This document shows positions 1 to 64,000 of a stretch of DNA of 64,000 nucleotides, in pieces. The DNA comes from Dipteris shenzhenensis (taxonomy: Eukaryota), in NCBI GenBank assembly GCA_047967505.1, contig CM106538.1. One strand, written 5' to 3'. The stretch's first letter is position 1; each line of letters begins with the position of its first letter. The position numbers and the translations under genes were made by a program. The notes beneath the pieces are model-generated. The model ran no database searches. It was not told the DNA's origin and saw only the letters and a list, made by a program, of their open reading frames with translations.

Positions 1-761
1 TTGAATGCTGTATCGTGTGCATGCTCATCCAACCATCATGGCCGAGTCGAATCCAAGTTCGGCACGTCTGCTGCTCTTTTGCCTGGTTTCACCAAGCACG
101 AGAGACTCTGGTTGTCGGCCTGTCTCCCCAAGACGATCACCTTTCAATCTTTGTGTAGCCGTGGCGGCCTGGCACCGCGCCCCATGCCTCGTGAACATCA
201 ACTTTCCTTTCCCGGTCCAGCCGCCCAGCTCCAGACTCCAGAGCGGCTCAATTAATCTAGACTCTAGAGTCTAGACCCTCACTCTATCGCATTCTCCAAG
301 ACGTGGGGTGACTTCCAGCTTCCAGGGGCCAGGGCGGCTCTGCAAGACGTGGGGTGGCCGACTCTGGCGAGTCGAATCTTCTCTGTGTAAGAATCGACAC
401 TGCCAGCAGCCAATCAGCGAGCATTTCTCGTGACTTTGATGGCTTCGCTCCCGCGTAAACAGCTGACAATATCCCTGACTCCCAAGTCCATGGTGCACTG
501 AGCGCTCATGACACGTGTACATTCTTCTATCAAGCTTGCCTGTCGGAAAGGTCATGGGAATTTGGAAACAAGCGCTGCCTGTACAAAACAAAAAGCAAAC
601 TTAAAACAAGATCGTGAACTTTAAAGACATGGTATCTTGACGTGGGTGATGAGCTCGAATCAACAATTGACGTGGTAAGCAACGTGTATCCCTTGCTTGG
701 ATTCTTAGTCGTGCTAATTTCATCTCATCGAGTTGTGCCTTTGGTGATACGGACTCCCACG

Positions 762-815
762 ATCATGCAACATGATGAAAATGGGCATATGCACCCAATT
801 TTCTACGCTAGCTAA
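762..815 (+). mobile_element. Tiny Ty3/gypsy RNase H fragment
   Basis: Translates as IMQHDENGHMHPIFYAS*, matching the gypsy RNase H LMQ...HPIxYAS motif; no flanking pol frame is visible. Confidence 0.5.
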
Positions 816-1685
816 CTCTTCCATAAATTTAAGCTCTTGTTGTTATTGAGGAAATAACTCGTACTTTCAATGGCACACATTTCTATATTCCAAGAGTCCA
901 TGTTGCTCTTAGCTCTAATAGAAGAGAATAGATGTTCATGGAAGATTGACTTGCTAAGTACTTCTTTACAAGAGTAGGACTTCATCACCAATTACTCACC
1001 TAAAATGTTATAAATGCCTTGTCGTGCATTTGTTATCAATCAGTCCCCTATTTCAAAGCCCCTAATAGAAACTACAAGTCTTTTGCCTCTACATTTTCCT
1101 AGTCCTTTTTTTCCCTCGACAATCTCAAAGTTATACAAGCTCATGATTCTAGCAATTCCTTACATCATTTTTTTTATACTCAATGTAACAAGATGAATGA
1201 CTGCAAAATCTTTGTCATCCATTCAAGCATGAGATGCTAGTATTTTGGTATTGAAAATCTCATTCCAATTCATATATAAATTATCCAATCAATACAATAA
1301 TTTCAAATTCAAAGTAATGAAAGTTGTTCCTAATATGCTAAATGCAAAGTAGCAATTCGTGAACAAGTCCACTTCAATAACAACAAAGAAATGTAACGGA
1401 CTAACATTCAATGACTCATGACACAAAACAGTAGCAGACAACCCATATAATGCATGCGATTCCAATAGAGCAATGGCCATAGCAATCCCAAACAAAGCAA
1501 TAGCAAGCAACCACAATGGTGATACAAACAAGAGCCTTACCTCATCTTCCAATTAGCAAGGAGTGTCAAGCTATATGATGTGAGATTTCCTTCTAGGTCT
1601 ATGAACTTTAAAACTTGGAAAGGTCCATACTACTTCACCACAAGCTTCATGAACTTAGTATTTCCTCAAACTATCTTTAACCTTT

Positions 1686-2272
1686 TGTCAATCTTCAAAA
1701 GAACCTAATCTCCTTTTTTATATTGTACATCTTTCCAATTCTTGTTCACAACCTTCTTGTAGACTTCTCGATCCGACTGTATATGTGATTTAACTTGTGT
1801 GATTCGTTTTATTCATATCTTCAACAAACTGATCAATTATGAAAATCTTATCTCCTAAATATGTGGGTGTAGGAAGGACTTGGACATATATGATCTCAAA
1901 TGGTGCCTTGTGGGTAGTTGATTGGGTTGATTTGTTACAAGAAAGCTCTAATTAGAGGTAAATAATGTGCCCTAATGTTTTGTCAATCTTCAAAAGAACC
2001 CAATCTCCTTTTTTATATTGTACATCTTTCCAATTCGTGTTCACAACCTTCTTGTAGACTTCTCCATCTCACTATATATGCGATTTAACTTGTGTAATTA
2101 TCTTTATTCATGTCTTCAACAACTGATCAGCTATGGAAATCTTATCTCCTAAATATGCAACGGCGGGTGTACGAAGGACTTGGACATATATGATCTCAAA
2201 TGGGGCCTTGTGGTTAGCTGATTGAGTTGATTTGTTACAAGAAAGCTCTAATTAGAGGTAAATATTGTGCCC
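1686..2272. repeat. Tandem duplication of a ~295 bp unit
   Basis: TGTCAATCTTCAAAAGAACC...GAAAGCTCTAATTAGAGGTAAATA occurs from ~1686 and again from ~1982 with scattered substitutions. Confidence 0.85.
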
Positions 2273-2984
2273 ATTGGGTAGGATTATCATGGACATAACT
2301 ATGTAACAACTAGATAATAGCTTGATTAGCTATCTCACTTTGTTTATCAATTGGTGAATGACATGTAGAGGGAATTGCAACTTAATTCCTAAGTTCTCAA
2401 ATAGAGCTTGCTAAAAATGATTTTAAAACTTAGGAAGATTATCTAATGTATTAGAGTTAGTAATCCATGTAATCTAAAGATTTCTCCAATGAATAACTTA
2501 GCAAGTTCTATAGCAGTGAGGTTCTTCTTACATAAAATAAATTGTGCTTGCTTCCTAATTCTATCTATAACTGTGACGATTTTCTCATTTTCTCTCTTAT
2601 TTGTGGGAATCCTAACAAAAAATCCATAGTACCATGTTCCCTTCTTTCAGTAGGTATACGTAATGGCTAAAGTAGTTCGGGTATCTTGCCATGATTACTC
2701 TTAACTTTCTGGCAAGTTAAACATTCTTGAACTAAAGTAATTATGTCCTTTTTGAATCATCAAAAATATGAATATCTTTTAATAACATCAATGGTTTCTC
2801 TAACATCTCTATGTCATGCATAAGGACTACTATGTATCTCTTCAAAGACTAGCGATCCCCTAGGGATCTAAAAGTGGATGGTACACATAAAAGACGTCCT
2901 CTAAGAATATTATATCCATCATGAATTTCTTATCCCTCTATAGAATCAAAATTTCCTTGAAATAACTCATTATAAATAGTGTAG

Positions 2985-3281
2985 AATCCTTTATCACCTT
3001 TGTAGGATTTCTTCATTGTACTAAGAGATTCCATGTGTCATAATGTGTGTGTGTGTGTGTAAATAGTCTACAATCCTTTATCACTTTTGTAGGAATTCTT
3101 CATTGTACTAAGAGATTCCATATGTCATGAAGTGTGGGTGTGTGTATGTGTGTGCGAACACGTGCGTGTGTGTGTAGTGCATGCATGCACGCATGTGTGT
3201 GTGTGCATGCATACGTACGTACATGCGTGCATGTGTGTGTGTGCATGCGCACGCATGCGTGTGTGTATGTGCATGCATGCA

Positions 3282-3330
<49 letters not shown>
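2985..3330. repeat. (TG)n/(TGCA)-rich microsatellite with a short duplicated flank
   Basis: TG runs at ~3044-3060 and ~3133-3330; AATCCTTTATCAC...CATTGTACTAAGAGATTCCA is repeated at ~2985 and ~3072. Confidence 0.95.
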
Positions 3331-3332
<2 letters not shown>

Positions 3333-3713
3333 CACAAACTTGTGAGTGGTAGCTATTGACTACACTACAATAGTTTCTCCATTGGATGCCGCATTTCATG
3401 GGGAATGGGGAAGACACTCCCTCCAAGGAGGTCCCCTAGTACCCTTCAACATTAATTCTTGGTTGCTGCCTGTCTGTGTCTCGGTCAATGTGAATCTCTG
3501 TCCATAATCTCCAATTTGGTTCCACTGCGGTATCTATTAAAGTCCATTCAATTATCTACTGTCAATATTGACAATGGTATGGTGGAATAGGGACTCCTAC
3601 TGATGCAATATTCGAGTTTTTACTGTATTCCTACCATTATTATTAAGTCCCACGGTTAGATCCCTTGTATATTACCGTTAATTATGGGTATCCATAGCTA
3701 AGCTGCATTAATT

Positions 3714-3935
3714 CAAGCGTTTTTTTTAATTTTAAAAAAACGCCCAAAAACATGTTTTTTGCGATTTAAAACATTTCAAACAATTTTTGATATTTTATTC
3801 GTATGAATAGTTATTCATACGATTAACCTATTTGTTCAAATAAACACCTATTCATACGAATAAAGTTATTCGTATGAATATACATAGTATATACTTGCAG
3901 CCACTGCCATTTTTGGTATTCATATGAATACATCC
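3714..3935 (+). mobile_element. Putative DNA-transposon terminus/subterminal region with repeated near-palindromic TATTCRTAYGAATA motifs
   Basis: Begins CAAGCGTTTTTTTTAATTTTAAAAAAACGC (fold-back), followed by several copies of TATTCGTATGAATA/TATTCATACGAATA/TATTCATATGAATA; no matching far end was found. Confidence 0.4.
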
Positions 3936-4130
3936 AACTATCTTCCTTGCCACCTCAGCCACTTGCTTGCCAGCCCTGCCACCTCCTGCGTGCCTACCTG
4001 CTATCTCCTGCTTGCTTCCATACCTACCAGCTCTCATCATAGGTACCTTACTGCACCGAGACTGCACCCTTGCTTGTGTTACATTCTTTCGTTAGTTATT
4101 AATGTTTCTTTTGTTTTGTTTTGTTTAGAA

Positions 4131-5059
4131 CTGGCACTCATCTCTCTTAGGAGAGTTGTGTGTTGTAGCCTTTTTAAATTGTTTAATATTTATTTTGTAT
4201 TGTATTTAAGTGTGTATACAGGCTGGCACTCATCTCTCTTGCGAGAGTTGTGTGTTGCAATCTGTTTTTGTCATGTGTTGTAATTTTAATTATAATATAA
4301 ATAATTATTTTTTACCTGAGGCTGGCACTCATCTCTCTTAAGAGAGTTGTGTGTTGCAGTCTCAGTTTGTATAAAAATGTTTGTTTGTAGGAACTCTTGG
4401 GCTGGCACTCATCTCTCTTAAGAGAGTTGTGTGTTGCAGTTAGTGATGTTTTCATAGATGCTTATTCTGGCACTCATCTCTCCCTTGAGAGTTGTGTGTT
4501 ACAGTCTAAGTGTAGAGATGTTTTCGAGCACTTAGTCTAGCACTCAACTGTCCCTTGATAGTTGTTTGTTGCAGTCTAAGTTAGATATCATGCAACGTGC
4601 TCTTAGACACTTAGTCTGGCACTCAACTATCCCTTGATAGTTGTGTTTTGCAGCCTAAGTTAGATATCATGCGAGACACTTAGTCTAGCACTTAATTGTC
4701 CCTTGATAGTTGTGTGTTGCAGTTTAAGTTAGATATCATGCAATGTGCTCTTAGACACTTAGTCTAGCACTCAATTGTCCCTTGAGCACTCAATTGTCCC
4801 TTGATAGTTGTGTGTTGTGGTTGAAGCCTAGTGTTAGATGGTGAAGTCCACGATTAGGTTATACCTAGGTCATTTTTTGTGTAGGTTACACGCTTATTTT
4901 TTGTGTTTTGATTTTTTGCAGTCTGTTACATGATGTGAGCTTGAGTTGAGAGGTTATATCTAGGTAATTTCTTAGACTACTTGCATTGTTAATTGTTATG
5001 GCTTAATAAGTTTCTTATTGCACCTAGCACTGAATTCTTTTTTGAATTCTGTGTTGCAG
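4131..5059 (+). repeat. Repeat-spacer array: nine 38-bp hairpin repeats plus one diverged distal copy (CRISPR-like architecture, no cas genes)
   Basis: CTRGCACTCA-WYTNTC-loop-GAKAGTTGTGTGTTGCAG at 4131, 4223, 4322, 4402, 4467, 4537, 4616, 4685 and 4764; diverged copy at 5024-5059; spacers 27-61 bp. Confidence 0.9.
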
Positions 5060-5075
5060 CTTACTGCATATGAGA

Positions 5076-5977
5076 TGGCTCACGCACGTGAGAAGAGGAA
5101 GTGTCAACAACCTGATCTCACTAAGTTTCAGAGGAAGGTGCTGAAAAATGAGAATGTACACTTCTTAATGAATGTCGATCAGGACATCATTGAGACAACT
5201 TTCCAAAATGGTGAAAGCGGTGTATAGAATTTGGTGAGGACAATAGCAGAGCATGGAGGGAGGACCTTGTGTGACCGATTTCCACATGTTTTCATAGTAG
5301 AGTCTATAGACCAGTATTTGAACCACTTAGCGATGGAGGCTCGGTCAAATAGATCGAGACATAAACTCATGTGACACAAAGTGGGAGGGTCTTGCTGTAG
5401 ATGCCAGGCTCATGTACATCAAGAATGCATGGCGAGGTTACAAAGGCAAAGGAGCTGCCTCACGACCTCCCTTCCATCAATGCACCCATGCCCCCAAGCA
5501 CAGCCACAACCACAAGCATCAATGCACCCATGCCCCCAGTCAAATGCCGCATTGCATCCACCACAACCACAAGCACCAATGCACCCAGGTCCCCAGTCAC
5601 ATGTCGCATTTCACCCAATGTTGCCACAAGCACCACTGTAGCCATGCCACGCGTATGCACCAATGCATCGACCACAACATGTCTTTCCTCGTATCCCCTT
5701 TTTCTAAGATCTTCCATACCCAAAAGAAGTTCCTCCTCCTGGTCCACATCTCCCATCTCATGCACAATCACATTTCACCCATCTTTTGCTTCTCCATTTG
5801 TGCCTCCTACCATAGGCGCAGACCACTTTCCATCTCCCGCATACTCACCTGTACCACAAATGTACTATCTATATGCATAAGCAGATACATTCCCATCTCC
5901 TTCATTCTCGCCCCTGCACAAGCACCATGCACATCACATGGCTTGTGTGATCGTGTAGCAGTGCCAAGACCATGCGG
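5076..5977 (+). pseudogene. N-terminal part (unknown domain plus Pro/His/Gln-rich linker) of the copia-interrupted kinase gene
   Basis: MAHAREKRKCQQPDLTKF... follows an acceptor-like TGTTGCAG at 5059; stops and frameshifts are present; the last frame continues into the kinase frame at 10608 once the copia and one TGCGG copy are removed. Confidence 0.6.
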
Positions 5978-6335
5978 TGTTGAGATATTGAGCTCCACTT
6001 GTGATATGCCAGCGTGACCGTTGTGCATTTATGTCACCGACTTTTTAGCTGCAGATGCGGTTGGTACACTGCCCATGAGTAATAGTTGGATGACAGCTAT
6101 CTTTATGTACTCTAGTTAGTGGCTCAGTTAGTATGCCACCTAGGTTAGCTGAGTTTGGTTTGAGACCCACATATAGGGTTCACCTATTCCTTTTGTACTA
6201 AGAGAGAGTTCTTTTGGCTTCCATAACTAAGAAGCGAAAAACTGTTTTCAGCCTCCACCTTTGTGTGTATTCCCCCATTGTGTATGCGAGAAAGCTGCAA
6301 GTGAGACTCCTTACTTCTCTCCCAGTCTCTTCACA
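5978..6335 (+). repeat. 5' LTR of copia element 1
   Basis: TGTTGAGATA...CTTCACA; about 20 substitutions versus the 3' LTR by manual count. Confidence 0.95.
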
Positions 6336-9300
6336 TGGTATCAGAGCTCGGTTCGTAGTAAGGAGCTCAAGAAAGCAAACCAAGTTCGCAGTGTCTTGGT
6401 AAGAGGATCAGTGTTGCTTTCCTTTTCAGAGTTTGGGAGCAAATCTCTGCAGGGAGCACAGCCGAAAAGTGCAAGGTTTCGGGGCCCCATTTTGGTGGCG
6501 GAAGTTTTTCACAGGCACTCTGAAAAGTGCCTTATTTTTGTTGTGCGACCATTGTTCCGTAGGTTGGTGAAAAGTTGTCGCAAAAATTGCATCGTATGCC
6601 TGTGCGCAGAGATATTGGGAGTGACAGAATCATTCTTATTACATGTTGATGCAAAATCGTCACTAGGAAGTGACTGTGGTCAAATACCGCTTTTGTCAGT
6701 TTTGCAGATTTGCCCTTGTGAGGCAGAAGTTGTGTTTTTTGCAGTGTTCTGTAATGGCGTCTAATGCTCTTTCACAGATAGTCACTGAAAAGCTTGACAA
6801 GAACAACTTCCAAGCATGGAAGTTTAGAATGACGAATTTCCTTAAGGGAAAAGGCTATTGGCAGTTCATTACTAGAGCTGAACAAGAACCAGTTATTCCT
6901 AATGTTCCCAATCAACAGGAGTTATGGTGCAGCACATGACCAATTCTGTGACAAGTGCAAAAGAAAGCAATGATGTGTGGTATGTTGACTCAGGTGCATC
7001 AAACCACATGACAGGTCATGCAGAATGGATGTAGGATGCAAGGAAAATGGAAAGACCAGGATTTGTGGAGACTGGTGATGATACTGCACATCCTATTGTG
7101 CAGATTGGTAAAATTCCTCTATCTATGCAGGATGGGAAAAAGAAATACCTGTCTGTTGTGTTTCATATCCCAAATATCACCAAGAACCTAGTTTCTGTTG
7201 GTCAAATGGTTAAGCAGAGCTTGCAGGTCAGATTTAATCCTCATGGATGCCTTGTTGAGGATATGAAAAATAAAGGTCACTTGATAGCAAAAGGGAAGAA
7301 GAAGAGTAGGATGTTTACGTTGGATGCGGACATGCCTGAATTGAGTGTAGCAATGTTTGCACATGGGACCGGTGTAGTTGCAGATATTGATATTTGGCAT
7401 AAACGCATTGGTCATGTTAATGTACAGCGACTCAAATTAATGCAGGCCCAAAATATTGTTGCTGGATTGCCTAAGTTCAAGGTTGCAAAAATGCATAAGG
7501 TATGTGAAGCCTGTCAATTTGGAAAACAGGCAAGGAAACCATTTCCTAGACATGTTCAAGAGAGTAAGAGGCCATTGGAATTAATCCACTATGATGTGTG
7601 GACTACTAAAGCTGCATCTATTGGAGGCTGTCATTATTTTGTCACTTTTATTGATGACTACAGCAGAAAAGTTTGGGTGTATTTTATGAAAAAGAAAAGT
7701 GAAGTGTTTGGGCATTTCAAAGCTTTTAAAGCTATGGTTGAGAAAGAAATAGGCCTGCAAATAAAATGCCTAAGGTCAGATGGAGGGGGAGAGTACCTCT
7801 CAAGTGAGTTTGCAAGTTCTTGCAGGAGCATGGCATAAAGCAAAAATATTCATGCAGTCATACCCAACAGCAAAATGGACTTGCAGAAAGGAAAAACAGG
7901 CATATTGGAGAGGTATCTCGTGCCATGCTTAACGAAAAGGATCTACCAGATTATTATTGGGCTGAAGCAGTTGCTACAGCAGTCTAGATAATGAACAGGA
8001 CTCCCACTGTAGCAATACATGGCATGACGCCAGAGGAGAGGTATATTGGTAGGAAACCAGATATTTCTCATTTGAAAGTTTTTGGTTGCATTGCCTATGT
8101 TCATGTGCCAGATGAGTTCAGATCCAAGTTGGATCCAAAAGCTGAGAAGTGCATCTTTATTGGTTATTCTCTATAGCAGAAAGGGTATAGATGCTATAAC
8201 CCTTCTACTCGTAAGTTTACAGTGAGCATGGTATAAACCAGTAAATGTGATTGATGATGTAGATGCACAAAATGGTAATGTTGCACAGAATTCACAGCAG
8301 CAATCACAAAACAAAATATTAGTGGACTTGTAGTGTTCTCTAGTAGTGGTTCGCATACTTCGCCATGGACAGGCAGATTGAGATCAGGAGAATCTCCTCA
8401 AAGCAATGCCAATAGTGGTATGCAAGTATCACGAAAGGGAAAAGAGAAAGTAGATCAGCCCATGGTTGATGTGAATGCAGGTCACTCTTATGTGGATGGT
8501 GAATCCAATGGCTCAGAACAGAGCCTTGATGATGAGTTGGGTATTACTTCTATTGTTACACCTGGAGTAAGGAAGACAAGGGATGTTTTGAGAGCACCTG
8601 GTAGTGAGCCTATTTTGCACAGGTCTACCAGAGTTAAGTATCCTATGGATAGGCTGAAATATGATGGATTTATAGCGATTCACTATGCCTATATGGTCAA
8701 AGTGATACATGAACCAGAACCCACTTCTTTTGAGCAAGCCATGGGAAAAGAAAAATGGGAGAAAGCCATGGATGAAGAAATGGATGCCTTGGAAGCAAAT
8801 GCTACATGGGAATTGGTGCCTTTGCCTAAAGACAAGAGTGCAATTGGCTGCAAGTGGGTTTAAAAGGTGAAGCACAATGCAGATGGTTCTGTGAATAGAT
8901 ACAAGGCAAGATTAGTTGTCAAAGGGTATGCATAGACATATGGCATTGATTATAAAGAAACATTCAGTCCGATTGCAAGGATGGCAACTGTAAGAGCAGT
9001 CATTGCTATGGCTGCATCAAAGGGATGGTCTTTACATCAGATGGATGTAAAGAATGCCTTCTTGCATGGTGAATTGCAAGAAGAGGTCTATATGGAGCAG
9101 CCATTAGGTTATGTGGATGCTGTTCATTGTTTGCAGATTGAAGAAAGCCTTGTATAGCTTGAAGCAAGCACCCAGAGCATGGTCTGACAAGATAGGACAG
9201 TATGTTGTCACTATTGGCTTTCAGATTTCCAAGGCAGATTTCTCACTTTGTGTGAGAAAAACAGAGAAAGGCATTATGCTGCTTGTCATTTATGTTGATG

Positions 9301-10243
9301 ATTTGATCATCACAGGTGATAGTGATGAAGATATCCTTCATGTGAAAATGCTATTGAAGCAGAAGTTTGAGATGAAGGATTTGGGAGAGCTGCGTTACTT
9401 CTTGGGCATTGAGGTGATTAGATCCATAAGTGGGATATGGCTCTTGCAGAGGCAGTATGAATTGGACATGCTGTCCAAATATGGGATGATAGGCTGTAAG
9501 CCTATTTTAGTTCATTTGGAGCAAAATGTGAAGTTGAGCATAGATGCAAGTGAGCTTCTGGAAGACCCTACTATGTACAGATGCATAGTAGGAAGTTTGA
9601 TTTATATGACTATTACCAGGCCAGATTTGAGCTATGCTATTGGGTTGGTAAGTCAGTTTATGCATGCTCCAAGGAAACCACATTTGGATGCGGCTAGATG
9701 CATACTGAGGTATGTGAAGTCCACATTGCAGTATGGACTATTTCATGAGACTGGGGTTTAGATACAATTGCATGGATACACTGATGTTGATGGGGCTGGT
9801 AGTATTTCTGATAGACGATCTACCAGTGGATATGTGTTTTCTTTTGGGAGTGCTACAGTCACTTGGAGCAACAAGAAATAGCCTACAGTTGCCTTGTCGA
9901 GCACAGAGGCTGAATACAGGGGTGCAGCAATGGCGAGGCAGCTTGGTTGCATAAGCTACTTTATGATTGCATCAGTCTATAGATGGGCCAATTGTCATTT
10001 ATTGTGACAACATGAGCAGTATACACTTGGCAAATAACCCAGTCTATCATGCTAGAAGAAAGCACATTGAGGTGCATTATCACTATGTGCGAGAGAAGGT
10101 TCTAGTAGGTTTTATTGATCTAGTTTATGTCAGCACAGAGGATCAGGTAGCTAACATATTCACGAAGGCATTGGGCATAGAGAAGCTGCGCAAGTTCAGA
10201 GACCTTCTTGGTGTGCACGAATTGGGATTGAGCTCGAAGGGAG

Positions 10244-10602
10244 TGTTGAGATATCGAGCTCCACTCGTGATATGCCAAGGTGACCGTTGTGCATTTATGT
10301 CACCAACTTGTTAGCTGCAGATGCGGTTGGTAGACCGCCCATGAATAATAGCTGGATGACAGCTATCTTTATGTACTCTAGTTAGTGGCTCAGTTATTAT
10401 GCCACCTAGGTTAGCTGAGTTTGGTTTGAGACCCACATATAGAGTTCACCTATTTCTTTTGTACTAAGAGAAAGTTCTTTTGGCTTTCACAACTAAGAAG
10501 AGGAAAACTGTTTTCAGCCTCCACCTTTGTGTGTATTCCCCCATTGTGTATGTGAGAAAGCTGCAAGTGAGACTCCTTACTTCTCTCCCACTCTTCTTCA
10601 CA
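10244..10602 (+). repeat. 3' LTR of copia element 1
   Basis: Direct repeat of 5978-6335, preceded by a PPT and followed by TSD TGCGG. Confidence 0.95.
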
Positions 10603-10607
10603 TGCGG

Positions 10608-11361
10608 CCCATACTGCTTCAGCAAGACGAGACATCTAATTCATGCCTAGTGCAGCTGTGGACACAGGCACGAAAGGAACAGTCAGCATGTGCAATATTC
10701 TTGTTGCTCCCTTTGATTCGCACAAGATTTATGCATGTAAGGTGCTAAGGGTTTCTGTGCCAACTGATGCATTGAAGGCCAAAGCATTGGAAGAATCCAT
10801 GTGCTTGGGTGATGTCGTACATCTGGGCATCATCCAAGCAATAGGTCTAGTCCATGACGATAACCCAATGATACTACTTCCATTTTGGAATGGAAATCAT
10901 TTGGAAAGATGGCTAACCTACCTCGGACATGACGAAAAGCGACCATCTCCGGTGTTTCACAGAGATGATGCAAAAATGCTTGCTAGAGCTCCACAGGTCC
11001 GTCAGCATGTATTTGATATTTTAAGTGCACTAGCTCACACTATTCATTACATGCATCAACACAATGTCCTACATAATGATTTGCATGTGCGAAACATTAT
11101 GCTACACTTCTCGGAGTCATTCGAGGAGGTGTATCTAGACATTTGTGATTGGGGAATGATGACCCCATGCAGCACTAGAAAGCACTATCCCGCATTACTC
11201 AGTGACAGCCCCAACACTGTGCAGAGTTCCATTGCTAGGTTTCGTCACGTTGCTCCAAAATGCCTCTGCACCAATCCCCCACCTTTCGATGTTGCACAAG
11301 ATGTGTATGCCATGTCTCATCACATCCTAAAGATCTTGGACATTTGTGCACCATTGCCAAG
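10608..11361 (+). pseudogene. Atypical intronless protein kinase domain, truncated at the C-terminus
   Basis: Gly-loop-like DTGTKGTV, YACK (VAIK Lys), LEE (helix C), catalytic loop HNDLHVRNIML, DWG (DFG), HVAPK (APE), QDVYA; the frame then runs into copia gag sequence. Confidence 0.85.
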
Positions 11362-14300
11362 TATGGCAACAAGAAGCAATCAACAGGAAGTGGCTCGAGT
11401 TCAACAGCTACTGCTGCACCAATAATCCAAGCGTTGAGGATTCGCCCACCATCCTTCACTGAAGGCAAGCTAGATGGTACGAACTACACTCTCTAGAAGT
11501 TTAAAATTACTACTATTCTAGATTCATATGAGCTTTTAGAGACAGTACTGGGGACCCAGAACCACAAGGAACCCTCGACCCAGCAAATCCGAGGAGTACG
11601 ATACCTCCTAATGCCGACCTTCTACGAGCTTGGAAATGCAAGAACGCAAATGCTCTATGCCCTGGTTACAAGTACTACTGATAGTGTTTTGACCTTGATT
11701 CAACATACATCTAAGGCAACTGTGGCCTGGAACATATTGAAGAGTCAGTATGAGACGTGGAATCAGACAAGGATCCAGAACCTGGAGAATCAGCTCGCAG
11801 CTGAGAAGTTTAATGAAGGAGAGACAATGGAGGTGTTCATAACCCGAATCAGAAATCTATGTGACCAGATGGCTGGTGTTGGGATACAAAAGACTAGCGA
11901 AGAGCTAGCTCGGCGGTGTCTCCAGATATGTCCACCAAGGTTTGATGGACTGGTAACAGCGCTTAACACTCAGGTGAGACCCCAACCATTGTCATTTGAG
12001 GAGTTCTGTGCTTTACTTTATGGAGGAGGAATTGAGGCTTAAAGCTCAAGATGGAGGCGGCAATAAGGATGCTGCATTCTCTACCACTACGAAAGGCAAA
12101 GGTGGTTCCTCCACCAACGGTGAGTCCTCTACTAGTGGTGACAAAAAGAAGAAGGGCGACAAGAAGAAGTTTCAGGGAGAATGCTTCTACTGCAAGAAGA
12201 AGGGCCATGTGATTATAGATTGCTGGGTCAAGAAAGCAGATGAAAAGAATGGTACCCTGAAGAAGACAGATAAGGGGAAAGAGACAGCTAACATAGCGGA
12301 AGCAGAGTTGGATCTATTTCTGGCCATTGAGGAAGAGTGTTCCTCAGTTCAAGAAGCATCAACCACTAATTCATGGGTGTTGGATAGTGGTGCCTCCTGT
12401 CACATGACCTGCAAGAAGGGTCTATATTGTTTCATGCAGCCTCTACAAGAACCCATCACCATGACAGTTGGAAATAACGCAAAATGCCCTATTGAGGGTA
12501 CAGGTACAGTTTCATTTGTTTCTATAAATGGAGATGTTCAAAAACTATCTAATGTGTTGCATGTTCCACAAATCAAGAGAAATTTGCTATCATTTGCTTC
12601 CGTAACTGACCTTGACCATGAGGTGAGGTTCAACAAGACAGGAGCAAAAATTCTAGATAGTGCTTGCAATCTTGGTGGCACAAGAGTAAAGAGGAACAAC
12701 CTGTATGAGCTAAGTGGTCTTACAGCCACCGTTGGAGTGGGCACAAGTAGACTTTGGCACAAAAGATTCGGCCACATCAGATTTGCAGTGCTGAAGGAGA
12801 TGCGAAGCAAGGTATGGTTGCTCAGTTACCTACTATAATAGCAAAAATCAAAGAACCGTGTGAAGCTTGCATGATGGGCAAGCAACAGAGAAAGGCATTC
12901 CCATAAGAAAGCAAGAATAGAGCAAACGCTCCTCTAGAGTTGGTGCATGTTGACTTGTGCGATAAGATGCCTACACAGGCCTTGGGGGGATCTTCCTATT
13001 TTTTATTGATTGTCAACGACTATAGTAGGAAGATGTGGGTGTACTTTCTTCGTGAAAAGGCTCAAGATTTTGGTAAATTGAAAGAATGGCTATAGCTTGT
13101 TGAAAATGAAACGAGGAGAAAAGTGAAGAAAATCAGATTGGATGGTGGTGGTGAGTTTGTTTCTACAAAGTTTGGAGATTTTAGCAAGAGCAAAGGGATC
13201 AAACGACAAACCACTTTTGGGCTGAGGCTATCAATACTGCAGTTTACATCCTTAATCATAGCTATACAAAGGCACTCAAAGGTAAAACACCACATGAGGC
13301 TTACACCGGTGGCAAGAAGCCATCTATCTCCCATTTCAGAACGTTTGGGTGTGAATGCTATGTGCATGTACCAGACAAAGAGAGAAACAAGCTACAACCA
13401 AAAAGCACCAAATGTATCTTTTTAGGCTATTGTGATGAGAAGAAAGCCTATAAGTTGTATGATCGAGAGGCAAAGAAGATCATAGCGAGCCATGATGTGG
13501 TGTTCAGGGAGCAGCCACATGCAGTGGAGGCAGAGAAGAGCTCTTCCACTTTATCATCAAGCAAAGAGGTAATTCACTATGGATCTATCCCAGGAGCTAT
13601 AAAGGAGGAGGAAATATCAGATGATGAAGGTATAAGTTGCCAACCTATTGTTACACCACTGGAAAAGCCATTGCCGCCATGATGGGTAAGGCAGCAGATG
13701 CATATCTTTGTTGAGCAGCATGCAGATGGACCAAGGCGATCTCAGAGAATCGAGGAGCAAAGGAGGGCTTCTACTCACATAGTCAATATGGCCTTGATGG
13801 CTGAGATTATTGCAGAAGTAAAGGAGCCTGCACGTTTGGAGGAAGCACTTGTAGACCGAGACTGGAAAAATGCTATGCAAGTAGAATATGATAGCATCAT
13901 GAAGAATGAAACTTGGGAGCTGGTAGATCGATCACCTAGCAGAAAGGTTATTGGCACCAAGTGGGTTTGGAAAGTAAAGTACAAGGTCGATGGGACTTTG
14001 GAAAAGTACAAAGCCAGATTGGTTGCACAAGGATTTTCATAGGTTGAAGGGTGGTGTTTTGAGCAGGTTCTCCAATAAGCCCTGGGAGAATCATTGGAAT
14101 GCAGGGATGCAGGTGCTCAGGTATGTGAAGGGCACTCTTGATTATGGCATCACTTATGGTACGGGCACTTCCTTGGCTAGTCATTGTGACTCAGATTGGG
14201 CTGGAGATGTTGATTCTAGGAAATCAGTTTCTGGATATTGTTTCTCTTTAGGTTCAAGTATCTTCTCTTGGATCAGTAAGAAACAACCAATAGTGGCATT

Positions 14301-14709
14301 GTCTTCTACCGAGGCTGAGTACAAGGCAGCATATTTTGCTGCTTGTGAAGCAGTGTGGCTGAGGAGGATCTTATGGCACATGGGAGTGCAAGAGGATGAG
14401 GCAACTGTGCGGAGGTGCAACAATCAAAGTTGCATGGTCATTGCTAAAAATCCAGTGTTTCATGCACGCACAAAACATATAGAGATTTAGTATCACTATG
14501 TGCGTGATTTGATTGAGGATGGGATAGTGGAATTGGTCTGCTATCCAACAAAGCAAAATGGAGCAGATATCTTCACCAAGGCACTCAGGAAAGATCAGCT
14601 TCAGGATCATCTTCAAAGACTCAGCATTGGGCCAAGGAGGTAGTTGACCTACGAGTGGACATTGATGGGGGGTGTTACATATGCTCAATGCCCCACCCTC
14701 TTAGTAAAA
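11362..14709 (+). mobile_element. Ty1/copia element 2: no 5' LTR, internal deletions, short 3' LTR stub
   Basis: gag (KLDGTNYTL*KFK; CFYCKKKGH knuckle), protease (WVLDSGAS), integrase with deletion near 13215, RT lacking its YVDD core (jump near 14050), RNase H (DSDWAGD, STEAEY), PPT, then TGTTACATATGCTCAATGCCCC at 14673. Confidence 0.92.
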
Positions 14710-15728
14710 GGATGCGTCAATTTTACGAGCAAAAACCTATGAGCAGGTTTATCCGAGCGTGTTTTTCAAAATATTTTTAAAAATGTTTTTCTTTAAGAAA
14801 CATGGTTTTTACACTTTTATTTTCACTAGAACTAGATCCCTTTATCATAAAAATATACAGACTAGTCACTCATTCATTTTTACACAACATAATTTTCTTA
14901 TTTAGAGACATCCCTTTGTACCCCTGTTATTACCTTAAAAAAGTGTTGATTCCTTTAAGAAACATTCCTCATAATCACTCTCAATGTAATAATACTATGC
15001 ATATATAATTACTTATTAACACATTTATATCATCTGGCAATATCTTTTTAGTGTTTTTATAGCATATTTATGGACATGTTTCTAAAGAAGTTTAAATTAC
15101 TATAAATAAGTATTAACTTGGGCTTATATATCACTCTCATAAAATACATGTAATATTTAATACTATATATGGAAGATTTTCCAAAATATAACTTCATAGA
15201 TGTGCTCAAATGGGGTGTTCCGATCAATTTGAGTGGTTGAATGACTATATTTGGACATTGGTTATGAAAGTTATGTCACTTTTAAAAGTGCTGTCCAAGG
15301 TAGTTTCGCCAGCGAAACTACCTTGGGAGACTTGCTTCAAAGGGGTTTCGCTGGCGAAACTACCTGGATGGCTTCCTTCAATGAGTTTTCTTTGAAGAAA
15401 CTCTTTCATGAAGATAGGTTGAGAGAGGGTTTTCAATGTCACCCCCTATTAAGTAAAAGTTGTAAGAAGGATCATAAGGGAATTTTCATAGAGAAGTCTA
15501 CTCTACATGTGGGTTTCTTCAAAAGCCATCCCATTATGCTCTCACCATTCCTACAGATTCACCTAAAGATTTTTGTATAAAATAGGCATTGCTATAATAC
15601 TTTGCATATTTCTAAGTGAAACTATGTTTTCTTCTGATCGATTTTTGCCATATTTATGCATAGTTGGAAGCTTTTTTTTTCCTTCGCTCGGACGCTCGGA
15701 AGATTTCGCTCAGAAAATGCTCGTCCCC
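14710..15728. mobile_element. Non-autonomous ~1.02 kb Mutator-like element, copy A
   Basis: Near-identical to 24203-25221; imperfect TIRs (GGATGCGTCAATTTTACGAGC vs reverse complement GGGGACGAGCATTTTCTGAGC); flanked by TTAGTAAAA/TTGGTAAAA (9 bp, one mismatch). Confidence 0.75.
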
Positions 15729-15799
15729 TTGGTAAAATATGTTGAAATCGACTCATGTTCTCCTAGATCCCATTGCAAAATTTTGATGGAAATAGCTCC

Positions 15800-15801
<2 letters not shown>

Positions 15802-15836
<35 letters not shown>
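15802..15836. repeat. (AG)n microsatellite
   Basis: Pure AG run. Confidence 0.95.
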
Positions 15837-15837
<1 letters not shown>

Positions 15838-15838
<1 letters not shown>

Positions 15839-18442
15839 TTAGTGACAATCATTGACCAATTCTAAGGGGCACCCAAACTGTGATGACTTGTTCGTATAAA
15901 ACTTAGTTGTGGACCGCACATCATCTTTTCTTGTGGCTCTCCCCTCCACCCATTTGGTGAAATAATTGTTAGATATGCTCAATGCCCCAACCTCCTGGTA
16001 ACCACCATTGGTCCAAGGTGCTCAAGTTGTAAGTCCCCCATATGAGGAGAAGCCATGTGTGAGCCTGGGACACTGGATGGATCCTAACTTGCATGTCAGA
16101 TGAGGTCTATCAATGAGACTATTGATGGTAGAAAGGTGATTGTGTGGGAGCCCCTTATTCTTCCTGGGGCCTAAGGGCCAACTAGTCCCCAACTGGGGGG
16201 TCCTAGGGGAACCAACGGCCTCCTGGTGGGGGTTCAAGGGCGAGAGCCCCCGAGGCGATGGTATAGGGAATATTCCTTGAATATTCCATGGACGACTAGT
16301 CGGCTTCTCCGACTAGGTTGACTGGTCGGTTCCATCGACTATGCTAATCCGACTACCGCCCTCATAGTTATAAAGAGGCGACCTCCCCAATCCATTGTAT
16401 TAGATCAGTTCAGATCAGATCAGACCAGATCTTCCAGCTAGTAGCTCTTCACCTAGTATCTGTCTAGATTGACATCTAAGCTCCGCTATGGGAGCGCACG
16501 AGAGGATGGAGCCATCATCTGTACTACATCAGTATTGAAGGAAAATTTTGTTCCTCTCTAGTTTGATGTGTACTCTCTATTCTTTGTTCAGTTTCTGTTC
16601 CGCTATGCTGTGTAACTTAACAATAATCGGTGGCTAGGATAATGTATCTAGCCCCTATTCCTTTAGCTATTGGGCTTATTGGGCCAATGAAATCTATGCC
16701 CCATTTCTCAAAGTGCTGAGTAGTTAATATTCCCGTTAGGGGCATCATGTCCATTTATGTGGAATTTTCACTCTTTGGTAGGGATCACATCGCTTGATAA
16801 ACTCAATTGCATCTTCAAAGAGACTTGGCCACCAGAGGCCTGCCTGCAACACTTTACATGCCGTAATGTCAAAGGCGAAGTGACCGCCTACTATCTCAAA
16901 ATGGGCTTCTTCCAGCACGTTGATATATTCATGTTCGTCCACACACCTGCGCATGATGCCATCCTTACCCATGCGGTGTAGTAGGCCTGCAACAATTAGT
17001 TGATATGGTGCCAAGTCCTTAATGATTTTGCGGGTTCTGTCCCTCTTAAGGGCTTTGTCTAGAGGCAACCCATTTAGAGCTAGTGGCCTATTTCAGATGC
17101 CCAGTCCGGAATTATGTAAATGAGAAATAGGGGAGCATCTGGGAGGTCATCCTTAACTCCTGTTGGAGCTTGCCCATTGTGAATCATGAGAGGTTGGTTG
17201 GCTAGGATGTGGGATTTTCCTTTACACACTACGACTGTGAAGTCAAACTCTAAAAGGATTAGCATCCACCTTGTGATGCATCCCATCATGTAGGGCTTGT
17301 TAACCAAATACAGTAATGCTTGATGATCAACAAAAAAGATGAACTTGTTGGCTAATAAGTAATTCCTGAACTCCTTAACCGCATAGACCATGGCCTTCCC
17401 TCTCTATTGTCATGTAATTGACCTCAGTATTGTTTAATTATCGGCTAGGAAAGTACACGAGGTAGTCCAAGTTGTAATCCCCTCGTTGGGTTACACATCC
17501 GATGGCAAAGTTTGAGGCATCTATGTGGACATGGAATATTAGATTCCAGTCGGGGGCCCAAAGTACTAGTGCTATGGCTAGAGATAGCTTGAGGGTTTCA
17601 AAGGAATTTTTTGCATTCCTTGGTCCACTCAAATACTACTAATAGCTTGTGCAATGGGTGGGCTATGTTTGTGTAAAATAGGATGAACCTTCAATAGTAG
17701 CCCATATGGCCCATAAACCATTGCACTCCCTTGGTATTTGGGCGGGGACGTAACTCTAGAATGAGCTTGATCTTGATGTAATCCATGGAGATGCCATTCT
17801 TGGACACTATGACCAAGAGTCACATCATGTTTGACTCAAAATTGATGCTTGAGGGGATTCAGAGATATTTGGTACAACCTGCACCTCTCAAGGACTAGTT
17901 TCAATTATCTCAAGTGATCATCCCATGTCGAGTTCATGCACACATCATCCAAGAAGACTTCTACAAAGTCCCTTAGGTACTCCTTGAAGACGGTGATCAT
18001 CAACCGCTAACATGTGGCGAGCACATTTGTAAGTCCAAATATCATTACTTTGGCTACATACACACCCCACTCGATTGCAAAGGCCATTTTATGTTGATCC
18101 TTTGGGGTGATGGATACCTGATTGTATCCCAAGCATCCATTTAGGAAGCTATAAGATTCCTTTATGGCTAGTCTTTCTAGAACATGTTTTGTGAAAGGCA
18201 AGGGATAGTGGTTGTGCCTAGTAGCTGCATTGACCTTTTTCAAGGGATAGTGGTTGCACCTTGTAGTTGCATTGACCTTTTTCAAGTCTACACAGACTCA
18301 AATCTTTCCATTCTTCTTCAAGACTATCACAATGGGCGACACCCAATATGTATGCTCTATCTCATAGATGAATCCCGCATCCATGAGTTTTTGGATTTCC
18401 TCCCTCACTATGAGTGCATATTTGGGCTTCATAGGATAAGGA
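15838..18442 (-). mobile_element. Ty3/gypsy pol remnant (RT - RNase H - integrase), decayed
   Basis: Minus strand: HYPLPF...YSFLNGCLGYNQV, FGLTNV, FLDD; FHVHIDASNFAIG; FVDHQALLYL; GGHF...WWPSLF...CDPYQR; WGIDFIGP; DYFTKWVE; domain order RT-RH-IN. Confidence 0.92.
15967..16622 (+). mobile_element. Solo LTR inserted in the gypsy integrase
   Basis: TGTTAG...TTAACA termini, perfect TSD ATAAT; start resembles the 3' LTR stub of copia 2. Confidence 0.92.
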
Positions 18443-21400
18443 TGTTAGATATCAATGCTCCACTCTCATGTAACTATGCAGGAACTAGCTAACTCTACTT
18501 TAAGCCCCCCATATGAGGAGAAGGCATTTGAGTAGCTCGGTTATCCGGTAAGTCCTGGTTTGGACACCAGATGGGGGCCATGTGTGGCCTGATGGCTGGA
18601 CGAAGTTGGCACAATGCCAACTAGGCTACATGCAAGTGTGGGAAGGCATCCCATGACTGACCGCATTGAGGGTAGATGGAGCATTTCTTGGGGCAGCCCA
18701 CTCTTGGGTTGCAGGGCCCGTTTGGAGTCCCAGATGATCCCGGATGGCTATGGGCCGAACGAAGACTGTACGTTGTTGCTCTATTTTGCACACCGATTCT
18801 ATCGTGTGGTCGGTGGCCTATTTTGGGACCGACCCCTAGTCGACCGTTTTGGGCGGACTGGGTCGGTCACCCAATTGAGCCCAACCGATCATTTTGGGCG
18901 GATTGGGCATACTAGGTCAGTCACCCAATTGAGCCCAACCGCTGACTACTACTGGTGGCTATATAAGAGTAAGCCCGTGAAGCCCATTTCATCACTGGCT
19001 ACAGCAACCCTGATTCCTTAGCATCCAGCCCCCGTCCTCTATTGTTTCTGGCATGCCATCAAAGCTTCTCTCACAGGAGCGGATGGCTGGGAGGCAGCGC
19101 CATCTATTGTATCAGTTATACAGTAATCAAATTTTTTATTCGCCGTACTATCTATTTTCTCTCTTGTGTACGAGATCATGTTATCTATTAAGCACAGACG
19201 TTGTATTGTTTTCTTACATGGTATCAGAGCCTGGACTCTAGCAAGAAGATTTGGTAGTGTGTTTCTGTTTGTTGCGAGTAGATTGTGAGAGATGGCCCAG
19301 CCCACAAGACCACGAATCCCACCGTTCGACGAAAGCGAAAAGTTGGACAGCTCTAACTATCCACTCTGAAAGTTCAAGATGAAGACCATTCTAAGCCCAT
19401 ATGAGCTTTGGGACACTGCTACTGGGGTGGACGTGAGGCCGGTTGCGAGACCGGATCCAGCCAATGTAGGACAACAGGTAGTACCAACTGCGGATGAGAT
19501 TCTCGCATGGACAAGAAGAAATGCAGATGCACTGTGTTCTATTGTCTGTAGTGTAAGTGATTCCGTCATGGCGTTAATTGTACATGTCACCACAGCGGAG
19601 GCATGGATGGTCTTGAAAAATCAGTACGAGACCACGAATCATATGCGGATTCAGAATCTGGAGACTCAACTCGCGAACGAGAAAGTGTCTGAGTCTGAAG
19701 CAGCAGAGAAGTTCATCACCAAGGTGAAGAATCTGCACGATCAGATGATTGCGATTGGCATCACCATCACCATCAAGAATCTAGCACGAAGGTGTATACG
19801 GATTCTCCCACCAAAGTACGATGGTCTTGTTACAGTGCTGAATACGCAGAACAAAAATCTGCCCCTCAACTTTGAGGATTTCAGCGTGATGCTTTGGAGG
19901 AGGAGATGCATCAAAAGACGAGGACTGGAGAAGATTCGGCTTTCTACGCTGGATCAAAGAAAGGTAAGGGTAAGGACTCTGGTAACCCATCTTCTTCTGA
20001 TGATAAAAAGAGAAAGAAGAAGACCAAGTGCTTCTATTACAACAAGGCAAGGCACAAGCAGAATGAGTGCTGAAAGAAGATTGCAGATGAGAAGAACGGA
20101 GTAAAGAAAGAGTCCAGCACCAGTAGAGTTGTTCGTAGCAATTGAGGAGATTTGCATGGAGGCAGTTCATGTACCTGCGGATGAACCTTGGATCATTGAC
20201 AGTGGTGCATCGCGCCACATGACCAGGCGGAAGGATTGGTATACCCCTCTATAGCAGGTAGGGAATGACATCCAGGTAGCAGTCGGCAACGATGCAAAAT
20301 GTCCAGAAAAAGGAAAAGGTATGATTGCTCTCAAGTCAGATGGAGTTGTAAAATAGTTGTCCGATGTTCTTTATGTGCCAGACATCAAGAGGAACTTGTT
20401 GTCCGTTTCTGCGATCACAGATCGGGACCTCAAACTTCACTTCGATAAGAATGGCGCACAGATTGTGGATCTTCAAGGGAAGGTCATTGGTAAAGGTACA
20501 CGGTGCAACAACATCTACGAACTCCCAGCTTTCAGTGCTCGAGCGGATGTGAAGAACACTAAGCTATGGCATGAGAGGTTTGGTCATCTAAACCTTAGTT
20601 CTTTGAAGGAGATGCATAAAAGTGGAATGATTACAGACCTACCAAAAATTTCAGTTCTGCTCGATATATGTGAAGGTTGCATGATGGGCAAGCAGCATCG
20701 GTAGCCCTTTTCTAAAGAGGCCAGTAGGGCAAAGGCTCCTCTAGAGCTCATTCACACGAACCTCTGCGGAAAGATGGAGACGGAAGCTTTGGGTGGTTCC
20801 TAGTACTTCATGACACTGATCGACGACTACAGTAGAAGGATATGGATATACTTCCTGAAGACTAAAGATGAGGCTTTTAGTAAGTTCAAGGAATGGCATG
20901 TAATGGTCGAGAAAGAAACGGGAAGAAGGTGAAGAAATTGAGATCAGATAGAGGTGGAGAGTTCACATCAACTGAATTCGAGAGTTATTGCAAAAGTCAC
21001 GGGATCAAGAGGCAGAAACCCCCGCCACATACATCATAGCAAAATGTAGCAGAACGCAAGATGCGCGTCATTTGTGAAATGGGCAGGAGTATGTTGAAAG
21101 GGAAAGATTTGCCAAAGACTTTCTGGGCTGAAGCATGTAATACTGCAGTTTACATTTTGAATTGTAGCTACACGAAAGCTGTGAACGGGATGACTCCACT
21201 ACAAGCCTTTTCTAGTGAGAAACCTTCAGCTGCACATTTCAAAATTTTTGGATGTGACTGTTTTGTGCATGTTCCTAATGCTAACAGGACCAAATGGGAA
21301 CCAAAGAGCCGGAAGTGTATTTTCTTGGGCTACAGTGAAGAGGCGAAGGGTTACTGTCTCTATAACCCTGTTACCAAGAAGGTAATAGTAAGTCACGATG

Positions 21401-24010
21401 TGGTCTTCTCAGAACAGCCGCATCAATTGGAGGAGGATGCTTCCTTCCCAGACAACCAGGACCAAGATATCCACCCAGTAACACCACCAACAGTAGACCG
21501 AACTCCTCCAATGGTGCTTGGGAGGATTCAAGATAAAGAAGATGAAGAAGAGCCTATAGAACCACAATGGCAAAAGCCATTCCCGAAGTGGGTAAAGTAG
21601 CTTTTAGATGGTAGAGAACCTCCAACCATTGAGGAGGAACCATCCGAACACCACCAGTCCAAGAGATTAGAGGAGCAAAGAAGAGTGCAGGAACACTTGG
21701 TCAACTATGCTTTGATGATAGAAGTGATCCGTGCTGATGAACCCGTGTCTTGAATAGGCACAAGGTGATGATAGGTGGATGGAGGCTATGCAGTCGGAGT
21801 ATGGCTCCATAATGAAGAACAACACTTGGGACCTTGTGGATCATCCACCAAAACACAAGGTAATCGGCACCAAGTGGGTGTACAAGACCAAGTACAAGTC
21901 AGACAGCACGTTGGATAAGTACAAGGCTCGGCTCATGGCAAAGGATTTGCACAGGTACATGGTTTTGATTATCAGGATACTTTTGCTCCCACAGCTCGAC
22001 TAACCACAATTCACAGTGTTTTGGCTTTAGCTGCCTAGGGAAGTTGGCCCATGTTTTAGATGGATGTAAAATCCACCTTTCTAAATGGGGATCTCAAGGA
22101 GGAGGTATACGTGGAACAACCACCATTTTTTGTGATCCCCGGTTTAGAAGGTAAAGTCTGTAAACTAAAGAAGGCACTTTACGGGCTGAAACAGGCCCCA
22201 CGAGCATGATACCAGCGAATTGATGCCTACTTTTTGCAAAACGGGTTCAGGAGGAGCCCATTAGATGCAAATTTGTATATCTTCAAAGAAGGAGGCAGGT
22301 GTATGATCGTGGTCCTTTATGTGAACGACCTTGTCATAATAAGGAACCATGAAGAGAAGATCTCGCAGACAAAGTATTTGCTAGGAAGAGAGTTTGAAAT
22401 GATAGACCTCGGACTGATGCATTCCTGTTTGGGGATTGAAGTTTGGCAAGAGCCGAAAGAGATCTTCATTTCATAGCTAAAGTATGCTGGAGAGATATTG
22501 AAGGCATTTGGCATGGCTGAGTGCAAAACAGTTGGTACCCCTATGGAGGTTGACGTGAAGCTCTCAAACGTGGATTCATCACCACTGGTGTACTAAGCGA
22601 AGTACAAAAGGCTTGTGGGCAGCTTGATTTACTTGTGCAACACGCGGTCGGACATCAGCTTGGCGACTGGTGTACTAAGCAGGTTTTCCAATAAGCCCTG
22701 GGAGAACCATTGGAAGGCAGGGATGCGGGTGCTGAAATATATCAAAGGCACACTTGATTATGGCATCACCTATACCAAGGGCAACATCTTGATCGGATTT
22801 TGTGACTCAGATTGGGCAAGAGATGTGGACAGTAGGAGATCAGTGATAGGTTACTGTTTCTCACTTGGATTTGGAGATGTGTCATGGGTCAACAAGAAGC
22901 AACCCACACTTGCTCTTTCTTCTACCGAGGCTGAGTACAAATAAGCATGCTTTGCTTCTTGCAAGGCAGTGTGGTTGAGGAGGATCCGGGGGGACATGGG
23001 TGCAGTGCAGAACAAGCCTACGCAGTTATCATGTGACCATCAGAGTTGCATGGCGATTGCAAAGAACCCTGTGTTCCACGCTCGCACAAAACACATTGAG
23101 ATTCAATATCACTTTGTACGCGAGCTCATCATGGATAGAGAGGTCGACTTGGTGTACTGTCCGACTATAGAGAATGCTGTGGACATCTTCACAAAGGCTC
23201 TTGGAAGAGACTTGCTGGAGAGGCATCTTGATCGACTTGGCATTGGACCGAAAAAGTAAGTTCACTTGTGGGTGGACATTGAGGGGTGGTGTTAGATATC
23301 AATGCTCCACTCTCATGTAACTATGCGGGAACCAGCTAACTCTACTTGTAAGCCCCCCATATGAGGAGAAGGCATTTGAGTAGCTCGGTTATCCGGTAGG
23401 TCCTGGTTTGGACACCAGATGGGGGCCATGTGTGGCTTGATGGCTGGACGGAGTTGGCACACTGCCAACTAGGCTACATGCAAGTGCGGGAAGGCATCCC
23501 ATGACTGACTGCATTGATGGTAGACGGAGCATTTCTCAAGGCGGCCCACTCTCAGGTTGCGGGGCCCGTTTGGAGTCCCAAATGATCCCAGATGGCTGTG
23601 GGCTGAACGGTGTCCATAGGTCAGTTGCTCTATTTTGCGCACCGGTTCTATCGTGTGGTCGATGACCTATTTTCAGACCGACCCCAGTCGACCATTTTGG
23701 GCGGACTGGGTCGGTTACCCAATTGAGCCCAACCGACTACGACTGGTGGCTATATAAGAGCAAGCCCATGAAGCCCATTTCATCACTCGCTACAGCAACC
23801 CTAATTCCTTAGCATCCAGCCCCCTTTCCTCTACTATTTCTGGCATGCCATCGAAGCTTCTCTCACATGAGCGCACAGTTGGGAGGCAGCACCATCTATT
23901 GTATCAGTTCTACAGTAATCAAATTTTTGATTCTCCATACTATCTGTTTTCTCTCTTGCGTACGTGATCCTGTTATCTGTTAAGCACAGACGTTGTATTG
24001 TTTTCTTACA
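18443..24010 (+). mobile_element. Ty1/copia element 3, full length with premature stops, inserted in the gypsy RT
   Basis: LTRs 18443-19218 and 23290-24010, TSD AAGGA, PBS at 19219, PPT GAGGGGTGG; gag, protease (WIIDSGAS), integrase, RT (QMDVK-like, LYVND), RNase H (KHIEIQYHFVRE). Confidence 0.97.
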
Positions 24011-24128
24011 AAGGACGCTGGTGCACTGGCCTGACATCATCTAGCATGGGTATCATGTGTTGCACGAGAAGCGGGGGCACACCCTTCATGTCTGTGTACT
24101 TCCAGGCCATGTAGTCCTTGTACTCTTA
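24011..24128 (-). mobile_element. Continuation of the gypsy pol upstream of RT
   Basis: Minus strand EYKDYMAWKYTDMKGVPPLLVQHMIPMLDDVRPVHQRP joins YPMKPKY on the other side of copia 3. Confidence 0.85.
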
Positions 24129-26280
24129 AGCACCACAAGGCACCCATGTAATCGTGGGATACTTTGCCATAATCATCTCACCCGCAATCTTATATTTGAA
24201 TGGGATGCGTCAATTTTACGAGCAAAAACCTATGAGCAAGTTTATCCGAGCGTGTTTTTCAAGAGATTTTTAAAAATGTTTTTCTTTAGGAAACATGGTT
24301 TTTACACTTTTATTTTCACTAGAACTAGATCCCTTTATCATAAAAATATACAGACTAGTCACTCATTCATTTTTACACAACATAATTTTCTTATTTAGAG
24401 ACATCCCTTTGTACCCCTGTTATTATCTTAAAAAAGTGTTGATTCCTTTAAGAAACATTCCTCATAATCACTCTCAATGTAATAATACTATGCATATATA
24501 ATTACTTATTAACACATTTATATCATATGGCAATATCTTTTTAGTGTTTTTATAGCATATTTATGGACATGTTTCTAAAGAAGTTTAAATTACTATAAAT
24601 AAGTATTATCTTGGGCTTATATATCACTCTCATAAAATACATGTAATATTTAATACTATATATGAAAGATTTTCCAAAATATAACTCCATAGATGTGCTC
24701 AAATGGGGTGTTCCGATCAATTTGAGTGGTTGAATGACTATATTTGGACATTGGATATGAAAGTTATGTCACTTTTAAAAGTGCTGTCCAAGGTAGTTTC
24801 GCCAGCGAAACTACCTTGGGAGACTTGCTTCAAAGGGGTTTCACTAGCGAAACTACTTGGATGGCTTGCTTCAATGAGTTTTCTTTGAAGAAACTCTTTC
24901 ATGAAGATAGGTTGAGAGAGGGTTTTCAATGTCACCCCCTATTAAGTAAAAGTTGTAAGAAGGATCATAAGGGAATTTTCATAGAGAAGTCTACTCTACA
25001 TGTGGGTTTCTTCAAAAGCCATCCCATTATGCTCTCACCATTCCTACAGATTCACCTAAAGATTTTTGTATAAAATAGGCATAGCTATAATACTTTGCAT
25101 ATTTCTAAGTGAAACTATGTTTTCTTCTGATCGATTTTTGCCATATTTATGCATAGTTGGAAGCTTTTTTTTTCCTTCGCTCGGACGCTCGGAAGATTTC
25201 GCTCAGAAAATGCTCGTCCCCTATTTGAATGCATTATCTATTACTAATGCAATAACATTCTCACTGCCACCAATTTTGCCAATTGCGCTTTCATATATGT
25301 TAAAAATGTATGATGCAATCTTTTCTTTTAGAGAGGTGTTGATGCTCTTCAATAACATTGTTCCCTTGTTGGGGGTGATGCTCATCACATTTATCAATAG
25401 TCTGGCCTGCTTACTATTCCATCCATCAAAAGCAAGAGTGCACTTATATGTAGGAATACAATCCAATATTTTTTTCTTTAGACAATTTGCAATAGTCTTT
25501 TTAACTCTATTAAGATGATCTATTCTCATGTTGTTATAATCTGGCATAATAAATCCTAGTCCAGCACATGACTTCAAGAAGGCATACAGGATGTCGTGTC
25601 TCTCATGACATTGACGGGTATGCCAGTTTGTACAAATGCTTCCGTCCATCTCAAGTGCTCTTCGTGCACTTATTGTCGATGAAAACCATCCTTAATAGAT
25701 GATTGATCTTTGCTTTTTCTCTTTCTTACTTGACTAATATTTATTGCATCAAAACTCACCTGCAATTCATTTGTTTGTAAATCTACATTCCCATTACTTG
25801 CTAAGGTGTCTCTTATATTTGATGGCTCTTGCAGCTCCTACTTGACTGACATTTATTGCATCAAAACTCACATGTGATTCATTTGTTTGTAAAACTACAT
25901 TCCCATTACTTGCTGAGGTGGTGCTGAGGTGTCTCTTATATTTGACGGCTCTTTTGGCTCTTCTCCTTCAATAGTCTCATTGACCTCAGTGCTAACATTA
26001 GCACTTCTAGCATTCCTTATTGGATTAACCAATCTTTTCACTTTTTCTAAATATGATTTGCATAAAGGAATAACATTAGATGGAGTGCATGTATAATCTT
26101 CAACATCATTGCCAATTCCTAAGAAATGTTTCTTGATGCGAGTAGTACCACCCGTGAACTTGTGTCCCCACAATATTTACACTATAAGAAAGAAATTGAG
26201 GCATGCACTTTCCGTACCTTCGTCACATATGACCAATTTTTCCGTGCACCATGCTATCGAAGTAGCATGCAAAAGCATAA
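24129..26280 (-). pseudogene. hAT-family transposase remnant (BED finger plus DUF659-type core), 3' truncated
   Basis: KYCG-HKFTGGTTRIKKHFLG (BED), TLAFDGW...LINVM, VIDNAFK|YKIAGEMIMAKYPTITWVPCGA (reads across the 1 kb insertion), then fused to gypsy sequence. Confidence 0.88.
24203..25221. mobile_element. Non-autonomous ~1.02 kb Mutator-like element, copy B, inserted in the hAT transposase
   Basis: Perfect flanking duplication TATTTGAAT(G); removing it restores the hAT frame; near-identical to 14710-15728. Confidence 0.82.
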
Positions 26281-26394
26281 ACGAAAACAAAATATTACTT
26301 GCATATGCAAGAAAGGAACATGATACAATAAATATTTTGTTGAAAGCAATCAATATACATCCAAACACACATTGAATAATGCAAGATTATAGAT

Positions 26395-27335
26395 ATATCC
26401 ATTCAATCACAAGTATAAAAATATTTATCTTTCATCCATTCATTCACATTCTCTTGAAATATTTTTAATCCATTCATTCACATCCTCTTGAAAGAATATA
26501 AAATATTGATTAAAAAGAAAGTGCAAGAATGAATAGATACGAATTGTATTTCATTTATTCACATTCTTCAAAAAAGAATGTAATGTATTCATTCGAAAGA
26601 ATGTGTATGAATGAGTGAATGTAAATTACAAATCATTCATTCACATTCTATTGAACAAATATTCAATATTCATTCAAAAGAAAGTGTAAGAATGAGTGAA
26701 TGTAAACGCAAATCGTTCATTCACATTCTCCTGAAAGAATATAAAGTATTCTTTCAAAAGAAAGTGTAAGAATGAGTGAATGTTAATTACAAATCATTCA
26801 TTCACATTCTATTGAAAGAATATTCAATATTCATTCAAAAGAAACTGTAAGGATGAGTGAATGTAAATGCAAATCATTCATTCATATTCTCTGAAAGGAT
26901 ATAAAGTATGCTTTCAAAAGAAAGTGTAAAAATGAGTGAATGTAAATTGCAAATCATTCATTCACATTCATACAAGAGAATATTAAGTTACAAATCATTC
27001 ATTCACATTCTATTGAAAGAATATTCAATATTAATTCAAAAGAAACTATAAGGATGAGTGAATGTAAATGCAAATCATTCATTCATATTCTTTGAAAGGA
27101 TATAAAGTATGCTTTCAAAAGAAAGCGTAAGATTGAGTGAATGTAAATTATAAATCATTCATTCACATTCTACCAAAAGAGTATTAAATATTCATTCGTT
27201 TACATTATATTGAAAGAAGATTAAATATTCATTCAAAAGAAAGTTTAACATAAGTGAAAATAAATTGTAAATCATTCATCCATATTCTATTAAAATAATA
27301 TTATATATTCTTTCAAAAGGAAGTGTAAGAATGTT
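26395..27335. repeat. AT-rich ~80 bp tandem array with internal inverted motifs, upstream of the hAT ORF
   Basis: Unit AAAGTGTAAGAATGAGTGAATGTAAATTACAAATCATTCATTCACATTCTATTGAAAGAATATTCAATATTCATTCAAAAG repeated about ten times. Confidence 0.9.
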
Positions 27336-27600
27336 GTAAATTTCAATTAATTTAAACAAACAAATAACGCATTTAATTCATATACGATAACTTATGAGTT
27401 TCATTTTAAAAGATGAAACTCTAAGCACTCTACCAAGTAAAAAAAACAAAGCAACGAACATTAAGATCAATAAGACGAAGAACTATTATAAACAAAGGGC
27501 AAATCACATTTTACATTTCAAATAAGTTCAACAAAAAAGTAAGAAGAGAACTTATGGAGTCTCATTTTGAACAAGATGATTTTATTCATGTGGCTTGCCT

Positions 27601-27661
<61 letters not shown>

Positions 27662-27810
27662 AGAAGGAGAAGAAGAAGAAGAGAGAGAGAGAGAGAGGGG
27701 GGGGGGGGGAAGATGGGAAGAGAGAGAGAGAGAGAGAGAGAGGGAGGGGGGGAGAAAAAGATGGGAAGAGAAAGGGAGAGAAGAAGAAAGAGAGAGAAAG
27801 GGGGAGAAAA
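27601..27810. repeat. (GA)n / purine-rich simple repeat
   Basis: GA and GAA runs. Confidence 0.95.
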
Positions 27811-28254
27811 ATATGGGATGCAAATAGCAATAACAAGGATGACCAATAGCATATTTCCATGCAACAAGCACCAAAAATTCAAATAATTTATCATCTCTAA
27901 AGAAAATCGATGCTTCACTAAAGCCTTTCCCCCCTAGGGCAGGCAAAAAATGAGACACTAAGTACTCCACCAAGTAAAAACAAAAATATTAAGGCCCATA
28001 AGACTCTAGAAACTGTAACAAACAAACCCACAATCACAATTCTCATAAGAGATCTAAGGATCTCAACAAAGAGACCCTTGAACTCACTCATACAAACACA
28101 AATCCATCTTAGTTCAGACCTTTCAAATTGCTTTTGCAACCTCAGAGGGCCTTCTTTCTTTTCTTTTCCTTCTTTGATCTCTTCTGCTGGGCTAGAGAAC
28201 CAAGCATGAGATAAACATAAAATGGTGTACTACGAGCTTAAATAGAAGAACTGA

Positions 28255-28440
28255 AGAAGGTATTTGTACTAATACATGTTTTTTGTACGAATACTTTGTT
28301 TATACAAATACATTTGGATGACGTGTCCTTTTATGAAAAAACGTGACGTGTCAGTGTTTTTTAGCTCGAATTTTTTTCCTATTGAACCATTTGTTTGAAT
28401 TTCTCATATTTTTTGAATCACGAATTCAAATTTTTATACT

Positions 28441-28442
<2 letters not shown>
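28255..28442 (-). mobile_element. Putative 5' terminus of the hAT element
   Basis: Minus strand starts CAAGTATAAAAATTTGAATTCG next to a (GA)n run; subterminal TATTTGTACTAATA/TTTGTACGAATA motifs; the other end is lost, so no TIR pair or TSD can be checked. Confidence 0.35.
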
Positions 28443-28478
<36 letters not shown>

Positions 28479-29495
28479 TCTGGCCAACCTTGCTGTCTTT
28501 TCTGATCCTTTGAGACCAAGCAATCTGTGTATCCCCACCACCACAAGGCATGCTCTATCTAAAACACACAAACACGCACACATGCGCACGTGCACGCACA
28601 CATTTTTGAGACTTGTGGTTGGTTTCTCCAAAACTCATAGGGCAATTACAAATCGGCGTCTAGGTAAGCTAGGTAAGGGGCGTCCCCTTATGTGGTGTCC
28701 ACATGGAGAGGCCAAATTCGCCATGCAAAAAAAGGGAAGCATTGTCTATGATAAGAGGATCTGAACTCATGCCATCGAATCCGCCAGCGTAAACCACATA
28801 GGTGTTTTCACATGCTTGCAATAAAAATCTGGTTTGCTTGGTGTGCACTTTTCGCTTGGTGTGTAACCTCCCTTATTGTACTACAACCTTAAACCCTTGA
28901 CTCTACATGGATGATGCTGTGGTGGCTAGAAGAAACTTTTGTTTTTTGGTGGTTTTTTTGTTAGCACTGCCTTCTAGGCAACGCTCTAGTTACATTTTTG
29001 TTATAAAGTATCCCACACACTTTGTTGCCAAGTGGCCCCCTTCTTTTTTGGTTCTCTCTCTCTCTCACACACACTCACTCACACACACGTTCTTTTTTAA
29101 TCAGCATTGCCTTCTAAGCAATACTATAGTTACACCTTTGTTAAAAAAAGTGTCCCCTTTAGTTTCTTGCCAAGTGGCCCCCTTCCATTTTGGTTTAGGG
29201 TCTTGACACACCAAGTTGCTATTTTTCCCTCCATGGCGAGTGGGGATCATTACACATTGCCATGAAGATGTGGCAAGGCATGGGAGGTTCAAGCCCCACC
29301 AGCCCCTAAGCAATAAATGCTTTCAATAATGTAAACCCCTGCCCATGCTCTTGGGCGGGGGGTCTTGGCTGCCCAACTTTGTCCACCCTCTTTTTTTAAA
29401 GGATCCAATAAGCTTTTTGAATGTGGCAGCACGCCCCTGCAACAAAGGCTTGGCAGGCGGGGACTTGGGCGGTCTATAAAGACCCTTAATCTCTG

Positions 29496-29528
<33 letters not shown>

Positions 29529-29939
29529 GAGAGTTTGCAAATCATTCGGACTTTCCTATGCACGGGCTTCTATCACAGGTGTTGCAAATTAATCATCCAA
29601 TCATCTTGACAATTGTTTTCCTTTGACAGAACCAACTTGAAGGCATTGCTCACGAGTACTTGTATTCACTTGTTTTGTTACAAAAGAAACTCACACGCAG
29701 CAAGGCTTGATCGCAGGGCGGGCGGTGGTGCGAGTAGGGGGGCACCCTACCACAACAGAGAGGGAAAAGAGCTGGGAAGTCGTAACGTGTGAGTTGTACG
29801 GTTGAGGGTTCCTCGGTTTAATTTTGTGAAAAGTTTGAAAAAAATTTGGTGGGTTTTTGTTGGGTTTTGGAAGACGGTGTTCATATCACCGCAATTGCAA
29901 ATCCTTCCATGCGAACTGTGAGGGAGCTCGTCTCCTACC

Positions 29940-30546
29940 ATGCCTGCTTCTCGCCTCCTTTGTGCCCGTCCTAGCTTGCTTTCCATCCTCAAAAGACCCC
30001 TGCCGCAAATTCAAATCGCTACGATCAACTCCTCTTGCATCGAGCGCTCAGTATCCTCTCAGTCTCTTTTAGAATCGCCTCCGTTGGTCACATACCTTGA
30101 CAACGGCACCCAGCGGCTCGTCCATGCCGATTTTGCCACGAGTAGCTTCGCCTCAGCACCCTTAGCTAATCAAAGAGTAGCCATTGCTCATTTGCCCAAT
30201 GGTAATCCCATTGGATGCGGCAGGGAAACTGATGATCAGCTACATTCGAGCTTATTAGCGAGCAGACAAAAATTTGTGCCGCCTGCTGCCAAAAGAAGCT
30301 GTAGTCAACATCTCATATTTGGCAGAAGCCAGTTGAGCTACTCTCGTCTATTCTCCTCGTTAGTCCGCGGGGGTTCTTCCAAAGAAGTTAAGACAGCCCC
30401 CGCCCTTGTGAGCGATCCAGTAACAGATTCTTTTGCTGCTATTGAACTTGCTTTGGATTCCGTCGTGAAGGTGTTTACTGTGTCGACTAGTCCTAATTAT
30501 TTTCTTCCTTGGCAAAACAAGCCTCAGCGAGAAATTACTGGGTCAG
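29940..30546 (+). CDS. DEG10: Deg/HtrA serine protease (Do-like 10, probably mitochondrial), exon 1
   Basis: Long Ser/Arg-rich N-terminal extension, then [40 protein letters not shown]; donor AG|GTAATT. Confidence 0.88.
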
Positions 30547-30661
30547 GTAATTTGCCGTCGATAGACTCGAAATTTGCTCTCTCTGGTGTACACTCAGCAT
30601 TATGATCATCCAAGGGGCCGTCTTTCTCAATTCCTTTGTTTCCTGCTGATTATGTTTACAG

Positions 30662-30907
30662 GTTTTGTCATTCATGGACAGCGAATCATAACTAATGCTC
30701 ATGTAGTAGCCGACCAGACGTTTGTCAAGGTGAGGAAGCATGGATCCCCAGAAAAGTTCAAGGCAAAAGTGGAAGCTGTTGGGCACGAATGTGATCTTGC
30801 CCTGCTAAGTGTGGAAGAAAATGAGTTTTGGGAAGGAATGCAACCTTTGGAGCTTGGTGGTATCCCGTACTTACAAGAGGCAGTTGCAGTAGTCGGTTAT
30901 CCGCAAG
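30662..30907 (+). CDS. DEG10: Deg protease exon 2 (catalytic His and Asp)
   Basis: [18 protein letters not shown]...GHECDLALL...VAVVGYPQG; acceptor TTACAG, donor AG|GTATGC; phases match exons 1 and 3. Confidence 0.93.
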
Positions 30908-31624
30908 GTATGCTCTTAATAAATAGATAGCTTGGAGTATCTTCAACTGAGAAAGGGAACCTGTTGGACGCATTTTTCTATTCCAGCAGTAGGTCTGCTT
31001 TACATTGGGGCTTGAGTATTACTTGACTGCTTTCACATTCTCTTGAGAGTTGTGTAAGCTCGTATCAGAGTAAGCTGCTACATTGCAGCCTTAGGATTTA
31101 GGTTATCTCAAAGATGTTTTATTTTAATGGGCACAATGACACATTAGAGTTCTTGGCCACAACAAGAATTCGCATTGGTTTTGTTGGTTTCCTCATCTGT
31201 AACCTTGGAGGTTAGATATGAAGTAGGCGATGTGGAGGGACAATGCTATTTAATTTGTATTTCAAAGGTTTTTTCCTAGGGCCATTGTAATGCTATCTAG
31301 CAATTTTATGGCATTTACATTCATTTATAGATATCAGCGAATTTGTTTTAGTCAGTGCTGACTCTAGGTTGAGGATAACCCAATAGGCTAGGTTTTAACA
31401 AGGGTTTGAAGCTTAGATAGCTACGTGATTGCTAGGGAATGACCTGCAATAGGACCTGTTGTCTTTGTATTTTTGGTGCTTGCTAACTATACGAAAGGAT
31501 GCGGTAAGCAGCTGGTCGGCATCCTTTGGCCATTTGAATCACGTGATGTCACCTTTCATGCCGCATTAGGGGATAGGTGGTTGCGGTGGTCCTATAAGAA
31601 ACCCCAACCTATTCACCATTACCT

Positions 31625-32306
31625 TGTTGGAAAACAGACCTACACTTGTGTACAGCGTATAGCACAGCTAATACAACATGTAGATCACCAATGTCCTTGC
31701 AATCACCAATTGAGAACACGAGACATCTTGCGCTGAAGATGGACCAAGATGCAATACCACTATCTCACTTCAAACGTTTGCACACACAGGAAGATAGACT
31801 ACACTTGCAGATCTGGGAGAGAGAACACCCAGAAGTACAGCCCAAAAAATCTCATAAACAGATATTGAAACACTACAAAAGGAGCTGCAGAACCGTTCGG
31901 TCACCTGCATCAAACTCTGCTGAGGTAAGGCATCACCATGAGTTATGCTGCACTCCTTGCTGAGGATCTCCTCTAGACTGCTGTGTTCCTCATCAGGCTT
32001 CAGTAGCTACGCAAGGGAGCCCTGCTACTCACTTATGCACACACGGAACTCTTTGTTGTTCTTTCACCGTGATAACGATGTGCACATAGAAGAACTCCAG
32101 AGTCCAACCAGTCACTCCCTGAGAATTGATAGACGTCTCTCCAAGGGGGCCATACTATAGGTTGCAGACTCCCATGTTTGGCCGACGAGATTGCTGTTGC
32201 AGACCAGAGAAATTAATGTGTGCGCATGCGCTTTTGTTTGCTCAGTGGGGACGCCCACAGAGACTAGAATTAGTCTAGAGATTATTTTTGCATGCAAAAG
32301 CTAACA
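31625..32306. mobile_element. Possible LTR remnant in intron 2
   Basis: Bounded by TGTTGG...CTAACA; no TSD, PBS or partner LTR seen. Confidence 0.3.
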
Positions 32307-32309
32307 GTT

Positions 32310-33600
32310 AATGGGTGCCATGGTGGTGTGCTTCATTAAAATGTTACAGGTGCCAAGAGGAGTCAAAATGCCCTATTCTTATGGAGCTAAGGAAGAACCT
32401 TACCAAAGCAAAGTAACCATGGGAGTTCGAAGGCATAGAAAGACCCAACCCACTCCCTTGGGAGTCTTGGAAAACGAAGCGTTACGACAAGTCCATGCCC
32501 TCTATAGTAAAGCCGTGATACCAGGGGAAAAGGAAAACCAGGTGTGGGCCAAGATAAATGGGGCTTTGCTTAACTAGTGTGTGGGTGGTTTCGAGTGAGC
32601 GAAGTTGGAGAAGGAAGACTCCTTGTCCATAGATGGTGACCTCTTGGATGTGGTCCCCTCTAGCACTAAATGCGCATGTAACCAATCCCGGATTTGGCTC
32701 ATGAAAGGGGTGAGCCTTACTATTCGGTCCACTACTGATTCGTCCGTGAGAGACTGAACTGCTTTCTTAACCTGTTGCTTATCTTGAGGAGAGAGTATAA
32801 CCTTGACAGCTGGGGGGATTGAAGGTGTTGCCATTGAGCCTTCTGGCCAGACAAGTGTCACTGCCAAGCTTTCTTTCTCCAAGGTGTAAGCAATTAATGT
32901 GACGCTGCGTGAGAAGGAAGAGGAGGGGTGGAAAAAGGGAAAAAAGGGAAAGAAAATAAGAAAGGCCTTCAAGAACAAGGGTAGAAGGCTGCCCAAGCGC
33001 TTGACAATCTCAAAAGACCTTTGATTGGTTGGGAATTGAAGTTGGGATAAAGCTGAGCTGCAAAAGGCATTGATGACAAGCTCCTGGTAGTCCAAAATTG
33101 GCTCCAAGGACTCGACAAGCTGTCCTATGCACAGGACTTGGGAGGACACCTCCTCGAGGTGCTCCCACAGCCTAGAACTAGGCGAGCAAAGCCTTAGCCT
33201 TAGCATTAGGCTGAGTTGGCCCAGCTGCGGTGGCCATCAGCCAGCACCTTGGAGGGGAACAAAGCAGGTCGGAAGGGACTAATTGCCCCCTAGGTCCACC
33301 GAGCCCCACAGGGGGCTGCACAGATTCAAGAAAAGAGCCCCACGTTGCTCACGGGAAGTCTAGCTTTGAGACGAGGCCAACAGAGGCAAAAATGGGGGCC
33401 AGCTTGAAACAGTCGTGACATGGAAGGAGGGAAGAAAACGGGGGGAAGGAGGAAAGAAGAGACGGCGGGGGGGAGAAGAAAGTGTGCGAGGGGGGAAGGA
33501 GCAAAGTCGGAGAGGGAGAAGGACATGGAAGGGAGCAAGGCGGGGGAAAGCACGAGGAGGAGGCTATGGCGGGGATGGTAGTCGAGAGCAGGGAAGCAAT
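32310..33600 (-). mobile_element. L1 LINE 5' fragment (pyrimidine-rich 5' UTR plus ORF1 start)
   Basis: MATPSIPPAVKVILSPQDKQQV...IRDWLHAHL...SPIYLGPHLVFLFPWYHGF resembles plant L1 ORF1 (DUF4283-like); homologous start at ~41547. Confidence 0.65.
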
Positions 33601-34629
33601 ATTTACCTGTGAGATGTACTTTAACTACCATATTTGTGTCTTTTCTCAGTGTGTTTTTGCAGGTTAGATGGGGATTTAGCCAGGAGACGGCACAGTTAGG
33701 GCCTGGTTTGAGGCCAATCAAAGGCTGGTTAGGGACCTTGACCGGGGTCAGGTCAACCAACCAGACTAGGTCAAGTTAACCCAACGAGACCAAGTTGGGT
33801 CATCCGCCTATACCTAGTTAGCTCAGTCTGCCAGGTCAGCCCTATGTATAGAGTCGTTTGGCCCTGGGTCTCTACAGTTCTTGGAGTTGTTTTGGCAGGT
33901 GTTTGGCGCAGTCTCCAGCCTATTCTTGGCGAGTTGTAGGCACAATTTCCTGCCTACTCGTGGGGGTTGTGAGGTGCAGTTCTACCTCATCATCCAGTCA
34001 CCAGTGGCGCAGTTTTACCTTGGAGCTGCACCAACTATGTGGAGGTTTTCTTAGCTATTGAGCATAGTCGTGCTATTTCCTCTATAATTCCATCCCTTTG
34101 CATTCACATTTCTTTGCTGTCTCAGTTCACATATGTGCTCATGCATATTCTGCTGCACTTTGACATCATTCCGTGGATGGTCTATAGTGCTCATGTTCAA
34201 AATAGTTCCTCCCCCATGAAAACAATCCTATAAAAATGATTGCTAAATTTTCTATCCCAGTCACTAACAATACTGGTTGGTAGCCCATACAATCTATAAA
34301 TATACTCCACGTTAGCATTGCTGATTTAAAGGTTTTTACCTCTTCATTGGTTGGAATAAATTGACTCATTTTTGGTCAATTGATCCACAATAACCCACAC
34401 AGTCGTCCCCCTCTCTGTGTCTTGGGTAATCCAACAATGATATCCACGGAGATGCTTTCCCATTTGCTAGACATGATCTTTAAAGGATGTAGCAGGGTTA
34501 GAAATCACAACAGAGGGTATACACAACGGAGAACTAATAGAGCCTAGGTGCTCAACATACATGTGCAAGCAAGTACATAGACAATGCTCATGAGAGATGT
34601 AAGACTAGCAGTATATATGTGTGTGTGTA

Positions 34630-36190
34630 CTTCGCTCGTCAAGGCTGTCCACTTAGTGCATTACTTTATGCCATTGCCACACATCCCATGCTGCAATATA
34701 TGGATCATTTAGTGGCTACAGACATGCTTCATGGATTGGAGATTTTGGGGAGTGGTGCTATGATTGCTCAGGCCTATGCTGATGATTCCTTTTTTACTCC
34801 TCGGAATAGTGAGCAGGATCTTTCATCTTTGATGCAGGCTCTATCTCTTTATGGTTTGGCTGCTAATCTTCATGTTAATTTTCAGAAATCTAAGCTCTTG
34901 CCTCTGCACTCAAAAGAATGGCATTCTCTTTTATGGCCTAGTGAAATTGTCTAACCTACTCAGCTGGTTCGTCACCTTGGTTATCCTCTTGGTTGGATGA
35001 TTACTCGTCGCCAACACAATCGGATTGGGTCCTTGAAAAGCTAAGGAAGGAGCTTGAATACTGGAAACTTGCTACTTGGCCATTGCATGTCAGACTCCGG
35101 ATTGTTCAATCCATTTTAATGGCATACGTTCAGTTCTATTTGTCAGGCTCCGGATTGTTCAATCCATTTTAATGGCATACGTTGAGTTCTATTTGCCTTT
35201 GATCATGTTCAGCAAAGGGGATCTGACAGTTTTCATGTCTATGGTTATGGAAACATTCTGGTGCTCCAAACATGGCAAGAAAAGCTTGCGTTTGCTTTCG
35301 ATGCAGCATCTTTGTTCACCTAAGATGCATGGAGGTCTGAATATTCTTAACCTTCATGTACATATTCTTGCTCACAAAGGCAACATGATGCTGCAATTTA
35401 TGCAGGGTTCTCAGCCATGGGCTGCCATGATGCGTCATTTGCTTTAGAACTTATCACCCTTACCTTTGGATATTGGCAGCCCACTCCTTGGGACTTCATT
35501 TTGGGTTCTATTGATGGAAAAATCAAAGGCTGTCCACTAGTTTCCAATATGTTGATGGATTGGAAACATATTCTTTCGCACTTGGAATGGCATGGCAGGG
35601 ATGCTTTACAGGGTTATTCTTTATGGGCTGAAAGCATCCATTGGTCCAAAGTCTTCTCCCCTCCGTGGGCTTTGTAGGAGCCTCGACGTTCTAATTTTTT
35701 GAGTCTCAAGGGGATCCACTCGGTTGCAGATGTGATCCACGATGATGGGACTCCTCTTTCTTTTCCTTTGGCTGCTGCAAAGTATAGCCTCGGCATGCAT
35801 TGTCGTCTGGTATGGTGTCACCTTATCTACATGATTCAGAATTTTATTCGAGTTCTTACTTTGGAGATAGAGGACCGGCTGCAAGACTGGACTATTCATT
35901 TGCTAGGGTCGACATGCCGTCCTTTGCGGCTGTCTTGTATTAGAGTTTCTTTGCTTTACAAAGTTCTTTTGCCCTTACCTGTCGGTTTTGTAGTGGGCAA
36001 ATAACCTTTGGCATATGAATTGTCCTGCAAAGTGGTGGCGACGCAGATTACGTGGGATTTGGATCAAAACTTCCTCTTCGACAACATATGTTTTTGTGGA
36101 GAGTTTTATTGGGAGTTTTTCCATCTGGGCAGGTTCTGGCATGCGGACATATTGCTCCGGCTTTTTATCGCAGATGCTTAGCTCTGCGGG
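34630..36190 (+). mobile_element. L1 LINE ORF2 fragment (RT C-half to zf-RVT), decayed
   Basis: RQGCPLSALLYAIA, AYADD, VNFQKSKL, RHLGYPLG, PKMHGGLNILNL, KLPLRQHMFLWRVL. Confidence 0.88.
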
Positions 36191-36379
36191 AAACGGCATC
36201 AAATGGTTCAGCATCATGCATGGATAAATCGAAACCAGGATCAACAAGGTGTAGAGACTGGTTTGCAGTCCTCAACATCCAACAGCCTACTCATACAGAG
36301 TGGCATCAACTGGCTCAACAGCATCCTGCATGGAGAAACCGAAACTTGTTTGCAGTCCTCAAACTGAAATCTCTGTAAC

Positions 36380-36860
36380 ACATCTCCAATGAACTTGAAT
36401 TGTGGATTGACTCATGATAATATCCCCCTTGACACGAGTAAACTGAATGCCGAGATAGTAGTGCAGCAGGCCCAAATCTGGCATAGAAAATGACTGCTGC
36501 AAATCAGCCTTAAAGGCTGTAATATGCTGTGTAGAGAGTCCAGTCAAGACATATCATCCATATATAGAATAAGAATCAGCAAGTCAGCGTTGCGCTTGCA
36601 TACATAGAGAGTCTTCTGTGTAGGGCTGTTCTAAAGGCTGTTCTAAAGAGCAAGGCTGGTCAGATGTACGAATCTTGGCATACTATGCCTGGGGTGTCTA
36701 CTTCAAACCAACAATGCTTTGTGCAATCGGCATACCTTATTTTCAAACCCCTCTAACTTCAAAACCAAGAGGTTGAGACACATAGAGCTCTGCTTACAAA
36801 TCTCCATTCTTGAAAGCAGTTTTATGTCAAGATGGTGCACTTGCCAATGATGATGGGCTA
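36380..36860 (-). mobile_element. Copia RT fragment
   Basis: WQVHHLDIK, KVCRLHKAL, LYMDD, FSMPDLGLLHYYLGIQF. Confidence 0.8.
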
Positions 36861-36869
36861 AGCTGTTGG

Positions 36870-37312
36870 ATGCTTGATATATTTGTGGTGCACAGGTCAC
36901 ATCTTCAGTATGTTGTTTTCCAATTGAGCAGATTTATGCATAGTCCCAGTGCACAAGTGCAGGCTGTGAAGCGTGTCTTCACTCAAAGTTTGGGCCTTTT
37001 TTATGGCCCCGCTTCTTCACTTATGCTGCATGCTTTCATAGATATTGACTGGGTTGGATGCTATGACATACTAGTGTCGCACACTGGCGAGTGCTTTATG
37101 CTAAGTTCATGCTTTTCTTGGTACAGCAAAATGCAGCCTATAGTTGTTACTTCTAGTTGTGAAGTTGAGTATAGGGCAGATTTTACAGCCATGGTGTAAT
37201 GTATATGGCTACAGAAGCTACTTGTAGGTCTGGGTGTTGGCTTGACATCTCCCACCTTTATCTACTTGTGATAGTCAGAGTGCCTTAGCCATTGCCTAGA
37301 ACCCAATGTTTC
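36870..37312 (+). mobile_element. Copia RT/RNase H fragment, interrupted by an L1 and resuming at 42174
   Basis: QLSRFMHSP, DIDWVG, SWYSKMQP, SSCEVEYRA, ...NPMF|HALTLHIEVHYHYARE (42174-42330). Confidence 0.85.
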
Positions 37313-37757
37313 TTTTTTTTTTTTTTTTTCAAAGAAAGGAACCTTGTATTAATGCTTGAAAGATTTCATATGAGACAACAGCCCCGAAGGTGCTGAGTAT
37401 GAAAAAAAACCGGAAAAGGCTTAAAGAAAAAACTGGTCTGTTCCAGAGAAGCTCAGCTCACTGCCTAGGGGATCTCTGAAACTGTAATGTATATGGCTAC
37501 AGAAGCTACTTGTAGGTCTGGGTGTTGGCTTGACATCTCCCACCTTTATCTACTTGTGATAGTCAGAGTGCCTTAGCCATTGCCCAGAACCCAATGTTTC
37601 TTTTCAAAGAAAGGAACCTTGTATTAATGCTTGAAAGATTTCATATGAGACAACAGCCCCGAAGGTGCTGAGTATGAAAAAAAACCGGAAAAGGCTTAAA
37701 GAAAAAACTGGTCTGTTCCAGAGAAGCTCAGCTCACTGCCTAGGGGATCTCTGGAAC
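37195..37757. repeat. Tandem duplication spanning the copia/L1 junction
   Basis: 37195-37482 and 37483-37757 are almost identical except for the poly-T length. Confidence 0.92.
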
Positions 37758-39364
37758 TGGGGCTAACATCCAAGTGGGGGGACTATACAGCTAGCGAATC
37801 CCTCGCGGAGTGAAGATGTAGAAGACACTTGCAGGCCAAGCCTTGCAGAAACGAGCATGCCTCTCAATAGTCGCCCTGGAGCGTGGAGTCCCACGCTCCC
37901 AAGTGGACTCTAGAGTGTAAATGATATCTTGCCAGATGGCAACCAAGGTAGCCGAGGGTGGAACCGGGTGCTCTCCCATCACAAGGCTGTACCAAGCCAC
38001 CCAAATGTTCCAAGCCGTGATGCTAGCTACCACCTCCCAAACACTGTCCTCCCTAATAGGAGGAGCAGCTAGGATGTCAGGGGGGACTGCCTCGTGGAGT
38101 GCAATCCTCTGAATGCTCTGACCTTGTATTCGGTAGGCTGGGGAGATCTCATCAATCTGAAACGCGTGTCCTCCCTCTGTCGACCAAGCCACCATCCCCC
38201 AGGTGTAGTCTCTGTGTATACTCTGCATGTGTGTCATGATCCTGAGGGCTCTCATCCAGATCCTCGTTGTGCTACGACAGCTCCATAGGCAGTGCGGGAT
38301 AGTATCCAGGACACCATCTGAGTAGCAGTGGCACTGCCCCTCTACTCGCATCTGCTCCAATCACGGGCCGATGGGCAAGCCTCCGTGGGCTGCCAGCCAG
38401 AAGAAGTATGAAATCTTCCTCGGTCGTAAGTTGGACCGCAACCGCGTCCAAAACTTGGAGCGAACATCCTGGGGGCTTTGGGTCACCCAGTGTCTCTCCC
38501 TCAAGGGGGTCCACCTCAATGAGTCCATCTAAAGTCTCCTGCCAATCTGTGTGGTGTAGGAAAAGAAAGGCACCTCATCTATCGTCTTAGCTAGGCTGCC
38601 CTTGAGGGCCAGAACCACTCCCCCGGGTCCCATTGGACCTCTCTCAGGTGTCTACCCTCCCATAGCCAGAGGCGCCATCAAGAGGCGTCGTGCTATGAGA
38701 TAATGGGATCAATGTGCCACTCCTTCCTCAAGCGTCCTACCACTCTGATCATCTGCTAGTGTATCCCATCAAGACTCCCATCCATCTCAGGGTCACTCCC
38801 AGTGAGGGGTTGAAGCAGGCCTATAGGTCCTACACAGAAGAAGCCGGGGTGCATGCTGCCGCGCTGCATCAAGTGAACACCAGTACGGGAAAACTGCCCC
38901 AACCATCTGCTGTCTCTCCAAATGTGAAGTCCTTCCCACCAAAACTCATGAATGGCTAAGTCGATCTCGCCCATCCGCTGCCTTGTCCCTCTCAAATGTG
39001 CTAGGGCGTCAAACCTCGGCTCTGCCTCCATAGGTAGTCTTCTCCTGTGACCAAAAGACCCTGCTAGACCATTGTCCCACTGTGCCCAGCCAATGTGAGT
39101 CCGCTGCCCAAGCATACGTCCCTCTTGATCTTTGACCTTTGGGTGCCACATAAGGGGCTAGTGCTCAAACTCCTCTCTGCATCTGGGCGGAGCACGGATG
39201 AGACTCCCTGCTAGTCTCTGTCAAACCCTGTGAAGACTCCTCATCAGGGGGAGCCCTTTCCCGTAAGGGGGGCCTCTGAGAAGATCCATCTATGTGAAGG
39301 CTGCCACTGTCCCCCAGTGCGTGGGGTGTTCCTCAGAAGCCCTCTCTGTAAGAAGAGCTTCCAA

Positions 39365-40630
39365 TGTTAGAAAATACCCAACAGAGGGTACACGCAGCGG
39401 AAGACTTAGAGTAATGTCCAGGAGCTCACACAGTGTGCAGTGTAGGTGTGGAATCACAGACTTCTTTACTTATGTGCATACAATAGGTGTGCAAACTCAT
39501 CAATAGACAATGAACCAACCAGATAGAGAAACCACCAAAATATATATTTCCGTCCACAACTATGGACACAATACAAGAGAGACAGATCCAGAGTCCCACC
39601 AATGATGTGGTCCTCTGATCTTACCACAAGGTCCTTCTCCTATCTGCTGGCTATCTCTAGACTCGAGCCCGCGTGCTCCACCTCGAGCTTCTGTAGACTT
39701 TCTGTCCAGTGTGTTCTTCTCCACCTTACTGCCTGTGAATCAGCCTAGGTGGGCAGCCCCTGCCAAGCTTTGTCTGCAGCACACAGGTCCCCTTGGTCCT
39801 CCTGAATGTAGGCTCCAAGATAACTGTTCCACTGCTCCAACCTGCTTGTGAATGGCTGCTCCAGAAGGTATAGTGATCTCAGCACCTTGCTGCCCTAGAT
39901 GACAGCCAAGGTCCCAGCCCTTTCCTGACTAAGTCTGCAGCCCTTCAAGCACCTCTCTATCCTCCTGAATGTAGGTCCAGAGGGTGGCTGCCTGCTGCTC
40001 CTTTCTGCCCTGGATCTGCTGGAAGCTGGATGATGAAATGAGGCCTGAGCCTCTCCTTTTATAGGCCCTGAGGCCTGGCAAAAATACCGACTGGTCAGCC
40101 CTATTCTGGCCGACTCAGTCTGGCTGAAAACCGACCTGGTTGGCTGTCCCTACCAGCCCAACCAGGGCCCTATATAAGGGACTTCACTAGGCCCTTTGCA
40201 GCCTTTGTTCCAGGCAGGGTCCAGGCCCTATTCCAGGCCCTTCTGCAGGTTGCAATCCTGCCCACAAGGCACACCTCTGCTCCTGCTATGCTGCGCCATG
40301 TGCCAGCTCTGCTTGCAGGTCGTGTCCCTGCCTGTAGACACCTGCCATGTTAGACGCCTGTACCCCGGGATATCCCGCCATCTTGTGCTGCTCCAGATAT
40401 GTCTCTTCCAGGCCAGATCTATGCCATGTATGCATCGCCATCTGCCATGGTCTCGACGCCATGTGTTGCAGCCACTTTGATGCGTCCAGGTACTTTCCTT
40501 TTTCTCTCTGATCTCTGCCCCCATGGCAGCCATCTTGCTGCCCATGTGGCCATCCCTCAGAACCCAGGTCCACCTCCCCCATGCTCTTCTCATATGGGGG
40601 CTTACAGATGGGGAGGTGACCTTTCCAACA
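39365..40630 (-). mobile_element. Isolated LTR without TSD inside the L1
   Basis: Minus strand TGTTGGAAAGG...TTTTCTAACA; shares TAAGCCCCCATATGAG with the copia LTRs at 15967 and 18443; flanks TCCAA and GGCTC differ. Confidence 0.75.
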
Positions 40631-41232
40631 GGCTCGGCACTTAGGGTGGCCCGCTGCAACTTCTATCGGAGCATCAGGTGCTGTGGTGGCTACGAACATG
40701 GTCGTGGAGCCCGTGTACGTTCCAACTCACTATGGTCCAGCTCATGAGGATGGGGGAGTCGGGAACAAGGCTCTCTTGGGTGCCTGTCCTAGAAAGATCG
40801 ACTTGTGTGATTTTGTCGGGGGTTTGGAGGGCGAGCAGTCAGTGTCTATGCGGCGTCGTACTAGGGTGGATACCAGCTCAATACCGATCTTCTGTGCCCA
40901 CTTCATCATGGAGGAGGCTTCCACCCCAAACAAATCCGCACACGTCTGGAGGGGCCAGAAGTGTGCTTGCTCCACCTTTGTCTCCATCGGCAATCTGATA
41001 ACTCCCGTTGCTAAACCACACACTGGCTCCTCGCGCGTGAAGCTCAACTGAAAGTTCACCTTCGCGCCATGGGCGTACCAAAGATCTAGTCCCTATGGTC
41101 CCATCCACTCGTCCATCATGAGCATAAGCTGATTACCCAAAATAGCATCAAACACCTCCGGGGACCACTTCTCCAATCTTGTGGAGGCAAACGGAAATCT
41201 CCAAACGGGGTGTGTCTGAGATCCCACTGCAC

Positions 41233-41465
41233 TGTTCAAACCCCCCTTGCGGGGCTAAAGGTGTTGGGGTAAAGGCCAATGGCTCAGGATATACCCCTTT
41301 GTACCATACATACATAATAAGAGCTTACCTTGATTTGGGTGAGTTAGCACCCACAATTTTTGGTGTTCTCCCTTTTCTTTGTTGCTCTCCGATAAGACCT
41401 CTCCATCAACTGGTATCAGAGCTTACGGTGTATGGAGATCTTGGAAATGGAGAAGAGAATGCACT
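41233..41465 (+). mobile_element. Short LTR plus Met-tRNA PBS stub
   Basis: TGTTCAAAC...CATCA (41233-41408), then TGGTATCAGAGC at 41411. Confidence 0.65.
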
Positions 41466-42452
41466 AGGTGGTTTGTCTGCTGTAACTGTTGCTTGTCAGG
41501 GGGGGAAAGAAGAACCTTGATGGCTGTGGGAGTCGAGGGTGGTGCCATAGAGCCCCTCTGGTCAGACCAAAGGTTGCCACCAAGATTTTGTTTCACCGTA
41601 ACAAAAACGAATGCTCCCGCTACAGCGAGGCAAATGAAAAAGGAAAAGAAAGAACGACGAGGTGAGGCAAGGCGGAAAGGTGGAGGAGAAAGAATGGGAG
41701 GGTGGTAGGGAATGTAGAGGGGAGGAGAGGAAGGAGGGAGAGGAGAAGGAGGAATGAAGAGGAGGAAGGAGGGCGGGAGAGGCGGGAGAAGAGGAGAAGA
41801 AGGAGGGGGGTGCAATGGCGGGAGGGGGGCAGAAGGATGAGAGGAAGTGCGGGGCGGCAAGGAGGGGAGTGGGAGGCAAAGAGGCAGAAGGAGGGGGTGG
41901 AGCGGGGGAGAAGGCAGGGCGGGGGGTAGAGCAAGGGGAGGCAGCGCGGGGGAGAAGGTAGGGCGGGAGAGACGGCAGGGCAGGGGAGCAGCAAGGGGAG
42001 GGGGTGCGGGGTGGAGAAGGTAGGGCGGGGGGCGGAGGTGGAGCGGGGAGGGCAGGGCAGAGCGGAGAGGGAGGAGGGGCGAGGCGGAGCGAGGGCGAGG
42101 GCAAGGCAGGGAGGAGGGGCGACGAGGAGGGGGCCGCAGCAGACAGGAGCCGCGGGCAGCCTACAATCCACCGGAACCCAATGTTTCATGCGCTTACTTT
42201 GCACATTGAGGTTCATTATCACTATGCTAGAGAGAGTATGAACAGGGGATATTCACTTGTCTTATGTTCCGACACAAGGCAATGTGGCAGATACCTGCAC
42301 CAAAGGGTCTTCCACGACCCAAGCTTAAAGCTTTTTGACAAGCTTTACACTTGATTCCATTTGTTATGCGCTTTTGCCATCCTTTTGCTATATCCTCTTG
42401 GATGAACATGTGCAACCATGGGTTGATAGGTATTTTAGTCCCTAGTATGGCC

Positions 42453-42960
42453 TTTTTTTTTTTCCTAGAGAAATGAACCTTCTATTAATTCTTGAAAAAT
42501 ACCATACAAGTCAGCTTCCAACGAGGGCTAAAGATGGTAAAAGCAATGAAAGAAAGAGGATTGGTTGTCAACCAGACCAGGTTCCGGAAAGACAAGCTCA
42601 CTGCTTAGGTGCTCTGCGGAATAGGTGCTAGTAGCCAGGGTGGCGGTCTATACATCCAACGGATACCACTCAAGAGAAGAGTATAAAAGATGCCTGCAAG
42701 CCAAGCCTTGTAGAAATGCTCCCGCCTTTCAACGGTCGCTTAAGAATCCCGGGTGCAGCATTTCCAGATGGTGCGCAGTGTGATGATGATGTCCTGCCAG
42801 ATGGCGACTTGGGTAGTCGTCGGTGGTGAGACCTACTGGCCTCCCATCACGCGACTACACTGGGCGGCCCATAGGTTCCAAGTAGTGATGTTGGATACTG
42901 TTTCCCATACACTGTCTTCTGGCGACAACATCGGTCATGCATGGGTTGGGATGTGCACGG
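42453..42960 (-). mobile_element. 5'-truncated L1 3' end, related to the 37313 element
   Basis: Poly-T at 42453; similar to 37313-38050 (DSVWETVSNITTWNLWAAQC vs DSVWEVVASITAWNIWVAWY). Confidence 0.78.
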
Positions 42961-43769
42961 TCTCTGAGCAAAAACCTACAAGCAAAGCAATCTGAGCGAT
43001 GATTTTTGACACCAACCATGCTAGTATATTTCTCAAAGGAATATACAATTCTTAATTCCTCAAACAACATCTATATATGAACAAATAGTGAACACTTAAG
43101 AAACTCTTATAAATCCCTCCCTACATACTCTCTTGTGAGGATTATTGTAATTCAATGGATTTAGAAGAGTTTCCCTTAGCTCTAGCAATCCCATATTTGA
43201 AGTATTGAGATGCTCTCATGTAACAATGTATATCATATTCCTTGAATGAGTAGGAAAGAGATATTGAAAACCCTCATACTTGAAGCCGGTATAATCAATC
43301 ATAAATTCACCTCTACGATATTATCGAATATGGTAAGGCAAGGGAGGGATTCTCAAAATACGGATGATCCACAGTCAGCCGTCAGCCCCACATAAGATAT
43401 TTATGGCCGTGTTTTGAGAATCCCCACTACAGTTTGAGACAACATTCTAGGTTATCACATACCTTTACCAAGGCAGGGATTATGGCTCTTATACCTCAGA
43501 TGTAGGTTACCATGGATGATGACCTCACGCTCTTGCGACAAGAGCACAGAAGAGAGGGAATGTTTCGAGTGTTGGCTGCAAGGTAGGAGGGAAAATGGGT
43601 GGTATATCGAGATGGTAAAGTAACCATTCGGGAGAGGGCAGATAGAGGAGGAAGAGCTGCAGATAGTGCACGACAGTGTCGGCCTCTGAGACAGAGACAC
43701 GGAACAGATTGAGCATTGCTGTTTGGAATTGTAATGGTACTCTCTAGTCTCTGATCGAGGCGGCTCTTC

Positions 43770-44356
43770 AGAAACGTACATAGACAGAGATATTATTTTC
43801 TATACTAAGACACATGAGAGCCCAGTAAGAGGATTGCTCACTGTGACAGGGTACACCTAAGAGTCAGCTTATAGAAAGGAGATGAGGAGAGATACAGGGA
43901 CACGAGGCTTTGGGGGCGTAGCTGTCCTCTTCAGATCACATTTGAGACCACTCATATTTGTTATGCAGAAGGAGTAGCATGCACAACACATGTGGATTCG
44001 GATTCAGCCACCTGATGCACAACTGATTTTCATTGCGGTGTGCTACTTTCCCCCTGACACATCATCCTATGCACGTGAAGTCATTGCAGAGGGCCACATC
44101 CCATATGAGACGATTTATGATGGCATCATGGAGTTCGCCAAACAAGGAGAGGTCCTTCTCTGGAGTTTGCCAAACAGATGACACTTGGGGATATCCTCTC
44201 TCTGTTTAGAGTCGGGGCTTGACCGTCAGGGGTCATTGTAGCCCTTGTTAGGCGCAAAGCTGTGACCAGAAGACGACACATGACCACGCTCGTGAACAGC
44301 CGACAACACTCTATCGCCGACTTCATGCTTTCGTTGTCTCATCCAAATGGATGACC

Positions 44357-44391
<35 letters not shown>

Positions 44392-46420
44392 TGTAGTCGA
44401 TCACTCTGACATGACTATGTAGTACTTAGCACTAGCTTTTTGCATTCTACATTGATGTGGATGCTCGTTTAGTAGCTCCACCCTCACAGTTTGTTTGTAT
44501 TAGGATTCTCACAATCTCATAGACCCATCGGTCTTCCGAAGACTTTAATAAACTCTCTTTCTTTCTTTCTCTTGGGTGACTTCAACGTACGCATAGGGAA
44601 TAGATAGGTGGGGTTGCTAGACTTTGAGACCTACCCTCTTAGAGTACCAGAGAGGGACCCAGTTGATCTCGGGATAGCGAGATCTTCAGATGATGCACAT
44701 GTGACAGGATATGGGAGACACCTACTCGAGATGGGAGATATACACGACTTGATTATATATAATTGCCTCCACAAATGGCCGTTATTAAGAGGGCTTACTT
44801 GCTTTCCACATGGAGGGGGCAGTAGCATAGTGGACTACCTGTTGGGCTCCCCATTTGTGACACGGGTACATGATTTCATACTGGCGCCAACCACACATGT
44901 TTATCCTTCAGTATCTTGACTGCACTGCTAGATATAGGATGTGATCTCCTTGGCCCCATCCAGATCAGAGGACACTTTGACCATGCTCTTGATGCGGTAT
45001 ACATGAGCCACTTGTCCCAGGGGTTAGCGACCCCCTTTGGAGATGATGCAGACCTCACTTACGCCCCAGGTACACTTGTCTCACTAGTTCATGATGTGGC
45101 CATAAGATCATTCCCCACCACCCGCAATCTTCCACTAGGAAGGTGCCACAAAACCCATGGTATGATGATGAGTGCCGAGAGCTGAGATTCCACCTTGTAC
45201 AGGAGTAGGCTTTGGGACCCTTGACGAGATGAGCATTTCCTCTCACACAGGATGACCGAGGTAATTCACTTTGTTCGGGGAGGCGATCCATTGCATGGGG
45301 GCTTATAACTGAGGGGAAACCACCGATTCGCATTAGAGATCCAAGCATATGGCACACCTACGTGACATCACTGTATGATGCTACCAAGTGAGACCCCACC
45401 TGATATGTCTTCCATCCCCAAGCCTACCACTTGCACTCTGTTCACCACCTACAATGTGCAGGCTGCACTACGTCGGCTTCACAACTGACGAGCTTAGGAT
45501 CATGAGGGACTACGGACTAAGCACTTTGCCCATGGGATGGAGGTCATGCCTCCAGTCCTAGCGCAATTGTTCAACCAGCGTGTTTCACGGATTCCCCCTT
45601 GCTTGGAGCAGTGCCACCATTGTACTGATACACAAGTCAGGAGACCCCATGGATATTGGGAATTACCGCACACTCATGATTGGCCACACATTGGCCAAGA
45701 TATAAGAGCAATGCTGGAGAGAGATATCAGAACTTCACAGACACACATGGGCAGTGAGCCTTAGAACAGGCTGGGTTCAGGAGATAACACCTTTCCTCTG
45801 GATCACATCTTCACTCTATGGGCCATCATTGAGGAGGCGAGGTTGAGGAAGCAGAAAGTATACACTTGTTTCACTGAGTTTCGGAAGGCCTTTGACACTG
45901 TCCCAAGGGCTCACATGTTTAGGAGGCTTCAAGAGATGCAGATCCCGGGAGTCATGATACGGGGGGTGATGAGCCTATATGAGACAGTCGGAGGTAGAGT
46001 GCACGCCACAAGAGGTCTATCAGATTGGGTTGAGAGTGCCATTGGAGTGAAGCAGGGATGCCCCCTCTCACGGACACTGTTTGGACTTTATATTGAATGA
46101 GATGACTACCTTCATTGATAGTCTAGGAGGTGAGGGATCATTGCTCGCTGACTTGATGGTACAGATACAGCTATATGCTGATGACATAGTCCTTATATTC
46201 TCCTCTGCGGGCGGGTCTCCAGAATGGCCTAGAGACCCTAGAGGTGTTTTGTAGGAAGAGGGACCCGGCAGTCAACCTTGGCAAGACCAAGGTTGTGATT
46301 TTCAACACCTCTCGGGTAGTGCGTCATCGACATAGTTTCACCTACCGAAGTGAGCCCGTATAGATTGTGCAGTCCTACACATACGTTAGAGCAGATTTCT
46401 CGTGTCCAGCCTCATAGTTC
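43770..46420 (+). mobile_element. RTE/RTEX-type LINE, EN-RT, decayed
   Basis: GGVAVLF, AVCYFPP, LLLGDFN (split by an insertion), SIVDYLL, FRKAFDTVPR, GVKQGCPLS, LYADD, VNLGKTKV. Confidence 0.88.
44162..44566 (+). mobile_element. 5'-truncated RTE/RTEX-type 3' end nested in the endonuclease of another copy
   Basis: Homologous to the reverse complement of 48092-48530; (GAT)n tract, AATAAA, (CTTT)n tail; short TTCTCT duplication at the junctions. Confidence 0.85.
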
Positions 46421-46439
46421 TACACATACGTTAGAGCAC

Positions 46440-47040
46440 GACTCTCATGGTCGGCCAGTTTGAGGGCTCCAAGCCCTCCTATAAAAAGCCCCCCACTCTC
46501 CCCTCATTTCTCATCACCTGCACTGACAAGCCTTGCACCGGCAAGCACGCAGGGAGAGGAGTAGACTCAGGGTCTGGTCCAGCATCTCTTTGCTGGTTGT
46601 ATGCTCATCTCTCGAGCTTTTGTCAGCCCACCGTTGTGGAAGAATATATCTGAGTTTTGCTATCCATCTCTGTCTATTTCTTTGAGTGTTGTTTGAGCTG
46701 CGATTGGGAGCGTGAGTAGTGAGTGATTCTATCCTCTACTTTCCAACATGGTATTAGCAAGGTTTCCAGCTCTAGAATGGAGTTCCTCAGCAAGAAGGCG
46801 ACTCCAATCAACACTCAGGTTTACTGCGTGGTCAAGTTCTCTACTGCAAATTCATTTTTCAGTTTGCTGTTCGCTATTACAGCAAGGATGGAGGACAAGG
46901 ATTCAACTGTTGTCTCTTCAGCCCTTTCTCTTCCTTTCTCCTCCTCTAGATTTCTCTCAGGCAGCTCACTAACAACAGGGAAACTGTCTAGATTGATGGA
47001 CTGGCTGAGGATTTCCACGTGTTTTTGGGAGGGCGTTTTA
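46440..47040 (+). mobile_element. LTR 3' part plus degenerate PBS and leader, just upstream of exon 3
   Basis: TATAAAA box, ...TTCCAACA at 46748 followed by TGGTATTAGC. Confidence 0.55.
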
Positions 47041-47162
47041 TTTATTATGATCTTTAAACAGTTGTCTCAGTTTTAACCATATCCCCAATTTGAATTTTAG
47101 TGGCCTGGGTAAGGTATTTAGGGGTGTCAATGATCTCATCTCTGATATTATCATGTGTACAG

Positions 47163-47358
47163 GTGGGGATAATATATCTGTCACTGGTGGGGTGGTTTCA
47201 AGGGTAGAACCCACACAATATGTACATGGGGCATCCCATCTTATGGCAATTCAGATAGATGCTGCTATAAATCCAGGGAATAGTGGAGGACCGGCTTTAA
47301 TGGAGGACAAAGTTGTAGGTGTTGCATTTCAGAACCTTGCAAATGCAGAAAATATCGG
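47163..47358 (+). CDS. DEG10: Deg protease exon 3 (catalytic Ser)
   Basis: [46 protein letters not shown]...AENIG; acceptor GTACAG, donor GG|GTGTGT. Confidence 0.93.
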
Positions 47359-47486
47359 GTGTGTGAAGCCAAACAATGATGTTATCTTTCAGAATCTTTG
47401 CTTTGAATTTTACGTTTTGTGCTGAAATATCACAAGGTGTTAATGCTATCCACTTGTGAGCCGTGGTCTGTCTTTACTTGAAACAG

Positions 47487-47746
47487 GTATATTATTCCAG
47501 CTCCCATAATTAGCCATTTCCTTGAAGATGTTGAAGAAAGAGGAAAGTATGTGGGTTTTTGCACTCTAGGGTTGACATGCCAAGCAACAGAGAATGCTCA
47601 TTTAAGGGAACATCTTAATATGCCAGCTGGATTGACGGGGGTTCTAGTAAGCAAGATTCACCCTCTTACTGATACTCACCGTTGGATTAAGAAAGATGAT
47701 ATTATTTTGGCATTTGATGGTCATCCAATTGCAAATGATGGGACAG
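47487..47746 (+). CDS. DEG10: Deg protease exon 4 (PDZ domain start); later exons not found in the window
   Basis: [28 protein letters not shown]...[17 protein letters not shown]; acceptor AAACAG, donor AG|GTACAT. Confidence 0.9.
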
Positions 47747-48091
47747 GTACATTACTGTACTTTCTATATTCATTTTTTGTTAAATGCATTGATTATCTTA
47801 ACGTTCTTGGGAGTTGGACTCTGTTTCCTGTTTCAGTCCTAGGATTAATGATATTACTTTGAAAGGGAAGGAGATTACTGCTTGTTATTTGTAATGGGAG
47901 CACTTCACAATGTTGCCGTATCATTAAACGAACTAGCATTTTTCAAAGCTTTTATTGGAATTGCATTGGATCTACGCTGAAATTGAATCAGGCACTTATA
48001 TGGTAGTGATAAAATTTGTCTTGCTCATGCATGCCGTATGGTATAGGGAACTGAGTACTGCAATAAGCTGTCCAACCATTTATTCTATAGG

Positions 48092-48122
<31 letters not shown>

Positions 48123-51100
48123 GTTTATTAAAGTCTTCGGAAGACCGATGGGTCTATGAGACTGTGAAAATCCTGATACAACGAGCTGTGGTAGTGGAGC
48201 TACTAAACGAGCGTCCATACCAATGCAAAATGCAAAATGCCAAAATTGCAGAATGGCAGTACTAAGTCCTAAGTACAACATAGTGATGTCGGTGGTCGAC
48301 TATATATCAATCTCAGCATCATCATCAATATCATCATCATCCCCAGCAACAGCAAGATATCAGGATGGATGAGGCAGTGGAGGCATGAAGTCGGCAATAG
48401 AGTGCTGTCGGCCACTCAGAGGTGCGGTCCTGGCACGTCTCTTGGTCGTAGCTCTACGTCTAACCAGGGCTACTGTGACCCCCGTCGGTCGGGCTCCAAC
48501 TCTAAACAAGGAGGGGATGTCTCCAAGTGTGATCTGTGGGTCGACCCTCTGTCTGAGCTGTCGGGTCATGGGTTCCGGGTCACGGTCATGTCGAGGCCTC
48601 GTCTCGTTGGGATCCATGTGATCTAGCTGAAAGAACTCCGTGATAGAGCTCTGAGAGGGATCAGCCGAGGAAGAAGTCTGCTCCTGTCTCCGTGCTCGGA
48701 GTATCCTCTCGCGGTGTCTAAGTGCCTTATGAATGAAACCTGCCAAACACCGCTGGTCTGGGTAGGAGAGGAAATGGGCTAAAATCCCATAACTATCTCT
48801 GAAGAGGCAGTGGAAACGTCCTCGGATCTCACAGTACACAGGTCCACCTGAAGATGAAATGCTCCTCTGTCTCAACCTCCTGTATGTCAAATAGTGTGCA
48901 TATGTGCCGCTTCCTGGATAGTCGCTCTGCTCTACCGCTCTCAATGCGAAGTCTGTGTGAAGAGACCTGGAACTGCCCAAGAGAGATCCTCATCGAGTGG
49001 GGTAGGTGAATCTGTGTGTATCCTGGTGGGTCAATGAAACCCTCCGCTGTGATATGTAAGAAGTGATCTCTGTAGAAGCTAAGCTCCACTGGGAGTTCAC
49101 TCGGTTCCAACCAGGTCCGAAAAGTGTGTAGCTGTAGTAGATCCTCACGGATAACCTGGTTGACCTCGTGTGATAAGAGGGGAGAGAACGGAGCATCCAT
49201 GCTATACTGGAAGGGAGGTAGTCTATCCATGTGGAGCCCCGTCGCTCAAACCATCTCTCTGTACGTGCATACCAGCACCTCTGATCTCCTCCTGCTGCAA
49301 GTGCCATAGAAGAGGATAAAGCTATCCATGGTAGCTTGCTACGCCCCGAGGTATAATCCCCATATTCCCTAACTCGGTACAGATATGTGATGACCTGAAA
49401 TGCAGCATCTAGCTGTAAAGGGTGACCCAAACTCAGCTTGAATGATCTGGTGAGGAACGGATGACTTACCACGAATCATCCGTGATAGCATGAGAACCTG
49501 TAGCCGCTCCACACGAGCCCACTCTATATCGGACAAGTCTGGCCCCCAACAAGGACTGCCGTACATCCCCGTTGGGCGAGCCAAGGAGTCAAAAAGCAAC
49601 CCCTTGGTGCGTGGATCCTGAAAGTGTGAGCGGAAGCACTGCCTCTCTAGCCTGGCCAATGATGCATACCCTCTGCTCAAGCGTGCCTGCATCGCGGGTC
49701 TCATAGTGAAGCTCGGTCCGGAGAAGATAACCCCAAGATAAGTGTATGATGAAACTATCTCAACAGATGACCCCGCAAATGTAAACTGCTCCTGACGCAT
49801 GATGGCTCGAGATGTATTGAAGATCATGACCTTGGTTTTACCTAGGTTGACCTTCAAATCATGAGACTCACAAAAGGACTGTAGTGCGTCTAGGTGTCTC
49901 TGAAGCCCCTCTGCTGAGGAAGACAAGAGAGCCACGTCATCTACATAGAGCAAAATCTGGATCAACGTGCCTGCAAGAGAGCAACCTACACCCCCCTGTG
50001 TCTGCATCACTGTCTCAAGCTGGTCAATGTAGAGGCCAAACAAGGTAGGCGACAAAGGACACCCTTGTTTGACCCCGATGGTACTCATGATCTCGTCTGT
50101 CCACCCGGATCCTACCCGAACTCTGCCAGAAACTCTCTCGTAAAGTGCCATGACAGCCCAAATGATCTCCTGGTCATAACCCAAGTCCTATAGGCGCCGT
50201 ATGAGGCGGGCTCTCGGGACTGTGTCAAATGCCTTGCGAAAATCCACAAAGCAACAATAAACCCTCTGCTTCCGTGATCTCGCCTCCTCGATGATACATC
50301 TGAGCGTCAGAATGTGGTCCATGGTTCCATGATCACGCCGGAATCCGGCCTGTCCTGCTGCTCTGAGTCCTCGACACTCTGCAAGTCTGCTAACCTCGGA
50401 GTTAAGTACTGATGCATAAATCTTAGACATGACATGTCCAATCATAATGGTCCTGTAGTTCTCCGGGCTCATGGGATCCCCTGCCTTGTGGATGGGTGAG
50501 ATAGTGTTAATGGTCCAAGTGTGTGGAAATTCCAAACAAACCGCTTCATTAAAAAGCTTTGCTAAGATTGGGGCTAGGAGGTTAATCCCATATGCAATGA
50601 ACTCAGTACATAGTCCCTCATGATCCTTCGCTCGGCCATTATGAAGTTTCATTACAGCATCCTTTACCCCTCCTCTAGTGAAGAGGGTGCAGGATGTGGG
50701 ACGAGGCATGTGTGAGAGGCTAGGGACTGGCTGATTTGGAATGTCATAAAGTGTGCGTGCATAATCAAACCAGATCTGGGTGTCAGTGAGTGGCGGAGGG
50801 GACCGTCCTTCTAGAAATCTCCGCCAGAAGTCCTTAGAGTTGTTACTAAACAAAATGTTCAGTAGCTCCTCCTCGTTTCGACGAACGAAGTCTAGTTTCT
50901 TCCTTCGTACCAGTCTACGGTATTCACGTAGCGTATCTGGTGCGCTTGGAAGACTGTTTTTGGTTTCGAATCTGAGTTGATGGCGTAAGGCCTTACACTC
51001 ATCATCATACCAACTATTACAGGGTACGTTTCTAGGGGGTGGTGGGCAGGTGGAGCGGATGGTGTGGGGAAAGGCGTGAATGGCAGCCTCGTGTAGTGAG

Positions 51101-52300
51101 CGGGTGACAAGGGCAGCATGATCCTCTAAAAGGGGTATGAAGTCAATATAAGCGAGAAGTATGTACAGACGGCCAGAGTAAGGTGAGTGATCCCGATCAA
51201 AGCGTATATCGTGGTAGGTGGAGTAAGCCCTGAGTGGGGTGGAAGGTGCTGTGCGAAGGGAGGTGGAGATGGGAAAGGAAAGGTATGTGTGATCAGCCCC
51301 TGGGGGGAGAGGTGCTACAGTGAAGTCAGTAATGCGAGATGTGAAGACAGGGGATCCCATGATGTAATCAACACTGGAGCCCCCCCATGTGGAAAGCATG
51401 TGAAACCACCTGAAGCGGGCCATCTGTCAAGACCATTATAGATAATGAGATCATGTATTCTGCCCAGGTCTAATAGGGCCTGCCCATAGGATGAAAGTGG
51501 ACCTCGCCTGTCAGCCGAAACCCGTAGCATACCTGCCTCCTCAAGGTCAACATCTGCCAGTAGAGTGGAATCATCTCTGAAATCAAGAAGTGGTACCTGA
51601 TGGGTCCTTGTCCTCGCGTTGAAGTCCCCCACTAGAAGGACTTCTCCGCGGCTAGAAAAGTCAACGATGGACTGATAAAGGGCAGCAAATGGGGATGTCT
51701 CATCATCACCTCGAATATCTCTGGCAAAGTGGGAGGTCTCCGGGGAGAAGTAGCAAACTGCGACAAAGAGATCGTGGCTATCCATGTGTCGTATCCGGAT
51801 CCAAAGAAATCTGGAATGTGTATCTCTCTGCTCTATTGAAATGATCCCCCGAAGTGTGGATCTGAAAAGGACTGCAACTCCACCTGAACCTCGAACTCCT
51901 CCTGTACCCCTCGTCTCATCTCTGTAGGCAGACTCCCATGTATATCCGCTGACTATTGGGAGAGGGCGCTCTGGACTCTGATGTGTCTTCGTATAGAAGA
52001 CTATGTCGTGGCTTGTATAGGATTCCGAGAAGTTCCCTGGTCTTGACCATAAGGTACCATTACAGTTCCAAATGGTGTAGGACAGGGTCTCGGATATCTG
52101 AGTCTCATAGGCCCCGCTTCCCTATGTAGTGGAGGGGACAGGTGTGCTACGGGGGCCTGTAAGAAGTCGTCCCTCTCGTACCACTGCCCACTTCCCCTTC
52201 TTTCGGGCCTGACCCCGCTGCTGCAGCAAAGAGCGCCTCTCCTCAACATGTAGAGGTGTGAGATCCTCATCCATAGAGATCGCTGGCTGATCTCGAATAT
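48092..52300 (-). mobile_element. Near full-length RTE/RTEX-type LINE (APE endonuclease - RT - Cys/His C-terminus) with few disruptions
   Basis: GGVAVLF, VGDFNART, SSVDY, QAGFR, VDFRKAFDTVPR, GVKQGCPLSPTLF, LYVDD, HRLRIESGR...ETEEHFIF...YCEIR; (TTTC)n tail. Confidence 0.93.
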
Positions 52301-55300
52301 AATAATATTGGAGAACTCATTATAATATTGGAGAACTGATTGGAGAACTCATTATAATATTGGAGAACTGCTTTGAATGTTTCCTCCAATAAAAATTCTA
52401 AAAAACTGTATGTTCACAACATAAAGATTGATCTTAATTGGAAAGTTCTGAAAATTATTGTTTCCTAGGGACTTTGTGCCTCAATTTTAGTTTCTGTGTA
52501 AAGTATTAGAATTACAAATCCAGATAGTACGGCTGCCCAGCATTGCATAGCATCAACGCTTGTTGGGCCATCTTCAACCACTTATTTGGATTTAGCATCC
52601 ATAGATGTGGGGATCAGCTCACATACAGCCATACCAAATCTTTCTGAGTTTGCCATTTGCATACTCATATGGAGACTTGTATATTATGCCATTCATACAG
52701 TAATGCTATAGTGCCTCAAATTTTACATGACATTTCCCCTTGCAGAGATCGATGGTTTTGCCATTTTCAAACGAGTTCCTCTCGCTTCTGTTTTTTCGAA
52801 GGGGGGATAAGAATGTTTAATCAAACTTTGAGAGACAGACTCTGAGAAACAGAATACATCCCAGCTATCCATGAAATCACTATTTAGATTGTAGTCTTGA
52901 GGCTCCTTCCCTAGTGAACGTGTAGAAAATGCCTGGAGGCTAGAGTTTCGGAAGCATTCATCTTGCTTAAATGTCCTGGATCTTTTTTGACTTGGAGCAC
53001 AAGGTGTAGACATTGTCCACCAAGGAGGTGTTGATGGATTGCTGTCCCCACATCAGTAGGCTGCAATAGGCAATCCAGATGTGCGGATATTCTTCATCTA
53101 TGGCTTTCGGATTGGCCTAGAGGAAGCACCCACTTCCTAGAAGCCCCTAGTCCAATTTTGAGTGCACCCACTAGGCCCAAATGCTAGGGGTTGAGGGGTT
53201 TGAATGTTAGGCCCAAAAGAAACCAATGTTTCATTGGTTAGGAGGGTTAGGACTTTAATGTGAGGGGCAAAGCAATGTTTCATTGGTTTTGGTGGGCTAG
53301 AGCATTAATGAGGGGGCCACATGGCAGCCTCTCATGCATGCCCACCTACCCCTTCCTCTCCTTCCACGCTTGATTTGATGAAGGTACGGGATTTTGACGT
53401 TTCTTTTTGGCTTGCTCCTCTCTCACGCATCCCAAGGTCATTTTTCTCCATATTTCTCTCTAAGGTTGCTTCCCAAGGCTTCCGCACGGCTGTACGAAAG
53501 CAATAAATACCTGCTGTACATGCATAATTACCTGCTGTATGGACTGTTTCCAGCTGTACGGATCGTTGATTGCAAGTCTGCACACACCCCGAGGCAGCTG
53601 CCCGCATCTTGAGGTGGTATTTGCAGCTGTCTTGCTGATTGCACGCCTCCCAAGCTCGTTTTTGCTGGTGTTTGGTGATTGGCTGGAAGTCATTTCTACA
53701 CCCTTGGGGGCCTGGACAGAAAAAGAAAGAAAGAAAGATATATTAACGTCTGCGGGAGGCCTTGCGGGCCTATGGGACAAAGTACGGAATCAAGTAGCTC
53801 ATACAGACCACTGTGGGCCGGGGAAAAGGGCTCTGAAACCAGCCTCAATAAGGTAAAGGGTGGTAGGATCCACGTAAATACAGCATATACAGTAAATAGA
53901 CAAATAAATTTGCACCACACCACAAATCACAGGGGAGCTGTAGCGCTCCTACTCAAAAACAAAGACACCGATTGGCCCCAAACACTGGCGCCCCTTGCAG
54001 TATTTATTTAACATTTATTTGAAGCCAAGAGGCTGATTACAAAGGTCTTTGGGAAGGTTCTCCACAGGCAAACCAACGCCCTGAGACTTCCCGTCTAGCC
54101 CACCCTGTAATTCCCTGCTCAACTTCAAACAGTGAACGGCATCCAATCCCTAGGCAATCCTGTATCCTCAGCCAACCAAAGCATGCAACAGAGACCCCAA
54201 TAGCATCCACTGTTTGAACCACTCCTGCAATCGCACTTCCAAGTGCCCAACCAGCCAACATGGCTGAACAACTGCAAGACAAAGTCCTCAACAGTTGAAC
54301 TCTGGTGCAATCAAACAACCAAACACTTCCCAGCGGGTTGCCACAGTCTATAGCCTCCCTGGCCATTGCCTAACAGCATAAATCAACCCTTCTTCGCGAT
54401 GAAAGAAACCCAAACGCAATAACTAGTCGGCAACCAACCTGGGAACAGCAAAAGCAGGCAAAGACAAGCCCTCTTCTACCTAGAGTCCACAGAAGAAAGG
54501 TCACCCTGGCTAGAAAACCCAAGATCCTGCGGAGATAAGCTGATTCTGCCCTGGCACAGCCCCAACAACAGCCTAGAAGCCAACACCCACACCTCGAAAG
54601 TTGCCTAAGTCAGCTAGCACAGCCTGGAAGCCACCAGAATCTTCTGGGACAGCCTGGAAAATGAATCACAATTTTCCTACATAGCCTAGATAGCCCAGAA
54701 AAGAAATCACAAATTCCCTTGCATAGCCTGAACAGCCTGGAAACCCTTGAAAAGAAATCGCAATTCCTGTAGCAGCCCGGAAATACCTGGAAACAGTACC
54801 AGAACAGGACGCAGTTACCTGGCACAGCCCGAAAGACCTAGAAACTGGATCGCAATTTGCAGCAGACACCCCTGGCAGAAATCGCAATCTGGTAGAGGCC
54901 CTGGATCTATGCGTTTTCCTCTGGCAGGTCCTGGATGTGTTGGTACAGGCCTTGACTGGTGACGTTTTCCTCTGGTAGGCTCCTGAAGAGCATGGGAATC
55001 TGCGATTTTTGCTATAGCAGCTCCTGGCAGGCTTTGGCAGGTCACAACTGATGATTTGGCTCCTTCTGAAATTGATTTGACCAACTCAACTCAAAATAAG
55101 AGCACTGGGCCTCTTTTGTAGTCCTGTGCTAAAAATAGCAGTTTTTAATTGCACCACTCTTTTGGCCCCCCTGTTGCACACTTTGGCCCTAGGAATTAAT
55201 TGCCTAGTAACTGGGCGCACATTTAGTATTTCCAAGGGCCCACCAGGAATTTTAATTCCCCAAGTTCCGCCCCATGGCCGGACCCTCGCGTCCCATACAG

Positions 55301-55349
55301 TCACGCGCAAATTACGGGAGTCGCAAATCAAAAGTCCCATAATTTCACA

Positions 55350-55764
55350 TCCTCGTGATAGCTCTCACGTCGTGTACGGTCTCTGTGTCCCTCGTCTGGC
55401 AGTGCTGTGTCAGTTGCCTCCACTGATCCATATATCTCTCACGTCGACTAACTCCTACTTTGTCCCAGAGTGCCCTGGGGCCGAGTGAAATGCATAGAAA
55501 TCTGTGACCTGTCTCTGCGCTCGGTCTACCTCAGTGCCCTGTGGTGCGGTGGTCCCATCCTCTTGCTCTTTGATATGTCGTAGTAGTATCTCCTTGTGTC
55601 GTCGCATCTCCATCAAGTAGAGCCCAATGCAGACCTGGTCCTGGAAGTGGATCAGTCGTGAGAGTGGGCCAAAGCCGTATCCCTCTTGAAAAAGGTAGTG
55701 GTAGCGCCCTCGGATCTCATAGTAGGCTAGGCAGACACACAGAAGGTGCTCCTCTGTCTCGAGA
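55350..55764 (-). mobile_element. RTE/RTEX-type LINE C-terminal fragment
   Basis: LETEEHLLCVCLAYYEIRGRYHYLFQEGYG...DQVCIGLYL is homologous to the 48700-48880 C-terminus. Confidence 0.78.
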
Positions 55765-56569
55765 GGTAGTCGATAATGCGAGCGACAAAAACCGAGCGAG
55801 GTAAGAAAAGCGAGCAGCGAAAACCAAGAGAGTACACTTTACATAGTTAAAGTCATGATTCCAACATGCAATTGAAAACATGATGTTGCATGCCTATCCT
55901 ATCCTATCCTATCAAGTAACACATTTAACATGGTCCATCTAAGAAATACATGGTCCATTAACAAATTAAACATTAATGTTTTGACTGGAAGGACATTAAG
56001 ATAAGTAGTGATGTTGTATGTGAAGTCATGCAAAAAGGAAAAAATAATAAAATAAAGCAAGCATTTGCCTTCTTGCAAATGGGAAAATAATAGTCCCATC
56101 ATCACCAGCCCCATGTGGCTATATTGTACCCCAAGTGTTCCTTTATGACTTTGTTCCATGGAGGGATCCCAACATTCCCCTCCATCTTAAAACTATTTAG
56201 GAAGACAAACAATCCACCCAAAAAATTTGCAAGAACGATCTTATTGGACCTCTATGAAACAAAGGCTTAAAGTTGAAATAGGCTATATCCATTTCGTTCC
56301 ACCGAGCATCATTTTTACATTCATAGTGGCCATATGGGCGTCATTTTTACTTTCATAGTGGCCATATAGTATTTACAACTACAGCCATTCACCCTTCAAA
56401 ATTTTTCTATCCAATTTATACAAGAGGAAAAAAGGATGCATTATAGAACATTATTTGGATGTTGACTTCTGTCCTTCAAGCATGGTGATGGAACTCCATG
56501 AAACAAATTGAAGACAAGAAAAAACCTAGAAAGATTGATCACGAACTATGCTATCCGCGAGAAATGATT

Positions 56570-59346
56570 ATACCTTGGTCTTGGCCAATGCTTTCCTGAC
56601 GTTCTTTATCAACACGAGCTGGAATCTCTACAACAACTGTGCAAGTAAATCGAATCAGTCAATCCGCAACCAAAAATACTCTCCATAACAATTGAACAAA
56701 TTTATCAAAATGATTTAATAAACACCTTCTTCATCTTGGGGTGGAACATCCTTCGGTGGTGGCACAGAAGTTGTAGCCTTTTGACTCCCCTTGTCTGTCT
56801 TGCTTGTGGCCTTATCTTCACTTTTCTTGCTTGTAGAATATTGTGTGAAGAGATGTCTCTCTCTTGTTAAAACTTGACCATCGGTGAAGTCAATCCACCA
56901 AGGGCAGTGTGCAAGTTCCCATTGAGACAATGCATGCATGGTTCCTGGGTACATGCAACTTGTTGGGTTCCCAATCTCCAACCACCCTTTGCACTGTCTA
57001 GGCAAATCAGTCAATTTTCCTTCTTGCACCAAGTGGGAGAGATACCTTAAAGACATACAGTTTAATGTTGTGTCAAAGCTCTTAGAAAGATACTGCAAGG
57101 TAACCCTAAACCACCCTTTGCACTGCCTAGGGAGATCTTTCAATTTTCCTTCTTGCACCAAGTGGGAGAGATACCATAAAGATTGTATGACATACAATTC
57201 AAAGTGCTCACAAAGATAATGCAACATAACAAAATAATTCAAAACTACACCTAAAAACCACACACTGCGCTGCTTGATCAAGCTCTGTTGCCTTCCTCTG
57301 TGCTCCTCCATCTCCTCTTCTCCCACTCTTGAGCTCAGCCTTGCCATCCTTGGATCTCAAGGAAGCAAACATATGCTTTCGTCCCTCCAACTTAATGTCC
57401 TCTATATATCGTTGTAGTGTATAATCTTCCGGCAAATCAAGTGGCTGGGTCATTGCACAAAGTGCACATAAATCCTCCAAAATTGGATCTCCACTTTCTC
57501 AAGGAATGTCTCCTTTGTTAACCACCTACTTGGAAACAAATCAAACTAGCACATCAAAGAAAGAAATCCAACTAAGCACATACCATCTTGGGAAAATATA
57601 GGATAGGCATGAAACACTTACCCTCTATACTCATTATCTCCTTCAGGCATAAAATACATCTCCCTCATCCTCTTGTTGGCATCGAGAAGTGATAGCAACA
57701 TGAGTCTCTTCTCATTTCTTAACTCCGCATTAGCAAGATACTTTAGCTTGGATAAGGTAACAATAGAATCATGACTTTCAAAGCGCAATGAAAAAACCTT
57801 TTTCTTCCACACATCACCAAGTTTAGGATCAAGGATGTTGAGCACCTAGGATGATTCAGCATAAGCAAAAAGATAAGATACTTTTAATGTAAGCAAAAAG
57901 ATAAGATACTTCACATTAAAAGCCATCAATAGCATTCAAGAAAAAGATGGTCACATACCATTTCCATTTTATCCGAGTACTTTTTGTGAATTCTTGTACG
58001 CTCTTTGCGCTCAGCCTCTGCCCTCCTCTCTTCAGAATCTGTCTTTCCCACATGTTCTATTGCTTGCGTAAGGTCTCCAGCGTATTCAACCTACGAAATC
58101 AAGACCCTTGAGAAATAGTGAATGGATACAATTAAAAATGCTAATCTTGCTAAATGAAAAGAATGAATACAATGAGAAATGTGAATACAATAAAAATGAG
58201 CACACCTGAAACACCAAACGTGCAAGATATCCTCTTGTCAAAGGGTACCATTGTTTTTTCCCTTTTGAATCCCTTGTCCTTGCTTTTTCAATGACTACAC
58301 ATTGTTCACTAGTCAAAGTCCCAGACTCTCTAAATGAAAGTCACTGTCTGAAAGATGGTTTCAATCTGTAGTGGTATCATGGCGAACTCTGCATGTACTA
58401 TCTTATGTGGGTCTGAGGGCTTGCTCTTGTAATGAAGGGGAAAAAGAGGCCAGGTTAGAGGCCCTTTATGTGGAATATGTGGAGGGACTATATAAGTCTC
58501 CATCCACCCCCTACTATGTACTTTTGGATGTGACATCTAATCCTATCTACTCTCCCTTTCTCCTTCCTGCCTACGCTCACTCACTCTCTCTCTCTCTTCC
58601 CTACTCCCTCTCCATCTCTCCCTCTCTTTCCTACCTCATTCTCTCTCTCTACCCTTTCCTCTCCTTCTTCCCCTTTCTCTCTCTCTCTCTTCAGCTCCTC
58701 TATCCCCCTTTCTCCAAATCTGTCCCTACCCCTTCACTACATTGGTATCAGAGCCCAAGCTCTTGGCACCTGACCCTCGCTGAGTCTTGCTATCAATCGT
58801 AGTTTGCCAACGCTTCAGGCTATAAAACATCTTCTTACAGATAAACTGCCACTCTTTTTTACTTGCAAGCTCCTTTTCAAATTCACCTTCAACTTCTCTC
58901 CACAATGGTGTCCATGTTTCTCTGACTTCATTTGTGACTTTTGTTTCCTCCCCATTTGAAGTGCAAAGAGAAACAATGAAAGCCTCTTTTTCAGGTAAGT
59001 AACCTTCATATTGAAAAGCACTTCTAAGTGTTGCCACATCAGACCTCAGACCACGTACACGAGCATATGGAATCATCCTACACAATGGTATTCGTAGACA
59101 CTCATCAGAGCCAAGGAGTCTGCATCTGCCAATGACATCACCTCCTCTTGCCATCTCCACCTCCATTTCTACCATACCTTGAATTGCAACACTATCCACT
59201 TCAAGAACCTCTCTTTCGTTCCCTACATTGTCATGGACAGATCCCTCACTTAGGTGGCACTCTCTTTTCCTTCTTTGTGCCCTTGCAGTAGTGGCAAGAG
59301 GAGGCTTTTTGTTTTCACAAAGTTTCAAAACCCTCTTCTTGACCAT
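56570..59346 (-). pseudogene. Multi-exon accessory gene, possibly with a ParB/Srx-like N-terminal domain; disrupted
   Basis: IPLCRMIPYARVRGLRSDVATLRSAFQYEGYLPEKEAFIVS...W..LW...F...KMFY; further exon-like blocks (KQWYPLTRGYLARLVFQ; LNILDPKLGDVWKKK; LSQWELAHCPWW) between GT-AG introns; LTR stub, stops and a 129-bp tandem duplication. Confidence 0.6.
58367..58793 (+). mobile_element. LTR plus PBS stub inside the accessory gene
   Basis: TGTAGTG...CACTACA (58367-58741), TGGTATCAGAGC at 58743, CAATC on both sides. Confidence 0.82.
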
Positions 59347-59548
59347 GATTCCAAGACTGAAATCAACCAATAACAAAAAGCAATCCATGATGAAAAAACA
59401 ATCAATCCGTTATTTTTCAAGCATTTGCTATATCAAGGCAGGCCAAAATTCACCTTTTTGCTCAAGCCCCAACAAATGGCTCCAAGAGTAAGCACGAGCA
59501 CAACACTAATATGCCCTCCTAAATCTGCACGAGGAACAACCTTTTGCA

Positions 59549-60276
59549 CAGCGTATTAATACGCTGAGCTAAAACCTGCAAATTGCCTTGTTTAATGACA
59601 TCTGAAATCTTGCCTTCCTCAAGCGCAAATCTGGAATTTTCATAATGTTTGGAACTGCGCATTAATACGCTGTGTTCTGGCCAACAAATCATTGCCTAAA
59701 ACACATCATTCTTGCCAACAAATCACCTCAATGGAGAATTGATAAAAGGCAAACTATAAAATCTTTGTAGCATGTTAAAATGGTAGAACATTTGGAAAAA
59801 AGCAAGATTAAAAGGTTTTCAACCATGTATTAATACGCGTGCTCTACCAATGAAAAAATGCGTTTAGAGCTTGCCTGAAAGGCCTTCATTCCAAACTTGT
59901 TACAATGGTACTTGATTTTATCTCCACGGCTCTAGTTGAGTTGGAGACAAAGATTTGATCAAAAAGCTTTGTGATCTGTGAGGAAGTGGCAATTCAAAGA
60001 GTGATTTAATTAAAGAGGAAGCGATAATTCAAACTAAGAGGAAGTGATAATTCAAGCATAAACTACTTCCTCACATGCAAGGAAGTCATTTCAGCTTGCT
60101 TTGATACGAGAGTTTGGCACCGCGTATTAATACGCGGTGCTCAAGCCATGAAAAGGCGAAGATATATGTCGGCTCCATGGATAAAGAGCTTGTAGAGAAG
60201 GCACTTTGGCACTTTGGCACTTTGTAGAGAAGAGCTTATATAATACACTTTGGCACCGCGTATTAATACGGGGTGC
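59549..60276. promoter_or_regulatory. Five copies of the palindromic GCGTATTAATACGC core, three intact and two degenerate (function unknown)
   Basis: 59549-59566 (18 bp perfect), ~59657, ~59826, 60117-60140 (24 bp perfect), 60253-60276. Confidence 0.5.
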
Positions 60277-61479
60277 TCAAGCCATGAAAGTAAGCTGCCT
60301 TCCTTTGCATCCCGGTAAAGCTTGAGGGTCTGCACGCAATCTGCAAGGCAAAGACTTGAAGAAGCTTGTCTTCTATGAGTAGAAAGTACTCCACGACCCG
60401 CTCACTAACAAAGGACAGCTCAAAGCTTGGCCATCTCCAATGAGCTATGGAAAGAGAGAGAAAGCTCGACTAGAGATAGAGCTTGAGCTCGAAAGGAGGA
60501 GTAGAGTGAAGGGCAGAGGTATTCTAACGGCACAAGGAAGGAGTAGAGTGAATGAGGAGAAAGTAGGAAAGGCGCAAGGAGCGCAAAACCGAAACGGCGA
60601 AACAATATGAAGCTCAAAACATTATGAACACAAACATTATGAAGCTCAAAAGTCTTGAAGGTTTTGACCTTGCCAACCGGCGACACCAACATGACGGAGA
60701 AATCCTTTACCAAATGTAAATCCTTTACAAGAAGGTCGGAGAAATCCTTTACCAAATGTAAAACCGAATGCTAGAGCAGGCACGACACAATACCAGTAGC
60801 TTCACAAAGTAGAAGCCAAGCAGGAGCCACCGAACTGAGATCAAGTGCCCAAAAAATCAGGAGAACAAATGTAGAGACGGCGAACAATGAGCAAGAGAGT
60901 ATAAAACGAGCAATAGAGTGAAGAGCTAAACAAAAGAGTCTAAGCAAGAAGGGAAGGCCATGAGGCGCTGACGATGAAGGGTCGAAGAAGATAAATATGC
61001 TTTTGCAATCAAGCTGGTCGTCGACCAAACAGGAAGAGCACTTGCTTATGAAGAGCAAGCAAAGTATGGGAGAATTGCTTAAGCTTGGAGCATGAAGGAA
61101 CCAACGTGAAAGCGTCGTGACACCCATGAGTACCTGAGCTTCTTGAAGCAACAAGAGTTGGAACTGGGTGGAGGGAAAATATGTAAGGAGTTCTGGGAAG
61201 TGTGTGCCGTGAATTGCAAGCTACGAAAAAATGTAAGGAGGAAGAGCACGGCACGCTACGAAAAGTAGTGATTTGGAAGAGAGACGACAGAAATTAGGAT
61301 GAGAAATTTGCAACAGAATTTAGGATAAGAAAACAACGTGAGTTTACTAGTCATGGACCTGCACCACAGATTTAACTTCGTCGGAACTCCTTGGCAGGAG
61401 GAAAAAGGAGGAGGGGGAAGGGGAGAAGAGCGACGATGCTTGAGAGCAAGCTTGAAGCAAAGCCTGAAGTGAAGATGGA

Positions 61480-61600
61480 ACTGACAGTTTCATTGAACGT
61501 CAGTTTTCAGCATTGAACGTCAGTTTTCATTGAGTTAGGAGCGTCAGATTTTCATGAAAACTGACAGATGGAGCGTCAGTTTTCATGAAAACTGACAGAC
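61480..61600. promoter_or_regulatory. Cluster of GTCAGTTTTCA half-sites and the GTCAGTTTTCATGAAAACTGAC palindrome (function unknown)
   Basis: Perfect 22-bp palindrome at 61575-61596, a near-perfect copy at ~61543 and three upstream half-sites. Confidence 0.45.
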
Positions 61601-62414
61601 GGCAGCCGCTTTAGATTATCGGTAGCACTCGGTTAGTTCTTCCAGTTAGGCAGAACACTCGGTTAGGCATTATTATTAGCATGAAGTTAGAATTAGCTTG
61701 ATGGAAAGCTAGATCATTATCATGATAGTTAGAAGGAGGTTAGAAGTTAGCGTGAAGTTAGAAGATCATAGTTTTGTTGATGGATAGTTACAAGATCATA
61801 AAAATGAAGTTAGAAGTTGGCATGATAATAGAAGTTAACATGAAGTTAGTCGTTCACACTCTCGAGCTTCAATATCGACATCATCAGTTGGTAGCTCATT
61901 GCATGAGTTGTAGGTTGCCTCCAAAGTGGCATGAAGAAAAGGAGTGGTGGGCAGAGATTCACACAATTAATACGTATCTGGCAATGTGCACCATCTACTG
62001 GTCCGTTTTTTTGGACTGTTCTCCTACTAATAAATATAGCGCATCATGTACAAGTTCACAGAATAAATTCATATCCACCTTTGCAATATAAAAATAATAT
62101 CAATTTAAAATTCTAAATTCAAGATTAACACACGTATGCATCCTTGTCACCTTTCTCCACTTCTCGTCACCTTCTACTAGTAGCTTTGCAATTCTCAAAG
62201 CTCTCCATTTCTTGACACCTTCTATTGGTTTTGCAATTCTCCAAGGCCTCCCCTTCTCGTCACCTTCTACTGGCTTTGCACTTATGTTCTTCTATCTAAG
62301 ACAATAGAATGGCACCTCAAACTATTCTACTGAAATATTTGCAATCTCAAACACTTGCTATTAGATATGATACTGAGTTTTGTGAGGTTGCATTAACAGA
62401 CATTAAGGACCATT

Positions 62415-64000
62415 TTGCCATTGGAGATCGTACATCAACAGATTGGAAGTGAAGATGTTGCTATTTGTCAACCTTTGGTGGATTTGGAAGGGGGAGAGAA
62501 AGGGTTCAGATTGGATGGCCGAACCCATCAACATTTCATGGTGGTCGTAAGAAAAATAGTGTCAAATGCATCATCAACTTCTGTTGAAGAGGTGAGTGTA
62601 CGTACAATGTTGCAAAGGCTTCCATTGTCTAGCTCTTTGCATGTCGCCTTTTCAAGTGCGCAATCGATGCATGTCGTGCAAGAACTTCCAGCGAGATATG
62701 ATGGATATGTTTTGTTTGAGCTACCACCAATAAGTTCAGGCTCTTCTATGAAAGGAATGGATTAGAGGTGTGATGGGCATATTTGGATAGAGTATACGAC
62801 AAGCACACAAGAGTTTTTTAGAGGTGTTGTAAGATTTAGCAGATGTGGAGGTTATTTGAGGTGTTATAATGTGGATTGTGCTTACAATGAGCGCACTGGT
62901 TTAGTAAATGAAACACAGTGGAAAGGCAAGCTAAAGAAGACACCCTCTGTAGGGCCACTCAACAAGGAGATAGGAACATTAGTTTACAAGCATTGTGGTG
63001 AGTCACCAGAGTGTGTAGAACCATGTGCTGCAATCATGTACTATTGTCTCCCGCATGACCGTGAAAGAGTTACCAGATGCGCAATTCATATGGGTATGCA
63101 CAACCACCCTGTGGAACAAGGGATCTCAAGGCAGAAAAGACAACAGGTAGAGGACATGGTTTTGATGCGTGCTAAGGTGTCTCCAAATGCATCCTGTAAG
63201 AACATTGAGATGATAGTTACAAGAGACATATTGATGGATATATTGCTTGTTGATGAAGACACTAAGCATGAAGAATTAACTGAGACAAGGCTTAATGAAA
63301 TGCTGGAAACAATAACCCCTTTGTGCCATTGGAGGCGCCTTCAAAGATCTATTGAGTGTGCAAGAAAGAATTCTTCCATTGGTGATGGAGGCTTGGATGC
63401 AAATTGCAATCCTTGCCTTGAAGAAGAGATGTACTTATCCTTTCCTGCAAAGTATATTGTTTCCTGGCCAACTACAAGATAAGAGTCAACCTCATATTTT
63501 TAAAATGTCCTCTATAGGCCCTGCCTCTGGAGTAGATCTTGTTAATAGAATGAGGCGTGGGGGAAATCTTGGTCAAATGTGGGTGCATTTTGATCACATA
63601 CAACGTGTTAAAGGGTGGGCCACTATGGTTGCTCATGTATATGACCCCTATATACGTGAGCTATTGACCATTGCTACATGTGAGTTTAAAGTACAGAACA
63701 CAGATGCACAGGTGCAATTTGGGCACATGTTAAATGAGCAAATGTTGCAAAATGGATTTGAGAAACCAGACTTTCGAGGGTTTATGGCAGATAGTGCTGG
63801 TTCAAATTGGTTGGCTGTAAGGACTGTGTACAATGGAGGGCCGAAAATAGAATGGAGGGAAAAGAGAGAACTTGTATTTTCCATTGGGAAATGAGTATGG
63901 TTGATCACACAAGACGCTGCATTACCTCCCAGTTTCAAGAGGAACACAAATCATTATGCCGAAGTTGGAGAAACGCAACCACAGATGCCGTAGCAGATGA
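62415..64000 (+). pseudogene. MULE-type DDE transposase with GCM/WRKY-like zinc finger; stop and frameshifts
   Basis: CDGHIW, CGGYLRCYNVDC, C...C.AIMY...RCAIHMGMHNHPV finger; WVHFDH...HVYDP...IATCE; GFMADSA; TCIFHW (MULE CxxH). Confidence 0.75.

What the first reader, a model, noticed from the sequence alone, without database searches (positions are those of the whole stretch)
4131..5059. CRISPR-like array of 38-bp hairpin repeats with variable spacers and covarying stems in a plant genome
Seen: nine 38-nt repeats (CTGGCACTCATCTCTCTTAAGAGAGTTGTGTGTTGCAG type) separated by spacers of 54, 61, 42, 27, 32, 41, 31 and 41 bp. The first four spacers are unrelated to each other; the last four are related by duplication. 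The central stem changes while pairing is kept: CTCTC/GAGAG becomes CTATC/GATAG (compensatory), then CTGTC/GATAG (G-U), while the 4-nt loop varies freely (TTAG, TTGC, TTAA, CCTT). A tenth copy at 5024-5059 keeps the outer arms (CTAGCAC...TGTGTTGCAG) with a wholly different stem, GAATTC-T6-GAATTC. Ordinary satellite drift would not conserve repeat and structure while spacers turn over. Inference: a structured RNA array in the leader of the downstream kinase gene, which could be processed into small RNAs or act as repeated protein-binding stem-loops. No cas gene is present, so it is not called a CRISPR.
Basis: partly seen in the sequence, partly recalled or inferred. Interest (0 to 1): 0.82.

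Follow-up and report, generated by a model that had tools for sequence, protein, structure and literature searches.

The report
Hairpin repeat array before dead kinase gene
A real run of ten hairpin-forming repeats sits just upstream of a broken kinase-like gene in a transposon-rich plant-like genome; it behaves like a palindromic minisatellite, probably inside a leader intron, and no function is shown.

Summary
The array is real. Nine 38-nt units lie at 4131-4820 and a tenth at 5024-5059, all on the + strand, with no other copy in the 64 kb. Each unit is the core of a longer imperfect palindrome of about 50 nt, because the spacer edges pair across it. Pairing is kept through changes on both sides at 8 of 21 pairs, and 0 of 500 shuffles reach the observed covariation. 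The loop varies most.

It also behaves like a tandem repeat. Neighbouring units are most alike, there is a 148-nt higher-order period and a perfect 19-nt slippage duplication, and spacers S4-S8 are homologous. In the youngest duplication the core is no better kept than the spacer.

The array lies between a CT-rich stretch and the start codon of a kinase-like gene. That gene is dead here: a stop, a frameshift, a copia insertion and a truncation. A DNA run of a related organism holds the same units and spacers in the same order, in several variants.

Best reading: a palindromic minisatellite in a leader intron. A selected RNA hairpin array is not excluded. No RNA data could be had.

The parts
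3795..3931 (.). Cluster of five sites of a near-palindromic 15-mer (TTATTCGTATGAATA) in alternating orientation. It lies upstream of the array around a TATA-like TATATAC at 3888-3894. Role as promoter-region sites is inferred.
   Evidence: 6 matches at up to 2 mismatches (5 sites, one read on both strands), all within 3795-3931. Expected 0.09; 0 of 100 shuffles reach 6. (I2, I3, I5, I6).
3935..4043 (+). CT-rich stretch, a putative untranslated first exon, ending in AG|GTACCT at 4043/4044. This is inferred, with no RNA evidence.
   Evidence: C 0.42, T 0.28. Sequence.
4044..5059 (+). Putative leader intron (GT...CAG), T-rich, holding the whole array. Inferred.
   Evidence: T 0.41, A+T 0.63. There are 14 ATGs between 4102 and 4998..
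4131..4168 (+). Unit u1 (loop TTAG, 3' end TTGTAG)
   Evidence: 67.1 bits
4223..4260 (+). Unit u2 (loop TTGC, 3' end TTGCAA)
   Evidence: 73.1 bits
4322..4359 (+). Unit u3 (loop TTAA). Its extended palindrome 4316-4365 is the most stable, at -27.2 kcal/mol.
   Evidence: 78.2 bits
4402..4439 (+). Unit u4, whose core is identical to u3 (38 of 38)
4467..4504 (+). Unit u5 (stem as in u1-u4, loop CCTT), intermediate between the two unit types
4537..4574 (+). Unit u6 (stem CAACTGTC/GATAGTTG, with G-U at pair 26-35)
4616..4653 (+). Unit u7 (stem CAACTATC/GATAGTTG, with A-U at pair 26-35)
4685..4722 (+). Unit u8, the copy of u6 within the 148-nt higher-order repeat
   Evidence: (D2: 93%)
4766..4804 (+). 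Perfect 19-nt tandem duplication inside unit u9 (slippage)
   Evidence: period 19, 2.1 copies, 100% matches
4783..4820 (+). Unit u9 (3' end TTGTGG, so the AG is lost)
   Evidence: 61.5 bits
5024..5059 (+). Unit u10: outer arms kept, inner stem GAATTC-T6-GAATTC. It ends in the CAG that would be the acceptor, 15 nt before the ATG.
   Evidence: -12.6 kcal/mol, z -4.1; 52.4 bits
5075..5227 (+). ATG and first open piece (50 codons, then TAG) of the kinase-family gene. Assigned as the start only by position.
   Evidence: Searches find no BLASTP similarity of these 50 residues to two relatives. One search puts the family start near 5088 by profile register.
5337..5537 (+). Piece homologous to the N-terminal domain of the kinase-family relatives. 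It is in another frame than the ATG piece, which implies a frameshift.
   Evidence: E 0.0078, profile positions 84-158. (E 0.019 over 14 residues)..
5978..10602 (+). Copia-type LTR retrotransposon inserted in the gene. LTRs are 5978-6335 and 10244-10602, 94.2% alike, with target duplication TGCGG.
10625..11380 (+). Kinase domain of the gene. It lacks the C-terminal 40-60 residues of its relatives and is followed directly by copia gag sequence.
   Evidence: Pkinase, E 5.8e-18. (tblastn with 8 relatives)..

Best explanation
This is a palindromic minisatellite in the 5' leader of a kinase-like gene that is a pseudogene here. It most likely lies inside a leader intron.

The basic unit is an imperfect palindrome of about 50 nt, which would fold as a hairpin in the + strand transcript or in single-stranded DNA. 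The last unit (u10) carries the probable acceptor CAG, 15 nt before the start codon.

The upstream units look like products of repeated local tandem duplication of that hairpin-bearing intron end. Slippage, unequal exchange and AT-rich indel growth in the spacer middles would then have reshaped them.

Pairing of the arms is kept through compensatory changes. I think this is more likely a by-product of how palindromes mutate than selection for an RNA function. Such by-products include template switching between arms and an exposed, hypermutable loop.

Shown: the array, the hairpins, the covariation, the tandem-repeat dynamics, the dead gene, and related copies in another genome. Inferred: the intron, the origin from u10 and the mutational cause.
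For: Tandem-repeat behaviour:
- Core identity falls with distance along the array. u3 and u4 are 100% alike, u1-u4 are 89-100% alike, u6-u9 are 79-92% alike, and the two groups are 63-79% alike, with u5 between them.
- There is a 148-nt higher-order period at 87% and a perfect 19-nt duplication.
- The array aligns to itself one unit out of register at 71.5% over 656 columns.
- S4-S8 are homologous.

No sign of recent constraint:
- In the youngest duplication (u6+S6 against u8+S8) there are 3 differences in the 38-nt core and 2 in the 41-nt spacer.
- u6 and u7 each carry a stem-breaking C.U, and the 19-nt duplication disrupts u9.

Position:
- A CT-rich stretch ends at AG|GT (4043/4044).
- The T-rich stretch 4044-5059 holds 14 ATGs and ten hairpins, then CAG, then the ATG at 5075.
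- The N-terminal profile hit sits in the right register.

The gene is dead: a stop and frameshift, a copia insertion with target duplication, and 3' truncation.

In another genome, DNA run X1 holds contigs 90-99% alike over 4354-5128 with the same order S3-u4-S4-u5-S5-u6. Up to 6 distinct contigs cover one place. So whole arrays are inherited, and spacers are not acquired.

Template switching can create and repair stems in one event (PMC8794818, abstract).
Against: The hairpin is better kept than a neutral repeat should be:
- 84% of 208 cells pair, against 32-52% when partners are slid by 1-3 columns.
- 8 of 21 pairs change on both sides, reached by 3 of 500 shuffles. The covariation score is 0.234 against 0.144 +/- 0.022, reached by 0 of 500.
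- Pair 9-54 shows five pair types.
- Minimum changes per column are 0.33 in the inner stem, 1.75 in the loop and 2.33 in the flanks (u1-u9).
- u3 and u4 are identical over the core while their flanking spacers do not align.

Wobble pairs point to the + strand:
- There are 26 G.U cells in 11 pairs against 7 A.C cells in 5 pairs. The inner stem has no A.C cell.
- The + strand hairpin is the more stable in 9 of 10 units.

These points fit selection on a + strand RNA. The intron and the origin from u10 are not shown by any RNA data.
Confidence: 0.5

Rival explanations
1. A selected RNA hairpin array. In the pre-mRNA leader the ten stem-loops would act in cis. They could mask decoy branch or acceptor sites, set splicing or expression of the kinase-like gene family, or serve as repeated binding sites for an RNA-binding protein.
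For: - Covariation and pairing stand above the shuffles and the slid controls.
- The loop varies while the arms are kept.
- G.U exceeds A.C, and the + strand is the more stable in 9 of 10 units.
- u10, at the probable acceptor, keeps the fold with another inner stem.
- Related copies of the array and of the gene start are kept at 90-99% in another genome.
Against: - There are only 10 related sequences, and the structure was derived from them, so the controls lean towards it.
- The unpaired bulge columns are as conserved as the stems (0.25 changes per column). This fits conservation of the sequence arms rather than of pairing as such.
- The youngest duplicates show no core-specific constraint.
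- The copy here belongs to a dead gene.
- No Rfam family reaches its threshold.
- There is no RNA evidence either way.
Confidence: 0.22
2. Part of a repetitive or mobile element. The array, the 15-mer palindromes upstream and the start of the ORF would belong to a multi-copy unit. Its repeats would act at the DNA level, as binding sites for an element-encoded or host protein or as a target of silencing. A recalled analogue is the repeat-bearing leader and subterminal regions of En/Spm-type transposons.
For: - Several distinct variants of 4354-5128 exist in run X1: up to 6 contigs at one place, with loose ends where copies diverge at 5056 and 5126-5128.
- A second cluster of palindromic 15-mers lies at 3795-3931.
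- The neighbourhood is almost all transposons.
- The kinase-like family is small and unnamed.
Against: - There are no terminal inverted repeats, and no second copy of any part of 3300-6000 in the 64 kb.
- No transposase is linked to it. The hAT-like and MULE-like ORFs lie far away and on their own.
- A dimeric DNA-binding site would not need complementary changes in its two halves, yet these are seen.
- Several variants could also be ordinary paralogues or alleles.
Confidence: 0.13
3. A cluster of small-RNA precursors (microRNA-like or hairpin siRNA) in an intron.
For: Ten hairpins stand in tandem on one strand. Weak sub-threshold Rfam rows to MIR828 and MIR2619 overlap u3-u4.
Against: - Stems are about 20 bp including mismatches, shorter than needed for a 21-nt duplex plus lower stem (a recalled criterion).
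- The Rfam rows are far below threshold: 24.1 against 69 bits and 17.8 against 113 bits, E 0.27 and 0.71.
- Those rows arise from pairing between neighbouring units.
Confidence: 0.04
4. A CRISPR-like adaptive array.
For: It only has the look: short palindromic repeats with unlike spacers.
Against: - The context is eukaryotic and transposon-rich, and no Cas family appears among the 24 ORFs scanned.
- The repeats diverge along the array.
- Spacers measure 27-61 nt, are partly homologous and are AT-rich low complexity.
- The same spacers in the same order occur in another genome.
Confidence: 0.01

Closest known systems
Minisatellites (tandem repeats with units of tens of bases) in introns and untranslated regions, including ones with palindromic units
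   Same: Head-to-tail units of 65-99 nt, a neighbour-similarity gradient, a higher-order period, internal slippage duplication and indel-rich AT spacers.
   Different: The 38-nt core is much better kept than the rest of the period. Its two arms change in a complementary way.
Hairpins created and repaired by replication template switching (Monttinen and Loytynoja 2022, PMC8794818; abstract read)
   Same: Multi-base compensatory changes and swaps of a perfect stem, as in the GAATTC/GAATTC stem of u10 and the paired C-to-A and G-to-T changes at pair 26-35.
   Different: That work concerns RNA genes.
CRISPR arrays
   Same: Short partly palindromic repeats alternate with dissimilar spacers.
   Different: The setting is eukaryotic, with no cas genes. 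Repeats are not uniform, spacer lengths are irregular, spacers are partly homologous, and the array is inherited whole.
Polycistronic intronic small-RNA clusters of plants (microRNA or snoRNA clusters; recalled)
   Same: Several stem-loops lie in tandem on one strand in a probable intron.
   Different: Stems are about 20 bp, no family model matches at threshold, and no C/D or H/ACA features were found by Rfam.
Repeat-bearing leaders and subterminal regions of En/Spm (CACTA) transposons (recalled, not tested against a sequence)
   Same: Arrays of short direct and inverted repeats lie between promoter and coding region in a multi-copy unit.
   Different: No CACTA termini, no transposase and no element boundaries were found in the window.

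Membership tests
Minisatellite / tandem repeat | Head-to-tail copies of one unit detectable by a tandem-repeat finder | tested here: met
   One search gives periods of 70, 79, 69 and 148 over 4402-4786, with scores 171-496. (D1) gives 10 copies spaced 65-99 nt. u1-u4 were not reported by TRF (4131-4401), because their spacers are too unlike.
Minisatellite / tandem repeat | Whole period homologous between copies, spacers included | tested here: inconclusive
   Met for S4-S8. Weak for the pre-u1 stretch against S1 (z 3.2). Not met for the middles of S1-S3 (18 of 18 pairs with z of 0.8 or less).
CRISPR-Cas | cas genes nearby | tested here: not met
   24 ORFs were scanned against Pfam. They gave copia gag/pol, LINE RT/endonuclease, DUF659 (hAT-like), a kinase and nothing else. 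This is not an exhaustive scan of all 96 listed ORFs.
CRISPR-Cas | Near-identical repeats and spacers of uniform length, unrelated to each other | tested here: not met
   Core identity goes down to 63%. Spacers are 27-61 nt, and S4-S8 are related.
Plant microRNA precursor | Stem long enough for a 21-nt duplex with a lower stem (recalled criterion) | tested here: not met
   The longest unit hairpin has about 20 pairs in 50 nt.
Plant microRNA precursor | Discrete small RNAs mapped to one arm | not testable with these tools
   The only run found is DNA.
Any Rfam family | Score at or above the gathering threshold | tested here: not met
   30 rows with E up to 1 in 3000-7000, none at threshold. Within the array the best is 24.1 bits against 69.
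Structured cis-regulatory RNA (generic) | Covariation supporting a conserved fold | tested here: inconclusive
   One search is positive against the shuffles and the slid controls. But it rests on 10 related copies from one locus, and the structure was derived from them.
Structured cis-regulatory RNA (generic) | Transcription of the region on the + strand | not testable with these tools
   No RNA run was available.
DNA transposon end (TIR element, MITE) | Terminal inverted repeats and target-site duplication bounding the unit | tested here: not met
   Self-BLAST of 3300-6000 against the window found no inverted partner. A model search found no further unit. Elements longer than the window cannot be excluded.

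The most novel reading that the evidence does not exclude
The hairpins are a selected RNA module shared by the leaders of a small, lineage-restricted kinase-like gene family. Ten or more stem-loops in a leader intron would each enclose an acceptor-like TTGCAG and a branch-point-like site. Their stems would be maintained by compensation while loops and spacers run free. The module would act as a splicing or expression gate, or as a multivalent protein-binding platform. That would be a eukaryotic cis-RNA array with no described counterpart.
Probability: 0.15. Interest if true: 0.65.

Novelty: new member of a known kind. Interest (0 to 1): 0.3.

Why it matters
If the ordinary reading holds, this is a clean worked example of a trap. 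A palindromic tandem repeat can imitate both a CRISPR array and a covarying RNA, so covariation counted among copies of one array should not be read as function.

If the bold reading holds, it would be a repeated stem-loop module controlling a plant gene family from its leader intron. It would be testable by RNA-seq and by reporter constructs with and without the array.

Tried and rejected
- **Own genome:** none is held for this window, so genomic copies could not be collected.
- **Sequencing runs:** one DNA run was listed with a small share of words (0.07), and no RNA holder was listed. In the laid run, 3900-4319 and 5160-5977 had no cover. Neither blank says anything about expression or absence.
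- **Motif scans:** a degenerate form of the unit gave 0 matches in metagenome contigs, genome contigs and viral contigs. These collections hold little or no plant DNA.
- **Loci encoding kinase relatives:**
  - Viral contigs gave 6 pattern matches, none confirmed.
  - Metagenome contigs with one relative gave 39 pattern matches, none confirmed.
  - So no relative's leader could be inspected.
- **Word-based protein search of the kinase ORF:** nothing in the near length range.
- **Atlas searches:** only generic kinase clusters and a weak Do-like protease lead.
- **First 50 codons after the ATG:** no BLASTP similarity to two relatives.
- **Helitron end, CACTA end, U12-type branch site and intron-enhancer motif:** considered by eye. 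I dropped them because the motifs, recalled from memory, did not fit the units consistently.
- **Whole-stretch folds:** -310.7 kcal/mol for the + strand and -229.8 for the - strand. The + strand is G+U-rich, so this difference is not evidence by itself.
- **Bacterial-type terminator scan:** 8 sites against 0.8 expected. This only re-detects the hairpins.
- **Literature:** searches for a described counterpart found none among the titles listed (59 papers held all terms, 10 listed; 488 papers held at least 3 of 4 terms, 10 listed; 2 papers, both listed). I saw listings only.

Full report
**1. What is there**

Between 4131 and 4820 the + strand carries nine copies of a 38-nt unit (CTGGCACTCATCTCTCTTAAGAGAGTTGTGTGTTGCAG type). 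A tenth, more divergent copy lies at 5024-5059.

This is not chance:
- The 36-nt core occurs 4 times at up to 3 mismatches, and in none of 100 shuffles.
- Its 13-nt 3' end occurs 9 times at up to 1 mismatch, all on the + strand between 4156 and 5059. The expected number is 0.15.

A covariance model built from the ten units and run without filters over both strands of the 64 kb finds only those ten, at 52-78 bits, plus their own reverse strands. The next match has 12.9 bits and E 0.59. A self-BLAST of 3300-6000 against the window finds nothing outside the array except an LTR edge. So the array is unique in the window.

**2. Anatomy**

Every unit folds by itself into a hairpin of -10.9 to -14.5 kcal/mol, z -2.3 to -4.1.

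The unit is in fact longer. The last 6-9 nt of the preceding spacer pair with the first 6-9 nt of the following one. Examples are CTGAGGCTG/CAGTCTCAG around u3 and ACTTAGTCT/AGTCTAAGT around u6-u8. This gives imperfect palindromes of about 50 nt with about 20 pairs, and up to -27.2 kcal/mol.

The hairpin has these fixed imperfections:
- a U.U mismatch (columns 20 and 41) in all ten units;
- a second U.U (pair 23-38) in u1-u5, which is A-U in u6-u10;
- a two-base bulge;
- a G.U pair in all ten units.

So the imperfect palindrome was inherited as such. It was not made afresh for each unit.

**3. Covariation**

I counted my 21-pair structure on the 62-column alignment of the ten units:

| Measure | Observed | Control |
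|---|---|---|
| Cells forming a standard pair | 84.1% of 208 | 31.7-52.4% when 3' partners are slid by 1-3 columns |
| Pairs with a change on both sides | 8 of 21 | reached by 3 of 500 shuffles |
| Covariation score | 0.234 | 0.144 +/- 0.022, reached by 0 of 500 shuffles |

Examples:
- Pair 26-35 is C-G (u1-u5), A-U (u7) and G-U (u6, u8, u9).
- Pair 9-54 is U-A (u5-u8), G-C (u3), C-G (u2), A-U (u1) and U-G (u4).
- Relative to u8, u10 has G-C for U-G at 21-40 and U-A for U-G at 24-37.

Minimum changes per column among u1-u9:

| Column class | Changes per column |
|---|---|
| Inner stem | 0.33 |
| Bulge or mismatch columns | 0.25 |
| Loop | 1.75 |
| Outer stem | 1.83 |
| Flanks | 2.33 |

G.U cells outnumber A.C cells, 26 in 11 pairs against 7 in 5 pairs, and the inner stem has none of the latter. 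The + strand hairpin is the more stable in 9 of 10 units.

There are caveats. These are ten related copies from one locus. The structure was derived from them. The outer-stem columns of u1, u2, u4, u9 and u10 are barely alignable. The tool's own text warns that related sequences can beat every shuffle without any structure.

There are also breaks:
- C.U in u6 and in u7;
- C.A in u2;
- a 19-nt perfect duplication that disrupts u9.

**4. Spacers**

By local alignment against shuffles, S4-S5, S5-S6, S5-S7, S6-S7, S6-S8 and S7-S8 are related, with 0-2 of 300 shuffles as high. All 18 pairs involving S1, S2 or S3 are not (z -1.9 to 0.8). The stretch before u1 is weakly like S1 (z 3.2, 4 of 500).

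The edges of all spacers are homologous because they belong to the palindrome. The unalignable parts are AT-rich: 80%, 80% and 67% A+T in S1-S3. By eye they are low complexity.

**5. Tandem-repeat dynamics**

- Core identity shows a neighbour gradient. u3 equals u4, u1-u4 are 89-100% alike, u6-u9 are 79-92% alike, and the two groups are 63-79% alike with u5 between them.
- TRF reports a 148-nt higher-order period (87% matches) and the 19-nt duplication.
- In the youngest duplication (u6+S6 against u8+S8) there are 3 differences in the 38-nt core and 2 in the 41-nt spacer. Four of the five are C/T differences. So there is no sign that the core was protected recently.

**6. Setting**

Upstream lie, in order:
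- five sites of a near-palindromic 15-mer at 3795-3931;
- a TATA-like TATATAC at 3888;
- a CT-rich stretch at 3935-4043 (C 0.42, T 0.28) ending in AG|GTACCT;
- a T-rich stretch at 4044-5059 (T 0.41) that holds the array and 14 ATGs;
- the CAG of u10 at 5057-5059 and an ATG at 5075.

I infer a leader intron at 4044-5059. No RNA evidence backs this.

Downstream is a kinase-like gene:
- A profile of the N-terminal domains of five relatives hits 5337-5537. It is the best of 2687 pieces of the whole window (E 0.0078, profile positions 84-158, next best 2.3). That register places the family start near 5088.
- The kinase domain is at 10625-11380 (Pkinase E 5.8e-18; tblastn with 8 relatives).

The copy is dead:
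- a TAG at 5225 and a frame change before 5337;
- a copia element at 5978-10602, with 94.2% alike LTRs and a TGCGG target duplication;
- loss of the C-terminal 40-60 residues, where copia gag sequence begins.

The family is small and unnamed. There are 155 representatives at E up to 0.001 and 23 at E up to 1e-10, and the best hits are Logan/ENA proteins without names. The rest of the window is copia, LINE and hAT-like debris.

**7. Another genome**

One DNA run of a coded organism A held part of the stretch. Laid at 80% likeness or more, 26 contigs of 69-147 nt matched within 4354-5128. None was 99% or more alike, 12 were 95-99%, 12 were 90-95% and 2 were below 90%.

- The contigs keep the order S3-u4-S4 and S4-u5-S5-u6 (records 1 and 2) and S6-u7 (records 3 and 4).
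- Up to 6 distinct contigs cover one place (5008). Loose ends show copies that diverge after 5056 and after 5126-5128.
- So the array with its spacers is inherited as a block and exists in several variants there.
- Of the five variable places listed in 4576-4650, three are the loop of u7 (4633-4635), one is a stem base (4641) and one is an outer-stem base (4614).
- In 4440-4569, one variable place is a stem base of u5 (4498) and four lie in S5.
- One contig has GGCAC, eight other bases and TTGCAG where u3 stands. In that copy the inner hairpin is replaced while the outer frame is kept, much as in u10.

**8. Reading**

The array is a tandem repeat of a palindromic unit in the leader of a gene family. 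I think it most likely arose by repeated duplication of the hairpin-bearing 3' end of the leader intron, and that in this dead copy it evolves without function.

The kept pairing can be explained in two ways:
- Selection on a + strand RNA hairpin. The G.U excess, the variable loop and the refolded u10 favour this.
- The mutational behaviour of palindromes. Template switching between arms creates and repairs stems in single events (PMC8794818, abstract read). An exposed loop may also mutate faster, which is my inference. The equally conserved bulge columns, the lack of recent core-specific constraint and the uncorrected breaks favour this.

With ten non-independent copies I cannot separate the two. 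I put 0.5 on the minisatellite reading without dedicated function, 0.22 on a selected RNA array, 0.13 on a DNA-level role within a repetitive or mobile unit, 0.04 on small-RNA precursors and 0.01 on anything CRISPR-like.

**9. Comparison and novelty**

- It works like a minisatellite and meets that definition for most of its length.
- It fails the defining features of CRISPR: no cas genes, non-uniform repeats and related spacers.
- It fails those of microRNA precursors (stem length, a recalled criterion).
- No Rfam family reaches its threshold in 3000-7000.
- Three literature searches (listings only) showed no described counterpart of a hairpin array in a plant leader intron. That is weak evidence of absence.

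I rate it a new member of a known kind, of modest interest. It is also a useful warning that covariation among copies of one tandem array is not evidence of RNA function.

Noticed in passing
window 3795-3931: Five sites of a near-palindromic 15-mer (TTATTCGTATGAATA) form two tight inverted pairs plus one degenerate site, around a TATA-like box. They occur only here in the 64 kb. They could be transcription-factor sites of the gene-family promoter or part of a repeat unit.
   Followed up: partly
window 5504-5617: A 57-nt tandem repeat (2 copies, 87-88% alike) lies in the Gln/Pro/His-rich linker between the N-terminal domain and the kinase domain of the dead gene. It lengthens the linker compared with relatives.
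   Followed up: no
window 10625-11380, and relatives P0001-P0010, P0153: A small, unnamed family of proteins of about 450 residues. Each has a helical N-terminal domain and a divergent kinase domain (HNDLHxRN, DWG in place of DFG, C-terminal SGLRPF). It is known only from unnamed Logan/ENA assemblies. The window copy has lost the glycine-rich loop motif.
   Followed up: partly
window 5978-10602: A copia-type LTR retrotransposon with 358/359-nt LTRs 94.2% alike and target duplication TGCGG. Its reading frames are broken.
   Followed up: yes
window 11400-25500: Nested and rearranged copia elements. A gag begins right after the truncated kinase without a 5' LTR. LTR pairs lie at 18501/23349. A repeat of 1 kb or more at 14710 and 24203 (98% alike) carries a hAT-like DUF659 ORF on the - strand (25221-25691).
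   Followed up: partly
window 3044-3330: (GT)n microsatellites and a 32-nt GT/GC-rich tandem repeat. They draw many sub-threshold microRNA rows in Rfam, which are low-complexity artefacts.
   Followed up: no
window 26491-27314: An AT-rich satellite with a period of about 160 nt (7 copies of a 103-nt segment, 61-100% alike to the reference). A GA-rich stretch follows at 27425-27886, read from the ORF translation.
   Followed up: no
window 29922-30605: An ORF with a weak lead (Atlas score 0.81) to streptophyte Do-like (Deg) proteases. It may be the only ordinary host gene seen in the window.
   Followed up: partly
window 49369-52121 (- strand): A LINE-type element with endonuclease and reverse-transcriptase ORFs (RVT_1, Exo_endo_phos).
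   Followed up: partly
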